Origin: Candidatus Poribacteria bacterium
GTDB taxonomy: Bacteria > Poribacteria > WGA-4E > JAJDTR01
Assembly (NCBI GenBank): GCA_965222225.1
Contig: CBDCTK010000002.1
Coordinates: forward strand, 4,544,001 to 4,608,000
DNA length: 64,000 nt
Direction: 5' to 3'
Shown here: piece after piece, positions 1-64,000 of the stretch
Layout: the number at the start of each line of letters is the position of its first letter
Numbering within the stretch: the stretch's first letter is position 1
The notes under the pieces: model-generated
What the model was told of the DNA's origin: nothing
The model's input: the letters and a program-made list of their open reading frames with translations, nothing else
Databases searched by the model: none
Position numbers and translations under genes: made by a program

Positions 1-47
1 ACGGTACGTTGTTGTTCTCCCAAAAGAAATCAGAAACAGAGGCTAAT

Positions 48-149
48 AGGATCTCCATCGCACGGGATTTGCTATCGGGATTTGCTATCGCCTTCGCTAT
101 CCGCTCAGTTGAACCCTCGTTGTTCACTCAGTTAATCGCTTCCTTGATT
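48..149 (+). repeat. Nested array of 38-bp micro-element (2 split copies plus 1 full copy) in a degenerate REP
   Basis: Left halves 48-63 and 64-76, full unit 77-114, right halves 115-137 and 138-149. Followed by REP-like GCGGTGTACACTCGAC. Confidence 0.8.
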
Positions 150-251
150 GCGGTGTACACTCGACGACTGCGGCCCAAGAAAGAAACTGAGTTTTCAAGA
201 AAAAACTCGGTTTCGTCGTATGAAAATAGATTTTGCTTTACTGTTCGACGA

Positions 252-1058
252 ATGGCTGTCCGGACCATCGAAACTTGTGTTTTTATTCTTGTTTTCATGT
301 GCACAGTGGCGGGATGCACGAATCGAGAACAGGACCGTGCGCGGTCGGAGGGAAAACCAGACGGTTCGGCGGAGTTGACTGTTTTTGCTGCCGCGAGTTT
401 GACTGAAGCAATCACGAAAATCTCGAGATCGTTTGAATCCAAGCGAGATGTTAAGATCTATATGAATTTTGCCGGTTCGCAGACGTTGCAACTCCAAATT
501 GAACGAGGGGCTCCGGCAGATTTGTTCATCTCCGCTAGCCCGAAACAGATGGATGCGTTGGAGGAAAAGGGCGCTATCCATGAATCTAGTCGCCGCAATG
601 TGTTAAGAAACAGCTTGGTACTGGTTGCTCCGATTGAGGTTTCGCGTCAAATCCAAGGACCGGAGAATCTCACACAATCGTCTATCCGACGAATCGCAAT
701 CGGTGAACCGAGTTCCGTTCCAGCGGGCATATACGGGGCGGAAGCTTTGAAGCGCTTAGGGATTTGGGCGGGAGTTCAACCGAAGCTGATTCCGGGAGCA
801 GATGTTCGATCTGTGCTCGCGTATACGGAGTCGGGAGAGGTCGATTTCGGTATTGTTTACAGGACGGATGCGTCGGTGAGCGAGAAGGTCAGAGTTGCCT
901 ATGAATTTCCCACATCGAGCCACAGCCCGATTGTATATCCAGCCGCAGTGATTCGGGGCGCAAAGCATGAAGACCTCGCACGCTTGTTTCTTCGATACCT
1001 TGAAACGCCGGAAGTCAAACGCGTCTTCGAGAACTACGGATTTTCTGCCGTCAAATGA
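252..1058 (+). CDS. modA: Molybdate ABC transporter substrate-binding lipoprotein
   Basis: VFAAASL, FAGSQTL, ADLFISA, PSSVPAGIYG and HSPIVYP motifs; lipobox VAGC. Start moved to ATG 252 because the upstream extension is repeat DNA. Confidence 0.93.
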   Translation: MAVRTIETCVFILVFMCTVAGCTNREQDRARSEGKPDGSAELTVFAAASLTEAITKISRSFESKRDVKIYMNFAGSQTLQLQIERGAPADLFISASPKQMDALEEKGAIHESSRRNVLRNSLVLVAPIEVSRQIQGPENLTQSSIRRIAIGEPSSVPAGIYGAEALKRLGIWAGVQPKLIPGADVRSVLAYTESGEVDFGIVYRTDASVSEKVRVAYEFPTSSHSPIVYPAAVIRGAKHEDLARLFLRYLETPEVKRVFENYGFSAVK

Positions 1059-1726
1059 ACCTAACAGATATAGAGGTCGCGGCGCTCGTTATATCCGTCA
1101 AAACGGCCCTGTTTAGTTTGCTGTGTATTCTACCGGTGGGTGTCGGAGTCGGGTGGCTGCTTGCGAAGGTGGCGTTTCGCGGCAAGTCGCTACTCAATAC
1201 CCTTGTGATGCTGCCTTTGGTGTTGCCCCCCGTTGTGAGCGGATATCTGCTGCTCATATTGTTTAGCAGGCAGGGACCTATCGGCGCTATTCTCTATCGC
1301 CTGTTCGGACTTGAAATTGTCTTTTCATGGTTAGCCGTTGTTTTGGCGCTCTCCGTTATCTCGTTTCCCCTGATGGTTCGCAGCATTGTGATTGCTATGG
1401 AGGGGGTTAACCCTTTACTGGAGGGTGCGGCACGGACACTTGGAGCACGACGTTTCAAGGTGTTTTTTTCAGTCACGCTTCCGTTGTCCTACCGCGGAAT
1501 CATCGGGGGGGCGATTCTGGCATTTGCCCGGAGCCTAGGCGAATTCGGCGCCACCATGATGGTAGCCGGGAACATACCCGGAAAGACACAGACTTTGCCC
1601 TTAGCCATTTTCAATTATGTGCAGACGGGTCAAGAAGTCAGCGCCTATCGGCTGGTGTTTCTATCGACGGCTATCGCTTTTGGCGCGTTATGGCTTGCGG
1701 AAAGGCGTTATCTGAGGTCGGATTAA
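1055..1726 (+). CDS. modB: Molybdate ABC transporter permease
   Basis: LPLVLPPVVSGY, EGAARTLGA loop, FARSLGEFGAT; ATGA overlap with modA. Confidence 0.95.
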   Translation: MNLTDIEVAALVISVKTALFSLLCILPVGVGVGWLLAKVAFRGKSLLNTLVMLPLVLPPVVSGYLLLILFSRQGPIGAILYRLFGLEIVFSWLAVVLALSVISFPLMVRSIVIAMEGVNPLLEGAARTLGARRFKVFFSVTLPLSYRGIIGGAILAFARSLGEFGATMMVAGNIPGKTQTLPLAIFNYVQTGQEVSAYRLVFLSTAIAFGALWLAERRYLRSD

Positions 1727-1848
1727 TCGACTAGACAGGAGATAAGAGTTTCTTGAAACGCGTTGTACGGAGGTGAAGGATACGCACGATCGTATTAGTC
1801 TTGGTTCTACAGATTGCTGTAGTCACACTATACGGTTGTAACGTGAAA

Positions 1849-2607
1849 ATGAGTAGCCAAGAGACAACGTTACCCAAGAGAATTGTGAGTGAGAAAGACG
1901 GCACCGAGACGATCCTGATTCCAGCCGGGGAGTTTGAGATGGGGAGCCCCAAGGACGATGATAAGCACTGGGAAAGACCTATCCAGACCGTCTATTTGGA
2001 TGCGTTCTATATGGACGTCCATCCTGTCACAAATGCGCAGTGTCAGAAGTGTGTTGAAGAGACGGGTTACCCGGCGCCGAAAAAAACGCCCCCGTTCAGC
2101 CATCCACAACAACCCGTTGTTTGGGTGACATGGTGGAATGCCATGGAATACGCGCGATGGGCGGGCAAGACACTTCAATCGGAGGCGCAGTGGGAGAAGG
2201 CGGCGCACGGCGGACTCAGCGGCAAACCGTACCCATGGGGCGACGAGGAGCCGACCCCGTCGCTGGCAAGCTACAATTCAATCTACCGCATCACGCTGCC
2301 GGTGCGCAGTTTTCCACCGAACGGTTATGGGTTGTACGATATGGCGGGAACGGTGTGGGAGTTGTGCATGGATGAATGGCAGGAAGATTTCTATTCGCGC
2401 AGCCCGCGCGAGAATCCGATCGCGGGCGGGGTTGTGTCACCAATCGTAGACCTTCGTTCGATTAAAAGCCTTCGTGTTACCCGCGGCGGGTCTTGGCATC
2501 ACAGAGCCGAACACGGGTTGGATGTTTTTCATCGATCCTATAGTCCGGTAGATTTCATTGAGGACTTTCAGGGATTCCGCTGTGTGAAACTGGCGGTGAC
2601 TAAATGA
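1849..2607 (+). CDS. SUMF1/FGE-sulfatase domain protein (probably non-catalytic)
   Basis: IPAGEFEMGS, PVTNAQ, EAQWEKAA, PNGYGLYDMAG, RGGSW and GFRCV motifs; lacks the FGE catalytic Cys pair. Confidence 0.85.
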   Translation: MSSQETTLPKRIVSEKDGTETILIPAGEFEMGSPKDDDKHWERPIQTVYLDAFYMDVHPVTNAQCQKCVEETGYPAPKKTPPFSHPQQPVVWVTWWNAMEYARWAGKTLQSEAQWEKAAHGGLSGKPYPWGDEEPTPSLASYNSIYRITLPVRSFPPNGYGLYDMAGTVWELCMDEWQEDFYSRSPRENPIAGGVVSPIVDLRSIKSLRVTRGGSWHHRAEHGLDVFHRSYSPVDFIEDFQGFRCVKLAVTK

Positions 2608-2662
2608 GAGGTTTTTCCATTGAGGCTGAATCTGCGTATATTCCTATTTTCCGGGACGCCAA

Positions 2663-4153
2663 ATGCTGAAAACAAGCCTTCTCTTTGTCGCAATTGCGCT
2701 TGTTGCACTTCTCTTGGCGGACCTTGAGATATCGACGCAGAATCCGTGGATCGAACTTGGCCGCATGGCTAAGGGAGCAGTAACTCCAGATTTCCTCGCG
2801 GTCTGGGGTTTTTGGAATGCACTTCTTAACACGGTAGTCTTTGCACTTTGCGGCATTTGCCTCGCCGTAGTATTCGGCGTCGTGCTCGCATTCTTTTTTC
2901 GTTTTACTCCCGTTCGGCTGTTCTGTGCTTTTGTCCGCGCCATTCACGAGATTTTCTGGGCGTTCATTTTCCTGCCCGTGGTCGGGCTTAACTCGGTTTG
3001 CGGCGTGCTTGCTATCGCGATACCTTACGCCGGTATTTTCGCCAAGGTTTACGCGGAGATTGTCCAAGAGTCAGACCACCGCCCCCTAGAGGGGGTACCT
3101 ACTCGGTCCGGAGGCCTGAGCCGATTTGTTTACGGCATCCTTCCCGTCATTTACGCCGATGCGAAGCATTATACCGGTTACCGTTTCGAGTGTGCGTTGC
3201 GATCCAGCGCCATTCTTGGATTCATTGGCCTTCCGACGCTTGGATTTCACTTGGAGACCGCATTTCGAGAAGGACTGTACTCCGAAGCGGCAGCTTTACT
3301 TTATGCTTTCTATTTGCTAGTTGCGTCGCTGAAATACTGGGTCAAAGCCCGCTTGATACCGCTCTATGTCGCAGCGGCGTTTGTTCTTCTGTCTTGGGAG
3401 GTCACCCTGTCGTGGTCAAATATCTCGCGGTTCTTCACTTATGAAATTCTGCCTTGGCCCATGCGTCAGGAAGGGGTATCGACGGGCACCTATGGCGTAT
3501 CGTTTGCTTGGCAGCCTGAATGGCAGTGGATGCGAGACATCATCCTGGGAGAGGGTTGGAAGGGCACTTGGAACACAGTGGTATTGACCCAGATTGTATT
3601 GGTGGGCACGGGGATGTTTACGCTGTTGAGTTTTCCGTTTGCCTGCCGACATTTCACCGGCAAGGTCGCGGGTCGAATTTCGCACTATCTGCTAATTGTT
3701 CTGCGCACGACGCCGGAGTATATTCTCGCTTTCGTCTTTGTGCAACTTTGGGGGCCGTCAATGTTACCGGCTGTTTGTGCTATTCTCCTACATAACGGGG
3801 CGGTATTGGCTTTTCTGACCAGCAACAATGCCGATCTCGTTACGTTACGACTAGACGCGCCGCATAAACGGTTGGACCGTTACTTCTATGAGATTCTTCC
3901 ACGTGTATACGGACAGTTCCTCGCTTTTCTTTTCTATCGATGGGAGGTAATGATGCGCGAGTCCGCCATGCTTGGCATACTTGGCGTTTATACGCTAGGC
4001 TTTTATATCCATAGCGCGATTGAAGCCGTTCATATGGACAAAGTGATTTTACTCATATTCGTCACTGCCGCGCTCAACATGGGGATTGACAGCGTGTCTC
4101 AGTTGATGCGCCGCCGCCTTAAAATCTCTACGAAACTGGTGACATCGGCTTGA
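2663..4153 (+). CDS. phnE: PhnE/PtxC-family ABC permease (two fused permease modules)
   Basis: RAIHEIFWA, AKVYAE, YRFECALRSSAILG in module 1; RTTPEY, YRWEVMMRESAMLG in module 2. Confidence 0.8.
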   Translation: MLKTSLLFVAIALVALLLADLEISTQNPWIELGRMAKGAVTPDFLAVWGFWNALLNTVVFALCGICLAVVFGVVLAFFFRFTPVRLFCAFVRAIHEIFWAFIFLPVVGLNSVCGVLAIAIPYAGIFAKVYAEIVQESDHRPLEGVPTRSGGLSRFVYGILPVIYADAKHYTGYRFECALRSSAILGFIGLPTLGFHLETAFREGLYSEAAALLYAFYLLVASLKYWVKARLIPLYVAAAFVLLSWEVTLSWSNISRFFTYEILPWPMRQEGVSTGTYGVSFAWQPEWQWMRDIILGEGWKGTWNTVVLTQIVLVGTGMFTLLSFPFACRHFTGKVAGRISHYLLIVLRTTPEYILAFVFVQLWGPSMLPAVCAILLHNGAVLAFLTSNNADLVTLRLDAPHKRLDRYFYEILPRVYGQFLAFLFYRWEVMMRESAMLGILGVYTLGFYIHSAIEAVHMDKVILLIFVTAALNMGIDSVSQLMRRRLKISTKLVTSA

Positions 4154-4332
4154 CCTACGGCACGGAGTTTTGGTTCGCTGCTTGAATCCGTCAAGAAGGA
4201 TAGGGTTGGAAGAGTGGAAGGTTGGAAGTTTCACTTTCACACCGCCCTTAATAGCTCATTGTTCTAGAGCGGATGGAGGGGCTGCCGTTTTTCTGTAAAC
4301 TAGAACTTACGCAGTAACAGGAGGTCGCGACG

Positions 4333-4399
4333 GTAGGCAGGGATCAAGCAAGATCAAGGGAGTGAATAATGACCGCGATAGAGATCTTCTTGCCCTGCC
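4333..4399 (-). repeat. GTAG-type REP hairpin interrupted by 38-bp micro-element
   Basis: GTAGGCAGG (4333-4341), partial unit 4342-4351, full unit 4352-4389, then TTGCCCTGCC. Removing the insert gives GTAGGCAGG[GC]TTGCCCTGCC. Confidence 0.8.
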
Positions 4400-4414
4400 A
4401 CGTATAGACGAGAC

Positions 4415-4439
4415 GTCGCGATCTGGAGATCGCTCCTAC
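4415..4439 (-). repeat. Intact GTAG-family REP
   Basis: Reverse complement GTAGGAGCGATCTCCAGATCGCGAC: GTAG foot plus GCGATCT/AGATCGC stem. Confidence 0.7.
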
Positions 4440-4490
4440 AGGGATTGAAGCGTAGAAACGGGAATTAAACTACCCTACCACGAACCTTTA

Positions 4491-4730
4491 GAGCCTGATT
4501 GAATAATCGGTGGCAAAGCCATTTTTGGTCATTTGTGGCAAGTTTTTTCATGTTTTCATTGTTGGCTGCTACATACCTGTGGGATTACTATCGCACGGGA
4601 TTTGCTATGGAGTTCTATCGCCTTCCTTATCCTGTCAGTTGATCGGTCACTATCCGTTCCCTTGATCGTTATCCGCTCGTTTGATCGGAGTGCGCACCCT
4701 ACGAGAAATGGTGCGCGGTGCCCACCCTAC
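4491..4730 (+). mobile_element. IS5-like MITE copy (left end only) with nested 38-bp units and REPs
   Basis: TTA followed by GAGCCTGATTGAATAATCGGTGGCAAAGCCATTTTTGG, matching copies at 26381 and 31233. Nested units 4581-4686; intact REP 4710-4730; right TIR not found. Confidence 0.7.
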
Positions 4731-4849
4731 AAGTGCTTGAGTTCATCCCAACCTTCGGGGCGGCTGATATGAGTGTGCCGTCTGGATTTGTTAATCCAGG
4801 CCGAGCGGATAGGAAGCGCACCAAGTAAGGAAGCACCATATTAATTCCA

Positions 4850-5980
4850 ATGAATCGAGTTGAATCGCTTTACATCCATGTGCCCTTCTGTGCCACGAAG
4901 TGCTACTACTGCGCTTTTAATACGTACGCCTTCCACAAGGAACAGGCACACCATTATCTTGAAGCGTTGCGAACCGAGATGGAACTCTACCGTCTTGATT
5001 CCGACGGATTAAAAACGGTTTTCATCGGAGGCGGAACTCCATCAATTCTGTCCGTGGAATCGTTGGAACGGTTGTTCGAGCATTTGCACGCCGTTTTTGG
5101 GATCGAGGCAGCAGCAGAAATCACCGTCGAATGTAATCCCGGGACCGTAGATCGCCAGAAACTAGAGGTAATGCGTTCTGGAGGGGTGAATCGCTTGAGT
5201 TTCGGGATACAGGCGATGGACGATGCTACACTGCGAGAGATCGGACGGATTCACACGGTGGACGAAGCAGTCCAAAGTTATGACCTCGCACGCGGAGTCG
5301 GGTTCGACAACATCAACCTCGATCTGATATTTGCGCTGCCCAACCAAACGGTTGAGGAGTGGAAAGCTTGTCTTAACGAGGTGATGGCACTCCAGCCGGA
5401 ACACGTCTCAGCGTACAATCTGATGATTGAGGAGGGAACCGTTTTCTATGAGTCAATGCGAACGGGAAAACTTCGGCGGCTTTCTGATGAGGTTGAAGCC
5501 AAAATGTATCACGTCACCATTGACACGTTAGCCGACTACGGCTATCAACACTATGAGATTTCCAGCTTTTCCAAGCCGTGTTGTGCCGCGAAACATAATC
5601 TGGTATACTGGGACAATCAGTCATATATCGGACTAGGACCAGGTGCGTGTGGGTATATCAACGGGGTGCGTTACTCCAATATCCGTGGTGTTCAGGATTA
5701 TATTGAGTCCCTTAAACAGGGCAGAAAACCGATTGCAGATTCCGAGCAATTGACCGGGCGAGATGAAAAGGCGGAAACAGTCATTCTCGGTCTTCGGAAA
5801 CGAGACGGGATTCGGGAAGAGGAATATCAAAGGCGATTCGGCGAGTCGATTAACGATGAATTCGAGGATGTTCTCGACAAATGGATTGGCATGAATCTGT
5901 TGGAGTGGGCAAACGACTATCTCCGGTTAACTAAGCGAGGGCTTTTCCTAGCCAATGAGGTCTTCGTAGATTTCCTGTAG
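4850..5980 (+). CDS. hemW: Radical SAM heme chaperone HemW (HemN-like)
   Basis: LYIHVPFCATKCYYCAF (CxxxCxxC), GGGTPS, HYEISSF, HNLVYW. Confidence 0.9.
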   Translation: MNRVESLYIHVPFCATKCYYCAFNTYAFHKEQAHHYLEALRTEMELYRLDSDGLKTVFIGGGTPSILSVESLERLFEHLHAVFGIEAAAEITVECNPGTVDRQKLEVMRSGGVNRLSFGIQAMDDATLREIGRIHTVDEAVQSYDLARGVGFDNINLDLIFALPNQTVEEWKACLNEVMALQPEHVSAYNLMIEEGTVFYESMRTGKLRRLSDEVEAKMYHVTIDTLADYGYQHYEISSFSKPCCAAKHNLVYWDNQSYIGLGPGACGYINGVRYSNIRGVQDYIESLKQGRKPIADSEQLTGRDEKAETVILGLRKRDGIREEEYQRRFGESINDEFEDVLDKWIGMNLLEWANDYLRLTKRGLFLANEVFVDFL

Positions 5981-5987
5981 ATGGATT

Positions 5988-6476
5988 ATGCCGCGAAGAA
6001 ATAAAGCGCTCAAGATTGGGGATACCGCACCTCCGTTTACATTGCGCGCGGTTCAGCACGCGGATGTGGATCTCGAATCGTGCACAGGCGAAAACCACGT
6101 CATATTGGTTTTCTTCAGGGGAACGTGGTGACCTAACAGCCGCCGCCAGTTGGCGAATTTGCAGGAACATATAGAGGAATACGCGGCACTCCAAGCCGCA
6201 GTCATCGGCGTTGTTGGACAATGGCCCCGGGAGGTGCGAAATTATGCCAATCGACACGACATCACTTTTCCGCTGTTAACGGACAAAGACCGCCACGTTA
6301 TCAAGAGTTACGGTGTGCACCACCGACTGGGAATTGATGCGTACAACATCGCTCGACCTGCAACCTTTGTGATTGATAAGAACCGGGTTATTCAGTTCAT
6401 GTATGTTGGATCGCATCAATTTGATCTAGCCGACCACCAGAATCTAATTGACTGTTTGAGATCCTTGTCGTCATGA
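5988..6476 (+). CDS. AhpC/TSA peroxiredoxin-like selenoprotein (Sec at codon 48, TGA 6129-6131), 162 aa
   Basis: ATG 5988 reads MPRRNKALKIGDTAPPFTL...VILVFFRGTW-TGA-PNSRRQL, in frame with ORF 6150..6476 (FPLLTD, ARPATFVID). The TGA is at the peroxidatic Cys position and is followed by a SECIS-like hairpin. Confidence 0.85.
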
Positions 6477-6522
6477 GAAATCTCGGATACTGGGGTGTTC
6501 AACGACGACGCACTCTCTTTTT

Positions 6523-6552
6523 TTGATTTGTTTATAGATGCTGTGATATAAT
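6523..6552 (+). promoter_or_regulatory. Sigma70 promoter of rib operon
   Basis: TTGATT-N18-TATAAT with extended -10 (TGaTATAAT). Confidence 0.55.
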
Positions 6553-6594
6553 ATTGGTCAATCGGGGTGTTCTGATTTTGATTAAATCTAAGGG

Positions 6595-6706
6595 AATTTA
6601 GAGCATAGGTGAAATTCCCCGGTGGCGAAAACCCGTGCGTCGTAAATGTGAAACAGATTTGGCGAGATGCTCAAACTTACGGATATAATCCTGAAGGAAA
6701 GAGACA
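6595..6706 (+). ncRNA. Degenerate FMN (RFN) riboswitch-like aptamer
   Basis: GGTGAAATTCCC, CGGTGG, CAGATTTGGCGAGAT and ACGG-ATATAA-TCCTGAAGGAAAGAG in RFN order upstream of ribD, with many substitutions. Confidence 0.65.
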
Positions 6707-6722
6707 GTGACAGAATTATTCT

Positions 6723-6753
6723 GCCCAAAGATGGACTTTTGGGCTTTTTTTAT
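6723..6753 (+). terminator. Intrinsic terminator in the rib leader (attenuator)
   Basis: GCCCAAAG-ATGGA-CTTTTGGGC followed by T7. Confidence 0.8.
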
Positions 6754-6851
6754 TTCCGAGATTTTTCAATGACTTTCCGGAATTATAACGAAGGCCGAGG
6801 GGTAGGTAGCGCATCACGAAGGAGTTGGCAGTGGCTGACGCATCGGGGTGG

Positions 6852-7958
6852 ATGGCACCGGATGTGAAGTACATGCGTCGTGCTTTGGCTCTCGCCGCAC
6901 GGGCACGCGGACGAACAAGCCCCAATCCGCTCGTTGGAGCACTCATTGTGCAAGGAGGCGAGATCGTCGGCGAAGGGTATCATCAAGCGGCGGGAGGAGC
7001 CCATGCAGAGGTTCACGCCATCAATCACGCCGGGGCAGCCGCACGCGGGGGAACACTTTACGTTACGCTTGAACCGTGTGCTCACTATGGACGGACACCT
7101 CCGTGCACGGAGGCGATAATCCGATCGGGAATTGCGCAGGTTTTCGCTGCTCATGTCGATCCGAATCCGAGGGTTGGCGGCAAGGGCATTCGGGAACTTG
7201 AGGAGGCTGGCGTCCGCGTCCATGTTGGCTTGTGTGAGACGGAAGCGCTGCGCCTAAATGAGATTTTCATAAAGTACATCCGGACAAATCAACCGTTCGT
7301 CATCCTCAAGTCGGCGATGAGCCTTGACGGGAAAATCGCGACGGTTACAGGAGAGTCGCAATGGATTTCGTCCGAGGCATCAAGGCTACGCGGGCATGAG
7401 ATTCGAGACGCCGTGGATGCCATATTGGTAGGTGTTAATACCGTTATAAACGATGATCCGTCGTTGACGACGCGTCTTCCAGGACGAGATGGGAAAGATT
7501 CCGCGCGAGTTATCGTTGACTCAGAGTGCCGCACGCCGCCGAGGGCAAGGGTTTTAAATCCAGATAGCAATGGGTACGCCATTGTCGCCACTACCAGACG
7601 AGCGTCAGAGGAACGGATTGCCCGTCTGGAGGCAATGGGAGCAAAGGTCTTGCTGGTTGAGGAAGAAGAAAACCGCGTGTGTCTGTCCTCACTAGTGCAA
7701 GTCCTTGGCTGCCAGGGCATCACCAGCGTGCTAATCGAAGGAGGCGCGGAGGTCAACGCCTCGGCACTAAAAGCCGGGATTGTAGACAAAGTCATGTTCT
7801 TCATCGCTCCAAAGATAATCGGCGGTACGGATGCCCCCAGCCCCATTGGCGGCGAGGGGATTCAGCGCCTAGCGGAAGCACACGAGTTGCGTGATGTGGC
7901 TATCAAGTCGATTAATGGGGATATTCTTATTGAGGGGTATTTGGGGACGGGTTGCTAA
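6852..7958 (+). CDS. ribD: Riboflavin biosynthesis deaminase/reductase
   Basis: TSPNPLVGA, HAE, TLEPCAHYGRTPPC, SLDGKIA, EGG motifs. Confidence 0.96.
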   Translation: MAPDVKYMRRALALAARARGRTSPNPLVGALIVQGGEIVGEGYHQAAGGAHAEVHAINHAGAAARGGTLYVTLEPCAHYGRTPPCTEAIIRSGIAQVFAAHVDPNPRVGGKGIRELEEAGVRVHVGLCETEALRLNEIFIKYIRTNQPFVILKSAMSLDGKIATVTGESQWISSEASRLRGHEIRDAVDAILVGVNTVINDDPSLTTRLPGRDGKDSARVIVDSECRTPPRARVLNPDSNGYAIVATTRRASEERIARLEAMGAKVLLVEEEENRVCLSSLVQVLGCQGITSVLIEGGAEVNASALKAGIVDKVMFFIAPKIIGGTDAPSPIGGEGIQRLAEAHELRDVAIKSINGDILIEGYLGTGC

Positions 7959-7985
7959 TCAGCTGATCCTCCCGAGTTGAGTCGT

Positions 7986-8630
7986 ATGTTCACGGGAATT
8001 ATTGAGGAAATCGGTGTCGTTAGTGAGGTAAAGCGAGCTTCGCAAGGCGCGGTTCTAGCCGTTGACGCCTCAGATGTTCTGACAGATAGCAACGTTGGTG
8101 ATAGTATAGCGATTGACGGGGTCTGCCTGACAATGACGCAGGCGGACAGTACGAGGTTTACAGCTGACATCTCCGCCGAGACGCTACGTCGTACAACCTT
8201 GGGCGACCGAAGTCGAGGGGATGGCGTCAATCTAGAGCGTTCGCTGCAACTCAACTCCCGATTGGGCGGTCACATTGTGTTGGGTCACGTTGACGATGTG
8301 GGTGTTATTAGTGGTTGGTGGGATGAAGGCGATTCGTCAATGATGCGTGTCTCCGCATCTCCCGATGTGATGCGATATGTTGTATTCAAGGGATCCATCT
8401 GCGTTGACGGGATTAGCCTGACAATTGCCAATCTATTTGAAACCGAATTTGAAATCGCGCTCATCCCGCATACAAAGCAGGTGACAACCATTGGAAAGAA
8501 GCGGGTGGGAGATCGCGTGAATATTGAGGTTGACCTGTTGGGGCGATATGTCGAGAGATTGCTGGCGGAGCAAGCAAAAAAGCCTACTTCGGTAGACCTT
8601 GCGTTATTGAAGTCACACGGATACGCCTAG
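7986..8630 (+). CDS. ribE: Riboflavin synthase alpha chain
   Basis: MFTGIIEE N-terminus, GVCLT, LGGHIVLGHVD, GISLT, VNIEVD. Confidence 0.96.
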   Translation: MFTGIIEEIGVVSEVKRASQGAVLAVDASDVLTDSNVGDSIAIDGVCLTMTQADSTRFTADISAETLRRTTLGDRSRGDGVNLERSLQLNSRLGGHIVLGHVDDVGVISGWWDEGDSSMMRVSASPDVMRYVVFKGSICVDGISLTIANLFETEFEIALIPHTKQVTTIGKKRVGDRVNIEVDLLGRYVERLLAEQAKKPTSVDLALLKSHGYA

Positions 8631-8654
8631 TAAAAGCCTGAAAAGGGACAAGCC

Positions 8655-9920
8655 ATGAAGTTCAATACGATTCCGGAAGCCATTGAGGCGGTGCGAGATG
8701 GGGAATTAATCGTGGTGGTGGACGACCCCGGTCGAGAGAACGAGGGCGATCTCATTATGGCGGCTGAAAAGGTGACGCCTGAAGCGATTAACTTCATGGC
8801 AAGGTACGGACGCGGATTAATATGTTTGCCCGCTTGCGCGAAACGCCTTTCCGACCTAAATCTTGACCCGATGGTTCCGGACAACACCGAGCATATGCGA
8901 ACCGCCTTCACCGTGAGCATTGATGCAAAGGAGGTCACTACGGGAATATCCGCTTACGAACGCGCGTGTACAATTCGCAAATTCGTTGACCCGAACTCGG
9001 TATCGGAGGACTTTTCCAGGCCCGGACATATTTTTCCGCTGCAGGCGATAGAAGGGGGCGTCCTTCGAAGGGCGGGACACACGGAGGCGACGGTGGATCT
9101 TGCGCGACTCGCAGGGTTAGCTCCGGCAGGCGTGCTGTGTGAGGTCTTGAATGAGGACGGAACAATGGCGCGTGTCCCGGAGTTGTTGAAGTTTGCCGAG
9201 AAACACAATTTGAAAATCGTCACGATTGCCGACCTCATCGCCTATCGCCGACAGACTGAAACACTTGTCAAGCGGGTCGCTGAGGCTGCATTTCCGACGG
9301 ATCGCGGTCAATTCAAGCTCTACGCCTACGAGAGTACGAATGACGAAAAGACGCACATTGCCCTCGTGAAAGGCGATTTTTCGGATGGCGTACCGGTGTT
9401 GGTGCGTGTTCATTCGCAGTGTTTAACCGGAGACGTGTTCGGTTCTCTCCGCTGCGACTGCGGCGAGCAGTTGCAGTTGGCGGAGGAGATGATTGAAAAG
9501 GAGGGACGGGGCGTGCTGCTTTACATGCGGCAGGAGGGGCGCGGCATGGGACTGCGGAACAAAATTCGCGCTTACAACTTGCAGGACAGCGAAGGCTTGG
9601 ATACCGTTGAAGCAAACGAGCGTCTCGGATTCCCGCCGGATCTGAGGGACTACGGCATCGGTGCGCAGATTTTAACAGACTTGGGAGTTCGCAAAATGCG
9701 TTTGATGACGAACAACCCGCAGAAGGTCACAGGTTTAGCGGGGCACGGTCTTGAGATTGTGGAGCAAGTTTCCTTACAGACTGTACCACACGAGTTTAAT
9801 CGGAATTACCTTGCGGTGAAACGTTCGAAACTCGGACATCTCCTGCTTCATCCGGTGCTAGAGCCGGAGGATTCGACATCCACAAATCCAACCGACAATA
9901 CAGGAAATACTCTGTCCTAG
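8655..9920 (+). CDS. ribBA: Bifunctional DHBP synthase / GTP cyclohydrolase II
   Basis: [21 protein letters not shown]; [29 protein letters not shown]. Confidence 0.97.
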
Positions 9921-9946
9921 AACATTACGATCAATCTAAGAGAACA

Positions 9947-10423
9947 ATGCCAACTACCTACGAAGGGAACCTAATCGGTACCAATCTCAGAATCGGAATC
10001 GTTGTCAGCCGGTTTAACGGCTTTATAACCACCAAATTACTTGACGGCGCCTTAGATTCGCTAAAGCGGCACGGTGTGAACCTTGAGGATGTCGACGTGT
10101 TTTGGACGCCGGGATCTTTCGAGATCCCAGCTACCGCAAAGCGCCTCGCCGAAAAGGGGAGATATGATGCGATTGTGTGCCTTGGCGCGGTTATCCGGGG
10201 AGCGACACCCCATTTCGACTACGTCGCCAATGAGAGCGCGAAAGGGATTGCTCAGGTTGGCCTGAATACGGGAGTCCCTGCAATCTACGGCGTGATTACG
10301 ACGGATACCATCGAACAGGCGATCGAGCGTGCCGGGACAAAGGCAGGGAACAAGGGGGCAGAGGCGGCGGTCACCGCGATTGAGATGGCAAATCTGTATC
10401 GGCAGATTGACGAGGTAGACTGA
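9947..10423 (+). CDS. ribH: 6,7-dimethyl-8-ribityllumazine synthase
   Basis: [34 protein letters not shown]. Confidence 0.97.
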
Positions 10424-10425
10424 AT

Positions 10426-11313
10426 TTGATTGAAGCAACAGTTCTGTCTGGAGATTGCACATCACTTCTTCGGCAACACACCAATATCGGACATGTGGAC
10501 CTTACGTTTCTTGATCCGCCGTTCAATCAAGACAAAGAGTATAATGCGTGGAATGACAACTTGCCTGATGAGGAGTATTGGCAATGGATGCGGGATGTGT
10601 GTAAGGAGGTCCATGCGTTAACATCCGATGGCGGCGCAATCTACTTCATGCAGCGCGAGAAAAACAGTGAGTTTGTTCTCCGCTGTCTGCGCGAGTCAGG
10701 TTGGACGTTTCAAAATCTAATAATTTGGAAAAAGAAGACCTCCGCTGTACCCGCCATAAAGCGCTATGGCAAGCACTACCAAATCATCGCGTTTGGGACG
10801 AAAGGAAAAAGCCCGAGACTATTCAACCGCCTGAGAATCGACCCGCCACTCCCTGCCGGCTACAAGTATCAACGCGACAATGGCATGTTTGTGACTGACG
10901 TGTGGGATGACATTCGAGAGATGACCTCCGGCTATTTTGCGGGCGACGAGGCCTTATACGATACACAAGCCAATCGTGCGCACAAGCAGCAGTCACCCAT
11001 CCAACTCCTGATTCGGATTATCCTTTCTTCGACAGATCCCGGGCATGTTGTTCTTGATCCGTTTGCGGGTTCGGGAACGACATTGGTCGTCGCTAGTCAA
11101 CTCAATCGAAAGTCTATTGGAATCGATCTAGATTCCCACAACGTTAAAATCATCATTGATCGGCTTTCTGAGAAAAGGAAGGCCGATGATGTTTCACGCT
11201 TTCTAAAGGACTACGCATGCACTTCGGGATTGAAAGGAATTTGGGGAGAGAGTATATCCGCATCACATGATTCGCTAGCCTCCCGACAGACGACACTCTT
11301 TGAGAAAGAATAG
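10426..11313 (+). CDS. Site-specific DNA methyltransferase (N6-A/N4-C, beta class)
   Basis: DPPF catalytic motif precedes the VLDPFAGSGTT SAM-binding motif; TDVWDD. Confidence 0.9.
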   Translation: MIEATVLSGDCTSLLRQHTNIGHVDLTFLDPPFNQDKEYNAWNDNLPDEEYWQWMRDVCKEVHALTSDGGAIYFMQREKNSEFVLRCLRESGWTFQNLIIWKKKTSAVPAIKRYGKHYQIIAFGTKGKSPRLFNRLRIDPPLPAGYKYQRDNGMFVTDVWDDIREMTSGYFAGDEALYDTQANRAHKQQSPIQLLIRIILSSTDPGHVVLDPFAGSGTTLVVASQLNRKSIGIDLDSHNVKIIIDRLSEKRKADDVSRFLKDYACTSGLKGIWGESISASHDSLASRQTTLFEKE

Positions 11314-12162
11314 ATGGCTTATTCAATCTATCATTTCTTCGCCGACCTCTGCCAAAAGAGCGACGAACTGACATGGGCAAGTCCGCTTGATTCATTCCCG
11401 TTTGATGAGCGAATGCTGTCTTGCGTTAACAAAGGCAAGTTTCCCGACTTGGCTATCAAACTCAATCATGATGACGGGCTGTTTAGTGGAGGCGAGTTGA
11501 TTGAACTCAAGGATAGCAGCAAATCCTATTCGGTAGCGTCCTTTAATTCGACCATTCCTACGGGCGAAAAGGAAATTCGAAAATTAATTATTGGTACAGC
11601 GAACGTTATTCGAACTCAGATGCAAGAGGCGGGTAACGATATACTTTCGTTGCCTATTCGGCAAGTATTCTATTTGGTTCGCGGCAAAAAGACTCCGGAT
11701 ATAAAAATCTGCTTGTCTCACGGCAAATTCTTTGAGACAATTCCCGTTTCAACACTTATTCCCGAAGCCTTTGGGCAAGCCCTTGAAGAACGGCTTGCTG
11801 AGCTTGAATTGGAGTTGTCGGAACCGATGAAACAAGCTTTGTTAGACATATTCAGCGAACAGGAGACCTTCAGTAGAACAAGAAGCATTGAGAATGCATC
11901 AGTTCGGCTACGTTTTCGAATTATGACACAAGCTGAAAGAGGTGCGAATCTTTTGAATCCAAATCAGTATCCCCAAATCGGTGACAATACGATGAACTTT
12001 GCCGTACCATGTCACGATGAGGCAGAGAAGGAATCGCATATCCATCGAATGCAAACCGCCTTTCGCCAAATGGACGCTTTGCACCTGTACTCTCAAATGG
12101 GAGTCTTTCTTCTACAACATCATTATAACGGTAACTTCCTAATCTTCCAGACAAATCTCTAA
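11314..12162 (+). CDS. Putative PD-(D/E)xK restriction endonuclease
   Basis: Abuts the MTase (TAG-ATG); FPDL...IELKDS motif. Confidence 0.55.
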   Translation: MAYSIYHFFADLCQKSDELTWASPLDSFPFDERMLSCVNKGKFPDLAIKLNHDDGLFSGGELIELKDSSKSYSVASFNSTIPTGEKEIRKLIIGTANVIRTQMQEAGNDILSLPIRQVFYLVRGKKTPDIKICLSHGKFFETIPVSTLIPEAFGQALEERLAELELELSEPMKQALLDIFSEQETFSRTRSIENASVRLRFRIMTQAERGANLLNPNQYPQIGDNTMNFAVPCHDEAEKESHIHRMQTAFRQMDALHLYSQMGVFLLQHHYNGNFLIFQTNL

Positions 12163-12180
12163 TCAATCTGAGAACTCCCA

Positions 12181-12786
12181 ATGATCGCAATTATCGACTA
12201 CGGCGCAGGAAACCTGACAAGTGTTGAACGCGCGGTCACCTACTTGGGCTATGATGGCAAAATCACCGCCGACGCGGATACCATTTTGTCATCGGAGAAG
12301 GTGATTTTCCCGGGCGTCGGCGCCGCACGCGCAACAATGGACAACCTCAACGTGCACGGGCTTTCGGATGTGTTGAAGTCGTGCTACAAAACCGGCAAAT
12401 CGATGCTGGGAATATGCATCGGCATCCAAATCCTGTTTGATTACAGCGAGGAGGGAGACACCGAGTGTCTCGGGATTTTGCCGGGGGTTGTTGACAAATT
12501 TGAAGCGACACCTCAATTGAAGGTACCGCAGATCGGTTGGAACAAGGTGTATCAAACCGAATCGCACCCGATTTTCGAGGGGGTTCCCAATCCCGCACAC
12601 TTCTACTTCGTCAATTCATACTATCCCATTCCAGCACAACCCACCGCCGTCATCGGCAAAACAATCTACGGCGTCGAATTCTGTAGTGTGGTGGCGCGCC
12701 AAAACCTCATCGCAACCCAGTTTCATCTGGAGAAAAGTGGTCGAGTAGGATTGAAGATGCTCGACAATTTTTTGCGGAGTAAATGA
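12181..12786 (+). CDS. hisH: Imidazole glycerol phosphate synthase glutaminase subunit
   Basis: IIDYGAGN, FPGVG, GICIGIQ, VPQIGWN, YFVNSY, QFHLEKSG. Confidence 0.95.
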   Translation: MIAIIDYGAGNLTSVERAVTYLGYDGKITADADTILSSEKVIFPGVGAARATMDNLNVHGLSDVLKSCYKTGKSMLGICIGIQILFDYSEEGDTECLGILPGVVDKFEATPQLKVPQIGWNKVYQTESHPIFEGVPNPAHFYFVNSYYPIPAQPTAVIGKTIYGVEFCSVVARQNLIATQFHLEKSGRVGLKMLDNFLRSK

Positions 12787-14348
12787 GAACCTTTCTGCTG
12801 TCATGCGTCGTCATATTTATCAACTTCTTTATTTACCGGTCACGCATCCCTCAGTATTACGATGTCGCTTCACATCTCTACTACGTCGTGATGATTCTTG
12901 CCGCCAGATATGATGCGCGGCTTGGGCAGCGAATCCTGCTGACACTCACGACAACAGCCAACTGGTTGTTTGTCCTCCGCCATATCAATCAACAGGCGCA
13001 TTGGGTTGTCGCCTCGGCGGCAGTGGCGACGTTGTATCCCTTTATCGCCTATTTCATCGTGCGAACAATCAGACAACTTAATGCACAGCGCCTCACAACC
13101 GAGCGGCAGATTGGTCGGATAAATGCGGCGAACTCGGATCTTGAGAAGCGTATCCGCGATCAATCCACCCTGTTCGAGGTTAGCGAAGCCGCTAGCGCCG
13201 ATATTGAACTGGAGGAATTGTTTCAGCGGGTAATACGGATTCTCGCAGATCGATTGGGCATTTATCGTGGTACGCTGCGGCTGGAGAAGAATGGCGAGTT
13301 GGTAAAGTGCGCCGAAGCCATCTTAGGTCTAACTTCGGCGGAGATTAAGCGCGGTACCGACAGTCAGATTGACGAAATCCAGCAAAACGTATTATCCTCC
13401 GGAGAAGCGATTGGCGTGCCTCATTCTCGCAAACCGCTAAAACGGATGGAGCTCCCCAAAGCGTGGTCTGTTCAATCCAAAGATCGTATCGCATTCTGGT
13501 GCATCCCGCTGATTGTCGATGAAAAGGTTGTGGGAACACTTGCCATTGACAAGGGATCGGACAAGTTCGCCACGGGAGATGAGGTTCGAATTCTCACGAT
13601 AATTGCCTCCATCTTGGCTCAACGGGTTAAGATTCAGCAGATGATAGATGCCTTGGTTCAGTCGGAGAGACTGGTGACGCTGGGAAAGTTGGCTGCGACC
13701 GTTGCGCACGAGGTCAGGAATCCGTTGGGCGGAATCCGTGGCGCTAGCCAATTGCTCCAGATGACCGATGGTGACAATGAATCCAATGGCGAGATACACG
13801 AATACACAAATGTGATTATCAAGGAAGTAGATCGTCTGAACCGTGTGATTGAGCAGCTTTTGGCTTTTGGCAATCCGCATACGCTCACGTTTGAACCACA
13901 CGGCATTCAGGTATTGATTGATGACAGCCTTTCGATTTGCGAACCGGAGTTCAGTCAAAACCGTATCCGCGTAGATTTCGAACACGATGAAAGTTGCCCG
14001 CTTGTGCCGATTAACACCGACGGACTAACACAGGTTTTCCTGAACCTGTTTCGCAATGCGATTGAGTCAATGGAAAACGGCGGCGTTTTGTCTGTCCGAA
14101 CGTCGTACGATGCGGCACAGGGAGCGGTTCATGTCCGTATCCAAGACACCGGGCGCGGCATCTCTCCGCAACTAGCCTCCCAACTGTTTGATCCCTTCTA
14201 CACAACGAAGCAGAAGGGCACCGGCTTGGGACTTTCAATCAGTCAACAGATTGTCGAGGAGCACGATGGCACGATTGAAGTCGATGTAACCCAACCTCAA
14301 GGGACGGCGTTTGTTATTACACTACCGGCACAGGTTGATAAGGCGTGA
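12783..14348 (+). CDS. Membrane sensor histidine kinase with GAF domain (NtrB-like)
   Basis: N-terminal TM helices, GAF (CIPLIVDEKVVGTL), H-box AHEVRNPL, N box NLFRNA, DTGRG, FYTTK, GTGLGL. Confidence 0.92.
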   Translation: MRTFLLSCVVIFINFFIYRSRIPQYYDVASHLYYVVMILAARYDARLGQRILLTLTTTANWLFVLRHINQQAHWVVASAAVATLYPFIAYFIVRTIRQLNAQRLTTERQIGRINAANSDLEKRIRDQSTLFEVSEAASADIELEELFQRVIRILADRLGIYRGTLRLEKNGELVKCAEAILGLTSAEIKRGTDSQIDEIQQNVLSSGEAIGVPHSRKPLKRMELPKAWSVQSKDRIAFWCIPLIVDEKVVGTLAIDKGSDKFATGDEVRILTIIASILAQRVKIQQMIDALVQSERLVTLGKLAATVAHEVRNPLGGIRGASQLLQMTDGDNESNGEIHEYTNVIIKEVDRLNRVIEQLLAFGNPHTLTFEPHGIQVLIDDSLSICEPEFSQNRIRVDFEHDESCPLVPINTDGLTQVFLNLFRNAIESMENGGVLSVRTSYDAAQGAVHVRIQDTGRGISPQLASQLFDPFYTTKQKGTGLGLSISQQIVEEHDGTIEVDVTQPQGTAFVITLPAQVDKA

Positions 14349-14383
14349 ACTCCTTACAATGCTGTTTCGGGTGGCACTGATTC

Positions 14384-15859
14384 ATGCCCATAAAAACATC
14401 TATGGAACACTCAATTCTAATCGCCGATGATGACGACAGCATCCGGTTTACATTAACTAGACTTCTTGAGAAGACGGGATATCTCGTGCACGCTGCGCGC
14501 AATGGGAGTGAGACACTTGCCTGCCTTGACGCGGAACCGATAGATGTTGTCCTTCTCGACATCAGAATGCCGGACGCTGACGGATTAGAGTTAATCGAAG
14601 ATATCCAAGAGATTAATAGTACGGCTTCGATTATTGTCATGACTGCCCACGGCACCACAGAAACAGCGATAAAGGCAGCCAAACGCCGCGCCTACAATTA
14701 TTTCACAAAACCGTTCGATAATGATGTCGTCGTGTCGATGGTGTCCCGTGCAGCGAATGCGGCACGCCAAGCGAAGGCGTCCGTGGAAGCGGATACTAAA
14801 GCAGAAAAGGGGGATGGCGAACCACAACAACACGCCGACGCGAAAGAGACGCGACTAGTGGGTGAAAGCCCGGCTATGCATGAGGTGTATCTCGTTATCG
14901 GACGCGCGGCGGTTAGCGACGAAACTGTCCTCATTATGGGAGAGAGTGGAACGGGAAAAGAACTGGTTGCCCGGGCAATTCACGAAAATAGCGGTAGAGC
15001 AGACAACGAATTTGTTGTCGTTGACTGTAGCGCGATTCCACCGACTTTAATCGAAAGCGCGCTTTTCGGGCATGTTCGGGGTGCTTATACCGGTGCGGAG
15101 GTGGCACGCCAAGGGAAGTTTGAACAGGCTAACCGAGGCACCATTTTTCTTGATGAAGTTGGAGAACTGCCAATCGAGGTGCAGATGAAGTTGCTGCGTG
15201 TTCTTCAGGAGCGGGAGGTTGAACCTGTTGGATCCAATGAAACACGTCAAGTCGATGTCCGCGTCGTTGCGGCTACGAATCGACAACTGCAGCAATCTAT
15301 CCAGGAGAGCAGCTTTCGAAGAGATTTGTATTATCGGCTTAATATCATCCCCATCTATCTGCCGCCTCTGCGTGAGCGCAAAACGGATATTCCCGACCTG
15401 ATTGACTTTTTCATTTCTCGGTTCGCGGAGGAATACGCACAGCCCAAAGCGACGATTTCGTCCGAAGCGTTCAAGCGGCTTATGGCTTATGATTGGCCCG
15501 GAAACATCCGGGAACTTGAGAATACGCTTAAGCGAGCGCTAGTGTTGTGCTCGGGCCGCGTACTCTTACCGGAGCATTTTCCACAGTTTGTCGAAGGGGA
15601 AATTCCTTGGTCAGCCTTGGAAGGATCGACGCTTGAGGGACAACTGCGCATACTTCTGAATAAGTGGGTACGTCAAAACCTTGACTCTGGCGAATCCGAG
15701 GGTGAACTTTATTCCAAAATACGCGCGATTTTCGAGAAGCCGCTGTTCGAAAGTGTTCTTAAGCAAACCGGCTGGAATCGGAGTAAAGCGGCAGACATTT
15801 TGGGAATAAACCGAAATACGCTGCATTCCAAAATGGATGAACATGGTATTAAACACTAG
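14384..15859 (+). CDS. Sigma54-dependent response regulator (NtrC family)
   Basis: Receiver domain (ADDD, DIRMP), GESGTGKE, GAYTGA, FLDEVGE, WPGNIREL, Fis HTH. Alternative start at 14402. Confidence 0.95.
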   Translation: MPIKTSMEHSILIADDDDSIRFTLTRLLEKTGYLVHAARNGSETLACLDAEPIDVVLLDIRMPDADGLELIEDIQEINSTASIIVMTAHGTTETAIKAAKRRAYNYFTKPFDNDVVVSMVSRAANAARQAKASVEADTKAEKGDGEPQQHADAKETRLVGESPAMHEVYLVIGRAAVSDETVLIMGESGTGKELVARAIHENSGRADNEFVVVDCSAIPPTLIESALFGHVRGAYTGAEVARQGKFEQANRGTIFLDEVGELPIEVQMKLLRVLQEREVEPVGSNETRQVDVRVVAATNRQLQQSIQESSFRRDLYYRLNIIPIYLPPLRERKTDIPDLIDFFISRFAEEYAQPKATISSEAFKRLMAYDWPGNIRELENTLKRALVLCSGRVLLPEHFPQFVEGEIPWSALEGSTLEGQLRILLNKWVRQNLDSGESEGELYSKIRAIFEKPLFESVLKQTGWNRSKAADILGINRNTLHSKMDEHGIKH

Positions 15860-15886
15860 ACCCCATCAGATTTTGCGCGTTACCGC

Positions 15887-15915
15887 TTGACATCGTTGCC
15901 GCAACTTTATATGAT
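15887..15915 (+). promoter_or_regulatory. Sigma70 promoter upstream of eutN pair
   Basis: TTGACA-N17-TATGAT. Confidence 0.75.
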
Positions 15916-15948
15916 TTTAAGCACTATCCAAAAGAGGCTGAACACCTT

Positions 15949-16245
15949 ATGGACATCGGAAAGGTCATCGGTACAGTTGTGGCAACCCGAAAGGACGCTA
16001 GCCTGAATGGGACTCGGCTCTTGGTTGTGCAGCCCCTTGACGGGAATGGTGAGTCCACAGGGAAACCAATCGTCGCGACAGACACTCATTTCCAAGCGGG
16101 TCGTGGAGACACTATCTATATGGTTACGGGCGGAGACGCGGTTGGCGTGTTACCGGGTCGCAAGATGCCTGTCGACGCGGCTATTGTCGGGATTGTTGAT
16201 TCGATTAGCCATGCCGAGGGACTGCCCGGTAACGAGGAGACGTAA
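15949..16245 (+). CDS. eutN: EutN/CcmL microcompartment vertex protein
   Basis: GKVIGTVVATRK, LLVVQP, PVDAAIVGIVD. Confidence 0.92.
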   Translation: MDIGKVIGTVVATRKDASLNGTRLLVVQPLDGNGESTGKPIVATDTHFQAGRGDTIYMVTGGDAVGVLPGRKMPVDAAIVGIVDSISHAEGLPGNEET

Positions 16246-16247
16246 GC

Positions 16248-16571
16248 GTGTACATTGCCAAGGTCGTCGGGAAAGTGGTGTCGGTCATCAAACATGCGGC
16301 GTATGAAAATCGAACGCTGTTGCTCGTGCAGCCACTGAGCCTAAAGTCTCAGCTTGTTAGAAAGCCCACTATCGCTGTCGATTATGTCGGGGCGGGGGAA
16401 GGCGATGTCGTGCTTGTTGGCGCGGGTCCAGGGACGGCTGAAGAGGTTTTCGGAATCCAAAATGCTCCGATACGCGAATTGGTGATGGGGATTATCGATC
16501 GGTTTGATGTGTCTGCCGATGTTGAAGTAAACGCAGGTGACACGATTGAGCATCGACCTATGTCCAGCTAG
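16248..16571 (+). CDS. eutN: EutN/CcmL microcompartment vertex protein
   Basis: AKVVGKVVSVIK, LLLVQP, AVDYVGAGEGDVVLV, MGIID. Confidence 0.92.
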   Translation: MYIAKVVGKVVSVIKHAAYENRTLLLVQPLSLKSQLVRKPTIAVDYVGAGEGDVVLVGAGPGTAEEVFGIQNAPIRELVMGIIDRFDVSADVEVNAGDTIEHRPMSS

Positions 16572-16615
16572 AAACGCTTGCGTTCCAATTGCCAATCTAT
16601 TGAGGGTGCCAAATC

Positions 16616-17401
16616 TTGTTTATTCCATTGGGTAGTTTCTGCTCGGACGAGCAATCTGTGAAACCGCGGGTCGTTCAATGTCTAATCTTCGTTAATCTCT
16701 CTGTTTGCGTTTACCAGCTCTGTCTATATTATGACGATATTTCCTTTATGATGAGGCACGGCGCAGTGCCTAGGGATATTGTCTCCGTTATTGACGCAAT
16801 TCCATTTTTTCCGGTCATTTTTCCCAATCTTCTTCATCCAAGTCTTATTACTTCACTTTTTCTCCATGATGCCCGGGTCATGGAAGGCGGGTTGATTCAC
16901 ATCATCGGAAACATGCTGTATTTATCAGCTTTTGGTCCAAACTTGGAGGCTCGGATTGGGCATTTCAGGTTTCTTATCCTTTACTTTTTTTCGGGTGTTA
17001 CCGCAACGCTCCTGTACGTTTTGGTGCATTATGATTCCACTATTCCCCTCATTGGGGCGAGCGGGGCCGTTGCGGGCGTGATGGGAGCGCACTTTGTTGC
17101 CTGTCGAAGGTCACGCATTCGATGCTTGTGTCTAATTTTTATCCGCTCCCTGCCCGCCAGTGTGGTGCTCTTACCTTGGATAGTCATTCAAGTCGTGAAC
17201 ATTTCCCTTTCCTACCATGGATCGCCTGTGGCATGGTTAGCGCACATAGGCGGATTTGCAATGGGAATCTTCTGCATCAAGAAGCTCTTGCGTTTTCCTC
17301 TCCAAGTTCAACCTAGGAGCAATCGACGTACAGTACCCCAACAAAGATCCGATTGGACAGGTCAAACGCCGCTTTTGTCCCCTGTGAGGAGAAGAAAATG
17401 A
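16616..17401 (+). CDS. Rhomboid intramembrane serine protease
   Basis: SLFLH, HIIGNMLYL, catalytic GASG and AHIGG. Confidence 0.92.
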   Translation: MFIPLGSFCSDEQSVKPRVVQCLIFVNLSVCVYQLCLYYDDISFMMRHGAVPRDIVSVIDAIPFFPVIFPNLLHPSLITSLFLHDARVMEGGLIHIIGNMLYLSAFGPNLEARIGHFRFLILYFFSGVTATLLYVLVHYDSTIPLIGASGAVAGVMGAHFVACRRSRIRCLCLIFIRSLPASVVLLPWIVIQVVNISLSYHGSPVAWLAHIGGFAMGIFCIKKLLRFPLQVQPRSNRRTVPQQRSDWTGQTPLLSPVRRRK

Positions 17402-18000
17402 AGCTGAAAAAACTTGACATGTGCTACGTATTCTTAGCTTGCATAACGTTTTCCGGTTGTGTATGGTCATCGGTGCTTTCAACAAAATGGAGCGAAAATA
17501 TTGCGCTCACGTCATTTGGGACTCAAGCAACCCATCCAGCGCTGAATGACGGAAAGCGTGACACGATAGCCACCGCTAGGTTAATGAACAAGGAGCGTGT
17601 ATTTGCAATCAAGTTCGATTCAATCAAACCGGTACGAAGGATTATCATCCACAACCACAACCTGTTTCGCTTCGATATAGACTATCGCGACACGAAAACC
17701 TCTGAACCAACCTGGAAGAACGCACATTCTGTTCGTCAACGGCGCGGCGTAGGGGACGAGCGCGCCCAACCCAAATTTGTAATCGATCGACTCAATTTCA
17801 AGACCGATACTATCCGGATTAAGGTCAGCCGGACCGTTGACGATCGGGTGATTTCAAAGCCTATCGCCGACCCCGATGACATGATTGTAGATCATATTCG
17901 GCGGACGGTCGGCGGGCGTTATATGGAATACTTCCGGGTCATTGCGCCATCAATAGCGGCTGTAAACGAGATTGAGGTTTATCATCTGGCTGCCAAGTAA
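17398..18000 (+). CDS. Hypothetical lipoprotein
   Basis: ATGA overlap with the rhomboid gene; signal peptide with lipobox FSGC; beta-rich body. Confidence 0.7.
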   Translation: MKLKKLDMCYVFLACITFSGCVWSSVLSTKWSENIALTSFGTQATHPALNDGKRDTIATARLMNKERVFAIKFDSIKPVRRIIIHNHNLFRFDIDYRDTKTSEPTWKNAHSVRQRRGVGDERAQPKFVIDRLNFKTDTIRIKVSRTVDDRVISKPIADPDDMIVDHIRRTVGGRYMEYFRVIAPSIAAVNEIEVYHLAAK

Positions 18001-18273
18001 AAGGTTGCCGCCCACCGTTGCCCCACCGTTTTTCAGAGGATTTCTGTTGAACGATGTCCCATCCTTGAGGCACATAAGATAACCCATAGGCGAATGCGTG
18101 GTCAGAGGTTTTTTGTTGCTTTTCTGCACTCAATGGTTTATATTGAGCGCAGAATTTGCCATCGTTGAGTGTCTCATATCCCCTAGCCGTTACAACGTAT
18201 TGGCAATATGCCGTACTCTCGGATTTTGGCTGTAAACGTGATACAAGACATACTCTATTGAGAGGGCACCTGT

Positions 18274-19113
18274 GTGCCGATAAGGAGTGAAACCATCGTA
18301 ACAGATCGCGATATATTCTTCTTTGACCTGCGTGGTTATCTGTTTTTGGAAGGGGCACTCTCATCCCAAGAGGTAGCCGACATGAACGCGGTTCTGGACT
18401 CGGCGCCGCCTTTAGCCCCGGGAGAGTGGTGGGGGAACGTGCATGCGCATTCTTACCGGGACAACGACGGAGTGAACCTTCAGCAAATTTATGAAGCCGG
18501 AGAGCCGTTTGAGCGCCTGATTGACCATCCGTTGTGGATTGAGAAGGTCAAATGTTTCATTGGGGGCGAAGGCACGTTCGACTGGAACCACGGACCATTG
18601 TTCATTGATGAAAACTTTGCCAACTTGCGGGCGCCGGGCGAAGCAATCGGGATGCACTCCGGTGGACATATTGGCCTCATACGCAACCAATTTCGCGTCT
18701 TGAACGGCAAATTTCATTGCGGACAAGTCAACGTTCTCATGGCGCTATCGGATATCGGTACTGGCGATGGCGGCACACTTCTCATACCGGGTTCCCACAA
18801 ATCCAACTTCGTTCATCCTGAACTTGAAACCTATCAAATGCGGGGTGAGCGCGCTGGTGAGGATCCTGAAGGAGCAATTGAGATTCATATGAATGCCGGT
18901 GATGTGCTGCTCTTCGTTGACTCTATCTGTCATGGATCGTTGAAGCGCAGCAACCCCGGTCATCGCCGCACGGTTGTGTACCGATATGGTCCATCATGGG
19001 GTAATTTTCGGCACAACTACCAGGTTTCGGGTGAATTATTAGCACGCTTAACTCCAGCACAGCGGCAAATTGTCAGACCGCGATCCAATTGGCCTGCGGA
19101 AACGGTTCAATAA
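18274..19113 (+). CDS. PhyH-family Fe(II)/2OG oxygenase (HxG type)
   Basis: FDLRGYL, MHSGG, DGGTLLIPGSHK, AGDVLLFVDSICHG, RRTVVYRY. Confidence 0.88.
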   Translation: MPIRSETIVTDRDIFFFDLRGYLFLEGALSSQEVADMNAVLDSAPPLAPGEWWGNVHAHSYRDNDGVNLQQIYEAGEPFERLIDHPLWIEKVKCFIGGEGTFDWNHGPLFIDENFANLRAPGEAIGMHSGGHIGLIRNQFRVLNGKFHCGQVNVLMALSDIGTGDGGTLLIPGSHKSNFVHPELETYQMRGERAGEDPEGAIEIHMNAGDVLLFVDSICHGSLKRSNPGHRRTVVYRYGPSWGNFRHNYQVSGELLARLTPAQRQIVRPRSNWPAETVQ

Positions 19114-19189
19114 AAATCTGCAGATTGGCCTGCGGGAAATAAGCACACGAGTGCAAGTAGCGCATAAGGGGGGCATTAAGCAATGCTCT

Positions 19190-19217
19190 CAGGTGGCAGG
19201 TGGCAGGTGGCAGGTGG
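19190..19217 (+). repeat. Heptamer tandem repeat (CAGGTGG)x4
   Basis: Four perfect copies between two PhyH genes. Confidence 0.9.
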
Positions 19218-19254
19218 CTTAACACATCTATTACGAATACAGTTGAGGCAGTTG

Positions 19255-20175
19255 ATGTTACCTAAATATAGCGATATACCGTTCGTTTTCAATAAGGATC
19301 TTGGGCGTCCACAGCTACCTAAAGCCGATGCCTATTGCCGCACCAATTCTGAGGGGAGACCAATTGTCGAACTGACACCCGCACAGAAATATGCGTTTGA
19401 CTTACGCGGATGGTTGCTTGTCCCGGGCGTGTTGTCGGAAGGCGAGATGGATCCGATTCGGGAGCATATCGAACGACTTCACACGGATCCTGATTCGATT
19501 CCAGAAAAAGATCGTTCTTCAATCGGGGGAGCTTGTGCTAGCTTAACAGATCATCCGGTGGTAGTGGGCTTCATGAACGAGTTTGTCTACAATCCCTTCA
19601 CCGATGGAACAAAGAGTGGTCCCATAGGAAGCGAGCACTGCTACGGCTTTCGACTAGATTCCACCAATTCACAATACCGCCCGGCGAAGGAGGAATCTCC
19701 CGAGATTCCGAACAAAGGTAAATTCGTGCCGCACAATGGAAACGGAATGATGCGCCTGCCCGGCGATCACCACACCTATCACGCATTTCCGGGCCAGGCA
19801 AAGTCAATCTTGACGCGCGCCGTGTGGGAGCTTGCCCCGGTGAAGAAGGGCAAAGGGGGTACACTCTTTGTGAGCGGAAGTCACAAAGCCGCCTTTCCCA
19901 CCCCAATAGAGGCAGTCACAGACATGAATTCGTCATTTTGGGACACCTACAGTTGCCCGGCAGGTTCAGTGCTCTTCTTTACGGAGGCGGTTACGCATAG
20001 TCCGGGGGTCTGGACTAATAAGGACAATCCTCGGGCAGCTATCTTCAATCTCTACAACATAGTCGGCAGCAAGTGGTCAAACTGGGGGCCTCACCCGGAT
20101 TTGCTGGAACAGATGCCGCCGCAACGGCAAACGCTATTTCGACCTGTCTATGTAAACAGGAATGTCATTGCATAG
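19255..20175 (+). CDS. PhyH-family oxygenase (HxG type)
   Basis: FDLRGWL, PHNG, GGTLFVSGSHK, PAGSVLFFTEAVTH. Confidence 0.85.
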   Translation: MLPKYSDIPFVFNKDLGRPQLPKADAYCRTNSEGRPIVELTPAQKYAFDLRGWLLVPGVLSEGEMDPIREHIERLHTDPDSIPEKDRSSIGGACASLTDHPVVVGFMNEFVYNPFTDGTKSGPIGSEHCYGFRLDSTNSQYRPAKEESPEIPNKGKFVPHNGNGMMRLPGDHHTYHAFPGQAKSILTRAVWELAPVKKGKGGTLFVSGSHKAAFPTPIEAVTDMNSSFWDTYSCPAGSVLFFTEAVTHSPGVWTNKDNPRAAIFNLYNIVGSKWSNWGPHPDLLEQMPPQRQTLFRPVYVNRNVIA

Positions 20176-20916
20176 GTTGGCTGCACTTTGCCCATATCGC
20201 TGTCAAAATACGCGAGCCACCCACAGTATAATCCACCTCTGGGCAGCATTCTATCATCAGTACGCGGCACTCCTCCACGAAAGGATAACGGTTGCTGCCA
20301 AGGAGATTTGCAGAGTCAACCGAGTTAATCCACAGACGTTCCGTGCTCAAGGCGGACTGTATCCACATTTGATGCGAATTTGGAGTGGTTTCTTAACCCG
20401 TACCGATATGCCGGATATCGCTGTTGGAACGTGCATGACAACAATATGAAACGCAACCCTAAAACAGAATAGCCCCTATTTGTGGTGCCTTTTTTGTTCC
20501 CATTTTCTGCAATTGTGGTATAATATATGCTATTCCAATCCACAAGTGAGGTGACGAATTGTTCTATCAATTGATTCCGGGGCAGTGGGAATGAGTGACC
20601 TGCCACCGAAAAACTGGACGCAAAATCGGCATAGTCCCGTCACCGTTGACTTCCCCCTCCAAACCTTCTCCACTCTGCCCGAATTGATTCGACACACTTT
20701 CGAGGTCGAGGATATTGGTCTTACCGTTGCACCGAAAGCCCCATTTCAGCCGTCAAGCATCAGACTTAATTCACGCCGATTGCAACTCCAGCTCGGTGAA
20801 GCTGGTTCGTAACGCGTCGGTTGCCGCAGCGAGGATCTTTCAGACAAACCGTTTCAATAGTCTTCCGAAACCATGAGTCATCACGTTGAGTTTTTGATTC
20901 AGGAGGTGAGATTCAG

Positions 20917-21741
20917 ATGAAAAAAGTTGTTTCAATTTTCGGAGTGTTGTTTATTCTGGCAAAAATTTGCACCATGGCACTCGCCGATGCGGTTCCTGGC
21001 GCTTTGCTCTACCTTGACGCCCGTGACAATCCCGCGCATGATGGTGCCTGGACGAACCTCGGTACTGTTGGTGGAGAATTATCAGGCGCGGGCAAACCGC
21101 CGGTACTCGAAGAGGGCACAATCGCGATACCTGCTCTTGGTATTGATACAATCTCGAAGTTCTATACCCACGAGAAGTCCGGTCAGTGCTGGGGCGGCCA
21201 AGGTGACAACCTCAAACTGTTTCTTGAGCACTGGACCATCGAGTTTCTATTCAAAATCAATGGCGATTCTCACAAGAATTCACCTAGAAATCAGTTTGTG
21301 GGTTTTCAGCCCAAGAAGCTGCGAGGAGAAAATGCGATTCGGCTTAATTTTCAGTCGGATATCGGTGAGCTTTGGGGCCAATTCAGCAATGTGCAGGCGG
21401 CGCTCAGACCTAATACGGGGCTTGAAGAAGGCGTGTGGACCTGGATGACTCTCTTGAGCGGAGACACGATTAAGATATACCACGAAGGCAAAATCAAGAA
21501 TCTGTTGCCGGGTGCCAAAAAATTCAACAAGGAGACGCCTATAGAAGTGGTCGTAATAGGCGCGAATAGCTATGGAGAACGCGACCAGACCTTCAACGGC
21601 TCGGTTGCACTCGTTCGTTTCTATGACAGAGTATTGAGCAAAGATGAGATTAACCAAAACATCACAGCCTGGACTGAATGGCGCAGCGTTGATCCTGCCT
21701 CAAAACTCTCAACGACCTGGGGTAGCATCAAAGGAGAATGA
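20917..21741 (+). CDS. Secreted LamG/concanavalin-like protein with TWG C-terminal tail
   Basis: RBS AGGAGG; signal peptide; WTIEF, FNGSVALVRFYDRVLS; ends VDPASKLSTTWGSIKGE. Confidence 0.85.
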   Translation: MKKVVSIFGVLFILAKICTMALADAVPGALLYLDARDNPAHDGAWTNLGTVGGELSGAGKPPVLEEGTIAIPALGIDTISKFYTHEKSGQCWGGQGDNLKLFLEHWTIEFLFKINGDSHKNSPRNQFVGFQPKKLRGENAIRLNFQSDIGELWGQFSNVQAALRPNTGLEEGVWTWMTLLSGDTIKIYHEGKIKNLLPGAKKFNKETPIEVVVIGANSYGERDQTFNGSVALVRFYDRVLSKDEINQNITAWTEWRSVDPASKLSTTWGSIKGE

Positions 21742-21895
21742 GAGTCTCTCAAAACAGTGTAGGGCAATGATCTTGCCTTTTTCTTACCCTTTGATCTGGG
21801 ACAAAAATTAAATCCTTCCGGATGGCAAATGTGTGACGAGGTAAAAACGCTTTGTTTGAGCGATGATGATCCTTTGATTCAGAGGTGAAATTCTG

Positions 21896-22717
21896 ATGAA
21901 AACAGTAGTCTCAGTTCTCTTCGTGTTGTTTGTTCTGCCAACTGTTTGCACCATAGCGCTCGCCGACGCGGTACCTGGCGCTTTGCTCTACCTTGACGCC
22001 CGTGACAATCGCGCGCATCCGACCGCTTGGACGAACCACGGCACGGCTGGTGGAGAATTGTCAGGCGCGGGTAATTCGCCGGAACTTGAAGAGGGCACAA
22101 TTGCTATACCTGCCCTTGGTATTGATACGATCTCGAGGTTCTATACCCACAGGAAGCCCGGTCAGTGCTGGGGCGGCAAAGGCGACGGCCTGAAAATATT
22201 TCTCGAAACCTGGACCATCGAGCTACTTGTCAGAATGAATTCCATTGACGATTCCCACAGAGCTGGACTTAGGAATCAGATTGCCGGCTTTCAGCCCCAG
22301 AAGTTGGAAGGAGACAATGCCATTCGGATTAGTTTTTGGTGGGAGCCAGGTGAGATTGGGGGCCAATTCGGAGGGGCGAGAGACAATCTGCTTCTGCTCG
22401 AGGAAGATGTGTGGACCTGGATAAATTTTGTTAGCGGAGCGACGATCAAGCTATACAAGGACGGTAGAGTGCGCAACCTGATGGAGGGCGCCAAATTCAA
22501 CAAGGAGACGCCTATAGAAGTGGTCGTAATAGGTGCGAATAGCTATGGTGAACGCGCTCGGAACTTCAACGGCTCGATAGCTCTCGTTCGTGTCTATGAC
22601 AGAGCATTGAGCACAGCTGAGATTAAACAGAACATCACAGCTTGGGCCGAATGGCGAAGCGTCGATCCTGCCTCAAAACTCGCGACGACCTGGGGTGGAG
22701 TGAAGACAAGATATTGA
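21896..22717 (+). CDS. Secreted LamG-like protein, tandem paralog
   Basis: Colinear with 20917..21741; ends VDPASKLATTWGGVKTRY. Confidence 0.85.
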   Translation: MKTVVSVLFVLFVLPTVCTIALADAVPGALLYLDARDNRAHPTAWTNHGTAGGELSGAGNSPELEEGTIAIPALGIDTISRFYTHRKPGQCWGGKGDGLKIFLETWTIELLVRMNSIDDSHRAGLRNQIAGFQPQKLEGDNAIRISFWWEPGEIGGQFGGARDNLLLLEEDVWTWINFVSGATIKLYKDGRVRNLMEGAKFNKETPIEVVVIGANSYGERARNFNGSIALVRVYDRALSTAEIKQNITAWAEWRSVDPASKLATTWGGVKTRY

Positions 22718-22788
22718 CTCGCTGGTTGGTAAATGGGCCACCCGTCTGGCAGCCAACAGTATATTAGGTCACTGCATCGTGCTCCTCT

Positions 22789-23964
22789 CTATCTACCCAA
22801 GCGTTTTTCTTCTTCTGTAAGCCATTCCGGGTCGGTCATCGGCATTGGTTCAGGTGCCTCTAATCCAGCCTCTCTGCGCCAGCGGATCAAAGGGTGTTCA
22901 CGGTTAGATTGGGGGAGATCTACGCGAGTACCGTATGCCGCTGACTCAAAAATACCCATAATGATTTCGATGACATGACTCCCCTCGGCACCACTGCATT
23001 CGTGCTCCCGCCCTTCATCTAGTGCCCGTACATATTCGTCCACAAACCAATAATCACCTTCATTCAAGTTGATATTGCCGGGGGTCGTTTCGACCGCTTG
23101 TGCAAAGCTGTCCGCATAGATGGGTGTTAGCACTTCCCATCCATCCCGCTCATTTGCGGGCGGAACGTGAGGATTGGGCAACCACCAAGCCCCTCGCGGA
23201 TGCCACATTAATCGCCCTTCTGTTCCATAGAGTTCAACGACGTGGGCATCTAACTCGATTTTCTTAAATTGGTGTTGGAGCAGCGTCCCCGTCACCCCAT
23301 TGGCAAACTGTAAGGTCGCGGTGACGTGGTCACCCGCTATAATGCCATTTCCGCGTGGGGCAGGCAGAACTTCCTGTGGGGTGATTGGGCGGCCACGGGT
23401 GGTCGCATGCGCCGTGACACTCTGACAATGACCACCATATTTGATGACTTGAGTCAGTACATGCGTGCCAATCTCCATCAGACCAAAGCCTCCGTAATAG
23501 CCCTTACCGCTGGCATAGATGTAGCGCAACTCGCCGATCCGACCCGCCTGATAAGCTTGATTAACAGCTTGGTTCCAAGCACTCAACCGCCATTGATGAT
23601 GCACCACGACCTGGACGCCCTTTTCAGCTGCTTTGTTCATCACCGCATCCGTCTCGATGAGATCCATTCCCATCGGTTTTTCAACTTCGATGTTAACGCC
23701 ATGTTCCAGCACCCGCAACGCTAAGGGAGCATGCAAGGCTGGTGCGGTCGGGATAGCGACAATATCTGGATCAGTCTGGCGAATCATCTCATCCAAATCC
23801 GTAAAACGAGCGCCTAGGTCAAGCTCATCTCCCAGAGTGTTCAGTCGGTCTTCGATCAAGTCGCACAATCCGACTACCTTCGTCCGCGGGTGGGCGTGAT
23901 AGACTCTAGCGGCTGATGTTCCGCGGGATCGACACCCTAAAATAGCGACGCGATACGTTTTCAT
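22789..23964 (-). CDS. Gfo/Idh/MocA oxidoreductase
   Basis: RVAILGC, CDL, PDIVAIPT, EKPM, EIGTH, LYGTEG. Confidence 0.9.
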   Translation of the reverse strand: MKTYRVAILGCRSRGTSAARVYHAHPRTKVVGLCDLIEDRLNTLGDELDLGARFTDLDEMIRQTDPDIVAIPTAPALHAPLALRVLEHGVNIEVEKPMGMDLIETDAVMNKAAEKGVQVVVHHQWRLSAWNQAVNQAYQAGRIGELRYIYASGKGYYGGFGLMEIGTHVLTQVIKYGGHCQSVTAHATTRGRPITPQEVLPAPRGNGIIAGDHVTATLQFANGVTGTLLQHQFKKIELDAHVVELYGTEGRLMWHPRGAWWLPNPHVPPANERDGWEVLTPIYADSFAQAVETTPGNINLNEGDYWFVDEYVRALDEGREHECSGAEGSHVIEIIMGIFESAAYGTRVDLPQSNREHPLIRWRREAGLEAPEPMPMTDPEWLTEEEKRLGR

Positions 23965-24135
23965 TTTTCCCCTTTGAAAGTAAACTCGCTGCTTTCTTGT
24001 TGTAATGCGCCGTCGCCAAAAATCACGGCGCAAGTCTCACCGCTGGTTGTTTTCGTAGCGGCTTCCATATAACAGACACTAAAGGCTCGTCGTGGTATTT
24101 CGGTTGTGTTAACCCCGGATGCGTGGGGAAGGTAG
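23961..24135 (-). pseudogene. C-terminal remnant of a PhyH-family gene
   Basis: LPHASGVNTTEIPRRAFSVCYM matches a PhyH C-terminus; stop overlaps the Gfo start; 5' part missing. Confidence 0.6.
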
Positions 24136-24470
24136 ATGTAAGGATGTGTCCGGTCGTCTAGTGGTTGTCGTGTCCCCGAGCTACATTTGAAGCGGTAATG
24201 AGGAATACTGACCCAAGCAGGTTTGGCAACAATTAAAATTTGGCAGCTTTCGCTGCCTACCTTGGAAACAATAATAACGTGGGCGTTAGATTGAACAAGG
24301 CCACTAGAGATTATCCGATAGAGTCCCGAAAAGGTCAAGAAGAAATTGCTTACGTTTTTGATAAATTCTTTTTAACCCCGCACGGATCAAAACGGTATCA
24401 TACCATTTGTAGTATTAGATGAGGGTTTCCTTTTACGGGTAATGTCTGTAGTTTAAAAGGTGCACGTACG

Positions 24471-24567
24471 AATCAGTTTGCCGGCTTTTAGCCCAAGAAG
24501 TTGCAAGGACCCAATGCGATTCGACTTTTTTTGGTTAGGTCTAGGTGAGCTTGGACGTATATTCAGT
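24471..24567 (+). pseudogene. Relic of a third LamG-like paralog
   Basis: NQFAGF*PKKLQGPNAIRL aligns to NQFVGFQPKKLRGENAIRL of 20917..21741, with CAG>TAG and a frameshift. Confidence 0.75.
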
Positions 24568-24682
24568 GACGGGGGAGGCACGATACTCAGAGGGTGAAAT
24601 AACGTGGAGGCGCGAGATTCGGTATCGGTGTAAAATTCGATCCTGCGAGCTCAAAAGATTGACAGAGACCGCTGCTGCAGCT

Positions 24683-26035
24683 TCAATTCAGAACTCTCAG
24701 GAATTTGAAACCGTAATTCCCGAGCTGAAGGTCAAGCTCACCATTCTCGTTCGCCGTAATCGTCTCTCCGCTGAAATAATTGGTCAGGGTCTTCGCTTGA
24801 TCGCCGAGGAAGGTTTTCACCTGCTTCGGTGCGTCACCAAAGTTGAATACGGTGACGGCCATTTCAGTCTCATCGTCGCTCGTGCGTAATGCCGCAAAGA
24901 CCGTATTCCTGCAATCAGTGGGCAGTTCCTCGATCTCACCGATTGCGAGCGCCTTCTCCCTAGCGCGCAGTGAAAATACCCGCTTGAAGAACTCGTACGG
25001 CGAATCGGGATCGCCCTCCTGACGATCAATCTCGGCCCAATCGATTTTCCCGGAGCGGGGCTCGTCAACTATGGGAGGGGGTTTGATTGGCTTTGTGGGG
25101 TAGGTCATGTCGTTCGCAGAGGCCCATATCTGGTCCGGCAGTGCCGCGTTGAACGCAACTTGAAGACGCCACGCCGGCAGTTTGTTGACCAAAGGGAAAG
25201 GCTTCTGCCTGGGGTCCCCAAATTGCTGATACGGAAACATGTCGTAGTCAATCAAGGCCTGTCTTGTTACCAATCCATGCCGGATGTAGTCCGGGTCGTG
25301 CTCCAGAATCGCTTTTGTCTCGTTGTAGAGCTGGGTTCGTCGGAAGCCCGTGCCCCCGTTGAACCCGCCGTGGCGGATAATGTCATGCTCCAGTGCCATA
25401 TTCTCGCTGGTGATGAAGCCGCCCCGATCCTTCACATAATCTGTGAGCGTTCTGACCACCTCGACGTTGAGGTTCCTCCACGAGGCAATTGAGTCAACGT
25501 CCCAGCCGGAAATTCCGTGATCCATCCAGAATCCGATGTGTTCGAGGTACGCCTCCATATAGGTGGGATTCGCGAAGTCGGGCCCAGGATGATTCCATGT
25601 CGTGGCTACCGTCCCGTCGTCCTCCCACTGAAACCATGAGATCCTAGGGTCATCCCTCCCTTCCTCATGGGCTTTCCTTGCGGCTACATAATCGGGGTGG
25701 TGCCAACCCATGTATTCCGGAACCGCCATCACCAGAAGTTTGAAATCCTTCTTTCTGGAGTCTTCTACGAGCCGATCGAAGTCCTCCATAGTTCCATAGA
25801 GAGGATCTACGTCGAACCAATCCTGTGCCACCAGTCCCGACCACTCGAAGTCATCGTCAAACCGGGTTACTTGATGGAGCAGCAGTCCGGATATGCCCAT
25901 ATCAATGAGGTAATCTAGATGCTGACGGATCCCTTCAAAGTCTCCGAATCCATCGCCGTTCGAGTCCCACGCCCGAGGGACAGTGAGGCTCAGCAGAGTT
26001 GGGTGCGTTGACCACCACCCAGACGGTTTAGCCAT
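24683..26035 (-). CDS. Divergent alpha-amylase (GH13-like) glycoside hydrolase
   Basis: DSNGDGFGDFEGIRQHLDYL, VDPLYGTMEDFDRLV, GWDVD, C-terminal beta domain; RBS GAAGGAG. Confidence 0.8.
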   Translation of the reverse strand: MAKPSGWWSTHPTLLSLTVPRAWDSNGDGFGDFEGIRQHLDYLIDMGISGLLLHQVTRFDDDFEWSGLVAQDWFDVDPLYGTMEDFDRLVEDSRKKDFKLLVMAVPEYMGWHHPDYVAARKAHEEGRDDPRISWFQWEDDGTVATTWNHPGPDFANPTYMEAYLEHIGFWMDHGISGWDVDSIASWRNLNVEVVRTLTDYVKDRGGFITSENMALEHDIIRHGGFNGGTGFRRTQLYNETKAILEHDPDYIRHGLVTRQALIDYDMFPYQQFGDPRQKPFPLVNKLPAWRLQVAFNAALPDQIWASANDMTYPTKPIKPPPIVDEPRSGKIDWAEIDRQEGDPDSPYEFFKRVFSLRAREKALAIGEIEELPTDCRNTVFAALRTSDDETEMAVTVFNFGDAPKQVKTFLGDQAKTLTNYFSGETITANENGELDLQLGNYGFKFLRVLN

Positions 26036-26280
26036 GTTATGACTCCTTCAATTTACGCCACCCATTCTTGGCGTAAAATTCGCCAGTGGTGGCGCGGGGA
26101 TTTGTGTGCGTCCGTTGGATGGATCGATTAGCGACGGATTCCTGCAATTGCACCAAACTTGCAGCCTTCGCCGCCTGACGGCTAAGGACGCCGTCAGGCT
26201 GTAGTCCAAACCGTCTGTGGGGAGTAATACCATTTCTCTATATTTGCTGTGCATTAATAGCGTCAATCAAGCCTCTCCGA

Positions 26281-26360
26281 GGCGGGGCAAGAAGATCTCT
26301 ATCGCGGTCACTACAGGATCTTCTATCGCCTTCGCTATTCGCTCAGTTGATCCCCGGCTA
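26281..26360 (+). repeat. REP hairpin interrupted by 38-bp units
   Basis: GGCGGGGCAA, partial unit 26291-26314, full unit 26315-26352, then CCCGGCTA. Confidence 0.78.
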
Positions 26361-26380
26361 TTCACCACCTTTGCCCTTTA

Positions 26381-26618
26381 GAGCCTGATTGAATAATCGG
26401 TAGCAAAGCCATTTTTGGTCATTTGAAGACACGATTTTTCATGTTGTTATTGTTGCCTGCTACGTACCTGTGGGATCCCTACGAGATTTCTATCGCGGTG
26501 GGATCTTCTATCGCACTCGCTATCTGCTCGCTTGATCCTATTCGGTCACTTGATCACTCGTTATCCACTCGCTTGATCGCAGTGCGCACCCTACAAACTG
26601 TACTTTTCAAACAGGCTC
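26381..26618 (+). mobile_element. IS5-like MITE (238 bp) with triple-nested 38-bp units
   Basis: TIRs GAGCCTGATTGAA / TTCAAACAGGCTC; flanks TTA and TTG; nested units 26472-26578. Confidence 0.82.
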
Positions 26619-26622
26619 TTGA

Positions 26623-28746
26623 TTAAATCCGTTTAATGGCACAACCGCTCCATCCCCAGCGTTTGTTGAGCCTTCTTCCGCGCGAATATATTACCTGAGT
26701 CAGACGTTCATCGGTGATCGTGACATTGTAGCGCCTTTCCACCGTTTCATGTCCCGTCGGAAGTCTCAATTTCTTGATTTTCTTCTCCCCGTTGGCAACG
26801 AGATTTATCTCCTGCGGCTCAGAGCCGCCAGTTGAGAAATAGCAGGTCACTTCATATTCCCCGTTGGGAAGAGCAACTCTGAAAACGCCATCCTCTTCAC
26901 CCCACACACTGTCACGATAGGGTTCCGGGAGGTTGGCTTTGCTGATGAACTCTTCGCGTTCCGACCTGGTTAACCACCCATATCTCCCATCGGTGTATAC
27001 AGTATCGTCATATATGGCAATGTGATTTGGTGCCGTCTGTCCATTGTGGGATTGCATGTCAAATTTTATCGTGGTTCTGCCGCCCCACAAATTTTCGTCG
27101 GGGCTTGCCGTTTTGCGGCGATAGAGTCTGTTATAGTTGTTGGAATGAATCAGTTCAAAGTCATCTTCCAACTCCTCTGTTTCATCATATTCTGTCCGCC
27201 ACAATATCATATAGTCTGCAGTGAAGGGTGTTTTCCAGCGCCTCCCTGCCAAACTCTCTGCGGAAAAGTCTCTTTCTCTGAAGCGGACGGGGAAATGATC
27301 AGTCTTCGCCTCATAGTTCTTGAGATATGCTATCCCATTATTCACAGCCAAAAAGCACTCTGTGTGCCCGAACGGTGCCACGTATTTGGGTTTCCAGCCC
27401 AGTGAGTCCGATGGGCCATTCCACTCCTCAGGGCGACTTGTGAGGATCGTATGCTTCTCAAGCATACCAGCGGATGAAGTAGCGTTTTCTATATCCTTAT
27501 TCAGAAGATAGTACGTCTGAACATTATAACCAAGATGCCATAATGATAGGGTGATGATGATCCCGGCAGTTGCATATTTTATGTGCTTATGAAGATTGAT
27601 GCTGAAAAATGGAAGAAGCACCAGAAAGATGTAGAGATGGATTCTGTCGTTTATCCAGCCGCCGCCGTATCCGGTCCAGGGAAATTTGAAATACATTACC
27701 GTCAAGATAATCGCCATTAGCAGAAACAGATCTCTTCTGCTCACAATTCTGGTCCATAGACGTTCTTTAGTATCTTCCGATTCCGACGATTTGCAGAATC
27801 TGTAGACATGCCAGACTCTGTCTATGAGCGTTAGCAGAAAAGCTATGGCAAAAATAGCCAGTAGAACGCGTCCGATGAGAATGTGTTCATCTCGGAAGGA
27901 GACCAGCGACTTCATAGAGAAGAAATATTCCTTCAACCATTCAAGACCCCTGTGTCCGCCACCCCTACGAGGCCTTTCCAAAAAGTAAGAAAACATGATG
28001 AAATACGCTGGCAGCATGGACACCAGAAAAAGAAAAGTCGGTTTGAGTTTCGCGGCACAGCTCTTCAGCCCGCTTGCCAGTTTATTTTCATTTTCCCCTG
28101 ATATTTCCCTAAATCCCCACTTCATATGCAGCGCCTCATACAGCGATAGGAACACTGCGAAGAACGTCAGCGACATCATAAGCATCGCATAGGATTGGTA
28201 GTGGGTGAGGTAAGTCGCTATTAGCAGTACATATATTACCCCGATGTTCGTGAGGGTGAGTTCATCCCTGTGTCTCCACCAGTATCCCAAGGTGAAAAAG
28301 AAAAGGGACATACTCAGGACAAAGTTGTAAAAACCCATGTGAAGAAGGTAGTTGTAGGCGAAGATAAATCCAACCAATCCAAAAAGTGTTTTTCCCTTCT
28401 GGACTCCGTTGAGGAAATAGAACAGGGATAACGGCAGCAGCCCGATGCAGATGGAGATTAGAATCTTTTCACAGATGATCGGTGGGAAGACATACATTAG
28501 TAGCGCCAGAAACGCGTGGGAGGACCAGTTGGGGAAAAGCGTCAGGTTCAGTTCGTAAACTTCCCGTAGTCTGTAGTTTTCGTGATTGTGATACTCCTTC
28601 AATATATAGGAGTTATAAATATGACTCGCCCCATCCTGTGTGGGAAAATAACTGAAGACCCAGACCGGCAGAAGATGTATTACCAGCAACGTAATAATGA
28701 TGAGTTTTCCTACAGAAGCACCACCGGCGAAGTCATGTTTCGTCAT
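26623..28746 (-). CDS. Polytopic membrane protein (GT-C-like) with C-terminal carbohydrate-binding-like domain
   Basis: About 10-12 hydrophobic segments; FPTQDGASH, LFPNW, HMGFYNF, GGWINDR; tail FRVALPNGEYEVTCYF. Start set at M70 of the ORF. Confidence 0.65.
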   Translation of the reverse strand: MTKHDFAGGASVGKLIIITLLVIHLLPVWVFSYFPTQDGASHIYNSYILKEYHNHENYRLREVYELNLTLFPNWSSHAFLALLMYVFPPIICEKILISICIGLLPLSLFYFLNGVQKGKTLFGLVGFIFAYNYLLHMGFYNFVLSMSLFFFTLGYWWRHRDELTLTNIGVIYVLLIATYLTHYQSYAMLMMSLTFFAVFLSLYEALHMKWGFREISGENENKLASGLKSCAAKLKPTFLFLVSMLPAYFIMFSYFLERPRRGGGHRGLEWLKEYFFSMKSLVSFRDEHILIGRVLLAIFAIAFLLTLIDRVWHVYRFCKSSESEDTKERLWTRIVSRRDLFLLMAIILTVMYFKFPWTGYGGGWINDRIHLYIFLVLLPFFSINLHKHIKYATAGIIITLSLWHLGYNVQTYYLLNKDIENATSSAGMLEKHTILTSRPEEWNGPSDSLGWKPKYVAPFGHTECFLAVNNGIAYLKNYEAKTDHFPVRFRERDFSAESLAGRRWKTPFTADYMILWRTEYDETEELEDDFELIHSNNYNRLYRRKTASPDENLWGGRTTIKFDMQSHNGQTAPNHIAIYDDTVYTDGRYGWLTRSEREEFISKANLPEPYRDSVWGEEDGVFRVALPNGEYEVTCYFSTGGSEPQEINLVANGEKKIKKLRLPTGHETVERRYNVTITDERLTQVIYSRGRRLNKRWGWSGCAIKRI

Positions 28747-29375
28747 CTTGGTATTCCTTTTGAACGCAGCAAAGACAGAAGTTTTTGCGACAGTCTGTGT
28801 TAAACTCGTGCCATCGAGGTTAGAGAAAAAATTCAGTCTATAACAGTTTCGAGACAAAAAGAGATAGCAGCAGGGGCTGCTGCATTTCTGGTGGGGTAAT
28901 TGACAGGAGATATCGAGAGTTTTTTCGCAGAAGAAAGTGTTCTTAACCAACACTCACTATCATTCCCACTGTTAGAAAATATATTTCCGGAACAATTTCT
29001 AACTCCGTTTCTCAATCAGAGTCTCAATCTGGATAGCCAAAATCATAGCATGATTGCAAATACATTGAAACTGGACACGACAGAATGTAAAATGTCCAAC
29101 AAGCGTTCGCTTGATGAACGACTCCCGGAGATCTACTTCGCCCGCGACAAAATGCGGTTTACCCAGTCCAAAAATCATATACAGAAATCTAATCCCTTTT
29201 GCCCACCTTAATCCCCTGATGTCGAAGGTAGGCGTACACCGTCGATCTAGCAATCGACAGGAGCTTGTCGAGATGCTAATCGCGCTCACGTTCTTCCGGG
29301 CGGACTTTCGAAAAGATGAACGACGCGGGTCAACAACATTCTTGGTGCAATCTTGACTTTCTCGCTTGGCGGAAA

Positions 29376-30950
29376 TCATCCACCGTAGATGCTCTCCATC
29401 TGCCAGAGGTCGAGCGACACAAGCTCTGCGTCTCTGCCCTGCGCGCTAAAAGAGACGCCGGTGCTGTCCGGTCTGCCGGGGTAGACCCGCATGGCAACGC
29501 ATTGGCGACCGTTGACGAACACCTCGATTACGCTGCGGTCGATGAATACGTGCAGCTTGAGTGTCTCCTCGGGTCCCAATGCCACCGGGGCAGTCTCCGG
29601 CGCGCGGCACAGGGCATCCGGCAGGATCGATGAGCGTGAGGAGTCGATGCTTATAAGGCTGTCGCGAGAATCCGGTTGCCGCACAGGGTGCTTGAAGCCC
29701 CGTTCGCGGTAGAAAACGATACGGGTGTGCTCCTGGCGGTCCGGCGATCGCAGCACGTTGAGTTCCACCATCGGTGCTCCACAGGTGTCAATCTCCAGCT
29801 CGAGTTCGATGGCATTGCCTTCGATGCCGTCAAGCACCGTTTCGCAATTGGCAGGGATTGGTTGACGACCAACGCTCTTGCGAGTGCCCCGGAGCGAGGC
29901 GATATCGCCGGCGGGATCGATACCGAGTTCGTTATCGCCGATCAGTGTCAACCGCCGCGGCAGGCTCATGAGTTGACCCCACCCCTTTTTCGGCAGACCG
30001 GGATTCATGTTCCAAATACAGATGACGCCGCCTTTGCCGTCGGGCGTGGCGGACGGTGCATGCAGGCCTGACGGTTGTGCGGCGCCGAAGTTGAACTTGC
30101 CGTGGGCATTTGGATAAAACTTTGCACCTTCTGCGTCGTAGTCGCCGAGCAGGTACTGCGGACCGCTCATGTGGCTGAAGAAGAGCAGGATGTGCCGCTG
30201 GACGGAACCGCTACCGATCGGCCAGAAGTAGGGGCAGGCACCGTCGTCGCCATCAACTAAGCGGCTCTGGTCGTCGACAAATGGGTGCAGGTATTCCCAG
30301 TGCTCAAGGTCGTTGGAGCGTAGCACCGAGTCCATCGGATTCCAGGCGTCGCGTCCGTTGCATAGGGCGTAGTAGGTGTCGCCCTCCCGCCAAATGCAGG
30401 GATCGTGTACGCGGTATGGTAAAGCCGATCCGTCCGGCGCCAGCAGTGGCACGACAGGCCCTCCCGTCAGCTTTTTCCAGTTGAGCAACAGCGGATCGCT
30501 CGAAGTAGCTACCATCAAGCCCTGCTCGACGCCGTAGTACATGGCGATGACCCGATCTTCTTCGACCAGCGTGGTGCCGGAGAAGCAATGGCGCTCCGGA
30601 CATGGATGAATGGCGTACGGAAGGTCGCGCCAGTGAATCAGATCCGCACTCACCGCGTGTCCCCAGTGTACACGTTTGTCGCCGTCCGGCGGATTGCCCT
30701 GATAGAAGAGGTGCCAGTTTCCCTGCCAGTAGCAGAGGCCGTTGGAGTCGTTGTGATTCGCTTCGGGACTCACGAAGTGGTAGGTTGGTCGGTGAGGATC
30801 ACTGCTCAGAGCTGCCCGCGACTCGTGCATACGCGCCAGCAGCGGGTTCGCCGCCAGCTCCTTCTCCTGCGTTTCGAGCGTGTCGCCGAAGTTGTATTTC
30901 GGTGTGTCCGTAGTCGGAAAGTATTTCGGAGGCAGGTTGTTTATAGTCAT
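29376..30950 (-). CDS. Glycoside hydrolase family 32 protein
   Basis: RPTYHF, NDSNG, WHLFYQ, HWGHAVS, FSGT, HDP, MSLPR, FIDRSVIEVF. Confidence 0.9.
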   Translation of the reverse strand: MTINNLPPKYFPTTDTPKYNFGDTLETQEKELAANPLLARMHESRAALSSDPHRPTYHFVSPEANHNDSNGLCYWQGNWHLFYQGNPPDGDKRVHWGHAVSADLIHWRDLPYAIHPCPERHCFSGTTLVEEDRVIAMYYGVEQGLMVATSSDPLLLNWKKLTGGPVVPLLAPDGSALPYRVHDPCIWREGDTYYALCNGRDAWNPMDSVLRSNDLEHWEYLHPFVDDQSRLVDGDDGACPYFWPIGSGSVQRHILLFFSHMSGPQYLLGDYDAEGAKFYPNAHGKFNFGAAQPSGLHAPSATPDGKGGVICIWNMNPGLPKKGWGQLMSLPRRLTLIGDNELGIDPAGDIASLRGTRKSVGRQPIPANCETVLDGIEGNAIELELEIDTCGAPMVELNVLRSPDRQEHTRIVFYRERGFKHPVRQPDSRDSLISIDSSRSSILPDALCRAPETAPVALGPEETLKLHVFIDRSVIEVFVNGRQCVAMRVYPGRPDSTGVSFSAQGRDAELVSLDLWQMESIYGG

Positions 30951-31232
30951 ACTGTTTTCACCATTCCTTAAACCATCATATACGGGTCCGCGGCGCCGCG
31001 CAAACCGTCGGAGCCGTTAGCCAGAGGCAGATATATCTCAACGAGTTGGTTCTTTGTTTCAGCGATGATTTCTTGATTGTCTCAGTTTTGGCAATAACGA
31101 AAATTCGGCAGTTTTTGCTGCTTGCCATGGAAATTACGAAGGCTATTTTACCCGTTTTTCGCGTCCCGTTCAATACCAATCTCCCGGTTGAAGGGATTTG
31201 CGGAGTTCAGGTCGTACGCTGCCCTGCGTTTA

Positions 31233-31433
31233 GAGCCTGTTTGAATAAGCGGGAGCAAAGCCATTTTTGATCATTTGTAGGAAGTTTTTTCATGTTTTTA
31301 TTGTTGCCAGCTACGTACTGTGGGATCCCTATCGCACTCGTTATCCACTCGCTTGAGGGGATCTCTATCGCGCTCGTAATCCACTCGCTTGATCGCAGTG
31401 CACACCCTACAAATGTACTTTTCAAACAGGCTC
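31233..31433 (+). mobile_element. IS5-like MITE (201 bp), TTA target duplication
   Basis: Perfect 13-bp TIRs GAGCCTGTTTGAA / TTCAAACAGGCTC; TTA at 31230-31232 and 31434-31436; two 38-bp-family units at 31322-31394. Confidence 0.88.
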
Positions 31434-32834
31434 TTACTCATGGAAACTGAATGAGAAGATCTTTGATTCTCGCAGTTCGAACTTCAACTTAATCTCCCTG
31501 TCCTTTAGTCTATCCAACGCGAGTCCGGCTCTCCACGCTATCTTCGCGTCTGAAACGGTGGTTGTTACCAACTTCCCTTCAGCCACTCGTTTGTTGTCTT
31601 TGTCCAAGAGAGTGACCTTGACAAAGCCGGACGGCGCGACATCGGCGCTGATGCAGAGCGAATTGCCGACGATCGATACGGCTTTGGTCGTAAGTGCCCC
31701 GGTGCTGTTGCTTCCTCCGGCGATCTGTTCGTAGCCGGCAAAACCGTCGGGCCGAAACCGAGCCAGGGCAAAGTAGCCGTTGCGCCAGCCCATGAACCTA
31801 CCGTCGTTCGCACCGTAGTAAAGGAGAATCTCGTCTTCCATCACAATCGGGGTGGACGCAAAGATGCAGCCCCAGTCATAGTCGCCCATCACCGCGCCAT
31901 TCGGAATCAGCGGCTTGCCGGGCTGGATCCGATGCCATTGCTTGCTATCCGGGCTCCATGCCAATTCGCACCATTGCCTGCTCGCTTCGATGTCAAAGAG
32001 TCCTATCATGCCGAGGTAGACACCGGCGTGGGGGAGCACGATCAAATCATGGATCTGCATGCGCGGGTCAAGCCCTTCCATAACAGGCTCTGTTTTTGAC
32101 CATTTCAGAAAGCCCTCCGACTCGCTCCTTACCGCTTGCCGATGCCCCTGGTATCCGTAGCGGCCCGTGGTTTTCTCACCGCCCCAACTACGCGTGATAA
32201 GCACATACTTCCCAAGATCTTCGTCCCACCACACGCTCGGGTGCGTGTCGCCAATATCTATGGGTCCGACATCGTGCTTGTTGCCCCAATGAATTCCATT
32301 CGGGGAGAACCAAACCGCACTCTTTTGCCTTTCCGGTTTAACTGCCTTGTAACGCCTTTGCGGATCGGTTTCATGCGGATCTTTCATAACCGCTAAACGG
32401 TAGTGTTCTATGACAATATTGTTCCTCTTGCTGCCGTTGAAGTCTATCAAACCCAAGTCAGGCTTTTCCCAATTAATCCCGTCCCGAGAAGTCGCATAGC
32501 ACACGCCGGACCTACGTTTGCCCTCTGTCCAGTTGACCCATGCCCGTTTTTCGGACGGAATGCCCTCACCCGGGAGATCTCCTTTAGATTCGGACCTGGT
32601 GAATATGCTATACCAGCACTTGAAAATCTTCTCCTCTTGGTCATAGATGGCACTACAGTAGGGATTGTCGTATCGGGGCTCCCACGGCTTGTCTTCCTTG
32701 AAGAGCGGATTGTTCCTGTCTTTGTGCGCGACACCAACAGTCAGCTCCACGTTGTTTTCCTCTTCGATGATTCGCGAATCAAGAACGAGGTACCTGTCAC
32801 GCGCTTTGGTGTTGTCACTTGCTGCACTGGCCAT
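31434..32834 (-). CDS. Five-bladed beta-propeller glycoside hydrolase-like protein
   Basis: CYATSRDGINWEKP, SPNGIHW, ELAWSPD, LLYYGA, FRPDGFAG. Confidence 0.7.
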   Translation of the reverse strand: MASAASDNTKARDRYLVLDSRIIEEENNVELTVGVAHKDRNNPLFKEDKPWEPRYDNPYCSAIYDQEEKIFKCWYSIFTRSESKGDLPGEGIPSEKRAWVNWTEGKRRSGVCYATSRDGINWEKPDLGLIDFNGSKRNNIVIEHYRLAVMKDPHETDPQRRYKAVKPERQKSAVWFSPNGIHWGNKHDVGPIDIGDTHPSVWWDEDLGKYVLITRSWGGEKTTGRYGYQGHRQAVRSESEGFLKWSKTEPVMEGLDPRMQIHDLIVLPHAGVYLGMIGLFDIEASRQWCELAWSPDSKQWHRIQPGKPLIPNGAVMGDYDWGCIFASTPIVMEDEILLYYGANDGRFMGWRNGYFALARFRPDGFAGYEQIAGGSNSTGALTTKAVSIVGNSLCISADVAPSGFVKVTLLDKDNKRVAEGKLVTTTVSDAKIAWRAGLALDRLKDREIKLKFELRESKIFSFSFHE

Positions 32835-32945
32835 GGTCATTCCTTCCATCGGGGTTGTATTGTCTCCTGACTATTACACGAATCACCACTGTCTCGGATT
32901 CATGCTTGATTATCCCGCTGAATCGCAACTAGGTGTTGTCATCTA

Positions 32946-34541
32946 TCATCTCGGTTGCTCTGCCCGGTATCGATAGACTTGCAGGTTTTCTGTGGAATGG
33001 ATCACTTCGTAATCGGTGTCCAGACTATCTGTGATCTCCTGAACATCCAGGCCGTGAGTCCGCATAATATCATCACCGCAGGCGAAAGGATCCGATTTGT
33101 CCAGTTTCCATGCCACGATGTAATCAATCACGCCTGAATGTTGGGTGTTCCAATCGAAAGGGAAGTAGTTGAATTTGCATTCGTAATTGCTCAGACTAAT
33201 ACAGCCATTATTCACGCAGTAATAGTTGATGGCATGAGCAAACGGTTCCACAAATTCATCGTGGGTAAATGGCGGCGTGTCCTTGACGTTGGGAGAGGCA
33301 TTTGAGGCGATTCCCAAGACCACTTTGTTCTTTTCAATCAGCTCAATACCTGATGTATACTCTTTCATACTTTTGTCCAGAGGATAATAGTAGCGGCAGC
33401 TTATAGAAAGACGGGTAATGGAAAGGATAATCAAGACAACGACAATCCCGCGCTTGATATATTTGTGGTAATCCTCACTGAGAAACGCCAAAAGCATCGG
33501 GAAAATAAACAGATTCACCCGGTCGTTAATCCAACCGCCACTCGCCATCCCCCCGGGCATAATGAAGTAGAGAACGGTGAAAACGCCGAAAATCAGCAGG
33601 AACTGGTTGTCCTGGCTCATAATCCTTCTTTGGCGGATTCTTTTATATAAAGTGACTGCGAATAACAGCCCCAGCATAATCGCCATAATGCGTGTGGGGA
33701 TCAGGTGAGCGTCGGTAAAAGACATCAACGACTTGGTGCTGAGAAAATAATCCCACGCTTTCCAGTCGCCGAAACGCTCCCATCTCAGGTCCAATTGTCC
33801 ATTGTCTGCAACGACGTTTGTGAGTAGATAATTTGCCATGATGAAGTAGAGCGGCAGCATACAGAGCAGAAGTGCCATAACCCGTTTTGGTCTGCGATAA
33901 AAAGATGTGATAGACAGGAGAGTTAGCGAAAGCATGAGAAGGAGATAAGAGAGGATGTGACTGAAGTAGATCAGGATGCACAACAGATTGAGAATCGCTA
34001 TCTTATTCAGGCTCATATCTTCTTTGTGCTTTATGAAATAGCCCAACGCGAAGAAAAACAGTGGCACAGAAAGGGCAAAGCTGTAGAATCCCATGTGGAG
34101 CAGGTAGTGATCGCTGAACAGAAATCCCAAATAACCGTATAGATTCTTACCCTCGTGTACCGCGCCAAGAAAATAGAAAAGTGACAATGGTAACAAGCCG
34201 ATGATTGCGCTCAAAAGGATTTTTTCCGCTATTAGAGGAGGGAAAATCTTCATCAGCAGCGACATGCAGATGTGTGCGAGCCAGTTGGGGAACAGCGTAA
34301 GATTAAGTTTGTAATATTCCCGCAAGCGAGTTGAATCCTCATCATGGAATACACTCAACACATACGAATTATAGACGTGGGCTGGCCCGTCCTGGGTTGG
34401 GAAGTACTTAAATACCCACAGCGGCGAGATATGCAGGATGATGAGCAAAGAGATAAGAATTCTTTTTCTTCGTACCGAGAGGTCTGTCTCCTTCCAACGT
34501 CCAAGAAGAGATTGCAGACTTGATACTGCTGATTTTAACAT
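32946..34541 (-). CDS. Polytopic membrane protein (GT-C-like), paralog of 26623..28746
   Basis: Shares FPTQDGPAH, LNLTLFPNW, LLHMGFY, GGWINDR and NYE motifs; lacks the C-terminal extra domain. Confidence 0.7.
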   Translation of the reverse strand: MLKSAVSSLQSLLGRWKETDLSVRRKRILISLLIILHISPLWVFKYFPTQDGPAHVYNSYVLSVFHDEDSTRLREYYKLNLTLFPNWLAHICMSLLMKIFPPLIAEKILLSAIIGLLPLSLFYFLGAVHEGKNLYGYLGFLFSDHYLLHMGFYSFALSVPLFFFALGYFIKHKEDMSLNKIAILNLLCILIYFSHILSYLLLMLSLTLLSITSFYRRPKRVMALLLCMLPLYFIMANYLLTNVVADNGQLDLRWERFGDWKAWDYFLSTKSLMSFTDAHLIPTRIMAIMLGLLFAVTLYKRIRQRRIMSQDNQFLLIFGVFTVLYFIMPGGMASGGWINDRVNLFIFPMLLAFLSEDYHKYIKRGIVVVLIILSITRLSISCRYYYPLDKSMKEYTSGIELIEKNKVVLGIASNASPNVKDTPPFTHDEFVEPFAHAINYYCVNNGCISLSNYECKFNYFPFDWNTQHSGVIDYIVAWKLDKSDPFACGDDIMRTHGLDVQEITDSLDTDYEVIHSTENLQVYRYRAEQPR

Positions 34542-34665
34542 TCGTGCATTTCCTTAATTGCTCAAATATATACGAACCTTTCGGTTGGCAAAGTAGAACG
34601 TGCCGCTGGCTTTGTTCAGAATGTGCTAAAAGCACCTTTCGTGGCGATACAGTATTAGATTGAAT

Positions 34666-34750
34666 TAGCCAAAGTTGCCACTTTTGTAGCACGATTTGTC
34701 AGATTGTACATGTGATGCGCAAACTGACAGTTTGCGCTACGAATCATATC
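34666..34750 (+). repeat. Dispersed repeat with REP-like hairpin (inverted copy at about 39875-39958)
   Basis: AAGTTGCCACTTTTGTAGCACGAT...GCGCAAACTGACAGTTTGCGCTAC. Confidence 0.7.
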
Positions 34751-34860
34751 TTCTTGTCCAATCACTGCCTAGGTTGGGGACATCTGACACACTCCTAGAG
34801 AATTAATTCGTTGCTCTCAAATAGTCTTGTCCCGACAGTAAGGAACACAAGGGGGAAAGC

Positions 34861-36268
34861 TTATTGATGCACCTCGAATATGCTGTAGCCGTATGGCGGG
34901 AGCGGCAACTCCAGCGTTTTCTCCACCTTTTGATGTTTCCCGCTAAAGATATCGACCAACTCCGTCTCCCAATCGAGATAAACCTCTATCATCGCATCTT
35001 CGCTCTGGAAGTTAAGCACTACGAGCAGCATCTCATTATCTGTAGTTGATGCGCGAAGGAATGCGTAGTATCGACCATCGTTGTTCGTAGGCAACCGGCC
35101 TCTGGAACCCTTGGCGCAAAGTGTCGGATACTTCTGCCTTGCCTTCATAATCTCTCTGTGCTGTGATAGGAACCACGTCGACCACATAGGCTCATAGATT
35201 CGGTCGCTGGCTACGAACAACTCACCGACTGTCGCCAGCGCCACCACTTCCAACAGCATCTGCGCCGGAGAAAGGTTTCCCGTCGTGTCTCCCATCACCC
35301 GCAACGCGGGGCCGCCCCCATCGCCCGAGCCCCATGACCCTCTCACCCTAGCCCAGGTTATCCCACCGGCTTTGACGACGCGATCCCCGTACAACCGCAG
35401 TTTAATCTCAATTCCGGTGGGATTGCCGCTTTCTAAGGCTATCCTGATGGCTTGCTCCCAGCGCCGACCTGTGGCGATTCCGTAGTCCTGTACGCTGTCA
35501 TAGTGCCCGTCGGTAATCCATGAGACCGGGTCACTGCGGATTCCGGCTCCCTCGGGAAGTACAAACGTATTTGGATATTCGTGAACCACGTCGGTAATCG
35601 TGCGGTTGTTCACTTTCCAAGTACAGTTGGTGTATTCGGGCACGGCGTCAACCATTATGCCGTCTATCCCTCTCTCCATCCAAAAGCGAACAACCTTCCG
35701 GCATTCCTCCTGCCACGATTCCTCTCCATAATTGAACTGAGGCAAATCCCCATCGCCGGACTTGCCGAACCATCTGACCCAAAAGTATTTCCCTGCTCTC
35801 TCGCTGAACCGCCAACTGCCCTCGACATCATTCAGGAAGAAAGGCAATTGGCTTCGATCCAGTTCGGCAGACTTGGTGTCACTCCACACGAACCAGCGAG
35901 ACTCCGGGCTCTCCACGCCGGCTTTCACATCGTCACAGGCATGTATAAAGGGAGGAAACTCCATGGCGGCGTAGCCGAGGTTGAGAAAAGCAATGACGGC
36001 AATGTCTCTGTCGTGACACGCCGTAACGAGTTCATCAAAGTCATCTAATGGATCCAAGGGCGGGATCGACGGCATAGTAGTCGAGGACATCCAGTCCTGA
36101 ATACTGGACGCCTCCATGGTACGGGATCCCCATGCAAATAGCGTTAAAGCCCCACTCGTTGACCTCGTCGACCATTCCGATGATCTTTTTGAGCGTTCGG
36201 CCCTTGTGTTTGGGACTGGTAAAATGCATTAGTGTAGCGTTTTCCCACCAACGAGGTTTCAAACTCAT
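34861..36268 (-). pseudogene. Frameshifted GH13-like glycoside hydrolase
   Basis: ORF 36041..36268 (...YYAVDPALGS) joins ORF 34861..36117 (DDFDELV...) through one extra base near 36048; paralog of 24683..26035. Confidence 0.8.
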
Positions 36269-36399
36269 ATGCGTACTGCCTTCCTAACGGGTATTCAAAT
36301 GTGCGCTGTTCGTGGATTCCCCAAACGAATCCTCGTATCGGGATTCATAACGTGGCACTCAGTAGACATTGTTCTCTTCGCATTGGCGTTTTGCTTTAC

Positions 36400-36720
36400 G
36401 GGCAAAAGTGCCAAAAAATTCTCCCGCGCTGTTTCCATTGGTAACAATCAGGAATTCCTCTCTGGTGAAAAGGTTGAACAGGCGATTGCCGACAGCTTCC
36501 GAAGGCTTATCCAAAATGCGATTATCTGCTGGAACTATCTGTATCTCCCTCAGAAGATTACCGAAGCCGAGGGCGAAGAAAAGCGAAAGGAATTACTCAC
36601 AGCGGTCCGGAATGGCTCCATGGCGGCGTGGGGCACGTCAATCCGCATGGCGCGTATGATTTCTCAGATGAAAAACTATCGGATTCGGTCGGATGATACG
36701 CACCTAAGATCCTGGCAAGA
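36400..36720 (+). mobile_element. Tn3-family transposase C-terminal remnant
   Basis: KFSRAVSIGNNQEF...RLIQNAIICWNYLYL...NGSMAAW, then INPHGAYDFS in a shifted frame. Confidence 0.75.
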
Positions 36721-36933
36721 AAGACGTATTCTAGGGGAGGATGTGTGGCCAAATAGCAGGTTCTAAGGGGTGGGTCAAAATCCTATGGCAGTTTTCGTGC
36801 ATTTGTTTAACTTGACCGAACATTGTCTGGAGTGATTCATTGAGTCGTCATACTTACACTCAACGACGAAATCCATTTCTTCCACCTGGCGTTTTGCGGG
36901 ATTTGAGGTAATCGCTTTTTCGTCGTCACAGGG

Positions 36934-36964
36934 AAAGAAAAAGGAAGGGCAATTGTCCTTCCTT
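36934..36964 (-). terminator. Intrinsic terminator
   Basis: AAGGAAGGGCA/TGTCCTTCCTT stem with a T-rich tail on the minus strand, just after the stop at 36979. Confidence 0.65.
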
Positions 36965-36978
36965 GTTTTGAGAGACTA

Positions 36979-37797
36979 TCAATCCCCTTTGATGCTGCCC
37001 CAGGTTGTGGAGAGTTTACCGGCAGGTTCAACGGCGAGCAAGTGCATCTCTTCGGTAACCCAGATATTGATGAACTCTGAACACACGGCTCCTCTGTCAC
37101 CCATGTCCTCTATTTTTGATTGACTGATGATGGCTAAGTAACCATTCGTCTTCGTGTTGTGAAGAACTACGGGGTCAACAAAGTTTCCCCTCTCTGCGAA
37201 TATCTCGGCAGCTTCCCAGGGAGCTACAAGGGCATTCAGATTAACAGGTCTGTTGGAAAGATACTTGTCCCCAAGACTCGGCATGAACTTTTTACCCGCA
37301 GCCGTCGCCTTCATTAAGGTAGCATCTCGCCCCACGATAATGTTCTCCGCAAGGTCCAGAATGTTTGCGGCGCCGGCATCCATGTTTCTTTCTTTTTCCC
37401 CGTTCTCGTGGGTTGCCCAGGCAAACCAGTCGGCGACGTTGATAAACATGTTGCCGTCGTCGAGCCATTTTTCAGCGCGAGAGCCGTCCGGCTTCTTGTT
37501 CAAGGTAGGATATAAGGTACTCGGTATCTGCCCGTTTAGCCAGATGATATCGAGATGCCCATCACCCGTGTTCGCATCTGCCCATCGCCCAAATGCATTA
37601 AGATCTTTGTCATCGAACTTCTGGATATCGTCGAACAAAGTTCCGGTATTCTTGATCATCTTCTCAACGTCATTGGTCATCGTTTTCTGATCATACGTGC
37701 CCGGTTGAAACCCCCCGACGTAGAACGCGATGTCGGAAGCTATAGCGATTGGTCCAAAAGCAAATACAATGATGACTGCCGACAATAGTTTTTCCAT
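36979..37797 (-). CDS. Secreted hypothetical protein with TWG C-terminal tail
   Basis: Signal peptide (AIA-S); DIIWLNGQIPS, WLDDGNMFINVADWF; ends AVEPAGKLSTTWGSIKGD. Confidence 0.8.
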   Translation of the reverse strand: MEKLLSAVIIVFAFGPIAIASDIAFYVGGFQPGTYDQKTMTNDVEKMIKNTGTLFDDIQKFDDKDLNAFGRWADANTGDGHLDIIWLNGQIPSTLYPTLNKKPDGSRAEKWLDDGNMFINVADWFAWATHENGEKERNMDAGAANILDLAENIIVGRDATLMKATAAGKKFMPSLGDKYLSNRPVNLNALVAPWEAAEIFAERGNFVDPVVLHNTKTNGYLAIISQSKIEDMGDRGAVCSEFINIWVTEEMHLLAVEPAGKLSTTWGSIKGD

Positions 37798-37916
37798 TTT
37801 ATTCACCGTCCTGATTCGACTGTGGCGAAACTCTGTTGAAACCGGAACTAAGTGATTCATTCGCAAAGTAAATAATGCTTACGAGACTGGCACAAGAAAC
37901 CCGTTCTACCACGCCG

Positions 37917-37943
37917 GTCGGTGCGGTTTCTAACCGCACCGAC
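37917..37943. repeat. Perfect 12-bp hairpin
   Basis: GTCGGTGCGGTT-TCT-AACCGCACCGAC. Confidence 0.75.
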
Positions 37944-37992
37944 AACCGACGCTTAATCATATTTTCTTAGAAAGTAAACCGCTAAGTCTACG

Positions 37993-38110
37993 CTAACGCA
38001 GGAATTAAGCATAAGCGGGGATTAACACCAAAAACCGGATCACATTGCTGATACGGCATCTGCAGCGATTCCGGATTCGGTCCGCTCAATTACGCTTAAT
38101 TCCTCGTCAG
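37993..38110. repeat. MITE-like fold-back element
   Basis: Perfect core AGGAATTAAGC/GCTTAATTCCT with imperfect extensions and inner stems. Confidence 0.6.
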
Positions 38111-38169
38111 TATTGGGTTTAACTCGATTTTGGCGATTAATTTGACAAAGTAAAACTAACTTGTGGTGT

Positions 38170-39063
38170 TTAGTACCTTGTCTTTATCTCGCCCCAGGTT
38201 GCAGAGAGTTTATCAGCAGGGTCAACAGAAGTGGTGAGCCCTCCTCCAAAAACCCAGTTATTGATGAACTCCGAACACATGGCACCTCTGTCACCCGCGT
38301 TACCTATTTTTGATTGACTTATGATAGCTAAGCAACCATTTGTCTCCGTGTTGCAAGCAACTACGGGGTCAGCCAGAACCCCCGCAGGTAGAACCATATC
38401 CTGTACATCGCCTACGTCGGCAACGCCTTCACTCGCACTCACGGCGAATACTTCGGTAACTTCCCAAGGAGGTGTAAAGGCTTCAAGATAGACAGGTCTG
38501 TTGGACAGGAGATTATCGTCAAGACTCGGCATATACTCCCTACCTGCAGCCGTCCTCGACATCACGGTGTCAGCTGCCCCCAGGATAATCGTGTGGTCCT
38601 GGTCTAGTATGAAACCTGCGGCAACATGGGTGTTTCTTTCTTTTTCCCCGTTTTCATGGGTTGCCCAAGCGAACCAGTCGGCGACGTTGATAAACATGTT
38701 TCCGTCGTCGAGCCATCTTTCAGCGACCGAGCCATCCTCCTCCTCGTTAAAGGTTGGATACAAGCTACTCGGTATCTGTCCGTTGAGCCAGATAATGTCG
38801 AGATCGCCGTCACCGATATTTGCCTCTGCCCATTCCCCAAGTCCATCAATATCCCCATCATCAAACGACTGGACATCGTTGAACCTGCCTGCAGTTTCCT
38901 GCATCATCGTTTCAACGTCAAAGGCCATTGTTTCGTCGTCATACGAGCCCCCCTGAAACTCCCCGACGTAGTAGGCTATATCGGAAGCGATAGCCATCGT
39001 ACCAAATGCGAAGACCAAGACGACCGTCATAATAAGGCAAGTAAGAGCCTTTTTGGTGTACAT
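38170..39063 (-). CDS. Secreted hypothetical protein, tandem paralog with TWG tail
   Basis: RBS AGGAGG; colinear with 36979..37797; ends SVDPADKLSATWGEIKTRY. Confidence 0.85.
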   Translation of the reverse strand: MYTKKALTCLIMTVVLVFAFGTMAIASDIAYYVGEFQGGSYDDETMAFDVETMMQETAGRFNDVQSFDDGDIDGLGEWAEANIGDGDLDIIWLNGQIPSSLYPTFNEEEDGSVAERWLDDGNMFINVADWFAWATHENGEKERNTHVAAGFILDQDHTIILGAADTVMSRTAAGREYMPSLDDNLLSNRPVYLEAFTPPWEVTEVFAVSASEGVADVGDVQDMVLPAGVLADPVVACNTETNGCLAIISQSKIGNAGDRGAMCSEFINNWVFGGGLTTSVDPADKLSATWGEIKTRY

Positions 39064-39680
39064 TACTGTTTTCCTCCTATATCTTCAGAACTTTCTCAGA
39101 AAATCTGGAAAGCGTTATTGAGTTGAGTATTGCAGCGATTTCTGCTTTACTCTTTTGACAGTTTCGTAGCCAACTGCTGTAATAGTCTATTATGGATGCG
39201 TATATCTGTCAATAAAAAAATGCACGCTGTTTCCCCATAAACGTGCACCTTAAATCCTTCATACCCGGTAACCACGCGGGTTTCAGCACTCACAATACAG
39301 ATAAAACTCATAGAACTCCTAAATCCGCCCTGTTGCCCCATGTAATTATGAAGGAAACTCGACAGTCCAAACGACGATAGCCGTTGTCTAGGTAAACTCT
39401 AATTTTTCTCAGGCTGGGTTCATCACTAGCAGACAGGCCCTATACTCCGTTACCTTGGACGTCAATGCAGAACGCATTATCACCATTATCAATCCCTTTG
39501 TCCAATCACTGATGGCCAACGCCTTCGATTCCTGAATCGCTATCTGATTCATGATTCGTCTCCCCGGCTTTCAACGGATCACTGACCACTTGTTATCTCT
39601 AAATACCGATAAGTGGGATCATACTAATACCTTGTCTCTAAATTTTCAGTGCATAAATAGCGTCAATCATGTGGTGTCAA

Positions 39681-39737
39681 GGCGGGGCAAGGGAATCTCT
39701 ATCGCCCTCGCTGTCCGCTCGCTTGATCTCCGCCTAC
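39681..39737 (+). repeat. REP hairpin with one clean 38-bp insertion
   Basis: GGCGGGGCAA, unit 39691-39728, then TCCGCCTAC. Confidence 0.82.
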
Positions 39738-39800
39738 GGAGAAAGAGAATGATAGGATTAAAGCATCACATTCACTGTTATTCAAGCGAACTGGTAAAAG

Positions 39801-39958
39801 TAACCCAAGTTGCCACTTACAAGATTTTAGGCGTGTAGACACTGTTCTTAATTGAGAATTATTCATTATTCACGGATATTTCGTAGCGCAAACTGTCAGT
39901 TCGCGCACTCACAGGCACAATCTAACAGATCGTGCTACAAAGGTGACAACTTAGGTTA
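39801..39958. mobile_element. Putative MITE with about 17-bp imperfect TIRs
   Basis: TAACCCAAGTTGCCACT versus reverse-complemented right end TAACCTAAGTTGTCACC; right half repeated at 34666. Confidence 0.55.
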
Positions 39959-40308
39959 AGTAAGAATGCCGAATATAGAGCCGATTCCTTTGACGCTTTT
40001 CAATTGCAAACCTATACAAATATGTGGCAATATATAGGTATTGCCAATAGGTGGAAAATTTAACTATGGATAAACGCAAGCGATTTACGCTCAAGCAACT
40101 CGACACAGGGGCATCACCGCAAATTACGGGGAACTATCGGAGACTTCATGGACGCTCGGTCGTCCAATGGACGTCATAATTCGTTAATTGAGGATGATTT
40201 GCCACGCTTCGAAGACCGACACCGTCAAGCCATCGAGTTTCTCCACAGACATTTCGTGTTCAAGGCTGGCTATATTCACTTTTGACACGAATCTCCATCT
40301 GAGGTCTT

Positions 40309-41181
40309 ATGACATATCAGGAAATCAAAGAATCTTACGAGCAGAACGGTTACGTTGCCGTTGAAAACATCATTGATGAATCCGAACTGGATCCCATGCG
40401 GAATTTCATCAAGGCTAGGGTAGACGAATATGCCAGTGAACAGTACGCGGATGGCAAACTTTCGTCGCTTTATGAGGAGGAATCCTTCACCCGCCGTTAT
40501 GCCGCTATCAGTGAAGAGCAGGGACTTGTGCCTCGCGGATGGTCCTTGGGCTCCTTTGGCCGCGAATTCTTCAATCTTTACAACCTGCCGGGGATCCTTC
40601 ACGTGGTTGGCCTTCTCCTTGGACCTGAGGTCTCGAATATTGGGGGACCAGCGCTACGGACAAAACTACCCGGCAGCGTAATTACATCGTTTCCATGGCA
40701 CCAAGACAGTCAGTATGTCGACCAGTCCACAATCGGGAAGAAGGAGAGGCGCACGGAACATCTGCATATGGTCACCGTATGGGTGCCGCTTGTGGAGGCG
40801 ACGGTCGAAAACGGCTGCTGCTGGGTCATTCCGGGGAGTCACCGCTGGGGCTTGCTTGACGGTGCGCGCGGCGAGGACTCAAACGTCCAAATGGAGGAGG
40901 ATGTGGAGGCGCGTGGCATCCCCGTTCCGGTTCCGCTCAAAACAGGAGGCGCCATATTTTTCTCGAACCTGTGCGTGCATTGCAGCAAACTGAATTCCAC
41001 GAAGGACTCTCGATGGAGCATCGACTTTCGATATTTTCCCACGCCGGATCGAGCAGACCTGAACCCGGAACAATGGAAAGCGGCTGACTTCGTGAAAAAC
41101 AAGACGCGGCCGCTCGTTGTGCTTTCCAAGGGGCCTAAAACCAGCTTTGAGGAATGGGAAGCAGTGCATCGCAGAAAGTAA
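40309..41181 (+). CDS. PhyH-family dioxygenase (HxD type)
   Basis: YEQNGY, FPWHQD, TVWVPL, ENGCCWVIPGSH, HCS, RWSIDFRY. Confidence 0.92.
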   Translation: MTYQEIKESYEQNGYVAVENIIDESELDPMRNFIKARVDEYASEQYADGKLSSLYEEESFTRRYAAISEEQGLVPRGWSLGSFGREFFNLYNLPGILHVVGLLLGPEVSNIGGPALRTKLPGSVITSFPWHQDSQYVDQSTIGKKERRTEHLHMVTVWVPLVEATVENGCCWVIPGSHRWGLLDGARGEDSNVQMEEDVEARGIPVPVPLKTGGAIFFSNLCVHCSKLNSTKDSRWSIDFRYFPTPDRADLNPEQWKAADFVKNKTRPLVVLSKGPKTSFEEWEAVHRRK

Positions 41182-41336
41182 CCTCAGTATGAGAGTTGTG
41201 TGCCTGCTCGTGCTGATGGTATGTGAGAATTTCACCAAATAGAAACAACGACAGATGAATTTGAGTTCCACGGCAGGCACTCCACGCCCGAAGCTAATCA
41301 CACCTACTCTTGACACGAGCCACCATCTCAAATATT

Positions 41337-42209
41337 ATGACAGATCAAGATGTCAAAGAATCGTACGAACAGAACGGATTCGTTGTCGTTGAAAATATTA
41401 TTGATGAATCCGATCTAGATCCCATGCGAGGTTTCATCAAGGCTAGGGTAGACGCATATGCCCATGAACAATACGCCGAGGGTAAACTTTCGTCTCTCTA
41501 TGAACACGAGCCCTTCACGCGTCGCTATGCAGCTATTTGCGAGGACCAAAGAATTGAGCCGCGCGGTTGGGGGCATGGCATTTTCGGTCGAGAATTCTAC
41601 GATCTCTATTCCCTCCCCAGCGTCATTCGCGTCATCAATCTCTTCTTGGGCTCTGAAGTCTCGAGCGACGGGCGCCCGGGCCTGAGGACAAAACTCCCCG
41701 ACAGCGAGATAACGTCGTTTCCGTGGCACCAGGACAGTCAATACTACGACCAGCCGACAATCGGGAAAAAAGAGCGGCATACTGAACCTCTGCACGTGGT
41801 CAGCGTGTGGCTGCCGCTCGTGGAGGCAACGGTCGAAAACGGCTGCCTTTGGTTCATTCCGGGGAGTCACCGCTGGGGCTTGCTTGACGGCGCGCGCCGC
41901 GAGGACTCAAACGTCCGGATGGAGGAGGATGTGGAGGTACGGGGCACACCCGTTCCGGTTTCCCTCAAAACAGGAGGCGCCATATTTTTCTCGAATCTGT
42001 GCGTACATTGCAGTAAACTGAACACCACGAAGGACGTTCGATGGAGCATCGACTTCCGCTATTTTCCCACGCCGCATCGCGCAGACCTGAACCCTGAACA
42101 ACGAAAGGCGACTGACTACATGAAAAACAGGACGTGGCCACTCGTCGTGCTTTCCAAGGGACCTAAAACCAGCTTTGAAGCATGGGAAGCGGAGTACCAC
42201 AGGAAGTAA
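41337..42209 (+). CDS. PhyH-family dioxygenase, recent tandem duplicate
   Basis: Highly similar to 40309..41181, including upstream TTGACACGA. Confidence 0.92.
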   Translation: MTDQDVKESYEQNGFVVVENIIDESDLDPMRGFIKARVDAYAHEQYAEGKLSSLYEHEPFTRRYAAICEDQRIEPRGWGHGIFGREFYDLYSLPSVIRVINLFLGSEVSSDGRPGLRTKLPDSEITSFPWHQDSQYYDQPTIGKKERHTEPLHVVSVWLPLVEATVENGCLWFIPGSHRWGLLDGARREDSNVRMEEDVEVRGTPVPVSLKTGGAIFFSNLCVHCSKLNTTKDVRWSIDFRYFPTPHRADLNPEQRKATDYMKNRTWPLVVLSKGPKTSFEAWEAEYHRK

Positions 42210-42324
42210 CCGCATTCCGACGGTGATGCATCCACGACTGTTAAGCGTTCGCGTAGGCTTGGACAAGGGAAGCTACAACCAAGAAACGTGGCGGTGGGTG
42301 CAGTTGTAATCTTGAGGTGTCGTT

Positions 42325-43161
42325 ATGGATGATTGTGAACGTTATCTTTTTGACCTAAGCGGTTTTCTGCATATCCCCGGTCTGCTATCGGCGACCGAAG
42401 CGCAACGGCTCTATGAAGCGGCGGTAGAGCTTGAGGAACATGCGCTTGCCTGCCAACACGATTCTCCCAAATGGCGCGCGGTTTGGGGACCCGAGTATTG
42501 GCAGAATCAACAATATGCCTATTTTGCGCAAATGGGCGGTCCCGCCGCCGCCAAGACGCTGATGATTGAGGATTTCTGGCTGTATCCCGAAGCGTTCGAC
42601 ATGCTAATTGGTCACGATCGCACCATGTCGTATGTGCGGCGCATCATCCAGAACGCTATCAGCATCAACAACTCTGAATTGAGGATAAGGTACACCAACA
42701 ACGCAAGTGGAATGCACATGGGTCATCCACATGGACGGGGGCAGAAATACCGTTACGAGGTCATTGATGGCGAGATTCAATCTACAATGGTTCGGATGAT
42801 TTATTTCCTACACGACGTTTCCATGGACGAAGGCCCCACCTGCTTCGTTCCCGGATCGCATCGTAACGAATTTCCCGTACCGGTTAACACTGCGTCCGTG
42901 GAGGATGAGCCGGGGGTTGTCGGGATACCTGTCAAAGCGGGTGACGGTATACTGTTTACGGAGGCCTGCCGGCACGGCGGGTTTGCCAACCGCACTGAAA
43001 AGACACGCTACACGTTGCACGTCGGCTACGGTCCGCACTTCCTGAAATCGCAGAACATTTCGACCATGGATGAGCCGGTGCATGTCACGGATGAACTGCT
43101 CGGTCGATTGTCCGATACCCAGCGGCAACTGCTTGTGCCCACCGAACGAATTGCTCTTTAA
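42325..43161 (+). CDS. PhyH-family oxygenase (HxG type)
   Basis: YLFDLSGF, MHMG, GPTCFVPGSH, AGDGILFTEACRHG. Confidence 0.88.
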   Translation: MDDCERYLFDLSGFLHIPGLLSATEAQRLYEAAVELEEHALACQHDSPKWRAVWGPEYWQNQQYAYFAQMGGPAAAKTLMIEDFWLYPEAFDMLIGHDRTMSYVRRIIQNAISINNSELRIRYTNNASGMHMGHPHGRGQKYRYEVIDGEIQSTMVRMIYFLHDVSMDEGPTCFVPGSHRNEFPVPVNTASVEDEPGVVGIPVKAGDGILFTEACRHGGFANRTEKTRYTLHVGYGPHFLKSQNISTMDEPVHVTDELLGRLSDTQRQLLVPTERIAL

Positions 43162-43269
43162 CTGTCCAACTCAGACGCGCGAACGTGACCTGTCCCAAAT
43201 TACATTGACATGAGTTACTCCGGTATCCCTTGGACAAGTTACGAGACGGCGGAGCGTGCCTACTAGTCT

Positions 43270-43312
43270 AAGCTATCTATCGCACTCGCTAATCGCTCGT
43301 TTAATCTCCTAC
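43270..43312 (+). repeat. Degenerate 38-bp unit abutting REP end
   Basis: CTATCGCACTCGCTAATCGCTCGTTTAATC followed by TCCTAC. Confidence 0.65.
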
Positions 43313-43501
43313 AGTAGGTTTGTTGTAACAATCTTCAACAATCAAGTCGCTAATTTCCCTCCTTAATATGTGTAAATGTGAATGGAAATGACTACAGCAG
43401 CCGATAACAGTTCCGTACGCGCTGCGGCGTATTCTTGGGTTCGGAAGCAAATACACGTTCACAGATACCAACTTCAGTAGAGTTTTCCTCATGGAGGCCT
43501 T

Positions 43502-44244
43502 ATGTCGATTGAATCGCCAACCGACTTTGGATGCATGCCACGCGTCGGAAAAACTGTCGCAGCGGCGTTGAAGGCAATGTCGGACTACGTCCGTCCGGGG
43601 GTTTTGACCGCAGAAGTAGATTGTGTTGGCGCAGAAGTTCTCAGGCAGCACGGGGCGCGGTCGGCACCGCAAATTATCTACGGTTTTCCAGGGGTCAATC
43701 TAATCAGTGTAAACGACGAAGTAGTCCACGGTATTCCCGGTAATCGTATGTTACAGCCCGGAGATCTGGTAAGCCTTGATGTTACCGCGGAGTTGGATGG
43801 ATACATTGCGGACGCGGCTACAACCATTCCCCTCGCGCCGTATTCCAGAAAGACTGCGCAATTGTGTCAGTGTGCGAGAACAGCTTTTGAAAAAGCGACC
43901 ATGGTTGCCCGCGCTGGTAGGCCTATCCATTGTATTGGAAGGCCGTTGAGCAAGAAGTGAGGAAAGGTGGATTTGCCGTGATTCAGGAGTTAGGAGGGCA
44001 TGGTGTTGGTAGACATATTCATGAGAATCCGTTCGTTTCCAACGTCTTCCAACCAACTGATGCGCAGCCGTTGACCGATGGCCTCGTCCTTACAATCGAA
44101 CCGCTGATTGCTGAACGATCGGCGAAGATCTTTGAGGACGACGACGGATGGACTATTCGGACAGCCGACGGTGGGCTATCTGCTCATTATGAACACACCG
44201 TTGTGATTAGGGATGGTAAGCCAATTTTACTTACAGCGGCATAG
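43502..44244 (+). pseudogene. map: Type I methionine aminopeptidase, frameshifted
   Basis: SVNDEVVHGIP and SLDV...YIAD in one frame; GHGVG.HIHE, TIEP and SAHYEHT in the next. One base missing near 43938 (GGA AGG versus expected GGA AAG GCC). Confidence 0.85.
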
Positions 44245-44351
44245 TCGTCTTGCCCTTCGACAATGTTACGACAGGCTCAAGGGACGCAAAACAATGAAAC
44301 GCTAGATACAACGAATCAAAGACTGGATAGCTAGTGCGAAGGTGTTCTAAA

Positions 44352-45152
44352 ATGGAACGCACATCTCCGCGACCAAGACAGTTCTGGGACGATCACGCAA
44401 CTCGGTTCAAGAATCGGAGTTTGGCGGAAGCCTATAACCTTCGTCCACCTTATCCGAATGAGATGTATCGGATTCTTCTTAACCTACTCGGGGATAAGCG
44501 CGGGAGAGTTTTGGATGTCGGTTGTGGGCAGGGTAAGATAGCGCGCACACTTGTTGAGCACGTAGAGCGTGTCGATGCAGTTGATTTCTCGCAGGAGATG
44601 ATTCGCGTGGGGAAGTCGATCGTCAACGGGAACCACCCTAACCTTCAATGGATTCACGGTAGAGTTGAAGAGGTGCAGTTGTATCCGCCGTACGATATGA
44701 TTATGGCCGGATCGAGTATCCATTGGATGGAGTGGAGCGTGGTTTTTCCGAGGTTCAAGGAAGTGTTGACAGCAGATGGATATCTCGCCATCTTTGATGG
44801 AGATCGTCCTATAGCGTCGCCTTGGCATGACGCAGAACTTTCACTAATCCGCAAGTATTCCACCACCAAGCACTATGAAGAAATGGATCTGATTAAAGAA
44901 CTTGTGGATAGAGGGCACCTCGAACTGATTGGGGACAAATGGACACAACCGGTTGGCTATTCTCAACGGCTCGCAGACTATGTTGAATCCTTTCACTCAA
45001 GGGAAAGCCTGTGGAAGGAACACATGGGCGAAGAAAATGTCAGGGCTTTCGATACTGAGCTATCGCATATCTTGTTAGACTTCGCCGATGATAAGGGATT
45101 CCTTAGTTTCCAAATAGGAACAAGAGTCACTTGGGGAAAGCCACTGGGATAG
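44352..45152 (+). CDS. Class I SAM-dependent methyltransferase
   Basis: RPPYP, VLDVGCGQG, AVDFSQEM, SSIHW. Confidence 0.9.
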   Translation: MERTSPRPRQFWDDHATRFKNRSLAEAYNLRPPYPNEMYRILLNLLGDKRGRVLDVGCGQGKIARTLVEHVERVDAVDFSQEMIRVGKSIVNGNHPNLQWIHGRVEEVQLYPPYDMIMAGSSIHWMEWSVVFPRFKEVLTADGYLAIFDGDRPIASPWHDAELSLIRKYSTTKHYEEMDLIKELVDRGHLELIGDKWTQPVGYSQRLADYVESFHSRESLWKEHMGEENVRAFDTELSHILLDFADDKGFLSFQIGTRVTWGKPLG

Positions 45153-45289
45153 GGAAGTGGTTCGCAACACCTAACACGTCCACTTAATATTACCTCGCAT
45201 TCGCCCTTTTATCTAATGGCAACCCGCTGCGCGGTGTCGCACGTAGCGAGAATGTGATGCGAAAGGCATTAATACGATTCTCGTGATCG

Positions 45290-46097
45290 GTGAGTTGGCC
45301 AGTGAGAGTTGAAAATCTTCCGGCGCCTGTACAGTCTCATTTGATGGGCTACACATCAGATGGGTACAATCTCAAGACGGAGTCCTGCGCGGACGTATTT
45401 CTTTACACTCACCCAAAAAAGCCGGGCCTGTTTCTTAAGGTTAGAAACACTCGATTGGCACCGCAGGAGTCGGATCTACGGACAGAGAAGATTGCCGTGT
45501 CGTGGTTGCAGGGCAAACTCAACGTTCCAAACGTGATTTGTGTTCATGAAGAGTGTGAGATTCAATATTTGGTGATGACGCAAATTGCGGGTGTCTCGGG
45601 TATTCACCAATCCGCAAAGAACGATATTCCCACTCTTATAGGTGAGTTCGCTTTCGGTTTACGCGAAATTCATTCAGTACGCATGGATTCATGTCCCTTG
45701 GATTGGCGCATGGAGTGCTATTTCTCGTGGGCGGAAGGTCTGATTGAAGTGGGAGCTCTAGACAACCAAATTCCAACTGGCAAGACCAGGACCTTTCCTA
45801 GGAATGAACTGTACAGTATTAAAGCAGGTCTACCTGCCAAGGAGGATTTAGTGTTTACCCATAGTGATTATTGCTTACCCAACATCTTGATCCATAACGG
45901 TCGCCTGAGTGGAATCGCTGATTGGGGATACGCTGGGGTTGGCGATCGATATGGCGACTTCGTGGAAGCTTACTGCACGATTCGCAGAAATCTGGGCGCT
46001 GAATGGGTACCTCTGTTCTTCGAAAGAGTATGGCCTCCGAGAACTAGATTAGGATAAATTGAGAGCGTACCAAAAGGTGCACGATTTCATTGGCTAA
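45290..46097 (+). pseudogene. Aminoglycoside 3'-phosphotransferase-like gene with damaged 3' end
   Basis: LFLK, WLQGKLNVP, CPLDW, HSDYCLPNI, ADWG, DRYGD. The expected tail EYGLRELD*DKLRAY lies in a shifted frame after about 46024. Confidence 0.7.
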
Positions 46098-46301
46098 AAG
46101 TAATGGTACACACCTCACATAACAATCTTCTAAGGTAGATACTCCTCGTTTTAACATCCAATGAAATAAGACGATTTCGCAGCGGGTTTTTATCAAAAAT
46201 TTTCGGTATTCCGGTGGGATGGATTTTGTATTTCTATCGTTTCACTCCACACTCAATTTCGTCGAAGATCGCCTCCTTTGCATTAACGTTTCACACTAGA
46301 T

Positions 46302-46643
46302 TCAACTCGTTGGGATTGTGTCATACATCTGGTCGTTAAATCCAACAAAGAACGTGTCCCCCACCTGCAATGTCGGTGCGCGCAGGTTGCCGCTTCGACC
46401 CATGACGGCTGCAAGAATGTCGTCTTGTGGGCTATTTTCCGGGTCGAACACATCAACCCTTTTGCCCTTTGCAACGTGGACGGATTCAGCGGTCTCAATG
46501 CGTTCCCACACGGCGCCGGATTCAAACTTCTCCTTTCCGGCATCTGTTCGACTCTCTACCTCAACACCCTTTGCGTCAAGAAACTCTTGCGCTTTTCGGC
46601 AGGAGTTTCAGTTCTTCCTGAAATACATCCAGTTTGCTGTCAT
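46302..46643 (-). CDS. ArsC-family (thioredoxin-fold) selenoprotein, UxxC, Sec at codon 12 (46608-46610), 113 aa
   Basis: RBS GGAGG 6 nt before ATG; MTANWMYFRKN-TGA-NSCRKAQEFL is in frame with ORF 46302..46511 (MGRSGNLRAPTL, VGFN); hairpin directly after the TGA. Confidence 0.88.
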
Positions 46644-47007
46644 TGACTTCCTCCATATCGGGATAGGACTGCGTGGTCAGCTACTTCGGAAAGCGGCGGT
46701 AATAATAGCGCGAAGAAGTTTAGCATAGTACCGATAGGTCTGTAAATGTAATTTGGTTCACCGCACAAGAGAGTCGCGTCTGTTTTGTGGCATGTAGTTG
46801 GCCCTATGGCGGTTAACACGCTATTGATGTAGGCGCGAAATCCGGTTCCCGACGGTTGGGGCAGGGCGGATTCTACGAGGGAATAAGTGGGTTTGTTTTA
46901 TGTTCGAGGTATTTCGGACGGGATTCCAATGGTCGAATCACTCAGCTCGTCAAATGACTCACATCAATCCTCCAACATTGTGTGCTTGAATCACCTTGAG
47001 AAAATAG

Positions 47008-47668
47008 AATGGTTTCGCCGTTTGGACTTGGGTGCCTTTGATTAGTTCAATTATATGGGCTGTAAATCCCGTATATGGGCTGTAAATCCCGGATGCAGTT
47101 TCCGTTCGGCAAAAGCGGTGGGTATCATAGGAATAGCCTCCTCATTCAAGACAGCTTTCAAATTTGTTCTGGCTCGCATGAGTCTCTGGTTGATGGTATT
47201 TGGAGATACCCGCAATGCTTGGGCAATCTCCTTGCTCCTCATGCCAGCCATTTAACGGAGCACCAAGACTTGACGATGGATCGCAGGGAGAGAAGCCAAT
47301 GCCTCATGGATTTGTTCGTTCCTCAGTTTTTCCGTGTGCGCATCCATGTCTGCTTGGTAATTCTCACTTTGGTCGGAAAGGAAAGCCGTGTCAACCCTTC
47401 TTTTTTCGGCTCGGTGAAATTCCTTGTATCGGTTAGATGCAATAGAATACAGCCACGCATAGAAATTATCCCATCGCCGTAACGTTGACAGCTTCCTATA
47501 GGCGTTAAGAAAGACATCCTGAGTTATATCCTCGGCGTCTTCAAATTGACCGACTTGCGCGTACACAAGCGCGAAAAGGCGCGCCTTATACTTATCAACC
47601 AGCAGCGCAAACGCCCCTGTGTTCCCTGAGAGACATTGATGAACGATATGTCCGTCGTCGGTATGCAT
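47008..47668 (-). pseudogene. ECF sigma-70 factor pseudogene
   Basis: DAEDITQDVF, FYAWLYSIASN and region 4 KEIAQAL..RLMRAR; in-frame TAA at 47252-47254; frameshifting 20-bp duplication at 47052-47091. Confidence 0.85.
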
Positions 47669-47795
47669 AGGTGCTCTTTCGTCATTAAATGGTTGTTACT
47701 GTCTATATAGAAGCCGCACGCTCCCAAATTATTACATCGGATAGGGTTTTTTTGAGAGAACAGTGGCAACGTGAATTGGGTTTGGCTGGAAACTC

Positions 47796-48599
47796 TTATG
47801 AACCTGTGCTTTGATAGCGCCTCAAGCCATAAAACCAGAAGAGATAGCCGACGCCGAGCATCACCAGCGCAACGACAGGTGCTCCGAACTGAAAGAGTTC
47901 CGGCATTCCGAGAAATTCCTCCTTTTGGAGGAGCCTCTGAGCGGGATAATAGGTCACGAAAGCGACGGGCAGAATAAATGTCAACACTAGCCGCACGGCG
48001 AGGGGATAGATGGAGATTGGGAAAGTCGCCGCCTCTTTGGTTGCGGTGATGAGCAAGTCCGTCAACTTGCCCGATTTCGTCGTCCATAGTGCCACGGTGG
48101 CACTGACGAGTATGAGGGCGAACATAATTGCGCCGCCACACAATACTGTCGTGACGGTAAACACGGCAACGCACATTGACCAGCGAATATGTGCGAGGTT
48201 CAGAGCAAGGATGAAAATTGCGACGCTCGTCAGCGCCCGCGCAGCGTGATGAAGTTCCACGCGGCTCGCAAGAATGTAGAATAGTGGAGGTACAGGTTTG
48301 ATTAGCACCGTGTCCAGTTCGCCACGAACAATATACCGGTCAAAATCATTCAACTGACTGCCCAATATCTGCATGAGTGAGTACGCCAAGTTCGCTAAGC
48401 CGTACAAGAATACAATTTCTGCCAGTGTCCAGCCGTCTAAGGCGCGAAACTTGCTAAGCAACGCGCCCAACAATCCGACCATACAGGCTTCGCCAGCAAC
48501 GATCGCGATGCACATCATCCAGAACGACAGCCGATATTGTAGTCGAGAGCGCACATACGCGCCTGCGAGAAGAAAGTAGAGCTTGAGATATCTTTGCAT
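47796..48599 (-). CDS. ABC-2 family (DUF990-type) permease
   Basis: LQYR, GWT, GELDTVLIKP, FPISIYP, GLRRYQSTGS. Confidence 0.9.
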   Translation of the reverse strand: MQRYLKLYFLLAGAYVRSRLQYRLSFWMMCIAIVAGEACMVGLLGALLSKFRALDGWTLAEIVFLYGLANLAYSLMQILGSQLNDFDRYIVRGELDTVLIKPVPPLFYILASRVELHHAARALTSVAIFILALNLAHIRWSMCVAVFTVTTVLCGGAIMFALILVSATVALWTTKSGKLTDLLITATKEAATFPISIYPLAVRLVLTFILPVAFVTYYPAQRLLQKEEFLGMPELFQFGAPVVALVMLGVGYLFWFYGLRRYQSTGS

Positions 48600-48787
48600 A
48601 GAGCTACGCAAGTTTCAGTATTAAAGTCTATCTTTTGAATCGATTAGGAGGTCTAAAATTGGAAGGGCAGAGAGTCCTCTTACATGCCACCCTCAATCCT
48701 CTGGAGCGGTAGACTCGAAGCTAGATGCATACGAAAAATCCGCGCCGTCCATCATTCCAATCCCATTCTTCCATCCTTCCATTCTTC

Positions 48788-49585
48788 TTAACCACCCTGA
48801 ACTACCAGTTTGCGGAAAGCCGCACGGTACCCAATCCGTCCAAGACCCATCAGCACAATCGCCCATGTGAGTTGTATCAACAGCGCGCTGACGAGGCTGC
48901 TTCCTGTTAATTGACCGACATAAAGCGCCGTTGGAGTGTAGATAATAGCGCGAAACGGCAACACCTCCGCCACCTTGGCTAAGAACGTAGGATAAAACTC
49001 CAGCGGCAAAAAGTAACCGGAAAACAACATTGATAGCCCCCATACGACAAAGGTGTTAATTCCGCGAATCTCGACAAGCCAGAAGGCGAGACTACCGATG
49101 ATGAATTGGATACTGAAAAGAATGAGATACCCCAAGAACACGCTAAATATAAAGAGCACCACAGTTAGGAACGATGGCGGAAGGGATAAATTGAAAATCA
49201 CATGAAACGAAATAACTTTCGGCAGCATGTTAAATAGCAGCGTATGGGCTGAGGTTCCGGCAGCCGTTGCAAGCGTCATCAACTGAAAATTGATCGGTTT
49301 CATTAAATCCGTGACGATCTCGCCAGTGCGTACCTTCTCTTCGACGATACGCGCCACCGGTAGGGTAAAATTGAAGGTCAGCAAAGTCTGCGAGATTACG
49401 ATATACGTCAGAATTCGATTAAGGTCGTATCCCGCTACCGATCTTTGGTCTGTATACAACGCCTTCCACAGATAGACGTAGATCAGCATAAAGAGCACAT
49501 TGACAAATAGCTCCATCCATAGCTCGAACCGATAGGTTAGCGTTCGCTGAAAGGCTTTCGCCGCAAAAACGAGATATTTCTTCAT
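48788..49585 (-). CDS. ABC-2 family (DUF990-type) permease
   Basis: TYR, GEIVTDLMKP, LFSGYFLPL, LPF, LVVQGG. Confidence 0.9.
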   Translation of the reverse strand: MKKYLVFAAKAFQRTLTYRFELWMELFVNVLFMLIYVYLWKALYTDQRSVAGYDLNRILTYIVISQTLLTFNFTLPVARIVEEKVRTGEIVTDLMKPINFQLMTLATAAGTSAHTLLFNMLPKVISFHVIFNLSLPPSFLTVVLFIFSVFLGYLILFSIQFIIGSLAFWLVEIRGINTFVVWGLSMLFSGYFLPLEFYPTFLAKVAEVLPFRAIIYTPTALYVGQLTGSSLVSALLIQLTWAIVLMGLGRIGYRAAFRKLVVQGG

Positions 49586-49601
49586 CGTGAATTTCCGGCA
49601 A

Positions 49602-50588
49602 CTAATGACTCATACCGAAATTATATATCCGCCGAACAATCTCCTCAATTTCCGGTTCCGAGATTGTCAAATCTTGAATCTCGTAACGCGCCGCCAATCG
49701 AGCGATTACTTCCGAAGCGGGCAGCGCATCTCGGTCAAATGCGAGCCAGATACGGTTTTCCTCACGTCGGGTCAGATTCACACCCTCAAGTTGAATATCG
49801 GGGTATGCTTGCGCCAGATCTACAATGAGCATACGGGTTTTGCCGTACTGTTTCTTCAGGGCATCAATCCCGCCGTCATAGATGATTTTGCCACTGTCAA
49901 TGATAATGAGTCGTTGACATACTTGTTCGACATTGTTGAGGTCGTGAGTCGTCAGGATTACCGTGACTTGACGTTCAGCGTTTATCTGCTTGAGGAACTG
50001 GCGAATCTGCTCTTTGGCAACCACATCCAAGCCGATGGTCGGCTCATCTAAATATAGAATCTCCGGGTTATGTAGCAGCGCTGCAGTTAGATCGCACCGC
50101 ATCCGCTGACCAAGACTCAGTTTTCGTACCGGCGTGGACAGATACGGATGCAATTGCAACAGTTCGCTGAAGAATTCAAGATTCTGCTTGTACTGGTTCT
50201 CGGGAATTTCGTAGATGTGTTTGAGCAACTCAAAGGAATCGATAACGGGCAGATCCCACCAGAGTTGCGTTCGTTGTCCAAACACAACGCCAATCCGGCG
50301 TGCATTTTCCTTCCGATGGAGATAAGGCGTCAACCCCATCACCTCAATATGACCCGAAGTTGGCACAAGAATCCCCGTAAGCATTTTGATGGTCGTCGAC
50401 TTCCCCGCCCCGTTGGCGCCGATGTATCCCACCAATTCCCCGCGTTCAAGGGTGAAGTTCACATTGTCAACGGCTTTTATGATGTCGTATTCGCGCGAGA
50501 CTGTGCTACCAAGGCTTCCCCAAAACCCCTTGCGGCGTTTATGCACCTTGAAGTTCTTGCTTAAATGTTCAACTGAAATAATGGGCAT
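49602..50588 (-). CDS. ABC transporter ATP-binding protein
   Basis: GANGAGKST, GQRTQLWWDLP, LSLGQRMR, LDEPT, TTHD. Confidence 0.95.
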   Translation of the reverse strand: MPIISVEHLSKNFKVHKRRKGFWGSLGSTVSREYDIIKAVDNVNFTLERGELVGYIGANGAGKSTTIKMLTGILVPTSGHIEVMGLTPYLHRKENARRIGVVFGQRTQLWWDLPVIDSFELLKHIYEIPENQYKQNLEFFSELLQLHPYLSTPVRKLSLGQRMRCDLTAALLHNPEILYLDEPTIGLDVVAKEQIRQFLKQINAERQVTVILTTHDLNNVEQVCQRLIIIDSGKIIYDGGIDALKKQYGKTRMLIVDLAQAYPDIQLEGVNLTRREENRIWLAFDRDALPASEVIARLAARYEIQDLTISEPEIEEIVRRIYNFGMSH

Positions 50589-51177
50589 TTGGTCACCGTG
50601 ACGTTTTTGAGGCACAACTTCGCCTAGAGTTATGGGTTGGGGAACAGTATGGCTAGCTTTACGCGCCGAATTAGCACACTGAATAATATAGCCAGTCTTA
50701 CGAGGAAGAGATTACACAATGGCGCAGTCGGAAGGGAGAAGCGGGTTAATACAGCAAAGACTCACTCGCGTAGACGTGAGGTGGCATGATTCATCAGATA
50801 ACAAACGTTGTGTTCGCCAAAGATTAATTGGCGAACACAAGGATCTCAGCCTAGAGTGGCGTAGGTCAAATTTGGGAAGTGTAACTACATGACTGGGCAA
50901 GGTGATTATTAAAGCCTAGAATTATATCACTTTTCTCTAGTGATAACAACCGCTATTAAACCACACAACGCTCGTGGCTCACAAGACAGGTGAGGAATTA
51001 GCGATAGCCACGTATTTTGCCTCGTCGAATCCGTTCTTTCTTGCCTTCTTATGCCGGGGCAAAAAATCCGTGACAAAACAAACGAGATGTGACATAATTC
51101 GACGATGTTCAACTCATGTGCGGTCACGCCGTAGTCTAGTCTCGCTATCCTCATGATTCACTATTTCGGAGGTATTG

Positions 51178-51915
51178 ATGTCAGAGTTGTCAGAGCAGGA
51201 AATGTTTGCAGTTTTACGAGAGTTTGATACACCTTCAATAACGAATGTTGTCGCAACCTATCCCGGAACCGAAACTTGCCTTGGGCTTTATAATCCTTGG
51301 ACGGAAAATTGGTATACCGACACGTCGATTCGTTGTATGTATCCAGAGTTGGGAGCGCTCGTCGGATATGCTGTCACATGTGTCTACGGTCTGCCAGATC
51401 CAAATTACTCTGAGTTATCGTTCTTGGATGTCATTGACGCGATGGACGCATCCAAGAAACCAACCATTCTAGTATTTGAGCAAAAGTTTCCTCCCGAAAT
51501 AGCCAACAAAGCTGGGCTTGCAGGAGGGAATATGACTTCAGCGATGAAAGCGGTTGGGTGCATCGGCGCCATATCGAACGGTCCTTCGCGCGACCTGGAT
51601 GAGATTCGGCCCATGAAATTTCAGTATCTGCTCAGTGGCATTACGCCGGGCCACGGCGCCATGGCACTTCGGGCAATTAACGTTCCCGTCTCGGTCGCAG
51701 GGATGGATGTGGCACCGGGCGAGCTTATCCACATGGACGAGAACGGCGCGTGCAAGTTCCCGGCAGACAAACTTGAAGCCGTCGTGAAAAACGTTCAGGC
51801 ATTGCGCGATGAAGAAGCTGACCGCATTGGCAAACTGGCAAATGCCACATCTGCAAAACAGGTGCGAGCCATCTTCAGCGGTCATTCCTATGCTGAAGAT
51901 GAAGAAGGTGAATAG
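51178..51915 (+). CDS. RraA / HMG-aldolase-like family protein
   Basis: DTPSITN, VGYAVT, GGNM, NGPSRDLDE, GELIHMDENG; RBS GGAGG. Confidence 0.85.
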   Translation: MSELSEQEMFAVLREFDTPSITNVVATYPGTETCLGLYNPWTENWYTDTSIRCMYPELGALVGYAVTCVYGLPDPNYSELSFLDVIDAMDASKKPTILVFEQKFPPEIANKAGLAGGNMTSAMKAVGCIGAISNGPSRDLDEIRPMKFQYLLSGITPGHGAMALRAINVPVSVAGMDVAPGELIHMDENGACKFPADKLEAVVKNVQALRDEEADRIGKLANATSAKQVRAIFSGHSYAEDEEGE

Positions 51916-52080
51916 AGGAACCGCCTGAAGATCCAGCGGAGGTTTGAAGCACCCATCTCAAACACAGATTGACTTCTCTTTACGCCGAATCCTCTTTGTC
52001 CGAGTAAATTAGGAACCCTTACCTTCGGATACCGGTGACAAGCCTTCAGGGTAGAGTATACACATCCAAATACCTTCTAT

Positions 52081-53325
52081 ATGCCCATTCCAAAACGGCT
52101 TTTCTTGGCTGCCCTCGCAATTTCGGGCGCCGCCAGTTTTTTGCTGTTCGGTTACGAATTTATTCGCGCCGTATCGACATCACTGTTTATTGAGGCATAC
52201 GGCGCCGTAAATCTTCCGTGGGTAATGTTTGCGGTACCGCCGAGTACATTCCTGCTGCTATATGTCTATGGTCGGATACTCTCGAAAATAGGGGCAAATC
52301 GTGCCCTATTGCTGACCTCGTTATTGTCCACGGTTCTAATTGGCAGTGGCTACGGTTTGTTATTGCAGCGAGTTGCACTTGCAGCCGCCTTTATCTACAT
52401 CTTTCGTGAAGCTTATATCGTCCTGATTATTGAGCAATACTGGTCACTTGTCAACAGCACGCTAAGTTCTGATCAAGCACGTCGAATCAATGGTCCATTC
52501 TGTGGAATTGCATCGCTCGGCGCCATAATCGGTGGACTTCTTGTGGGGCAATTGGCAACACCGCTGGGTTCCGAGTCGCTACTGCTTTTCGCCGCGGGGT
52601 CGCTTATTCCTGCGGCAGTGTGCTCCGGCTTCGCATACGCGCTGGCTGGCGAACCGAAACCGAGGGTGGAGGAGGCGGGTGGCAAAAAGGGACACATAGG
52701 GATAGCGCTGTTTTTTAAGTCGCGTTATCTGGTGCTTATCGGCTTACTCATCTTGACAACGCAAACCGTCTCAACGGTCTTGGATCTACGCTTCAACGGG
52801 TTAGTGGAGATTGAGAAGGTATATGCGGACGAGAGAACGGCTTTTTACGGTTCGTTCTACGCCGGAATCAGTACGGTGGCGCTTCTGTTGCAATTTCTTG
52901 CCGTCCCGTTGATTCTCAGGTTTGTTTCGCTACGTGCGGTGCATCTCGGGATTCCGGCAGTTCATCTTCTCACTTGCGCAATATTAGCCATCAAGCCTTC
53001 GCTAAGGAGCGGGTCAACGGCTTTTCTCCTATTCAAAGCGCTCGACTATTCGATTTTTCGCGCAGGCAAAGAGATTTTCTACATCCCGTTGTCATTCGAT
53101 GCACGCTACCGAGTGAAACAGATAATTGACACCTTCGGCTATCGGACGGCAAAGGGGGGCAGCGCAGGCGTGTTTGCACTTGTTGGTCTATTCGCGAAGA
53201 TTCCCGGTGTCGCTTTTTCAGTTGTGGCGATGGTAATGGCGGCAGTCTGGTCGGTTCTGGTGTCAACAGTTACAAAGCGCTATCAAGACTTGGAAGCCAT
53301 GAAAAGTCCACCACATGAAGGCTGA
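52081..53325 (+). CDS. Npt1/Npt2 (ATP:ADP antiporter-family) MFS transporter
   Basis: About 12 TM segments; QYWS, DYSIFRAGKEIFYIP, RYRVKQIIDTFGYR. Confidence 0.75.
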   Translation: MPIPKRLFLAALAISGAASFLLFGYEFIRAVSTSLFIEAYGAVNLPWVMFAVPPSTFLLLYVYGRILSKIGANRALLLTSLLSTVLIGSGYGLLLQRVALAAAFIYIFREAYIVLIIEQYWSLVNSTLSSDQARRINGPFCGIASLGAIIGGLLVGQLATPLGSESLLLFAAGSLIPAAVCSGFAYALAGEPKPRVEEAGGKKGHIGIALFFKSRYLVLIGLLILTTQTVSTVLDLRFNGLVEIEKVYADERTAFYGSFYAGISTVALLLQFLAVPLILRFVSLRAVHLGIPAVHLLTCAILAIKPSLRSGSTAFLLFKALDYSIFRAGKEIFYIPLSFDARYRVKQIIDTFGYRTAKGGSAGVFALVGLFAKIPGVAFSVVAMVMAAVWSVLVSTVTKRYQDLEAMKSPPHEG

Positions 53326-53377
53326 AGGGAGCGGCTCAGGAGATGAAGGAGAGCAGTTAGAAGGGGAATGACGGCAA

Positions 53378-53785
53378 ATGCCCGTTTTTGAATCTGCCGA
53401 GAAACTCTATCGTTGTTTAGGCGACTTTCTTGAGTTGATGAGTAATCATCCTCAAACCCGAAGGCTGCTACAAACAACCGAATTGACCGTCAGGTTTGTT
53501 TACACCGAGCCAGAGGCCTCTATCACCTTGGTTGCACGAGACGGAGAGCAATCCGTCCACTACGGAGATTATGGCGAGTCGCCCGACGTACAACTGTCGA
53601 TGTCGGGCGATATAGCGCACCGCTTTTGGATGGGGGAGGTTAACGTAATGAACGCCATTCTCACACGCCAGATTGTGGCGGATGGGCCTCTCAACAAGAT
53701 TATGGAACTCAAACCTCTGATTAAAGCGGCAATGGAAATCTATCCCCGGCACTTTAAGGAGTACGTTTCGCCAGTTTCAAGCTAA
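53378..53785 (+). CDS. SCP2 sterol/lipid-binding domain protein
   Basis: PDVQLSMSGDIAHRFWMGEVNVMNAI...IVADG. Confidence 0.8.
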   Translation: MPVFESAEKLYRCLGDFLELMSNHPQTRRLLQTTELTVRFVYTEPEASITLVARDGEQSVHYGDYGESPDVQLSMSGDIAHRFWMGEVNVMNAILTRQIVADGPLNKIMELKPLIKAAMEIYPRHFKEYVSPVSS

Positions 53786-54588
53786 CTAAAAGCGGCTTTC
53801 GATTTCTCCCCATAGATGATTGGCGCGGTATCTAAATCATCTATGTAACCCGCTAATCCTTCCCGCTTGCCGTCAATAGGCCGGCTTCGGTCTGCACGGA
53901 GATGAATGGCTAGGCTTTGACGCGGTGCACTCGACAGGTTGAAATTGCTTCCGTGCAAAACTCTTTTGTCGTGAAGGCTCATTCCGCCGGAGTCCATTAG
54001 AGCTGAAATCTCCTTCCACTTCCGATTGGGTGATAGGGCAAAGACTTCTTCAGAAATGTCCTGACTGTAGAAGTCGCCGCCGGTAATTTCCTTCCAGCGA
54101 TGCGAACCTGCCACGAATTTCATGGGACCTGATGATGCCTCCACATCACTTAACGCGACCCACGCCGTGAGTAGCTGACTCCCGTCTTCCCAAGTTCTAC
54201 CCCAATACTGCCAATCCGTGTGCCATCCAATCTTGGTTGGGGTAGGCTGTTTATCGGACGCTGGCGGTTTGTAGAGCAGTTGTACCCACCACACCTGAAT
54301 CATCTCGGCACCCGTTACGTGGGCAGCCCATTCGCCAATTTCGGGAGACCGAATAAGTTCCCCAATTGCTTTGTTGCCAAGTTGCGGCTGTTCAATTTTG
54401 CAGAGACGATCTGGGGCATCACCGGGTGCCCACGGGGACTTCGCCGGAGGCGTTCCCGTATCATAAACCCCTTCGCGAATCATGTCCAGGCCTTCACTAG
54501 CTTTCCGAACGCTTTCCAGATTTATGAGGGGCTCTTTGAAGACGCAAAAACCGTTCTCGGCGAATGAATTCTTGATGTCCAATGGCAT
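53782..54588 (-). CDS. PhyH-family dioxygenase (HxD type)
   Basis: FAENGF, GWHTD, TAWVAL, GPMKFVAGSH, LHGS, RQSLAIH. Confidence 0.92.
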   Translation of the reverse strand: MPLDIKNSFAENGFCVFKEPLINLESVRKASEGLDMIREGVYDTGTPPAKSPWAPGDAPDRLCKIEQPQLGNKAIGELIRSPEIGEWAAHVTGAEMIQVWWVQLLYKPPASDKQPTPTKIGWHTDWQYWGRTWEDGSQLLTAWVALSDVEASSGPMKFVAGSHRWKEITGGDFYSQDISEEVFALSPNRKWKEISALMDSGGMSLHDKRVLHGSNFNLSSAPRQSLAIHLRADRSRPIDGKREGLAGYIDDLDTAPIIYGEKSKAAFS

Positions 54589-54649
54589 TGTTGCGCTCCC
54601 TGTCCTACGAGGGTGAGTCTATCAGCATACAAACACACTTGGTGATCTA

Positions 54650-55342
54650 TCAAACGTTGAACCGTATATCAAGAATAGTGTTTTCCGGGATAATGTAGTC
54701 GCGATCGACCAGCTTCGTCAGATCCTTTGACCGGGCGTCCTGCAGGCTGTGCGCGGTAAGCATGTTGTTGCAACTGATGAGTTCTGCCTTGATGAACCCT
54801 CGGGCGAGATCAGAATGGATCTGGCCCGCGCACGTCACGGCATCTGCGCCTTTCTCCACTAGCCAGGCGTGAACCTCCTGTTTGCCGACGGTATAAAAAA
54901 ACATTACGCCTGCTTGCTCCATGATAGCACAGCATACACGAGTCGCATCCAGCGATATGTCCTCAAAAACGACTGTAGGCTTGCGACTCAATAGACCGAA
55001 TGCGTTGACAATCGACGCTTCACTATCGCTTATAGGCAAATCACAGAGCAGTTTTTCATCCTCAAGATGCGCTAAGCATTTTTCTAGCACTGCCATCTCG
55101 ATCGCATCCTCAACCCTAGTCAGTCGGCTTTCAATCTTTTCCATATCAAGAATCAGCAGATCCAAAAGACTGTTGTCTGCTATGGCTATAGCGTGCGCCG
55201 CCTCGTAGTCATCGAATAGGAACTCGAAATAGTACGGTGAGGATTTGGCCGGTTTAAACTTGTCGACGAGCCCCATGAAAATCTGGTCATTGTATCTCAC
55301 CTTGCCCTGTAGAACATCTAACCCGGAATATGCTATTTTCAC
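54650..55342 (-). CDS. DUF933 / YchF C-terminal-domain protein lacking a P-loop
   Basis: FFYTVGKQEVHAW, AGQIHSDLARGFIKAE, ends IRFNV; no GxxxxGKS/T. Confidence 0.85.
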   Translation of the reverse strand: MKIAYSGLDVLQGKVRYNDQIFMGLVDKFKPAKSSPYYFEFLFDDYEAAHAIAIADNSLLDLLILDMEKIESRLTRVEDAIEMAVLEKCLAHLEDEKLLCDLPISDSEASIVNAFGLLSRKPTVVFEDISLDATRVCCAIMEQAGVMFFYTVGKQEVHAWLVEKGADAVTCAGQIHSDLARGFIKAELISCNNMLTAHSLQDARSKDLTKLVDRDYIIPENTILDIRFNV

Positions 55343-55406
55343 TCTGTCTGGAAACCTTTCGCATGATTGAGAACGAGCCTACAACCCGTCCTCGTTAATA
55401 TGCAAT

Positions 55407-58400
55407 CTAGTCGTCTGCGCTTATCTCTGCTCCTACCGGCAGATCCTCCATTACAGGACTTTGGACGGGAGAACGAATTCTTGCAAACAACGCGTTTATA
55501 TCCGTTGTAATCGCGTATAGCGCCGGCATAACAAAGAGTGTCAACAGCGTCGCAAACGTCAGTCCGAAGATGATCGTGCTAGCCAACGGCATCCAGATCG
55601 GCGATTTTCCGCCCAACCCGACCGCCATCGGAATCAATCCGCAGACCGTTGTAATGGTTGTCAACAGAATCGGACGTAATCGGACGCCAGCACCTCTAAG
55701 AATCGCGCGCCACCGACTGCTTCCATTTCTGCGATAGCGGTTAATGAAGTCGATTAGCACAATCGAGTCATTAACCACAATTCCGGCGAGCGCTACAATG
55801 CCAAACATGGCTATCATGCTTAACGTCGCGCCTACAGCCAAGAGTCCAATCATCGCGCCGATGATTCCGAATGGCACCGCCAGGAGAATAATTACGGGTT
55901 GAAGGAAGGACTTAAACTGAGTCGCCAAGATAACATAAATCAAGAAAACACCAATCACAAATAGCTGAACCAGATCGGCAAAGGATTCCTGAATCTGATC
56001 GAATTCACCTCGGAAGTCCAGGCGGTATCCGGGAAACATAGTCTCTATGCCCGCGAATGTCTCAATTAGCGCTTGATTTACTTCAACAGCTGTAGTCTTG
56101 TCAGAATCTACGGAAGCATTTACCGTAATCGCCCGATCTCCGTCAAAGCGGCGAACCTCGACATATCCCCTTTCCTCTTGCACATCGGCGATGTCTCTCA
56201 ACGGAACAATTTCTCCCGCCGGCGTAGATATTAGGAGCTCCTCAAGGTCTGAGATTGTCTGAAGAGCGGCTTCGCTATATTTGACGATCACATCTACGGC
56301 CTCGTCGGCATCACGATAGGTGGTAGTAATATTGCCTTCGACTGCATTGCGAACATTGTAGGCTATTTGAAAGACATTTAACCCAAATTGATGCGCCTTT
56401 TCCTGCTTCACGTGCACTCGGAGTTCGGACTTCCCGACGAGAAAATCATCCTGAATTGCATAGACGCCTTCCATCTGACGCAATTCCGCTTTAAGCAGGT
56501 CGGCAATCCGATTTAATTCACGGAAATCCGGTCCCTTGATTTTCACATCAACGTCGGCTCCCTGGGGCGGTCCTCCTTGCAGTTTATCAATGGTAAGTTT
56601 TTCGATGCCGCTGATTTTCGCAACCTGCGGACGAAGGTCGTTCACAATATCATCTACACTGCGTTTGCGCTGATCTTTCGGAACAAGTTCAACCAGCACT
56701 TCGCCTACATTCGATCGCAATGTTGTACTGCCCAATATACCGGATGTTGGGGTGTGTAATCCGAGGTTGCTTACAATGGCGACCCGTTCGGCAGCCGGGA
56801 TAGACGCGGCGACCTTCTCAAGTTGAGAAATCACCACGCTAGTCTCTTTCATCCCAAACGAAGGAGGCATTTCGGCTTTCAGATAGAATTGGGGAAAGTC
56901 TTCTCCGGGAAACAACTCCTTATCAAGTGCCATGAACGCAGCGGCACAAACCACCACGCCCGTAGCCAATACTCCGATCACCACGGCATACCGCCATCGC
57001 ACGGTGAATTTCAAAACCGCTACGTAACGCTTCTTTATCGGATTAAACCAGTTGTTACGACGGGTATTTTTATTCGATGCCTTTCCCCACTCGGCAACGT
57101 GGGCGGGAAGAATCATAAAGACTTCAAGCAATGATGCTACTAGCACCAAAATGGCAACAATAGGCACAACACGCATAAATTGACCGGGTATACCCGACAT
57201 GAACATCAGCGGCCCAAACGCCGCAACCGTGGTCAAACTTGCAGCAAGAACGGGAGCTCCTACCTGTTCGGCGCCAACGACGGCAGCTTCGCGCGGCGAT
57301 TTTCCTCGCTGAATGTGTCGATAGATATTTTCAATCACCACAATAGCATCATCTACGACAATACCTACGACGAGTATCAAGCCAAATAAAGCGACACCGC
57401 TGAGCACGATCCCCGTCAAGTGCATGAAAAGGAAGGTCGCCATGAATGCAACCGGGATGCCAAGTGCAGCAAAGAGCGCGTTACGAAAGCCCAAGAATAC
57501 GAACAACAGAATAACTACAAGAAAGAGCCCGAAGAAAGCATTGGTTTCGAGGATACCAAACCGTTCCCTCAGAATAACGGAGTAATCATTTACTATTGAA
57601 ATCTTTGCATCCTCCGGCGCAACCAATTTGTAATCTTCAACGAGTTCGCGAATTTGCTCAACCAACTTGATGGTATTTGTTTCTGTCTTGCGTTGAATTG
57701 TCAAACTGATGGAGGGCGTGCCGTGAATACGTGACAACGTGCGTGGCTTCTCGTAGGTATCGGAGACGGTTGCAATATCGCTCAATCGTAATGAGGTGCC
57801 CGTACCTCGCGATCGGATTATCGTGTCTTGAATCTCATCAATACTCCGAAATTCGCCCAAGGTGCGAACAAGGTATTCAGATACGCCAACTTCCAGCGTT
57901 CCCGCAGGCAGGTTGAGGTTGTGGTACCTCAACGCATTTATCACCTCGGTGATAGGAAGCTGATATGCCCGCAGCTTGTTCGGATCGACTTCAATCCAAA
58001 TCTCTCTTTCGCGCACTCCTGCCAAGCGTACAGATCCGACACCCTTGATGTCAAGAATCTCGTCCCTGAGATTCTCGGCGATAGCCTTCATCTGCGGCTC
58101 CGAGATGGATCCTCCAACGACGAGTGTTAGCACGGGAAAATTTGATTCCATGTCGAATTCCACAACTTCCGGCTCATTCAAAATCTCGTTCGGGAGATCG
58201 TTCACGCGTTCCACTGCGGAGCGCAAGTTTTGGAGTTGCTTGCTGTATTCCCTATCGCTAATCTCTTCGAACTGAAGCGCAATTGTAGATATCCCTTCTG
58301 AAGATGTCGAAAGCATCAGATCAATCTTGTTGACCTCGTCTTCGATAGCTTCCTCAATTGGGACCGTTACCAATTTCTCAACCTCTTCGGGAGACGCGCC

Positions 58401-58556
58401 GGGGTAGATGGTTGTAATCGTGGCTGATTGTACCATAATATCGGGGCTTAGCGCCCTTGGGAGCACGAACCACGCGATCGTACCGAACACGATGATTATA
58501 ATCATCAGTAGGTTTGCAAAGACCGGATTACTTACAGAAAGTTTCGGGAGGGACAT
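55407..58556 (-). CDS. RND (AcrB/AcrD/AcrF) permease
   Basis: YPGASPEEVE, GIVVDDAIVVIEN, GIVVNDSIVLID, RLRPILLTT. Confidence 0.95.
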   Translation of the reverse strand: MSLPKLSVSNPVFANLLMIIIIVFGTIAWFVLPRALSPDIMVQSATITTIYPGASPEEVEKLVTVPIEEAIEDEVNKIDLMLSTSSEGISTIALQFEEISDREYSKQLQNLRSAVERVNDLPNEILNEPEVVEFDMESNFPVLTLVVGGSISEPQMKAIAENLRDEILDIKGVGSVRLAGVREREIWIEVDPNKLRAYQLPITEVINALRYHNLNLPAGTLEVGVSEYLVRTLGEFRSIDEIQDTIIRSRGTGTSLRLSDIATVSDTYEKPRTLSRIHGTPSISLTIQRKTETNTIKLVEQIRELVEDYKLVAPEDAKISIVNDYSVILRERFGILETNAFFGLFLVVILLFVFLGFRNALFAALGIPVAFMATFLFMHLTGIVLSGVALFGLILVVGIVVDDAIVVIENIYRHIQRGKSPREAAVVGAEQVGAPVLAASLTTVAAFGPLMFMSGIPGQFMRVVPIVAILVLVASLLEVFMILPAHVAEWGKASNKNTRRNNWFNPIKKRYVAVLKFTVRWRYAVVIGVLATGVVVCAAAFMALDKELFPGEDFPQFYLKAEMPPSFGMKETSVVISQLEKVAASIPAAERVAIVSNLGLHTPTSGILGSTTLRSNVGEVLVELVPKDQRKRSVDDIVNDLRPQVAKISGIEKLTIDKLQGGPPQGADVDVKIKGPDFRELNRIADLLKAELRQMEGVYAIQDDFLVGKSELRVHVKQEKAHQFGLNVFQIAYNVRNAVEGNITTTYRDADEAVDVIVKYSEAALQTISDLEELLISTPAGEIVPLRDIADVQEERGYVEVRRFDGDRAITVNASVDSDKTTAVEVNQALIETFAGIETMFPGYRLDFRGEFDQIQESFADLVQLFVIGVFLIYVILATQFKSFLQPVIILLAVPFGIIGAMIGLLAVGATLSMIAMFGIVALAGIVVNDSIVLIDFINRYRRNGSSRWRAILRGAGVRLRPILLTTITTVCGLIPMAVGLGGKSPIWMPLASTIIFGLTFATLLTLFVMPALYAITTDINALFARIRSPVQSPVMEDLPVGAEISADD

Positions 58557-58894
58557 TTTGGCTTTTCCTTACGTGCGGATTCTTGAGCAAATGGCGTAAA
58601 GGTGCTTCTAGCGTGAGGGAGATTGCTCCGAATTTCACTTACCCGAAGATTATCCGCATATTAGAATTATAGCAACTAGGTCACCATTTTAACAATGCAA
58701 AATCCGATGAATATCAGGTGCGATTGGCTTTTTCTTTCACGAGTCACTCTACCAAACTGACTCCGAAATATGTTATCATTTTGGTTGTCCCGCGGATGTC
58801 AACCGGCGTCAGTTAAGTTGCCGATACACATGAGTTCGACCTTCTTTGAGTCGCACCATCCCCACGCTAAAGTCTAGAGATGAGGTGAATACCA

Positions 58895-61603
58895 ATGTCG
58901 ACACGATGGCCCTACAAATTCCACATTGTTGTGGTGTTACTGCTGCTCAGTGGATGCGCAATTTTTAGACCGCAGCAAGGAACGGAAAAAGAGATTGTCG
59001 ATCCCTTGATTGAACGCCACGAGCAGTGGAAAAAGCAGATTGACCGAGGGAATTGGGCATTTCAAAACGGCGATTTTGGGACGGCAATCACGGCATACGA
59101 GGCGGCGCTCGCGATTAAACCGACATCAAGCGAGGTTCAGCGCAAAATCGGCGAAATTCACTTTCAACAGCAGCACTATGAAAAAACTGCCGCCGCCTTC
59201 GCCGCGTATCTGAAACTGAAGCCGGGAGACACCATCGTACGGAACTATCTTGGGTACACTTATGAAGAACTGAATGACTACGACTCGGCGGCTCAAGAAT
59301 ATGAAGGTACGTTGAAATACGACCCCGTGGATTTGTACGCTTTGAACCACCTCGGTTTGGCGTACAAGCAGACAGGGCATCTTGATGAGGCCGAACGTAC
59401 ACTGCGGAAGGTCTTGGAGCTTGATCCTAAATGCCAGAGGAATGAGAGCGAAAACTTGCATAACTATTTGGGGGCGATTCACCTGGAACGAGAAGAGATT
59501 GGTGATGCTATTGCCGAGTTCCGTGAATCTGCTCGGCTTTTTCCGAATGCCGTTTGGCCGCGTCAGCAACTAGCCGTGCTGTATGAGTCGCGCGGGCATT
59601 ACTACCAGGCACAACTCCAGTATCAGAAAATCTTGGCGATTGACCCAGATAACCTGCTGGCTCCGACGCGTCTCCAAGCGCTGTCGCAACTGAATACGAG
59701 TGCGTCAGTTTCGCCAGAGGTAGCCCCGGTGAATATCGTAGACATCGATTCCGAAAGCATCATCGCGGAAGCATCCAAACGGGACCGTTATCTCGACGCC
59801 GATGTGATAATTCTGCTGAATCAGTTCAGCCATGACATCTCCCCCACCGGGCAGTCGAGATACACGACGCATCAGATTGTAAAACTTTTGACACAGCGTG
59901 GTATTGAGAAATACGACGACATCGCTATTCCCTACCAACCAAATGCGCAAAATCTCAACGTCAACATTGCACGTACAATCACCCCCGACGGAACAATTGT
60001 TCAGCCTTCCGACGAAGGTTATAATGAAGTCACGCCGCCCGGACTCTTGTCATATAATATCTATTCGGATGTTCTATGGAAGGTCATCTCCATGCCTGCG
60101 CTATCGCCGGGGGCAATAATTGAATATCAAGTGACGTTTCAAGATATCGCAAGTGAATCCGTCGGGAAACAAACGTGGTTTTGGGGAGGGTTCAACTTTC
60201 AATCGACCGTTCCGACCTTGGAAGCGCGTTATGCCCTGCGCCTCCCCGATGATTTGAAATTTCGGTGGAAAACGCACAATTGCGAACTTACGCCGCAGGT
60301 ACAACAAGCATCTGAAACAACCACGTATTTGTGGTCGGCAACCGATGTGCCGCCGATTGATGAGGAAACAGGAATGCCCGCTGTCAACGATGTGGCGATG
60401 CGGCTAAGCTATTCGTCATTGGAATCGTGGGACGAGGTCTACACTTGGTATAAAGATCTTGCGAAAAATCGATACCACGCGGATCATGCCATCCAATCAG
60501 TAGTCGATCAACTGACTGTGAACATTCCGAAAACGGAAGACAAAATTCGTGAAATCTACAACTTTGTGGCATCCAAGATTCGTTACGTCGGGATTGAACT
60601 CGGTCAAAGCGCTTATCAACCTTCTCCCGCCTCGGACGTCATGAATAACTTGTATGGCGACTGCAAGGACAAGACAACACTGCTAATAACAATGCTCGAT
60701 CTCGTTAGCGTCAAAGCTTTTCCGGTATTGCTCAACCCTTCGCCTCATGACCGGATCGATACCGACCTTCCATCTCTCGGACAGTTTAGTCATATGATAG
60801 CTGCGGTTCCCAATTCTAACGGGGATTATATATGGCTAGATGCGACATCCAACACCTGCAGCTTTGGAGACCTTCCGGACGTTAATCAGGGACGCAAAGG
60901 ATTTCTAATCGGTGATGAATCCGGGAAATTCATAGACATTCCGATTATTCCGGCAGAAGCCAATCAATTAATCCTCAAGACCGACATGCAATTGGACGAA
61001 GAGGGCGCGGTTCATGGGGAGATTACCATGCGGACGAGGGGACAGTACAACCTTGATTCGCGGTTGAGGTACCGACAATTGAGGCCGAATGATTGGAAAG
61101 ATACCCTTGCTGTCGAACTAAGCCACCAATTTCCGGGGATCCATGTGGATTGGGTAACGTCCTCCAATTTGGGCAACCTTGACAATCCGGTCGAGATGAG
61201 AGTTGGTTTCCGTGTTGACGATTACGCGCAATCCATTGATGGGCGGGTGTTATTGCCTCTCCCGATTGATGAGTTCGGGGATTATGCCGAACTCTTCGCG
61301 GCAACGACGCGAAAGTATGCACTTAATCTCGGCTACCCGATGCAAGTGAAAAAAGAGATTTCAATTGAACTACCGGATGGCTGGATGGCGATACTACCCG
61401 ACGAACTTACCATGGAGTCCAGTGTTGCAACCGTGAATCGTCAATTCAGTGGAGATGGAAATTTCATTCGTTATGAACTCAGTTTTACACTTAATCAATC
61501 AGTGATTTCGCCCGAGGGATATTTTGCAGCCAAGCAGTTTTTTGACACGCTTGCGAGAGAGGATGGCAGCCACCTAATTCTTGAGCGCCTGCAAGGGAGT
61601 TAA
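58895..61603 (+). CDS. TPR + DUF3857 + transglutaminase-like lipoprotein
   Basis: Lipobox LSGC, several TPRs, catalytic triad motifs GDCKD, FSHMI and WLDAT. Confidence 0.88.
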   Translation: MSTRWPYKFHIVVVLLLLSGCAIFRPQQGTEKEIVDPLIERHEQWKKQIDRGNWAFQNGDFGTAITAYEAALAIKPTSSEVQRKIGEIHFQQQHYEKTAAAFAAYLKLKPGDTIVRNYLGYTYEELNDYDSAAQEYEGTLKYDPVDLYALNHLGLAYKQTGHLDEAERTLRKVLELDPKCQRNESENLHNYLGAIHLEREEIGDAIAEFRESARLFPNAVWPRQQLAVLYESRGHYYQAQLQYQKILAIDPDNLLAPTRLQALSQLNTSASVSPEVAPVNIVDIDSESIIAEASKRDRYLDADVIILLNQFSHDISPTGQSRYTTHQIVKLLTQRGIEKYDDIAIPYQPNAQNLNVNIARTITPDGTIVQPSDEGYNEVTPPGLLSYNIYSDVLWKVISMPALSPGAIIEYQVTFQDIASESVGKQTWFWGGFNFQSTVPTLEARYALRLPDDLKFRWKTHNCELTPQVQQASETTTYLWSATDVPPIDEETGMPAVNDVAMRLSYSSLESWDEVYTWYKDLAKNRYHADHAIQSVVDQLTVNIPKTEDKIREIYNFVASKIRYVGIELGQSAYQPSPASDVMNNLYGDCKDKTTLLITMLDLVSVKAFPVLLNPSPHDRIDTDLPSLGQFSHMIAAVPNSNGDYIWLDATSNTCSFGDLPDVNQGRKGFLIGDESGKFIDIPIIPAEANQLILKTDMQLDEEGAVHGEITMRTRGQYNLDSRLRYRQLRPNDWKDTLAVELSHQFPGIHVDWVTSSNLGNLDNPVEMRVGFRVDDYAQSIDGRVLLPLPIDEFGDYAELFAATTRKYALNLGYPMQVKKEISIELPDGWMAILPDELTMESSVATVNRQFSGDGNFIRYELSFTLNQSVISPEGYFAAKQFFDTLAREDGSHLILERLQGS

Positions 61604-61762
61604 GAGCCGGTATGAATAATAAGTGGCAAAGCCGTTTTTGGGCATTTGAGTTGCTATTGCCTGTCGCCCCGCTGGGACTTTTGATGCGTAGTGAATCGGC
61701 GTTTCTACACACCTATCGCCCCGCTGGGGCTTTCAAAGGTTGGTGTGCAGTGCGCACTCTAC
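61604..61762 (+). mobile_element. Diverged MITE copy lacking 38-bp insertions
   Basis: TAA stop followed by GAGCCGGTATGAATAATAAGTGGCAAAGCCGTTTTTGG; internal CGCCCCGCTGGGGC hairpin and uninterrupted GGTGTGCAGTGCGCACTCTAC. Confidence 0.65.
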
Positions 61763-61855
61763 AAAAGTCGCGAGCTGGAGGAGAGAAGAAATCGACGATT
61801 TGATGATTGCCGATCCTTGAAAATCAGGTGAGATTGTCCTTCAGAAATACTAGGC

Positions 61856-61884
61856 TTGCATTTTTGATTTGAATCGGGTATAAT
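61856..61884 (+). promoter_or_regulatory. Sigma70 promoter of cold-shock gene
   Basis: TTGCAT-N17-TATAAT, implying a 5' UTR of about 160 nt. Confidence 0.7.
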
Positions 61885-62048
61885 AATATTTTAGTGCAAC
61901 TGCAGCATGGATTTAGCAAGTTCTGTAAGTAGTGTTAGGTTCAAAACTGAAGCATTTTCCCGGCATGGTGTCATTTTGTACCTCTCAGCTTTTCAGGCTT
62001 CACGAGACATTTGCAGGTTGTAGATTCAATCAAAGGAGGTGCAATTCA

Positions 62049-62258
62049 ATGGCGCAAGGTAAAGTAAAATGGTTTAGCGACCAGAAGGGCTATGGATTTA
62101 TTACCACGGATGAAGGTGAAGATGTCTTTGTGCATTATTCCAACATCGGTGGGGATGGTTTCAAGAGCCTTGATGAAGACGACCAAGTTGAGTTTAACAT
62201 GGTTCAAGGGCCCAAAGGCTTTCAGGCTGAGGAAGTAAAGAAGGTTTCGGCTTGGTAA
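62049..62258 (+). CDS. cspA: Cold-shock protein
   Basis: GKVKWF, KGYGFI (RNP1), VFVHYS (RNP2); RBS AGGAGG. Confidence 0.95.
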
Positions 62259-62280
62259 ATTAAACAAACACTGTCCGGGG

Positions 62281-62313
62281 AAAAAGGCTCTCAATCAATT
62301 GAGAGCCTTTTTT
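62281..62313 (+). terminator. Bidirectional intrinsic terminator
   Basis: AAAAAGGCTCTCAAT-CA-ATTGAGAGCCTTTTTT. Confidence 0.88.
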
Positions 62314-62329
62314 GTGCCTGAGAGTCGAA

Positions 62330-62602
62330 GAGGATATCCGCCGAGACGCCGGTCATCTACAATTCTTCAGGGAAGGAAAGTGTGTACAGAATCTACAATT
62401 GCAGGACGTTCATCCGGGGATGCGCGAGGACGACCGTATTCAGCTCGACGCTTTTGATGACGCGATTATCACGGAAACAGATCGCGATTGGCTTCAGGAG
62501 ACAGCCTTAGACACATGGGTTTTGATGGAGGCATGCAACGAATCTGCTCAAACCCGGGAGCGGGTAGATGTTCAAGCGTTTCGGGCGAGGTTGATAGATT
62601 AA
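62330..62602 (+). pseudogene. Probable Gfo/Idh/MocA C-terminal remnant
   Basis: QLDAFDDAI...ALDTWVLMEACNESAQTRERV resembles the family C-terminus; no N-terminal domain; begins right after a terminator. Confidence 0.45.
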
Positions 62603-62717
62603 GGGATAGGATTGAGGAAGTTCGGATGGTTCTTATCATCCGGACGATAGGATTTAAGGTAACTTCAACTTAACATCCAAGAAGAGCAGGGAGCAGCCGG
62701 AACAAACTAGAGGAAAA

Positions 62718-62809
62718 GGCTGGTGGGATCTCTATCCGGATCTGTTCAGTCGTTTGATTGCAGGGGAATTCTATCGCCCTCCTTAATCAGTCGGTTGATC
62801 GCACCCTAC
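62718..62809 (+). repeat. One REP carrying two separate 38-bp-family insertions
   Basis: GGCTGGT, unit 62725-62759, GCA, unit 62763-62800, then GCACCCTAC. Confidence 0.78.
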
Positions 62810-62825
62810 AAAATAACAATCAGTT

Positions 62826-63416
62826 CTAATCGTGGCCGGCACTGGCACTGTAGATGTCAACATCTGAAACCTTGATGTAACTGCCGATTGCGGCTTCGTA
62901 TGTTCCTCCACTCCAGCGCGCCACGTTGATGACGTTTTCGTGTTCCTCGTCCTCAAAATTCCAGTAGTAAAACGGCTCGCTCTCGGAACCGTCATTTTCA
63001 TAAAATTGGCTTTCCCCGGACGCAGTGAAGTAGTAGATTACACCATCAAAGTCAAAGTTGCCAGTTTCCTCATCGTCAACGGCAGTTAAATCTTCGGGCG
63101 TTAAGCCAAGGGAGGCAAAAGGCATTTCTCGTGTGAGGCTCACGTTCAAACCTCCGCGATCTTGCCAGTCGAGCCAATACGTTCGCCCCTCATCGCCGGT
63201 CAACTTTAATTCAAACCACTCTCCGTCTTCTTCCGTATACCTGTCCCTTTGCTCTACGAGGTATTCGATTCCGTTGACAGCAAGGACTCCGCCCGGTTTC
63301 ACGTCATCCAGGGTTGGCGGCGATTCGACAAGATCAGATTCTTTTTTCCGTAAGAAAAGCACCCAAATAACAGCTATCACGACCAAGACGCCCGCAAGTA
63401 CGATTATTAGTTCCAC
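62826..63416 (-). CDS. DUF4178-like membrane-anchored protein
   Basis: N-terminal TM; acidic domain with RYTEEDGEWFE, WLDW, FYYWNF, VARW. Confidence 0.65.
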   Translation of the reverse strand: MELIIVLAGVLVVIAVIWVLFLRKKESDLVESPPTLDDVKPGGVLAVNGIEYLVEQRDRYTEEDGEWFELKLTGDEGRTYWLDWQDRGGLNVSLTREMPFASLGLTPEDLTAVDDEETGNFDFDGVIYYFTASGESQFYENDGSESEPFYYWNFEDEEHENVINVARWSGGTYEAAIGSYIKVSDVDIYSASAGHD

Positions 63417-63501
63417 AATCTGTTATTCCGTGTAGACAGTGCCCTGCCTTTGCTAAGCCCTTCCGTGTCGGATATAGACTTGCCGTATTCTCCGACCAGC
63501 G

Positions 63502-64000
63502 TCATTTTCCATATCCCCTACTGCCACCCCTGAACGAACCGCCACTTCGAGTAGAGGCTCGGGTTCTACCAAAACCGGAAGTCCGACTTCTACTAGAGGA
63601 GGTACTGGATCTGTTAACTGACGATCTCGTCGCAGAAGATCTACTGCTTCCAAATCCGCCCCTGCGAGAGGCGCCGCTCGTCCGCGCCGCCATGGCGCGC
63701 TTAGACTTCATCTGCGTGATAGATTTTGGCGCCTGAGTGCGGCTTTGTGCTTTGCTGCTTCTTGCCACATTGCTGGCTGGTCTGGTTGAGGCAGGAGATG
63801 TGTTGTAGCGTGTTACCGTGCGCGTCACGCTGCGGGTCGCCACCGGCATGTGCCTACCGCCGTAGAATCCTCCGTACCAACCACCACCGTACCAACCGCG
63901 CCCGTACCAGCCGTACGGCCGGAAAAGAATGTCGCGAAGAATCATATATTGGAAGTACGACGCCATCCAACTATGCCCCTGGGCGTGATAGGTGCTGTTG
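63502..64000 (-). CDS. 5'-partial protein with Gly/Tyr-rich and Arg/Ser/Gly-rich C-terminus
   Basis: Frame is open to the window edge; ends RSGGSFRGGSRGYGK. Confidence 0.7.
   Translation of the reverse strand, partial: NSTYHAQGHSWMASYFQYMILRDILFRPYGWYGRGWYGGGWYGGFYGGRHMPVATRSVTRTVTRYNTSPASTRPASNVARSSKAQSRTQAPKSITQMKSKRAMAARTSGASRRGGFGSSRSSATRSSVNRSSTSSSRSRTSGFGRTRASTRSGGSFRGGSRGYGK

What the first reader, a model, noticed from the sequence alone, without database searches (positions are those of the whole stretch)
26472..26578. A 38-bp micro-element that inserts into itself (nested arrays), deleting target bases
Seen: the array parses as A-left GGGATCCCTA (26472-81), B-left CGAGATTTCTATCGCGGT (26482-99), full unit C of 38 nt (26500-37), B-right CTATTCGGTCACTTGATC (26538-55), A-right ACTCGTTATCCACTCGCTTGATC (26556-78). 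Joining the A halves and restoring TCGC gives exactly the unit found unsplit in the sister MITE at 31322. B needs only 2 nt (CA) restored. The same left-left-full-right-right layout occurs at 48-149 and 4581-4686, and the family occurs at nine loci. Inference: a fixed-length unit integrates repeatedly with a 2-4 nt target deletion and no duplication. It has no long TIRs and no ORF, and matches no IS, MITE, REP or CRISPR class I know. Best candidate for an undescribed system.
Basis: partly seen in the sequence, partly recalled or inferred. Interest (0 to 1): 0.92.

Follow-up and report, generated by a model that had tools for sequence, protein, structure and literature searches.

The report
Tiny self-nesting mobile repeat in Poribacteria
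A 37-base DNA element present about a thousand times in this sponge-symbiont genome inserts into small DNA hairpins and into copies of itself; it resembles the little-understood "small dispersed repeats" of Nostoc cyanobacteria but occurs in a different phylum.

Summary
The array at 26472-26578 peels computationally into three units, one inside the next. An independent short-read contig spans it without a difference.

Genome-wide there are 1030 ungapped 37-mers at 25 bits or more, against 0 for a reversed matrix. Peeling 828 arrays uncovers 223 second-level, 30 third-level and 2 fourth-level units. Shifted-excision controls give 21-40, 0-1 and 0.

- **Hosts were whole before insertion.** Split hosts keep base-pair covariation across the insert.
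- **Inner units are not local duplicates.** They are no more like their hosts than random units are.
- **Empty sites exist**, both paralogous and orthologous. The unit always replaces 2-5 bases ending in C, with no duplication.
- **Targets are mostly hairpins:** REP-like hairpins, the unit's own hairpin region and CRISPR repeats.
- **A hairpin on the complementary strand** has strong covariation support.
- **Orientation follows GC skew**.

The organism is a Candidatus Poribacteria MAG. All 10 species of its genus carry 500-1100 copies.

The element is not unprecedented: Nostoc SDR elements (Elhai 2008) are the closest analogue. The mechanism is unproven. I favour single-strand cut-and-join by a Y1/HUH transposase.

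The parts
26472..26482 (+). A-left: positions 1-10/11 of the outermost unit
   Evidence: A closes at 49.0 bits after B and C are excised; 4 bases missing, boundary +/-1
26483..26499 (+). B-left: positions 1-17 of the middle unit
   Evidence: B closes at 49.9 bits, 2 bases missing
26500..26537 (+). C: innermost complete unit, a 38-nt variant
   Evidence: hmm 7-37, E=1.9e-9; 41.9 bits
26538..26555 (+). B-right: positions 20-37 of the middle unit
   Evidence: (hmm 20-37)
26556..26578 (+). A-right: positions 15-37 of the outermost unit
   Evidence: (hmm 14-37, E=1.8e-5)
26579..26594 (+). Remainder of a REP-like palindrome ending in CCTAC (REP_B) that borders the array. The same right flank is a recurrent insertion-site class
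   Evidence: class ..GGCTGGT / GC / GCAGTGCG, 15 events
26380..26619 (+). MITE-like carrier with terminal inverted repeats AGAGCCTG...CAGGCTCT. It is absent at the orthologous place in 5 related species
26292..26352 (+). Neighbouring composite inside a REP hairpin (GCGGGGCAAG...): a partial unit (26292-26314) followed by a complete 38-nt unit (26315-26352). The orthologous site is empty in G005 and holds one unit in G004 and G002
31322..31394 (+). Two adjacent units in the sister MITE. The first is the unsplit counterpart of unit A
4581..4686 (+). Three-level nested array in a third MITE copy
48..149 (+). Nested array. Two levels close; the outermost pieces lack 8-9 nt
4352..4388 (-). Solo unit
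39692..39728 (+). Solo unit in a GCGGGGCAAG / CCGCCTAC REP hairpin
43270..43306 (+). Solo unit with a diverged 5' end, followed by TCCTAC
62725..62800 (+). 12-nt unit head (62725-62736) and a complete unit (62764-62800) that abuts GCACCCTAC

Best explanation
**What it is.** The unit is a non-autonomous mobile DNA element of 37 nt (36-38), of the same kind as the cyanobacterial small dispersed repeats. One real genomic copy reads GGGATCTCTATCGCACTCGCTATTCGCTCGCTTGATC. It has expanded to about 1000 copies per genome in one genus of Candidatus Poribacteria.

**Shown here.**
- It integrates in a set orientation at a few kinds of site, many of them short hairpins. One kind is the 3' end of a hairpin loop. 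Another lies just 5' of a hairpin foot. The targets include REP-like GTAG-type hairpins, REPs carried by MITEs, CRISPR repeats and the hairpin region of earlier copies of itself.
- It replaces 1-4 target bases and makes no duplication. The last replaced base, C, cannot be told apart from its own last base.
- Repeated self-targeting builds the left-left-full-right-right arrays.
- The complementary strand carries a small hairpin: two 2-bp helices around an invariant tandem G.A, with a 5-nt loop. Compensatory changes preserve it, so the fold is probably needed for propagation.

**Inferred, not shown.** The unit is moved in trans as single-stranded DNA at replication forks, by cut-and-join chemistry of a Y1 (HUH) transposase. 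The best candidate is the 157-aa IS200/IS605-type gene found in every genome of the genus. That gene's own flanking REP is a preferred target of the unit.

**Confidence by part.** Real mobile element that nests by insertion: about 0.9. Single-strand HUH route: about 0.35.
For: **Abundance**
- 1030 37-mers score 25 bits or more, against 0 for the reversed matrix.

**Nesting**
- 164 of 1030 units have a unit prefix on the left and a unit suffix on the right, against 8 of 5000 random positions.
- In 138 of those 164 the host lacks 1-4 nt, at a few hot spots.
- 27 units sit in hosts of the opposite orientation, 24 of them at one site.
- The peel finds 223, 30 and 2 units at levels 2, 3 and 4. Three shifted-excision controls find 21-40, 0-1 and 0.

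**Hosts were whole before insertion**
- Pair 16-30 across the split is Watson-Crick in 65 of 83 hosts (shuffled mean 45.1, maximum 57 of 1000).
- Pair 15-31 is Watson-Crick in 47 of 85 (shuffled mean 26.7, maximum 37).

**Empty paralogous sites**
- Three REP families give 64 empty/16 filled, 52/6 and 14/13 copies. The empty forms carry TGC, TGC and ATGC where the unit sits.
- 79 of 445 solo units have an empty paralogue with exact 11+11-nt flanks. These fall into 27 site classes, and the last replaced base is C in 27 of 27.
- The 13 filled copies of the third family carry different stem variants, so hits at that site were independent.

**Empty orthologous sites**
- In the REP beside the focal MITE, G005 is empty, G004 and G002 hold one unit, and G000 holds a composite.
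- In the REP downstream of the Y1 gene, G002, G009 and G004 are empty and G000, G001 and G005 are filled.

**Structure**
- The top mutual-information pairs are 19-27, 16-30, 15-31 and 20-26.
- On 77 units (57 distinct), 73 of them from other genomes, 94.7% of cells pair against 65.8% when shuffled. 81 cells show double changes against 16.5. No shuffle of 500 reaches either value, and slid controls stay at or below 0.2.
- A.C combinations on the written strand far outnumber G.T ones, so the complement is the folding strand.

**Single-strand or replication link**
- Array orientation against local GC skew is 239:128 where skew is positive and 121:291 where it is negative (p about 1e-23). Empty REP_B copies show the same bias.
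- There is no link to the direction of flanking genes.

**Enzyme**
- The Y1 gene scores 65.8 bits to NF033573, cut-off 55.
- It is present in G000 and in all 9 other genomes of the genus.
- In all 6 species examined it is flanked by inverted REP_A copies.
- RVT_1 was not found in 3 of the 9 other genomes of the genus. The only reverse transcriptase in G000 is AbiA-like.
Against: **Against the Y1/HUH route**
- The Y1 gene does not track the unit. It is also found in 7 of 7 g6 and 6 of 10 g3 genomes that have no unit by the pattern. It was not found in 2 of 4 g4 genomes that carry 35-36 units.
- The strand that folds (G.T pairs) is the complement of the strand that lies preferentially on the G-rich strand. 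By established replication geometry the G-rich strand is the lagging-strand template. That is the opposite of the simple IS200/IS605 expectation.
- The bases left of the insertion point are not a fixed tetranucleotide.
- Canonical Y1 transposition neither removes target bases nor uses a single hairpin.

**Against a strong fold or a hairpin-only target**
- The hairpin is weak in energy: -0.2 to -1.8 kcal/mol as DNA and -3.8 to -6.4 as RNA on the folding strand. No z-score is significant.
- Only 75 of 445 solo units have a perfect flanking stem of 5 bp or more, against about 20 expected. Hairpin targeting therefore describes a large subset, not all sites.

**Limits on the counts**
- Many filled sites are copies of one event spread by the carrier MITE. 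In REP_B, 11 of 16 filled copies carry an identical unit and 2 more differ from it at one position in the first three bases. Independent events are therefore fewer than copies.
- No excised or circular intermediate, and no activity, has been observed.
Confidence: 0.5

Rival explanations
1. RNA-mediated spread. The complementary strand is transcribed, folds as a small RNA, and is copied back into DNA at nicked hairpins by target-primed reverse transcription. By my recollection, this is the route suggested for the Nostoc SDR elements.
For: - G.U-compatible covariation sits on one strand only.
- That strand folds better as RNA (-3.8 to -6.4 kcal/mol) than as DNA.
- The unit's first three bases are ragged: at position 1, G in 153 copies, A in 52 and T in 8. 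This could reflect imprecise priming or termination.
- Small target deletions are usual in target-primed insertion (established knowledge).
Against: - RVT_1 was not found in 3 of the 9 other genomes of the genus (G006, G007, G009), which hold 520-691 units each.
- The single reverse transcriptase of G000 is an AbiA-type defence enzyme, 254.8 bits.
- Orientation shows no link to neighbouring gene direction: in ++ intergenic spaces 149 forward against 213 reverse, in -- spaces 131 against 151.
- Orientation does follow GC skew.
- Transcription is not shown. RNA-library contigs cover the region, but DNA carry-over cannot be excluded.
Confidence: 0.2
2. Another trans-acting enzyme not examined here, or a repair pathway, performs the replacement. 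Candidates are a structure-specific nuclease/ligase, a tyrosine or serine recombinase acting on folded single strands as integron integrases do, or hairpin cleavage followed by templated patch repair from other copies.
For: - The reaction looks like an exchange of a short segment between two cuts. The replaced segment is always 2-5 nt ending in C, and the unit also ends in C.
- The targets are structured.
- None of the candidates tested tracks the unit cleanly.
Against: - No candidate gene has been identified.
- Patch repair from other copies needs flank homology, yet flanks differ among the 27 site classes.
- The fixed unit ends and the conserved fold point to a dedicated recognition system rather than general repair.
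Confidence: 0.22
3. The arrays arise by replication slippage, tandem duplication or unequal recombination of sub-motifs, not by insertion.
For: - The unit contains repeated short motifs (TCGC four times, GATC at both ends).
- Recombination between units has probably deleted MITE interiors: window MITE copies lack the segment present between two unit sites in full-length copies.
Against: - 0 of 334 neighbouring pairs lie head to tail at distance 0.
- Inner units are not more like their hosts than random units are: 0.409 against 0.477 +/- 0.012.
- Host halves keep covariation across the insert.
- Inserts occur in the reverse orientation (27 cases).
- Units occur in unrelated hairpins for which empty forms exist.
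Confidence: 0.02
4. Assembly or library artefact.
For: Repeats are hard to assemble, and Logan contigs of three of the four runs laid break inside the arrays.
Against: - A short-read contig of run X1 spans 26396-26595 with 0 differences, at the depth of the unique flanks (74 against 71-73).
- The same family, with the same covariation, occurs at 500-1100 copies in 10 separately assembled genomes.
Confidence: 0.01

Closest known systems
Small dispersed repeats (SDR1-8) of Nostocaceae (Elhai et al. 2008, Genome Res 18:1484). The paper is not held. Its abstract is recalled; citing passages were seen
   Same: - Very short dispersed units with no coding capacity.
- Found inside MITEs and other repeats.
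- Copies inside copies (recalled for SDR1 and SDR4).
- A secondary structure kept by compensatory changes (recalled for SDR4-6).
- Precise, site-specific insertion: SDR5 goes between the 3rd and 4th base of HIP1 (passage).
- Confined to a narrow clade (passage).
- Function and mechanism still unknown in 2026 (passage).
   Different: - 37 nt here against 21-27 nt (recalled; SDR5 is 21 nt).
- The host is Poribacteria, not cyanobacteria, and HIP1 is not enriched (120 copies in 5.7 Mb).
- The targets are hairpins of REP-like elements and CRISPR repeats.
- 1-4 target bases are replaced.
- Sequence relatedness to any SDR could not be tested.
REP / REPIN elements with RAYT (Y1 HUH) transposases
   Same: - Short, abundant and extragenic (93% by crude ORF calls), with a hairpin.
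- Orientation bias relative to replication.
- A Y1 gene flanked by inverted REPs is present.
- The unit's hosts are themselves GTAG-type REPs.
   Different: - The unit has no GTAG head and no long palindrome.
- It is rarely in inverted doublets: 75 of 334 neighbour pairs are opposed.
- It inserts into REPs rather than being one.
- The Y1 gene scores below the RAYT model cut-off: 30.6 bits against 80.
IS200/IS605 family and its palindrome-associated mini-elements
   Same: No terminal inverted repeats, no target duplication, hairpin-dependent, strand-biased, and moved in trans (family properties from established knowledge).
   Different: - One hairpin instead of two subterminal ones.
- No fixed tetra- or pentanucleotide left of the insertion point.
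- Target bases are lost.
- The folding strand is the complement of the one expected on the lagging-strand template.
MITEs, including the carrier in this window
   Same: Non-autonomous, short and dispersed. The unit rides in MITEs.
   Different: The unit has no terminal inverted repeats and no target-site duplication. It is five to ten times shorter than the carrier (about 240 nt).
Integron attC sites / cassette insertion
   Same: Recognition of a folded single strand whose sequence varies while its pairing is kept. Insertion without duplication (established knowledge).
   Different: - No integrase or attI context was looked for or seen.
- The unit sequence outside the four variable pairs is nearly invariant.
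- The unit is dispersed genome-wide, not held in one array.

Membership tests
SDR-type very small mobile repeats (Elhai 2008) | Dispersed, high-copy, non-coding unit well under 100 nt | tested here: met
   1030 copies of 37 nt against 0 in the control. 216 of 319 simple loci are exactly 37 nt.
SDR-type very small mobile repeats (Elhai 2008) | Copies nested inside copies of the same unit | tested here: met
SDR-type very small mobile repeats (Elhai 2008) | Predicted secondary structure supported by compensatory changes | tested here: met
   (94.7% paired against 65.8% shuffled; 0 of 500 shuffles reach it).
SDR-type very small mobile repeats (Elhai 2008) | Length 21-27 nt and occurrence in Nostocaceae (as recalled) | tested here: not met
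   The unit is 37 nt. Record titles name Candidatus Poribacteria.
SDR-type very small mobile repeats (Elhai 2008) | Sequence or structural homology to SDR1-8 | not testable with these tools
   The paper and its sequences are not held.
REP / REPIN | Conserved GTAG head followed by an imperfect palindrome | tested here: not met
   The unit consensus has neither. The flanking host elements do.
REP / REPIN | Predominantly inverted doublets | tested here: not met
   259 neighbour pairs share orientation and 75 are opposed, within 400 nt.
REP / REPIN | Cognate RAYT gene flanked by the repeat | tested here: inconclusive
   The Y1 gene is flanked by REP_A in 6 of 6 species. The unit sits inside the downstream REP_A in 3 of the 6. 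The gene also occurs in genomes without units.
IS200/IS605-type mini-element | No inverted terminal repeats, no target duplication | tested here: met
IS200/IS605-type mini-element | Insertion 3' of one specific tetra- or pentanucleotide | tested here: not met
   Left flanks vary among the 27 site classes. Only the last replaced base (C) is constant.
IS200/IS605-type mini-element | Orientation bias relative to replication | tested here: met
   239:128 against 121:291, p about 1e-23.
MITE | Terminal inverted repeats and target-site duplication | tested here: not met
CRISPR array | Regularly spaced identical repeats separated by unique spacers | tested here: not met
   Units abut or interrupt one another. 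The genome's real CRISPR repeat is unrelated in sequence.
Tandem repeat by slippage | Head-to-tail copies more alike than distant copies | tested here: not met
   0 of 334 pairs at distance 0. Inner-to-host identity is 0.409 against 0.477 for random pairs.
Known RNA family (Rfam 15) | Match at the gathering score | tested here: not met
   0 matches in the 64-kb window.

The most novel reading that the evidence does not exclude
The unit would represent a distinct class of ultra-small, structure-guided mobile DNA. A 36-37-nt folded single strand would be swapped into the loop or foot of other DNA hairpins by a two-cut 'cassette exchange'. A host-resident Y1/HUH enzyme would catalyse this in trans.

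On this reading the unit parasitises REP elements, CRISPR repeats and itself. It would be the smallest mobile element with a defined target chemistry. It would also supply the missing mechanism for the cyanobacterial SDR elements, whether these arose by convergence or by shared descent.
Probability: 0.22. Interest if true: 0.85.

Novelty: new variant of a known kind. Interest (0 to 1): 0.62.

Why it matters
**An open question becomes testable.** Elements this small that still move are known, to my knowledge, only from Nostoc. Their mechanism is still described as unknown in a 2026 paper (passage). This second, independent case lies in a candidate phylum of sponge symbionts, for which several genomes assembled as a single contig are at hand. 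It supplies what the question lacked:
- hundreds of filled/empty site pairs;
- a clear target rule;
- a strand bias;
- a covarying fold;
- a short list of candidate enzymes that can be tested in E. coli with oligonucleotides.

**Practical consequences.**
- The units mark intergenic spaces that differ between species of the genus.
- They break up CRISPR repeats.
- They fragment short-read assemblies.

These effects bear on binning, annotation and strain typing of Poribacteria.

Tried and rejected
**Literature and notes**
- Elhai 2008 could not be read by DOI or by PMC id. Its content is recalled, apart from the citing passages.
- The first literature search was badly aimed. One search failed on a term that was too long.
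- Searches for Poribacteria together with repeat terms (listings and abstract starts only) showed no description of this repeat. The SDR/nested-insertion search returned only unrelated uses of 'SDR'. These searches cover the held library only, and supplements were not consulted.

**Naming the organism**
- A plasmid look-up with the 63-kb contig found nothing. The names came from record titles.

**Empty sites**
- Empty sites closed up with 0 bases between the flanks: none for four site types. The true empty forms carry 2-5 bases.
- Orthologous comparison of the window units at 39692 and 43276 was uninformative. The neighbourhoods are rearranged or the whole segment is missing in the five relatives.

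**Reads**
- Contigs of X4, X5 and X8 break within the repeats.
- Loose ends at 26481 continue as an unsplit unit, but alleles and paralogues cannot be told apart there.
- The joints listed have short sides.
- Cover in the RNA library does not show transcription.

**Folding**
- No significant z-score on either strand, as DNA or as RNA.

**Candidate enzymes that do not track the unit**
- The 247-aa Y1 gene is found whole only in G000 and G005; G009 holds a fragment of it, and G001 a distant 29% match.
- A third Y1 gene is split and is flanked by its own REP.
- RVT_1/AbiA.
- Y2_Tnp was not found, but the control rang nowhere, so that result is uninformative.
- Cas1 is present, but its CRISPR repeat is unrelated to the unit.

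**Other collections**
- No match in IMG/VR contigs, plasmids or phages.

- One search failed on wrong coordinates. I used the ORF listing instead.
- Not used: complex prediction, structure prediction, the protein database searches and the RNA model tools.
Full report
**What is at the coordinates.**
I built a position matrix from 216 solo copies of exactly 37 nt found in the whole genome. An automatic peel with it excises a contiguous unit first (26501-37; with the preceding G it is the 38-nt unit C). The flanks then close to unit B with 2 bases missing (49.9 bits), and after that to unit A with 4 missing (49.0 bits). What remains on either side is MITE sequence. Unit A with its gap filled equals the unsplit unit at 31322 in a sister MITE over positions 1-35. 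The array at 4581-4686 also peels to three levels. At 48-149 only two levels close. nhmmer finds 10 loci in the window, one of them weak.

A 200-nt contig from public run X1 covers 26396-26595 with no difference, at the depth of the unique flanks. The array is therefore not a product of the assembler. X1 may be the source sample.

**Scale and host.**
The genome has two contigs totalling 5.70 Mb at GC 0.50, and HIP1 is not enriched. It holds 1030 ungapped 37-mers at 25 bits or more, against 0 for the reversed matrix. nhmmer gives 1694 hits including fragments.

Record titles for exact pattern matches in the species collection all read Candidatus Poribacteria bacterium MAG. With up to 3 mismatches, the pattern gives these counts:

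| Group | Genomes with a match | Copies per genome |
|---|---|---|
| Own genus g1 | 10 of 10 | 503-1118 |
| Genus g4 (another family) | 4 of 4 | 30-36 |
| Sister genus g2 | 1 of 1 | 3 |
| Scattered others (6 genomes) | 6 | 1-16 |
| Remaining genomes of the phylum | 0 of 155 | 0 |

Reversed-pattern controls gave 0 everywhere. Nothing was found in IMG/VR contigs, plasmids or phages. Rfam has no match in the window.

**Nested insertion, not slippage.**
- Of the 1030 units, 164 have a unit prefix immediately to the left and a unit suffix immediately to the right. Random positions give 8 of 5000.
- The host lacks 1 nt in 62 cases, 2 in 22, 3 in 50 and 4 in 4. Twenty-six cases fall outside 1-4.
- The breaks cluster at a few places (left end | right start in host positions): 11|15, 13|15, 17|19, 17|20, 17|21 and 24|26.
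- Twenty-seven further units sit in hosts of the opposite orientation, 24 of them at 12|14.
- Peeling 828 arrays gives 994 contiguous units plus 223, 30 and 2 units that become whole only after one, two or three excisions. Shifting the excision by -9, +9 or +14 nt gives 21-40, 0-1 and 0.
- The two halves of a split host still covary. Pair 16-30 is Watson-Crick in 65 of 83 hosts (shuffled mean 45.1, maximum 57). Pair 15-31 is Watson-Crick in 47 of 85 (26.7, maximum 37).
- Inner units are not more like their hosts than random units are: identity at 14 variable positions is 0.409 against 0.477 +/- 0.012.
- No pair of neighbouring units lies exactly head to tail (0 of 334).

These results fit insertion of units that come from elsewhere into units that were intact. 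They do not fit local duplication.

**Empty sites and the target rule.**
Three REP-like hairpin families occur both empty and filled:

| Family (left flank / replaced bases / right flank) | Empty | Filled |
|---|---|---|
| GGTGCGCAG / TGC / GCACCCTAC | 64 | 16 |
| GGTGGGCAG / TGC / CCACCCTAC | 52 | 6 |
| GCGGGGCAAG / ATGC / CCCGCCTAC | 14 | 13 |

No site is closed with 0 bases between the flanks. Of 445 solo units, 79 have an empty paralogue with identical 11+11-nt flanks. The replaced bases are TGC (29), GC (20), ATGC (9), TC (7), CGC (3) and others. In 27 distinct site classes the last replaced base is C in 27 of 27. The unit also ends in C, so an equal description is a 36-nt insert placed 5' of a C with 1-4 bases lost.

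The 13 filled copies of the third family carry different stem variants, so that site was hit independently several times. By contrast, 11 of the 16 filled copies of the first family carry an identical unit, and 2 more differ from it at one position in the first three bases. These are probably one event multiplied by the carrier MITE.

Many sites lie at the 3' end of a hairpin loop. 75 of 445 solo units have a perfect flanking stem of 5 bp or more, against about 20 expected. In 69 of those 75 the 3' arm starts at the first base after the unit, and CTAC follows the arm in 36. Others lie 2-3 nt 5' of a hairpin foot (REP_A). The hot spots inside the unit are of both kinds: 24|26 is at the loop end, and 11|15 and 13|15 are at the foot of the unit's own hairpin.

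**Orthologous evidence.**
Next to the focal MITE, a REP hairpin varies among species. It is empty in G005 (ATGC present). It holds one unit in G004 and G002. It holds a partial unit plus a complete unit in G000 (window 26292-26352). The MITE that carries the focal array is absent from this place in G005, G004, G002, G007 and G006.

The REP just downstream of a conserved Y1 transposase gene is empty in G002, G009 and G004 and filled by a unit in G000, G001 and G005. Two other window units could not be compared because their neighbourhoods are rearranged.

**Structure.**
Mutual information among the 216 solo units peaks at 19-27 (0.99), 16-30 (0.83), 15-31 (0.46) and 20-26 (0.33). The next value is 0.17. 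Each of these pairs shows three or more complementary types. The many A.C combinations on the written strand become G.T on the complement. The fold therefore belongs to the complementary, purine-rich strand. It consists of two 2-bp helices around invariant bases that form a tandem G.A/A.G there, with a 5-nt loop. GATC at each end could pair, but those bases never vary, so that pairing cannot be tested.

On 77 units (57 distinct), 73 of them from other Poribacteria genomes, 94.7% of cells pair against 65.8 +/- 2.2% when shuffled. 81 cells carry changes on both sides, against 16.5. The covariation score is 0.967 against 0.367. No shuffle of 500 reaches these values, and slid controls stay at or below 0.2.

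The pattern used to collect these units left the eight paired positions free. In energy the hairpin is weak and no z-score is significant. A protein probably reads or stabilises it; that is inference.

**Context and orientation.**
By crude ORF calls, 959 of 1027 units on the main contig lie outside genes. Arrays point one way where local GC skew is positive (239:128) and the other way where it is negative (121:291), with Fisher p about 1e-23. Empty REP_B copies show the same bias (29:16 against 19:50). Flanking gene direction does not explain it. This points to a link with replication or single-stranded DNA, or to selection against one orientation.

**Candidate enzymes.**
- G000 has five Y1_Tnp matches.
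- The best is a 157-aa IS200/IS605-type transposase: NF033573 at 65.8 bits (cut-off 55) and the RAYT model at 30.6 (cut-off 80).
- In six species this gene is bracketed by inverted copies of REP_A, which is a frequent target of the unit.
- It is present in G000 and in all 9 other genomes of the genus. It is also present in 7 of 7 g6 and 6 of 10 g3 genomes that lack the unit, and in only 2 of 4 g4 genomes.
- A 247-aa Y1 gene is found whole only in G000 and G005; G009 holds a fragment and G001 a distant match.
- A third Y1 gene is split and is flanked by its own REP family.
- The only reverse transcriptase in G000 is AbiA-like. RVT_1 was not found in 3 of the 9 other genus genomes.
- Cas1 is present, with a CRISPR array whose repeat is unrelated to the unit.

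Gene presence therefore favours a Y1/HUH route over reverse transcription, but it does not establish it.

**Mechanism proposed.**
Shown:
- site-specific, oriented insertion with replacement of 1-4 bases and no duplication;
- a preference for hairpins, including the unit's own;
- dependence on a conserved fold;
- strand bias.

Inferred: the unit is cut out or copied as a single strand and exchanged into a target hairpin by two cleavage-joining reactions of a trans-acting HUH enzyme during replication.

Points against this inference:
- the folding strand is the complement of the one on the G-rich strand;
- there is no fixed target tetranucleotide;
- bases are lost at the target;
- the candidate gene is also found in unit-free genera.

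**Comparison with what is known.**
The nearest described system is the SDR family of Nostocaceae. Passages I read say that SDR5 is a 21-nt unit inserted precisely between the third and fourth bases of HIP1. [quoted passage not shown] The REPIN paper lists SDRs among short repeats of unresolved origin. That SDRs nest in themselves, share a fold with compensatory changes and were proposed to move through RNA is my recollection of the abstract of Elhai et al. 2008, which is not held.

The Poribacteria unit works like an SDR. It differs in length, host phylum and target, and its sequence relation to SDRs could not be tested. It is not a REP, a MITE, a CRISPR repeat or a slippage array by their defining features (see the membership table). 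I found no description of it in the held library (listings only).

**Verdict.**
The reading as nested insertion is right. The claim of an unprecedented system is not. I rate it a new variant of a known but unexplained kind, with interest 0.62.

Noticed in passing
G000:C2:2705499-2707790 (outside the window): A CRISPR array lies next to Cas1 (C2:2703012-2703836), with 12 repeat cores of a 37-nt repeat that begins GTAGCAACC. Five repeats are interrupted after ...GATGAAAAG by composites. Each composite starts with a reverse-oriented unit and ends with a forward unit. About 12 nt of the repeat are present on both sides.
   Followed up: partly
G000:C2:3080258-3080728 and loci L113-L118: A 157-aa IS200/IS605-type Y1 transposase is bracketed in six species by inverted copies of a REP with a CCCC-nnn-GGGG hairpin (REP_A). 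In G009 the upstream REP is present three times in tandem.
   Followed up: partly
window 26380-26619, 31230-31435, 4490-4720: These are three copies of a MITE with ends AGAGCCTG...CAGGCTCT. Compared with full-length copies elsewhere in the genome, all three lack the segment between two unit sites. This fits deletion by recombination between units.
   Followed up: partly
G000:C2:3088937-3089269 (L110): A third Y1 gene is split into two frames. It is flanked by inverted copies of another GTAG-type REP (GTAGGAGCGATCTCC...). That REP is itself a unit target.
   Followed up: no
G000:C2, whole contig: GC skew changes sign many times along the 5.6-Mb contig (500-kb bins) instead of showing two clean replichores. 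The cause could be rearrangements or joins made by the assembler. Unit orientation flips together with the skew.
   Followed up: no
G000:C2:4500547-4501089 (L131:514-2526): A 670-aa AbiA-type defence reverse transcriptase (PADLOC 254.8 bits) lies about 43 kb upstream of the window.
   Followed up: partly
window 39488-40278 and 43170-43400: Intergenic spaces that hold units coincide with breaks of gene order between G000 and its relatives G005, G001 and G009.
   Followed up: partly
G000:C2:1547511-1547800: A tandem array with a period of about 19 nt (CTTAACCACTCTSCACTGY) is unrelated to the unit.
   Followed up: no

Follow-up and report, generated by a model that had tools for sequence, protein, structure and literature searches.

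The locus at positions 39681 to 39737 of a 64,000-nucleotide stretch of Candidatus Poribacteria DNA (hereafter, the window) raises the question of how a short non-coding sequence came to lie inside the hairpin of a REP-type repeat, and why it lies there in one orientation. On the plus strand the locus consists of a 5' arm and loop remnant of a host REP of family A, GGCGGGGCAAG (GGCGGGGCAA-G), at 39681..39691; a unit at 39692..39728; and the 3' arm of the host with its CTAC foot, TCCGCCTAC, at 39729..39737, with one mismatch in the arm. The same 5' arm occurs in empty REPs (GCGGGGcaagatgCCCCGCctac). The unit, recognised by a position-weight scan and by covariation of its stem, comprises an H module, GGAATCTCTATCGC (39692-39705), and an MT module, CCTCGCTGTCCGCTCGCTTGATC (39706-39728), and its hairpin is read on the minus strand. 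A sequence-only reading of this DNA had proposed that the unit targets the loops of GTAG-footed REP hairpins with fixed polarity, and we asked how far that proposal holds across the genome.

In consensus the unit is a non-coding sequence of about 38 nt, formed by the H module GGGATCTCTATCGC and the MT module NNTCNNTATYCNNTCNNTTGATC, with three similar submotifs of approximately 12 nt and two GATC sites. A search of the window for exact or near-exact copies of the whole unit returned one match at up to three mismatches, the query copy itself; because the copies are too divergent for such a search, we used a position-weight scan instead. The scan called 1,125 full units of at least 20 bits in the 5.70-Mb genome and none in a shuffled genome, and it assigned 1,547 arrays in total, 848 of them complete. 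Within one Candidatus Poribacteria genus, each genome carries approximately 1,100 copies, and the most frequent 10- to 14-mers of the genome are fragments of the unit. Modules follow the order H(n)-MT(n) in variable numbers, including, genome-wide, 113 arrays of the type H-H-MT and 95 of the type H-MT-MT. Motifs resembling GCGATCGC had suggested a cyanobacterial genome, a reading that was rejected because all 100 of the listed stretches that contain the unit belong to Candidatus Poribacteria MAGs.

Within the window the scan returned 12 array rows at nine loci. The three loci singled out in the sequence-only reading (39681, 26281, and 4333-4399 on the minus strand) proved to be as it had described them. 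At 26281..26361 on the plus strand, the same family A arm, GGCGGGGCAAG (GGCGGGGCAA-G), lies at 26281-26291, followed by an array of the form H-partial-H-MT (26292-26352) and a degenerate arm and foot, CCCGGCTAT (26353-26361). At 4333..4399 on the minus strand, GGCAGGGCAAG (GGCAGGGCAA-G) at 4399-4389 precedes a unit at 4388-4352, a partial T module, TTGCTTGATC, at 4351-4342, and CCTGCCTAC at 4341-4333. The remaining six loci are all on the plus strand. At 48..165, an array of H, H-MT-MT and a partial module runs into a degenerate REP half with the foot GCGGTGTACACTCGAC. At 4581..4702, an H-H-MT-MT array (4581-4667), an MT-like module (4668-4686) and the REP half GGAGTGCGCACCCTAC (4687-4702) occupy the ACCTGT site of a MITE-like repeat. 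At 26483..26594, also within a MITE-like repeat, H-H-MT and MT arrays (26483-26578) precede a REP B half, GCAGTGCGCACCCTAC (26579-26594), and a copy of this same MITE-like repeat holds the locus at 31322..31410, where an H-MT-H-MT array (31322-31394) is followed by GCAGTGCACACCCTAC (31395-31410). A partial unit at 43276..43312 has a truncated H, an MT module at 43284-43306 and a TCCTAC foot directly after it. Finally, at 62718..62809 a REP of type B/C, GGCTGGTG ... GCACCCTAC, contains two units, the first degenerate and starting at 62726, the second an H-MT at 62764-62800. The TTGATC end of the unit points toward a CTAC-type foot at all nine loci; the foot is degenerate at two of them, CTCGAC after 48-137 and CTAT at 26353-26361, as had been remarked.

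The hairpin of the unit consists of 2 bp, a tandem G·A, 2 bp and a GRATA loop, possibly with an outer ATC/GAT stem. The four pairs of positions with the highest mutual information are the four nested pairs of this stem, with Watson-Crick combinations in 72-94% of copies. The combination A·C on the TTGATC strand, which is G·T on the other strand, accounts for 22.5, 3.5, 3.1 and 13.5% at the four pairs, and G·T on the TTGATC strand for about 1%. Because wobble is tolerated as G·T on the GATCAA...GATCCC strand, we assigned the structure to that strand, which is the one carrying the REP's 5' GTAG. In 150 distinct units taken from other genomes, 97.3% of the cells were paired and 218 cells differed at both partners; none of 500 shuffles reached the real value, and controls slid along the sequence gave at most 48.6%. 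The hairpin rests on this covariation, and thermodynamic support for it is weak: the mean nearest-neighbour energy is -5.2 kcal/mol as RNA and -4.8 for shuffled sequences, and with DNA parameters the units fold no better than shuffles. An additional outer stem, GGGATC/GATCCC, joining the start of the unit to its flank, was considered and dropped, there being no covariation between the ends of the unit and the flanks.

A structure of this kind invites two explanations that involve RNA or the cell itself. One is that the GAUCAA...GAUCCC strand is transcribed, folds, and is reverse-transcribed into gapped or single-stranded hairpin DNA. Wobble on one strand only fits such a course, as do the 387 of 623 units that adopt the same structure when folded as RNA; we saw no promoter or poly-A-like feature, however, and G·T is the best-tolerated mismatch in single-stranded DNA too. 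We know of no bacterial precedent for an RNA-intermediate element of such size, and we regard this course as very improbable.

The other is that the hairpin is useful to the cell, so that copies are kept by selection and the covariation reflects function, not mobility, either as RNA (transcript stability, or a protein-binding motif with the tandem G·A) or as DNA (binding sites phased at about 12 bp, two GATC per unit). The compensatory changes, the strand-specific wobble, and the conservation of the tandem G·A and of the loop all agree with a function, as does the placement of the arrays, of which 1,226 of 1,543 (79%) are intergenic on a crude ORF map that makes 81% of the genome coding. The unit is, moreover, retained across nine species of the genus. 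Yet copy number varies threefold among species (124 to 410 strict matches), and between tandem gene pairs 375 arrays are co-oriented with the genes and 459 opposite, a weak bias where an mRNA motif would be expected to be oriented. Nor was a match to Rfam 15 found, either over the window at the gathering threshold or over 26200-26700 at E values up to 1, and selfish DNA typically inserts, as the unit does, into other repeats and into copies of itself. A cellular function as the reason for these copies therefore appears improbable to us.

We turned to the hosts for evidence of targeting. Hairpins of REP type (6-bp arms, loops of 3-9 nt, a CTAC foot) number 376 in the genome and 73 in a shuffled genome, and the hosts have the attributes by which REPs are defined: a short imperfect palindrome, a GTAG/CTAC foot and hundreds of copies. 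The unit itself is not a REP, as its consensus has neither GTAG nor CTAC and no long palindrome; the CTAC foot is part of the host, 4-5 or 12 nt past the end of the unit. Polarity is fixed genome-wide, with CTAC within 12 nt 3' of the TTGATC end in 248 of the 848 complete arrays and the opposite arrangement, GTAG within 12 nt 5', in 9 of 848. When we counted perfect-armed REPs of six non-palindromic families, empty and filled, there were 76 forward insertions and 1 reverse: CGCACC (83 empty, 26 forward, 1 reverse), CCCACC (82, 16, 0), CCCCGC (15, 16, 0), CCCGAC (9, 7, 0), CCCAAC (2, 9, 0) and CAACCC (14, 2, 0). In other Poribacteria genomes the polarity toward CTAC was counted 52 times and the opposite one twice among 224 units at 100 loci, and in two other genera a CTAC foot is present at 16 of 26 strict units. 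Enrichment is also strong, since approximately 118 arrays lie in perfect REP loops, which we estimate to make up about 0.3% of intergenic DNA. A test for flanking stems, by contrast with these family-wise counts, gave a real but modest signal (exact runs of at least 5 nt in 135 of 848 arrays, and in 83 of 848 with shuffled pairing), because the arms are short and the boundaries shift.

The genome also contains genuine empty sites, and these required us to amend what had been proposed about the insertion itself. The reconstructed empty site of REP family A had been thought to lack 2 nt; the real empty sites, GCGGGGCAAGATGCCCCGCCTAC, are present in 15 copies with perfect arms, and by comparison with them the filled sites are short by 3-4 nt (ATG or ATGC). 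The suggestion that the unit may inactivate REPs likewise found no support: in family B the arms are perfect in 15 of 18 filled and 62 of 73 empty copies, and in family A in 12 of 33 filled and 14 of 21 empty copies, the filled ones being mildly worse.

REP loops are, in addition, only about one third of the targets, and it is in this respect that the targeting claim has to be narrowed, its polarity and enrichment having held. A recognisable foot adjoins only about one third of the arrays, and many have no recognisable host. Another 77 arrays adjoin a hairpin family without GTAG, which we call M, in the arrangement ACCTGT|unit|CCCCGCTGGGGC, all on the 5' side and none in the reverse arrangement, and approximately 48 lie within inverted copies of the unit itself. 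The targets have in common a C-rich arm, entered at its 5' edge (YGC-C/G-C context) with the loss of 1-5 nt, and not the loop as such. We found an empty-like paralogue for 290 of the 848 arrays, and in 257 of these 290 the filled copy lacks 1-5 nt of the empty one (7 nt in one case), most frequently G, C, ATGC, GC, TGC or CGC; junction positions follow the module boundaries that we chose and are uncertain by 1-3 nt. The junction contexts CGCA, CGCT, CCCC and CCCA account for 8-10% each, as compared with 0.3-0.5% in the genome.

Orientation and enrichment of this kind could have been inherited. The unit might have entered a few hosts long ago without moving by itself, its copies then multiplying with REPs, the ~175-bp repeat and a MITE-like repeat of approximately 240 bp, so that polarity was passed on and not targeted, while slippage and gene conversion between units made the arrays and the shared sequences. 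The locus at 39681 is itself a case in point: REP and unit lie within a dispersed repeat of ~175 bp (39622..39800, plus strand), and the orthologous spacer in genome G009 lacks this repeat. The spacer at 39.7 kb has diverged strongly between species and contains different repeats in each, such that the gain is that of the ~175-bp repeat and not of the unit alone, and comparison among copies of this repeat, with only four paired copies, was uninformative. Since the upstream flank is homologous at 39681 and 26281 and the former lies inside the ~175-bp repeat, these two loci are not fully independent; their contents differ, a single unit at one and H-partial-H-MT at the other, as do their stem letters. 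Three of the window loci are copies of one MITE-like repeat, the composite of REP and unit, followed downstream by the same sequence, is also found in a further genus (L123), and the unequal numbers of modules in the H-H-MT and H-MT-MT arrays resemble local duplication. Some hosts are dominated by a single type, with a share of 27 among 82 units in REP B and of 20 among 64 at the M site.

Several results nevertheless speak against inheritance as the whole account, and the sequence-only reading's own caveat, that all loci might descend from one ancestral insertion, is not borne out, as there are many unit types within each REP family. We distinguished 445 stem types among 1,121 terminal modules, and most hosts contain many of them, for example 22 among the 32 modules in REP A and 38 among the 47 in REP F. 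Filled sites occur in seven or more unrelated host contexts, all of which also have many empty copies. Among 45 groups of identical 34-nt cores present in more than one copy, 24 include at least one pair in which the flanks are unrelated on both sides. One orthologous site, directly downstream of a tnpA-like gene, carries the unit in three species and lacks it in three more, as well as in the other genera examined. G000, G001 and G005 read CACCTGT[unit]CCCGCTGGGGC, the arm in G005 being CCTCTCTGGGGC, and G002, G009, G004 and the other genera read CACCTGTCGCCCCTCTGGGGC; between G005 (filled) and G002 (empty) the flanks are nearly identical and the gain is of the size of a unit. Identical units in unrelated hosts, together with this filled and empty site, show that insertion has happened many times and without dependence on the hosts. 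Gene conversion could not put a unit where there was none before, and neutral decay in place would not preserve pairing at 97%. We consider spread purely by inheritance with the hosts unlikely, while granting it a real chance.

Sequencing contigs over 24500-44499, from one RNA run and three runs that are probably DNA, end at or near units; one X4 contig covers 36128-39748, including the unit at 39692. Among the joints listed, these contigs provide no clean unit-sized omission, and the joints connect different repeat copies or have undefined content between their sides. Short-read assemblies of these symbionts break at units and should be used with caution.

If the unit moves, an enzyme has to be supplied from elsewhere, and we therefore examined the genome's candidates. 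The search for RAYT genes that had been advised returned RAYT-type genes, with 7 matches; five matches to PF01797 were recorded. The best match to the RAYT model (REP_Tyr_transpos), at C2:3088913-3089326, reaches 133.9 bits where the cut-off is 80; flanked by REPs of the GTAGGAGCGATCTCC type, it has the make-up of a RAYT/REPtron, with one in-frame TAG in this genome. A gene of the IS200-like subclass 1.2 carries inverted M hairpins on its flanks in every genus examined. We compared the occurrence of these two Y1 families with that of the unit across 41 genomes. RAYT-model matches are present in 31 of the 41; homologues accompany units in genera g1 (9/9) and g4 (4/4), and they are present as well where the strict unit pattern was not found, in g6 (7/7) and g3 (8/10). 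The IS200-like gene is similarly present in g6, a genus without detected units, in 7/7 genomes, and the species with the most strict units, G008 (410), has a best RAYT-model match of only 47.6 bits. An abundant insertion sequence of 1,252 bp (46 full copies), of DDE type with a zinc-ribbon N-terminus and which we take to be IS1595-like, was rejected as a mobiliser, as it duplicates AT-rich targets and has no link to the units. According to PMC3333891, RAYTs bind the GTAG-REP strand as single-stranded DNA, require mismatches in the stem, and cut and rejoin nearby DNA. A RAYT or another Y1 HUH nuclease is a plausible candidate for mobilising the unit.

Strand bias may link the unit to single strands or to replication. 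The TTGATC strand is the locally G-rich one in 807 of 1,180 arrays with a clear skew, a bias shared by empty REPs (118 of 162) and, to a lesser degree, by genes (1,764 of 3,147); the skew profile of the assembly is irregular. On the usual assignment of the G-rich strand to the lagging-strand template, the structured strand would lie mostly on the other template, the reverse of IS608-type elements.

Taking these data together, we favour, at slightly better than an even chance, a reading in which the unit, having been inserted many times independently and in one orientation, is a non-autonomous single-strand element with a candidate Y1 enzyme acting in trans. The unit would move as a single strand, and the enzyme would be a protein that recognises its imperfect hairpin, most likely one of the genome's Y1 HUH nucleases, for which a RAYT-type protein and the product of the IS200-like gene (subclass 1.2) are candidates. 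The fixed orientation would follow from a single strand being the one on which both donor and target are read. Arrays of the H-H-MT or H-MT-MT kind probably arose by local slippage between the three ~12-nt submotifs, and part of the copy number would be due to hitch-hiking on multiplying host REPs and MITE-like repeats. Against this proposal, none of the enzymes found is tied to the unit; with one hairpin, no terminal inverted repeats and no target duplication, the unit fits no worked-out transposition scheme; and some lineages have clearly spread together with their hosts. More tentatively, and with a probability that we place well below even, the unit may be a 38-nt "nano-transposon", a hyperparasite of hairpin repeats made up of one imperfect hairpin with short flanks, whose strand is copied by a domesticated Y1 HUH nuclease and pasted into REP/REPtron hairpins, with specificity for site and orientation, at the 5' edge of their C-rich arm. 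Were this so, no smaller targeted mobile DNA would be known outside cyanobacteria. The unit would also be the first element to parasitise the REP-RAYT system itself, and it would offer a natural, minimal substrate for the programmable insertion of single strands.

We believe that the finding has relevance beyond this genome. REPs and RAYT nucleases are among the least understood bacterial repeat systems, both in the movement of REPs and in the range of substrates of their nucleases. Here a second, far smaller element lands in REP-type hairpins in strict orientation, with compensatory structure on the strand that RAYTs read. It offers a concrete substrate, two oligonucleotides and one protein, with which the ability of Y1 HUH enzymes to insert short DNA in hairpins can be examined. 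The unit would rank among the smallest bacterial DNA elements that appear to be mobile, and nested layers of such repeats make up about 1% of a Poribacteria genome. We found no description of the unit, and none of REPs or MITEs in Poribacteria, in the article texts searched.

Comparison with known systems places the unit between several classes. The pneumococcal BOX is a modular short repeat, boxA-boxB(n)-boxC, and MITEs have terminal inverted repeats and target duplications. Like these, the unit has ordered modules in variable number and is intergenic; it differs in being much shorter and nested in other repeats with fixed polarity. Its ends share only GATC, so that it has no terminal inverted repeats of the MITE kind, and its sites lose 1-5 nt where a MITE would duplicate its target. 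IS200/IS605 elements depend on a pair of different subterminal hairpins, one at the left end and one at the right, and they insert 3' of a fixed tetra- or pentanucleotide with no target bases lost. The unit resembles them in an imperfect hairpin recognised on one strand, in the absence of terminal inverted repeats and target duplication, in insertion beside a short specific sequence, in a replication-strand bias (PMC3333891), and in the presence of an IS200-like gene. With one hairpin and 1-5 target nucleotides missing, it does not qualify as a non-autonomous derivative of that family; the sense of the family's bias would also be opposite to that of the unit if the G-rich strand is the lagging-strand template.

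To our knowledge, BIME linker motifs do not show stem covariation. The loci resemble BIMEs in their mosaic make-up, in which halves of REPs are combined with short conserved motifs in numbers that differ from one locus to the next, and they share with REP/RAYT systems (PMC3333891, PMC3116915, PMC6006769) true REP-type repeats, here as hosts, and REP-flanked RAYT-type genes. BIME linkers, however, lie between REPs, whereas the unit is found inside one REP hairpin; it also occurs in more than one REP family and outside REPs. REPs serve as landing sites, as they do for the unit, for insertion sequences such as ISPpu9, ISPpu10, ISPa11, ISPsy8, ISRm22 and others (Tobes and Pareja 2006, PMC1525189); these are of kilobase length with their own transposase, whereas the unit has 38 nt and encodes nothing. 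IS1397 is a further REP-targeting insertion sequence.

The unit also resembles the small dispersed repeats (SDRs) of Nostocaceae cyanobacteria, which Elhai et al. (2008, Genome Res 18:1484) reportedly described as including hairpin-forming members and nesting. According to PMC5861425 and PMC3116915, SDR1-8 are, like the unit, very short, non-coding, dispersed and without a transposase, and filled and empty sites attest to their mobility; they insert into other short repeats, as the unit does, HIP1 being the insertion site of SDR5. Outside Nostocaceae, according to PMC5861425, SDR-like repeats were not found. Compared by description, the unit differs in length (38 nt, and 21-27 nt for SDRs), in its occurrence in Poribacteria, in its three ~12-nt submotifs, and in its REP-type hairpin targets entered in fixed orientation. 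It carries the notion of mobile repeats of very small size beyond Nostocaceae, into an uncultured phylum of sponge symbionts.

At 39681-39737 of the window, as read from the sequence, a host REP (a hairpin repeat with GTAG/CTAC feet) begins as GGCGGGGCAAG, is interrupted by the unit GGAATCTCTATCGCCCTCGCTGTCCGCTCGCTTGATC, and resumes as TCCGCCTAC; the same architecture is seen at 26281 and, on the minus strand, at 4399-4333. A scan of the window identified nine unit loci, corresponding to 12 array rows (an array being a run of the unit's modules), and in all nine the TTGATC end, which is the 3' end of this approximately 38-nt non-coding repeat, faces a CTAC-type foot, albeit a degenerate one in two of the nine. 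The sequence-only reading had described the loci and their polarity correctly, and the observation is real and generalises beyond the window.

The unit consists of an H module followed by an MT module. In the assembly (5.70 Mb in two contigs; the window is C2:4544001-4608000), the most frequent 10- to 14-mers are pieces of the unit, and in 756 copies the spacing is exactly YTATCGC-N17-TTGATC. The consensus of these copies, (G)GGGATCTCTATCGC ACTCGCTATTC ACTCGCTTGATC, is composed of three alike submotifs of approximately 12 nt each. With a threshold of 20 bits, a position-weight scan called 1,125 full units, versus none in a shuffled genome, and joining the hits yielded 1,547 arrays: 505 H-MT, 113 H-H-MT, 95 H-MT-MT, 288 of H alone, 285 of MT alone, and some of less common form. 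By a crude ORF map, 1,226 of the 1,543 arrays on C2 are intergenic, though that contig is 81% coding.

Three of the window loci (4581, 26483, and 31322) lie inside copies of an approximately 240-bp MITE-like repeat with ends AGAGCCTGATTGAA and TTCAAACAGGCTCT. This repeat spans about 26380-26619, with further copies near 4480-4740 and 31230-31440; the genome has about 77-94 occurrences of its inverted-end motif, and the repeat includes an M hairpin site (a second, non-GTAG hairpin family that hosts units) and a copy of REP family B, both often filled by units. A second dispersed repeat, at 39798-39967 beside the 39681 locus, carries a REPIN-like doublet (GTAGCGCAAACTGTCAGTTCGCGC ... GTGCTAC); the window copy is empty, and the copy at the corresponding spacer in congeners G003 and G007 (loci L017 and L019) holds a unit. 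We also observed that short-read contigs from other samples with this organism (runs X3, X4, X8, and X15; window 24500-44499) stop at or beside unit arrays, for example at 26292, 31356, 39711, and 39748, and therefore that unit repeats fragment short-read assemblies of the symbiont.

To count polarity we took the 848 arrays that start with H and end with T, and sought a foot within 12 nt. CTAC lies beyond the TTGATC end in 248 arrays and GTAG in 16; ahead of the H end, GTAG, as expected for the opposite polarity, is found in 9 and CTAC in 50. The most common distances from the unit to the foot are 4-5 nt, in 168 arrays, and 12 nt, in 44. The genome possesses true REP families, with 376 CTAC-footed hairpins (6-bp arms, loops of 3-9 nt) versus 73 in shuffled sequence. 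Six non-palindromic families, named here by their arms, are each found both empty and filled: CGCACC (83 empty, 26 with a forward unit, 1 with a reverse unit), CCCACC (82, 16, 0), CCCCGC (15, 16, 0), CCCGAC (9, 7, 0), CCCAAC (2, 9, 0), and CAACCC (14, 2, 0), where forward means that the TTGATC end points toward the CTAC foot. The totals of 76 forward and 1 reverse, together with the 248 versus 9 arrays, support the proposed fixed-polarity association with REPs. The palindromic, double-footed family CGTTCC (GTAGGGAACGCAGATCTGCGTTCCCTAC) has 31 empty copies, no forward unit, and 1 reverse unit; perfectly palindromic double-footed families with GATC in the loop are hardly ever filled, and single-footed families are filled at 16-82%. 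Perfect-armed REPs contain 118 arrays, and because REP loops make up an estimated 0.3% or so of intergenic DNA (from REP counts and the ORF map), the enrichment is roughly fifty-fold.

Empty and filled copies placed side by side put the unit where the loop meets the 3' arm: GCGGGGcaagatgCCCCGCctac is filled as GCGGGGcaag[gggatc...ttgat]CCCCGCctac, GGTGCGcagtgCGCACCctac as GGTGCGcag[gggatc...tttgat]CGCACCctac, and GTCGGGctagaagCCCGACctac as GTCGGGctggaag[ggatc...ttgat]CCCGACctac. When both 30-nt flanks of each complete array were joined and used to query the genome, 290 of the 848 proved to have an empty-like paralogue. The empty copy has extra nucleotides at the junction in 257 of these (1 to 5 nt in 53, 72, 68, 42, and 21 cases, respectively, and 7 nt in one), most commonly G, C, ATGC, GC, TGC, or CGC, and none in the remaining 33. 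Among junction tetramers (the last C of the unit plus the next three bases), CGCA, CGCT, CCCC, and CCCA each account for 8-10%, versus 0.3-0.5% in the genome. Given these differences and this enrichment, "the loop" describes the target less well than does a YGC-(C/G)-C context on the 5' border of a C-rich hairpin arm; owing to module boundaries, junction positions carry an uncertainty of 1-3 nt.

Nor are REPs the only hosts. A further 77 arrays adjoin M hairpins, in the arrangement ...ACCTGT|unit|CC(A/C)C(T/G)CTGGGGC (empty form ACCTGTCGCCCCGCTGGGGC), and no array has the opposite arrangement. In approximately 48 arrays the next element is an inverted H module, and these represent units inserted at the H/M boundary of an inverted unit; 648 of 1,121 terminal modules were classed as "other", with no recognisable host. 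The association with REPs stands, and the definition of the target as REP hairpin loops needs widening to C-rich arm edges, M hairpins, and other units.

We asked whether all loci might descend from one ancestral insertion, which the sequence-only reading had named as grounds for abandoning its proposal. Typing terminal MT modules by eight variable stem letters and one loop letter gave 445 types among the 1,121, with many types in most hosts: 22 of 32 in REP A, 19 of 20 in REP C, 15 of 15 in REP E, and 38 of 47 in REP F. A single lineage dominates in two hosts, accounting for 27 of 82 in REP B and 20 of 64 in M, which points to co-amplification with the host. The 493 single units comprise 407 distinct 34-nt cores, of which 45 recur, 24 of them with at least one pair whose flanks are unrelated on both sides; one such core fills two M sites as well as a REP with a GCTACTAC foot, and also lies beside a REP B foot. 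In the clearest case, an orthologous site directly downstream of the same IS200-like gene is filled, CACCTGT[unit]CCCGCTGGGGC, in the genome under study (G000) and congeners G001 and G005, and empty, CACCTGTCGCCCC..GGGGC, in congeners G002, G009, and G004 and five genomes of other genera. G005 and G002 are near-identical for more than 100 nt past the site, which identifies the empty state as ancestral and the filled one as a gain of the unit.

Mutual information among 650 distinct units revealed four nested pairs (0-based positions 15-31, 16-30, 19-27, and 20-26 of the 38-mer), with Watson-Crick pairing at 72, 91, 94, and 83%, respectively. Most of the exceptions are A·C when read on the TTGATC strand (22.5, 3.5, 3.1, and 13.5%), that is, G·T on the other strand, while the TTGATC strand itself carries about 1% G·T. 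Because unpaired positions vary in both senses, G/A and C/T, this asymmetry is unlikely to stem from a one-sided mutation bias. The invariant TC/TC between the two 2-bp stems is a tandem G·A on the other strand, and together these features assign the structure to the GATCAA-side strand, which reads GATCAA-NN-GA-NN-GRATA-NN-GA-NN-GCGATAGAGATCCC and on which the host REP has GTAG at its 5' side. A set of 150 distinct units taken from other Poribacteria genomes has standard pairs in 97.3% of cells, with double changes at all four variable pairs (218 cells); none of 500 shuffles reached the observed value, and slid controls gave at most 48.6%. RNA folding placed 387 of 623 units in the four-pair structure, with weak energies (mean -5.2 versus -4.8 kcal/mol for shuffles); DNA parameters did no better than shuffles. 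Rfam searches of the window (gathering threshold) and of 26200-26700 (E up to 1) matched no family.

With 363 arrays in weak-skew regions (absolute skew below 0.01) set aside, 807 of the remaining 1,180 have their TTGATC strand on the strand that is locally G-rich. Empty REPs have the same bias (CTAC strand on the G-rich strand in 118 of 162), genes a weaker one (1,764 of 3,147), and between tandem gene pairs arrays are nearly evenly co-oriented (375) and opposite (459). This points to a process linked to replication or single-stranded DNA, not transcription, in an assembly whose cumulative skew is irregular. The GC skew of C2 lacks a simple two-arm pattern (cumulative minimum at 2.54 Mb, maximum at 0.83 Mb, several sign changes), which points to rearrangements or assembly joins.

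RAYTs (TnpA-REP Y1 HUH nucleases) had been proposed to guide insertion. According to PMC3333891, RAYTs bind the GTAG-carrying strand of the REP in single-stranded form, require stem mismatches, and cut and rejoin the DNA that flanks the REP on either side; they are therefore reasonable candidates. A profile search with PF01797 found five matches. By motif and model all are RAYT-like except one, which is IS200-like (65.8 bits on NF033573; Y motif YIKNQEAHH, which is the subclass 1.2 signature in PMC6006769). The best RAYT-like match, C2:3088913-3089326 (133.9 bits), is flanked by GTAGGAGCGATCTCC REPs and is the only full-length RAYT over the model cut-off in this genome; its in-frame TAG either marks a pseudogene or reflects a sequencing or strain variant, and congener copies are intact. 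RAYT-model matches are present in 31 of 41 related genomes, genera without units included, and the IS200-like gene in 25 of 41, including 7 of 7 in genus g6; congener G008 has the most units, yet only weak RAYT matches. Co-occurrence of enzyme and unit is therefore not specific: RAYT genes are present, and their link to the unit remains an inference without specific support.

In every genus examined, the IS200-like gene itself (C2:3080258-3080728; L001/L147, orthologues L148-L160) lies between small hairpins in inverted orientation, whose copies are often in tandem (upstream GCCCCnnnGGGGC-GACAGGTG, downstream CACCTGTC-GCCCCnnnGGGGC). The hairpin differs by genus (GACATGTG in g6; GCTCC..GGAGC in G015, G035, and G036), and the arrangement is REPtron-like; subclass 1.2 is given in PMC6006769 as having no REP. 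The genome also contains 46 full-length copies of a 1,252-bp insertion sequence (C2:469138-470389 and 45 more), with short AT-rich duplications at its flanks; it encodes a 284-aa transposase whose N-terminal region resembles a zinc ribbon. The element may be IS1595-like.

In a species-representative collection, all 100 stretches among the matches listed came from Candidatus Poribacteria MAGs. A strict unit pattern matched in all 10 genomes of the genus (124-410 matches each; 178 in the genome under study). Outside the genus, the single genome of a sister genus had one match, four genomes from a genus of another family had 4-9 apiece, and the other 26 of the 41 genomes had none; a control pattern had 0 matches throughout the 41. 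In the low-copy genomes units again lie within REP A- or E-type hairpins, with a CTAC foot in 16 of 26 strict units by our count; among these are tandem arrays of REPs where filled members stand next to empty ones (L145). Across 100 loci (797 kb) from other genomes of the genus, CTAC lies within 12 nt 3' of 52 of 224 units and GTAG 5' of 2 of 224, and the wobble asymmetry recurs.

We file the unit as a very small non-autonomous dispersed repeat that has a covarying single-strand hairpin and a new class of target; among known systems it comes closest to the cyanobacterial small dispersed repeats and REP/BIME mosaics.

Follow-up and report, generated by a model that had tools for sequence, protein, structure and literature searches.

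A GTAG-type REP on the minus strand of a Candidatus Poribacteria contig, at 62722-62809 of the window (the whole 64-kb stretch of DNA analyzed here), is interrupted by two copies of a 37-38-nt element. These inserts are very probably copies of a non-coding, non-autonomous mobile element, in which the hairpin of the GATCAA strand is kept by selection through compensatory changes, and which enters REP-type hairpins and older copies of itself with its 5′ end toward GTAG, just before a G, replacing 2-4 target bases and duplicating none. The feature is larger than the doubly interrupted REP described in the initial annotation, as it comprises a whole family of elements with unusually clear junction rules.

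The arrangement of two insertions in one REP was confirmed at its proposed position (Table 1). Rejoining the REP pieces against the empty form of the family bore out that the two insertions use different sites, differ in sequence and each cost the REP a few bases. The loss of 2 nt proposed for the second site stands, while that at the site next to GTAG is 3 nt instead of the 4 nt first suggested: the G at 62763 is best given to the REP, because a 3-nt loss is usual at this site, the boundary being ambiguous by one base. The short spacer between the insertions, which had been suggested to be REP sequence, fits as a 4-nt remnant into the 21-nt family form, of which 53 distinct empty copies were counted in the window and at least 130 further loci (hereafter the surveyed set). 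In addition, the 5 nts found 3′ of the split REP correspond to a flank often carried by the host REP family. The 37-nt copy scores 54 bits with a covariance model, of whose 47 building sequences it is itself one. In the 35-nt copy, a 5′ half is joined directly to a tail-like piece of the 8-nt type and a 3′ remnant; this is the sole such case found, and a chimera of this kind would possibly result if a third insertion nested here and a deletion between short homologies came after it. The gap that holds the filled REP lies between a 96-codon ORF without a Pfam or NCBIfam match and a DUF4178 gene. The ORF upstream of the filled REP (62312-62602) matches only the 3′ end of a longer orthologous gene (locus L081, 3235-4313) and is therefore probably a truncated remnant.

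Table 1. Pieces of the doubly filled REP, other element copies and empty REPs of the host family (positions in the window)
Feature	Position	Strand	Remarks
Host REP, 5′ part	62801..62809	-	GTAG tag (62809-62806) and first 5 stem nt
Complete 37-nt element, hairpin fully paired	62764..62800	-	takes the place of 3 REP nt
REP remnant between the two insertions, 4 nt	62760..62763	-	
35-nt element copy, chimeric	62725..62759	-	takes the place of 2 REP nt
REP stem 3′ end and 5 nt of family flank	62717..62724	-	stem end at 62724-62722
REP of the host family with two elements	31322..31410	-	second site, newer element in front of older
Three elements, each nested in the next	4581..4702	-	second site of REP
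Nested three-element array	26472..26594	-	second site of REP
Nested three-element array	48..165	-	adjoins a decayed REP half
Element within an older element	26292..26352	-	second REP family
Lone element	39692..39728	-	second REP family
Element in a second-family REP	4352..4388	+	only plus-strand copy of the window; still the GTAG strand of its REP
Lone element	43270..43306	-	2 nt 3′ of GTAG tag
Empty paralogous REP, same family as host	61742..61762	-	2 differences from the commonest matching form
Empty paralogous REP, same family as host	4710..4730	-	

The host repeat has the features of a GTAG REP: the GTAG tag lies 5′ of a short palindrome, copies are numerous and extragenic, and a cognate RAYT gene lies between them. 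This gene (L051, 15522-16094; NF047646, 175.6 bits for a cut-off of 80) is flanked by the host REP family, and its named relatives are mostly cyanobacterial transposases and RAYTs. The REPs that flank it are themselves empty, and downstream of the gene its 3′ end is partly repeated in tandem, together with the REP pair (L051, 15409-16710). The two empty copies in the window to which the filled REP had been compared belong, as proposed, to the same family. The 61.7-kb copy, 1 kb away, is a paralogue, one of the 53 distinct empty copies, and its closeness is incidental. Two IS200-like genes (L051, 18099-18593, and L010, 9242-9700) are flanked by a non-GTAG hairpin family, which is a frequent target of the element and is dispersed like a REP, with 63 empty copies. 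In another GTAG family, an empty REP doublet occurs twice in the window, in opposite orientations (34665-34743 and 39880-39959), and a copy of this doublet in L031 carries an inserted element. A MITE of 200-280 nts, which ends in short inverted repeats, duplicates 3 target nt (TTA/TAA) and has the REP inside, occupies 31233-31433 and 26381-26618 of the window; its left ends were also seen near 4490 and 61603, and it occurs in L102 as well. Because the REP sits inside the MITE, which we take to be IS5-like from the resemblance of its ends, filled REPs are spread along with it.

A scan of GTDB genomes with a 30-letter pattern, with no base pairing imposed, recovered at least 130 loci in 13 assemblies, and all of the 130 matches listed belong to Ca. 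Poribacteria. When up to 2 mismatches were allowed at fixed positions, 374 distinct element copies were counted in the 1.66 Mb (about 1.3 Mb non-redundant) of the surveyed set, against none once the bases of this sequence had been shuffled; densities in the fetched loci are inflated, since these loci were chosen around matches. Two of them correspond as orthologues to stretches of the window, with identities mostly of 79-92%, which would place the window itself in Poribacteria. In the window, 10 copies are full-length and others are fragmentary, and the element 5′ ends number 15. Searches with the element DNA returned nothing meaningful from plasmids (matches inspected in part), phages and E. 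coli genomes, and the best match of one plasmid search lies in coding-looking DNA. Rfam gave no match above the gathering score in the window, only two sub-threshold matches at chance level, and scans for tRNAs, promoters and terminators yielded nothing relevant. The element's description was not met in the literature searched, in which subscription papers were thinly covered and supplements lay outside the scope.

Several arrangements observed in the loci are worth recording. In L066 (OZ240245.1), three tail-to-tail element doublets (10001-10079, 13795-13873 and 14656-14734) share the same 11-nt spacer, which recurs at 5899-5909 in the same gene run; they comprise six different stem variants and occupy gaps whose neighboring genes run in the same direction, and two of the doublets lie just 5′ of ribosome-binding sites. 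In L054 (10030-10690), a 330-nt tandem repeat is present as three units with an element at the same REP site in each, two of these elements being identical and one different. The window also contains a Tn3-family transposase fragment (36269-36766), an adjacent pair of EutN/CcmL microcompartment vertex genes (15949-16571) and many PhyH and laminin-G paralogues.

Read on the GATCAA strand, the element consists of a hairpin (positions 1-30) and a variable, pyrimidine-ended tail (positions 31-37/38). From its base upward, the fold has a stem of 3 bp, an AA/GC loop and two 2-bp stems separated by a tandem GA/GA, and it is closed by a G-R-A-Y-A loop. Of the stem positions, eight are variable and change in a complementary manner as the pairs 7:23, 8:22, 11:19 and 12:18; the same pairs come out as the top four by mutual information (in the order 11:19, 8:22, 7:23, 12:18) among 247 distinct 30-mers retrieved with no pairing constraint. 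All four pairs are kept in 306 of the 374 copies in the surveyed set; these fully paired copies display 67 stem variants, many of which are common to several genomes. Among 1870 stem cells, 1595 are Watson-Crick, 186 G-T, 29 A-C and 60 other, and the excess of G-T over A-C cells designates the GATCAA strand as the folded one. For 47 hand-picked copies, 97.8% of the cells are paired, a value that none of 500 shuffles reached and to which all slid controls were inferior, and RNAalifold applied to the same copies returned the structure given by covariation. The AA/GC loop (positions 5-6/24-25) is nearly invariant between its paired stems. The contexts G-GA-C and A-GA-T are absent from the 306 fully paired copies, as expected if a sheared G-A geometry is needed; the context limits of this geometry apply to RNA and DNA alike. 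The covarying fold is the minimum-energy RNA fold for some copies (-6.9 and -6.4 kcal/mol). Modeled as DNA it is barely stable, and energy alone sets no copy above its shuffles. The evidence for the fold is thus covariation, not energy. In four genomes, most copies carry a T-rich tail instead of the usual one (L018, L021, L023, L026, L034, L040, L043, L066, L077, L082 and L113).

An empty target was matched for 130 of the 255 copies with a standard tail. The loss amounts to 2 nt in 51 cases, 3 nt in 55, 4 nt in 12 and another number in 12 (2-4 nt in 118 of the 130 resolved copies), and an overlap was seen at a single one of the 130 junctions. The first lost base, at +1, is a G in 85 of 88 distinct contexts (1-5 nts lost), and in this local motif C is all but missing from positions -3 and -2 (2 of 88 contexts for each). 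GCG, GA, GC and GCA dominate among the lost bases; GCG is the commonest, with the tail joined directly after it. The first G can be assigned to the element or to the target, because the element also begins with G. Filled and empty sites could be paired through flanks of 22+22 nts in 34 cases. Self-insertion is frequent: of the 374 copies, 89 interrupt an older copy, in 88 cases at one of six preferred positions, 23 stand immediately before an older copy and 18 are inserted in the antisense strand of one. At the commonest self-site, tail length goes with the extent of the loss, as 7-nt tails accompany the loss of 3 nt (23 times, plus one 6-nt tail) and 8-nt tails that of 2 nt (7 times), with no crossed case. 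A looser count with sites mixed gives 49 and 21 matched against 3 and 7 crossed combinations (70 of 80 matched).

The start of the element lies within 20 nts 3′ of a GTAG in 108 of the 374 copies, compared to 17 and 13 in opposite-strand controls. GTAG stands directly 5′ of the element in 22 of 374, upstream positions being otherwise variable, and it is missing from the 80 nts upstream in 173 of 374, many of which are nested or lie in other repeats. The element lands in several REP families, including GTAG and non-GTAG repeats. Across four repeat families, strand use is 77 versus 0; a further family with 12 versus 0 was left out of this total, its copies being often tagged at both ends. The host REP family, which has the same 8 bases on both strands, is informative in this respect, as the GTAG strand is used 13 times and the other never. 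Exceptions to the strand rule are 6 insertions that three other families carry on their iREP strand and the 18 copies in the antisense of older ones. A scan for guide-like pairing between the element and its target flanks gave weak signals only, confounded by target family. Counts for the C-rich replication strand, as given by an unreliable skew proxy (rho 0.19, p 0.14), are 91 versus 41 for elements and similar for empty REPs (79 versus 48, p 0.30). An outermost-site parser failed to classify 110 of 306 sites, among which decayed REPs and mis-trimmed arrays were numerous, and it was kept out of the evidence; the sites that it rejoined fold only slightly better than random ones (-5.3 versus -4.7 kcal/mol). 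Over 13 scar patterns, 2 doubtful excision scars were found against 178 intact REPs and 290 intact elements. The near-absence of such scars, together with the lack of target duplication, leads us to infer that the element spreads by copying in rather than by excision.

In the host family, 22 distinct copies from 8 genomes are filled at the site next to GTAG, with 18 different arm sequences and a usual loss of 3 nt; the second site is filled in 4 copies, and both sites are filled together only at 62722-62809. The mean distance between copies is 6.7 within an array versus 6.0 within a genome and 6.5 between genomes. Since each site is used singly elsewhere, the two copies differ and array-mates are no closer to each other than random pairs, two separate insertions occurred rather than one that was duplicated. 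This part of the proposed repeated active integration is upheld; neither the word "active" nor the placing of both events at this locus is. Four copies share the 5′ arm and loop of the insertion at 62764-62800, and 3 of them occupy the same REP site, compared to 22 of 475 element 5′ halves overall. These 3 copies are found in three different genomes, in the window and in OZ244829.1 and OZ242354.1, which represent two other species. Because 3 of the 4 same-arm copies share their REP site across genomes, this insertion probably predates the arrival of the REP at its present location: it would have travelled next to GTAG inside an already filled REP, the second insertion probably being added later. 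The orthologous region in L081 holds unrelated intergenic DNA with an empty REP in the opposite orientation and hence, its intergenic content being different, supplies no pre-insertion allele.

As to how the element moves, the reading that we favor, although we place it a little below an even prospect, is that it parasitizes the machinery of its host REPs through a Y1 HUH enzyme with RAYT-type nicking. A RAYT or an IS200-like TnpA would nick single-stranded REP DNA, and the free 3′-OH on the GTAG side would be joined to the fixed 5′ end of the element or would prime its copying. The variable pyrimidine-rich 3′ tail would then be joined to the target 2-4 nts further on, with loss of the skipped bases, and repetition at one spot would build head-on and nested arrays. 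This route is favored because the host REPs flank a RAYT gene, another target family flanks IS200-like genes, the biochemistry of TnpA-REP fits and the element carries an AA/GC loop. According to the consulted part of PMC8266576, E. coli TnpA-REP acts on single-stranded REP and not on iREP and leaves a 3′-OH. It cuts 5′ or 3′ of the REP and performs strand transfer (PMC8266576, PMC3333891, PMC3479197). It also needs the AA/GC mismatch, paired as C:A and A:G, as described in portions of PMC3333891 and PMC3479197, and the loop of the element at 5-6/24-25 is the same 2x2 loop. Against the involvement of a RAYT stand the lack of a GTAG in the element itself, the use of several REP families with different cognate enzymes, the insertions on the iREP strand (6) and in antisense (18 of 374), the 173 of 374 copies without GTAG in the 80 nts upstream, and a covarying fold that is barely stable as DNA in the model. 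Furthermore, we know of no base loss in HUH strand transfer. The Pfam scan found no RAYT or reverse transcriptase among the 57 window proteins; no gene flanked by the element was noticed in the approximately 1.3 Mb of fetched loci, and no enzyme gene could be tied to it. Cleavage by the RAYTs characterized in the excerpts of PMC8266576 and PMC3333891 takes place at CT, and also at CA, rather than on either side of a G.

The alternative to be taken most seriously, possible if doubtful, is that of a micro-retroelement. The GAUCAA strand would be a small RNA, to which a reverse transcriptase with its gene elsewhere would bind; the REP would receive offset nicks, the opposite strand would prime cDNA synthesis at the 3′ tail, and the offset would remove the 2-3 bases. 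The near-absence of excision scars agrees with such a route, as do the RNA-like build (2-bp stems, tandem GA, G-R-A-Y-A loop and frequent G-U), the coincidence of the covarying fold with the minimum-energy RNA fold for some copies, and the sloppy pyrimidine-rich 3′ end, T-rich in four genomes. An RNA route has reportedly been proposed for SDR elements. In co-directional gaps, the element strand is mostly the mRNA sense strand (86 versus 53), but this bias is no different from that of empty REPs (65 versus 49, p 0.44), and the choice of REPs and of one strand would need a separate reason. In addition, the ORFs of the fetched loci contain no reverse transcriptase motif, a weak objection as it comes from motif screens over about 1.3 Mb in 13 genomes. 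Much less probable is an unrelated nuclease or recombinase that would insert the element at purine-rich sites before GCG or GA in any tolerated intergenic hairpin, without a RAYT, and would hit REPs through their abundance. Its appeal lies in the strong local motif and in a range of targets that extends from GTAG to non-GTAG repeats and to the element's own antisense strand, but it does not account for the exclusive use of the GTAG strand in a host REP with the same 8 bases on both strands. Nor was any insertion found in terminator-like hairpins: the 339 rejoined sites include none of them, while 29 occur empty, a small control that could reflect selection.

Two further possibilities deserve very little weight. 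Cut-and-paste in the manner of IS200/IS605, in which a single-stranded circle is excised and re-inserted, would suit a strand-specific hairpin element in genomes with IS200-like genes, but it is highly improbable: it predicts REPs or elements short of 2-3 bases at the hot spots, for which 2 doubtful cases stand against 468 intact copies, and target bases are lost. The near-absence of excision scars largely refutes it. The least credible view, to which we grant next to nothing, is that no mobile element exists and that local duplication, slippage, BIME-like shuffling of repeats or faulty assembly produced the copies. Their clustering in arrays might suggest as much; however, array neighbors are no more alike than random pairs, split REP stems and older elements rejoin exactly but for 2-4 bases, and the element occurs in 13 independent assemblies. 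The 34 filled and empty pairs with 22+22-nt flanks refute both local duplication and artefact. Adenine mutagenesis from one template, as in DGRs, was rejected since the variable sites change in complementary pairs, and CRISPR-type acquisition was rejected since the inserts are homologous and nothing is duplicated.

At 37 nts and without a gene, the element is among the smallest mobile elements seen. Extrapolation from 15 5′ ends per 64 kb suggests that the genome total may be on the order of a thousand, and with such numbers the element would contribute substantially to the way intergenic DNA changes in Poribacteria. The spread of REPs and the movement of repeats below 40 nts, SDRs among them, are described as open questions in the consulted portions of PMC8266576 and PMC13756078. 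The family offers material for testing them: empty targets are known for hundreds of junctions, the folded strand, the strand rule, the cut before G and the 2-4-nt loss are defined, tail length is tied to that loss, and a candidate enzyme, the L051 RAYT, is in hand together with its cognate REP. As a tool, too, an enzyme able to place a short structured stretch in a hairpin, on one particular strand, would be of interest. It is conceivable, though on the unlikely side, that the family represents a previously undescribed class of micro-mobile elements, second-order parasites of the REP-RAYT system, spread by a copy-in reaction new to bacteria (a nick beside the REP, templated addition of 37-38 nts and rejoining 2-3 nts further on, the element's tail length fixing the loss), and that this reaction might also be the one by which SDRs move.

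Among known systems, the element shares with REPs, REPINs and BIMEs its extragenic location, high copy number, single-strand hairpin and AA/GC mismatch, the latter as in E. coli REPs. It differs from them in having no GTAG, GTGG or CGTC tag, in splitting REPs mid-stem and nesting in itself, and in being mostly single, the 374 copies including 3 tail-to-tail doublets, all in L066. With IS200/IS605 elements it has in common a mismatched hairpin, strand specificity and the absence of target duplication; it has, however, no transposase, one hairpin only and a loss of target bases, and no donor joints were found. Several insertion sequences also choose REPs as targets, namely IS1397, ISKpn1, ISPsy8, IS621, ISPa11 and ISPpu9/10 (PMC1525189, in part). 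According to the same partial source, these carry a transposase, insert at one fixed point and often produce a 2-6-base duplication, whereas the element is non-coding, uses many points and deletes bases. Unlike such insertion sequences and MITEs, it also has neither terminal inverted repeats, its ends being unlike, nor a target duplication.

The closest known kind is the SDR of cyanobacteria, and the element can be described as an SDR-like family of micro-elements that parasitizes REPs in Poribacteria, set apart by its size, host and insertion mode. SDR elements measure about 21-27 nts and insert within their own copies, their structure being kept by compensatory changes, and SDR4, SDR5 and SDR6 have one particular fold in common. 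They are reportedly known from Nostocaceae as the small dispersed repeats SDR1-8 of Elhai et al. 2008 (Genome Res 18:1484). Searches of four cyanobacterial or Chloroflexota plasmid stretches and one Cupriavidus stretch gave no match to the element better than E 0.066, no SDR copy was recognized in 50 kb of Nostoc plasmid, and neither SDRs nor the element were found beside related RAYTs in cyanobacterial and Chloroflexota plasmids. Both kinds are very small, non-coding, dispersed, apparently mobile and inserted in other repeats, and the element likewise nests in itself and keeps its structure by compensatory changes. In contrast, it measures 37-38 nts rather than about 21-27 nts, it resides in Ca. 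Poribacteria (all 130 matches listed) instead of Nostocaceae, and it targets RAYT-type REPs and itself. The 21-nt SDR5 inserts into another repeat, HIP1, after GCG, as stated in the consulted parts of PMC4390886, PMC5861425 and PMC13756078, and in the available text of PMC4390886 this insertion is described as precise. The commonest bases lost to the Poribacteria element are also GCG, with its tail joined directly after them, but its insertion removes 2-4 target bases (118 of 130 resolved copies), the boundary at the first G being ambiguous by one base.
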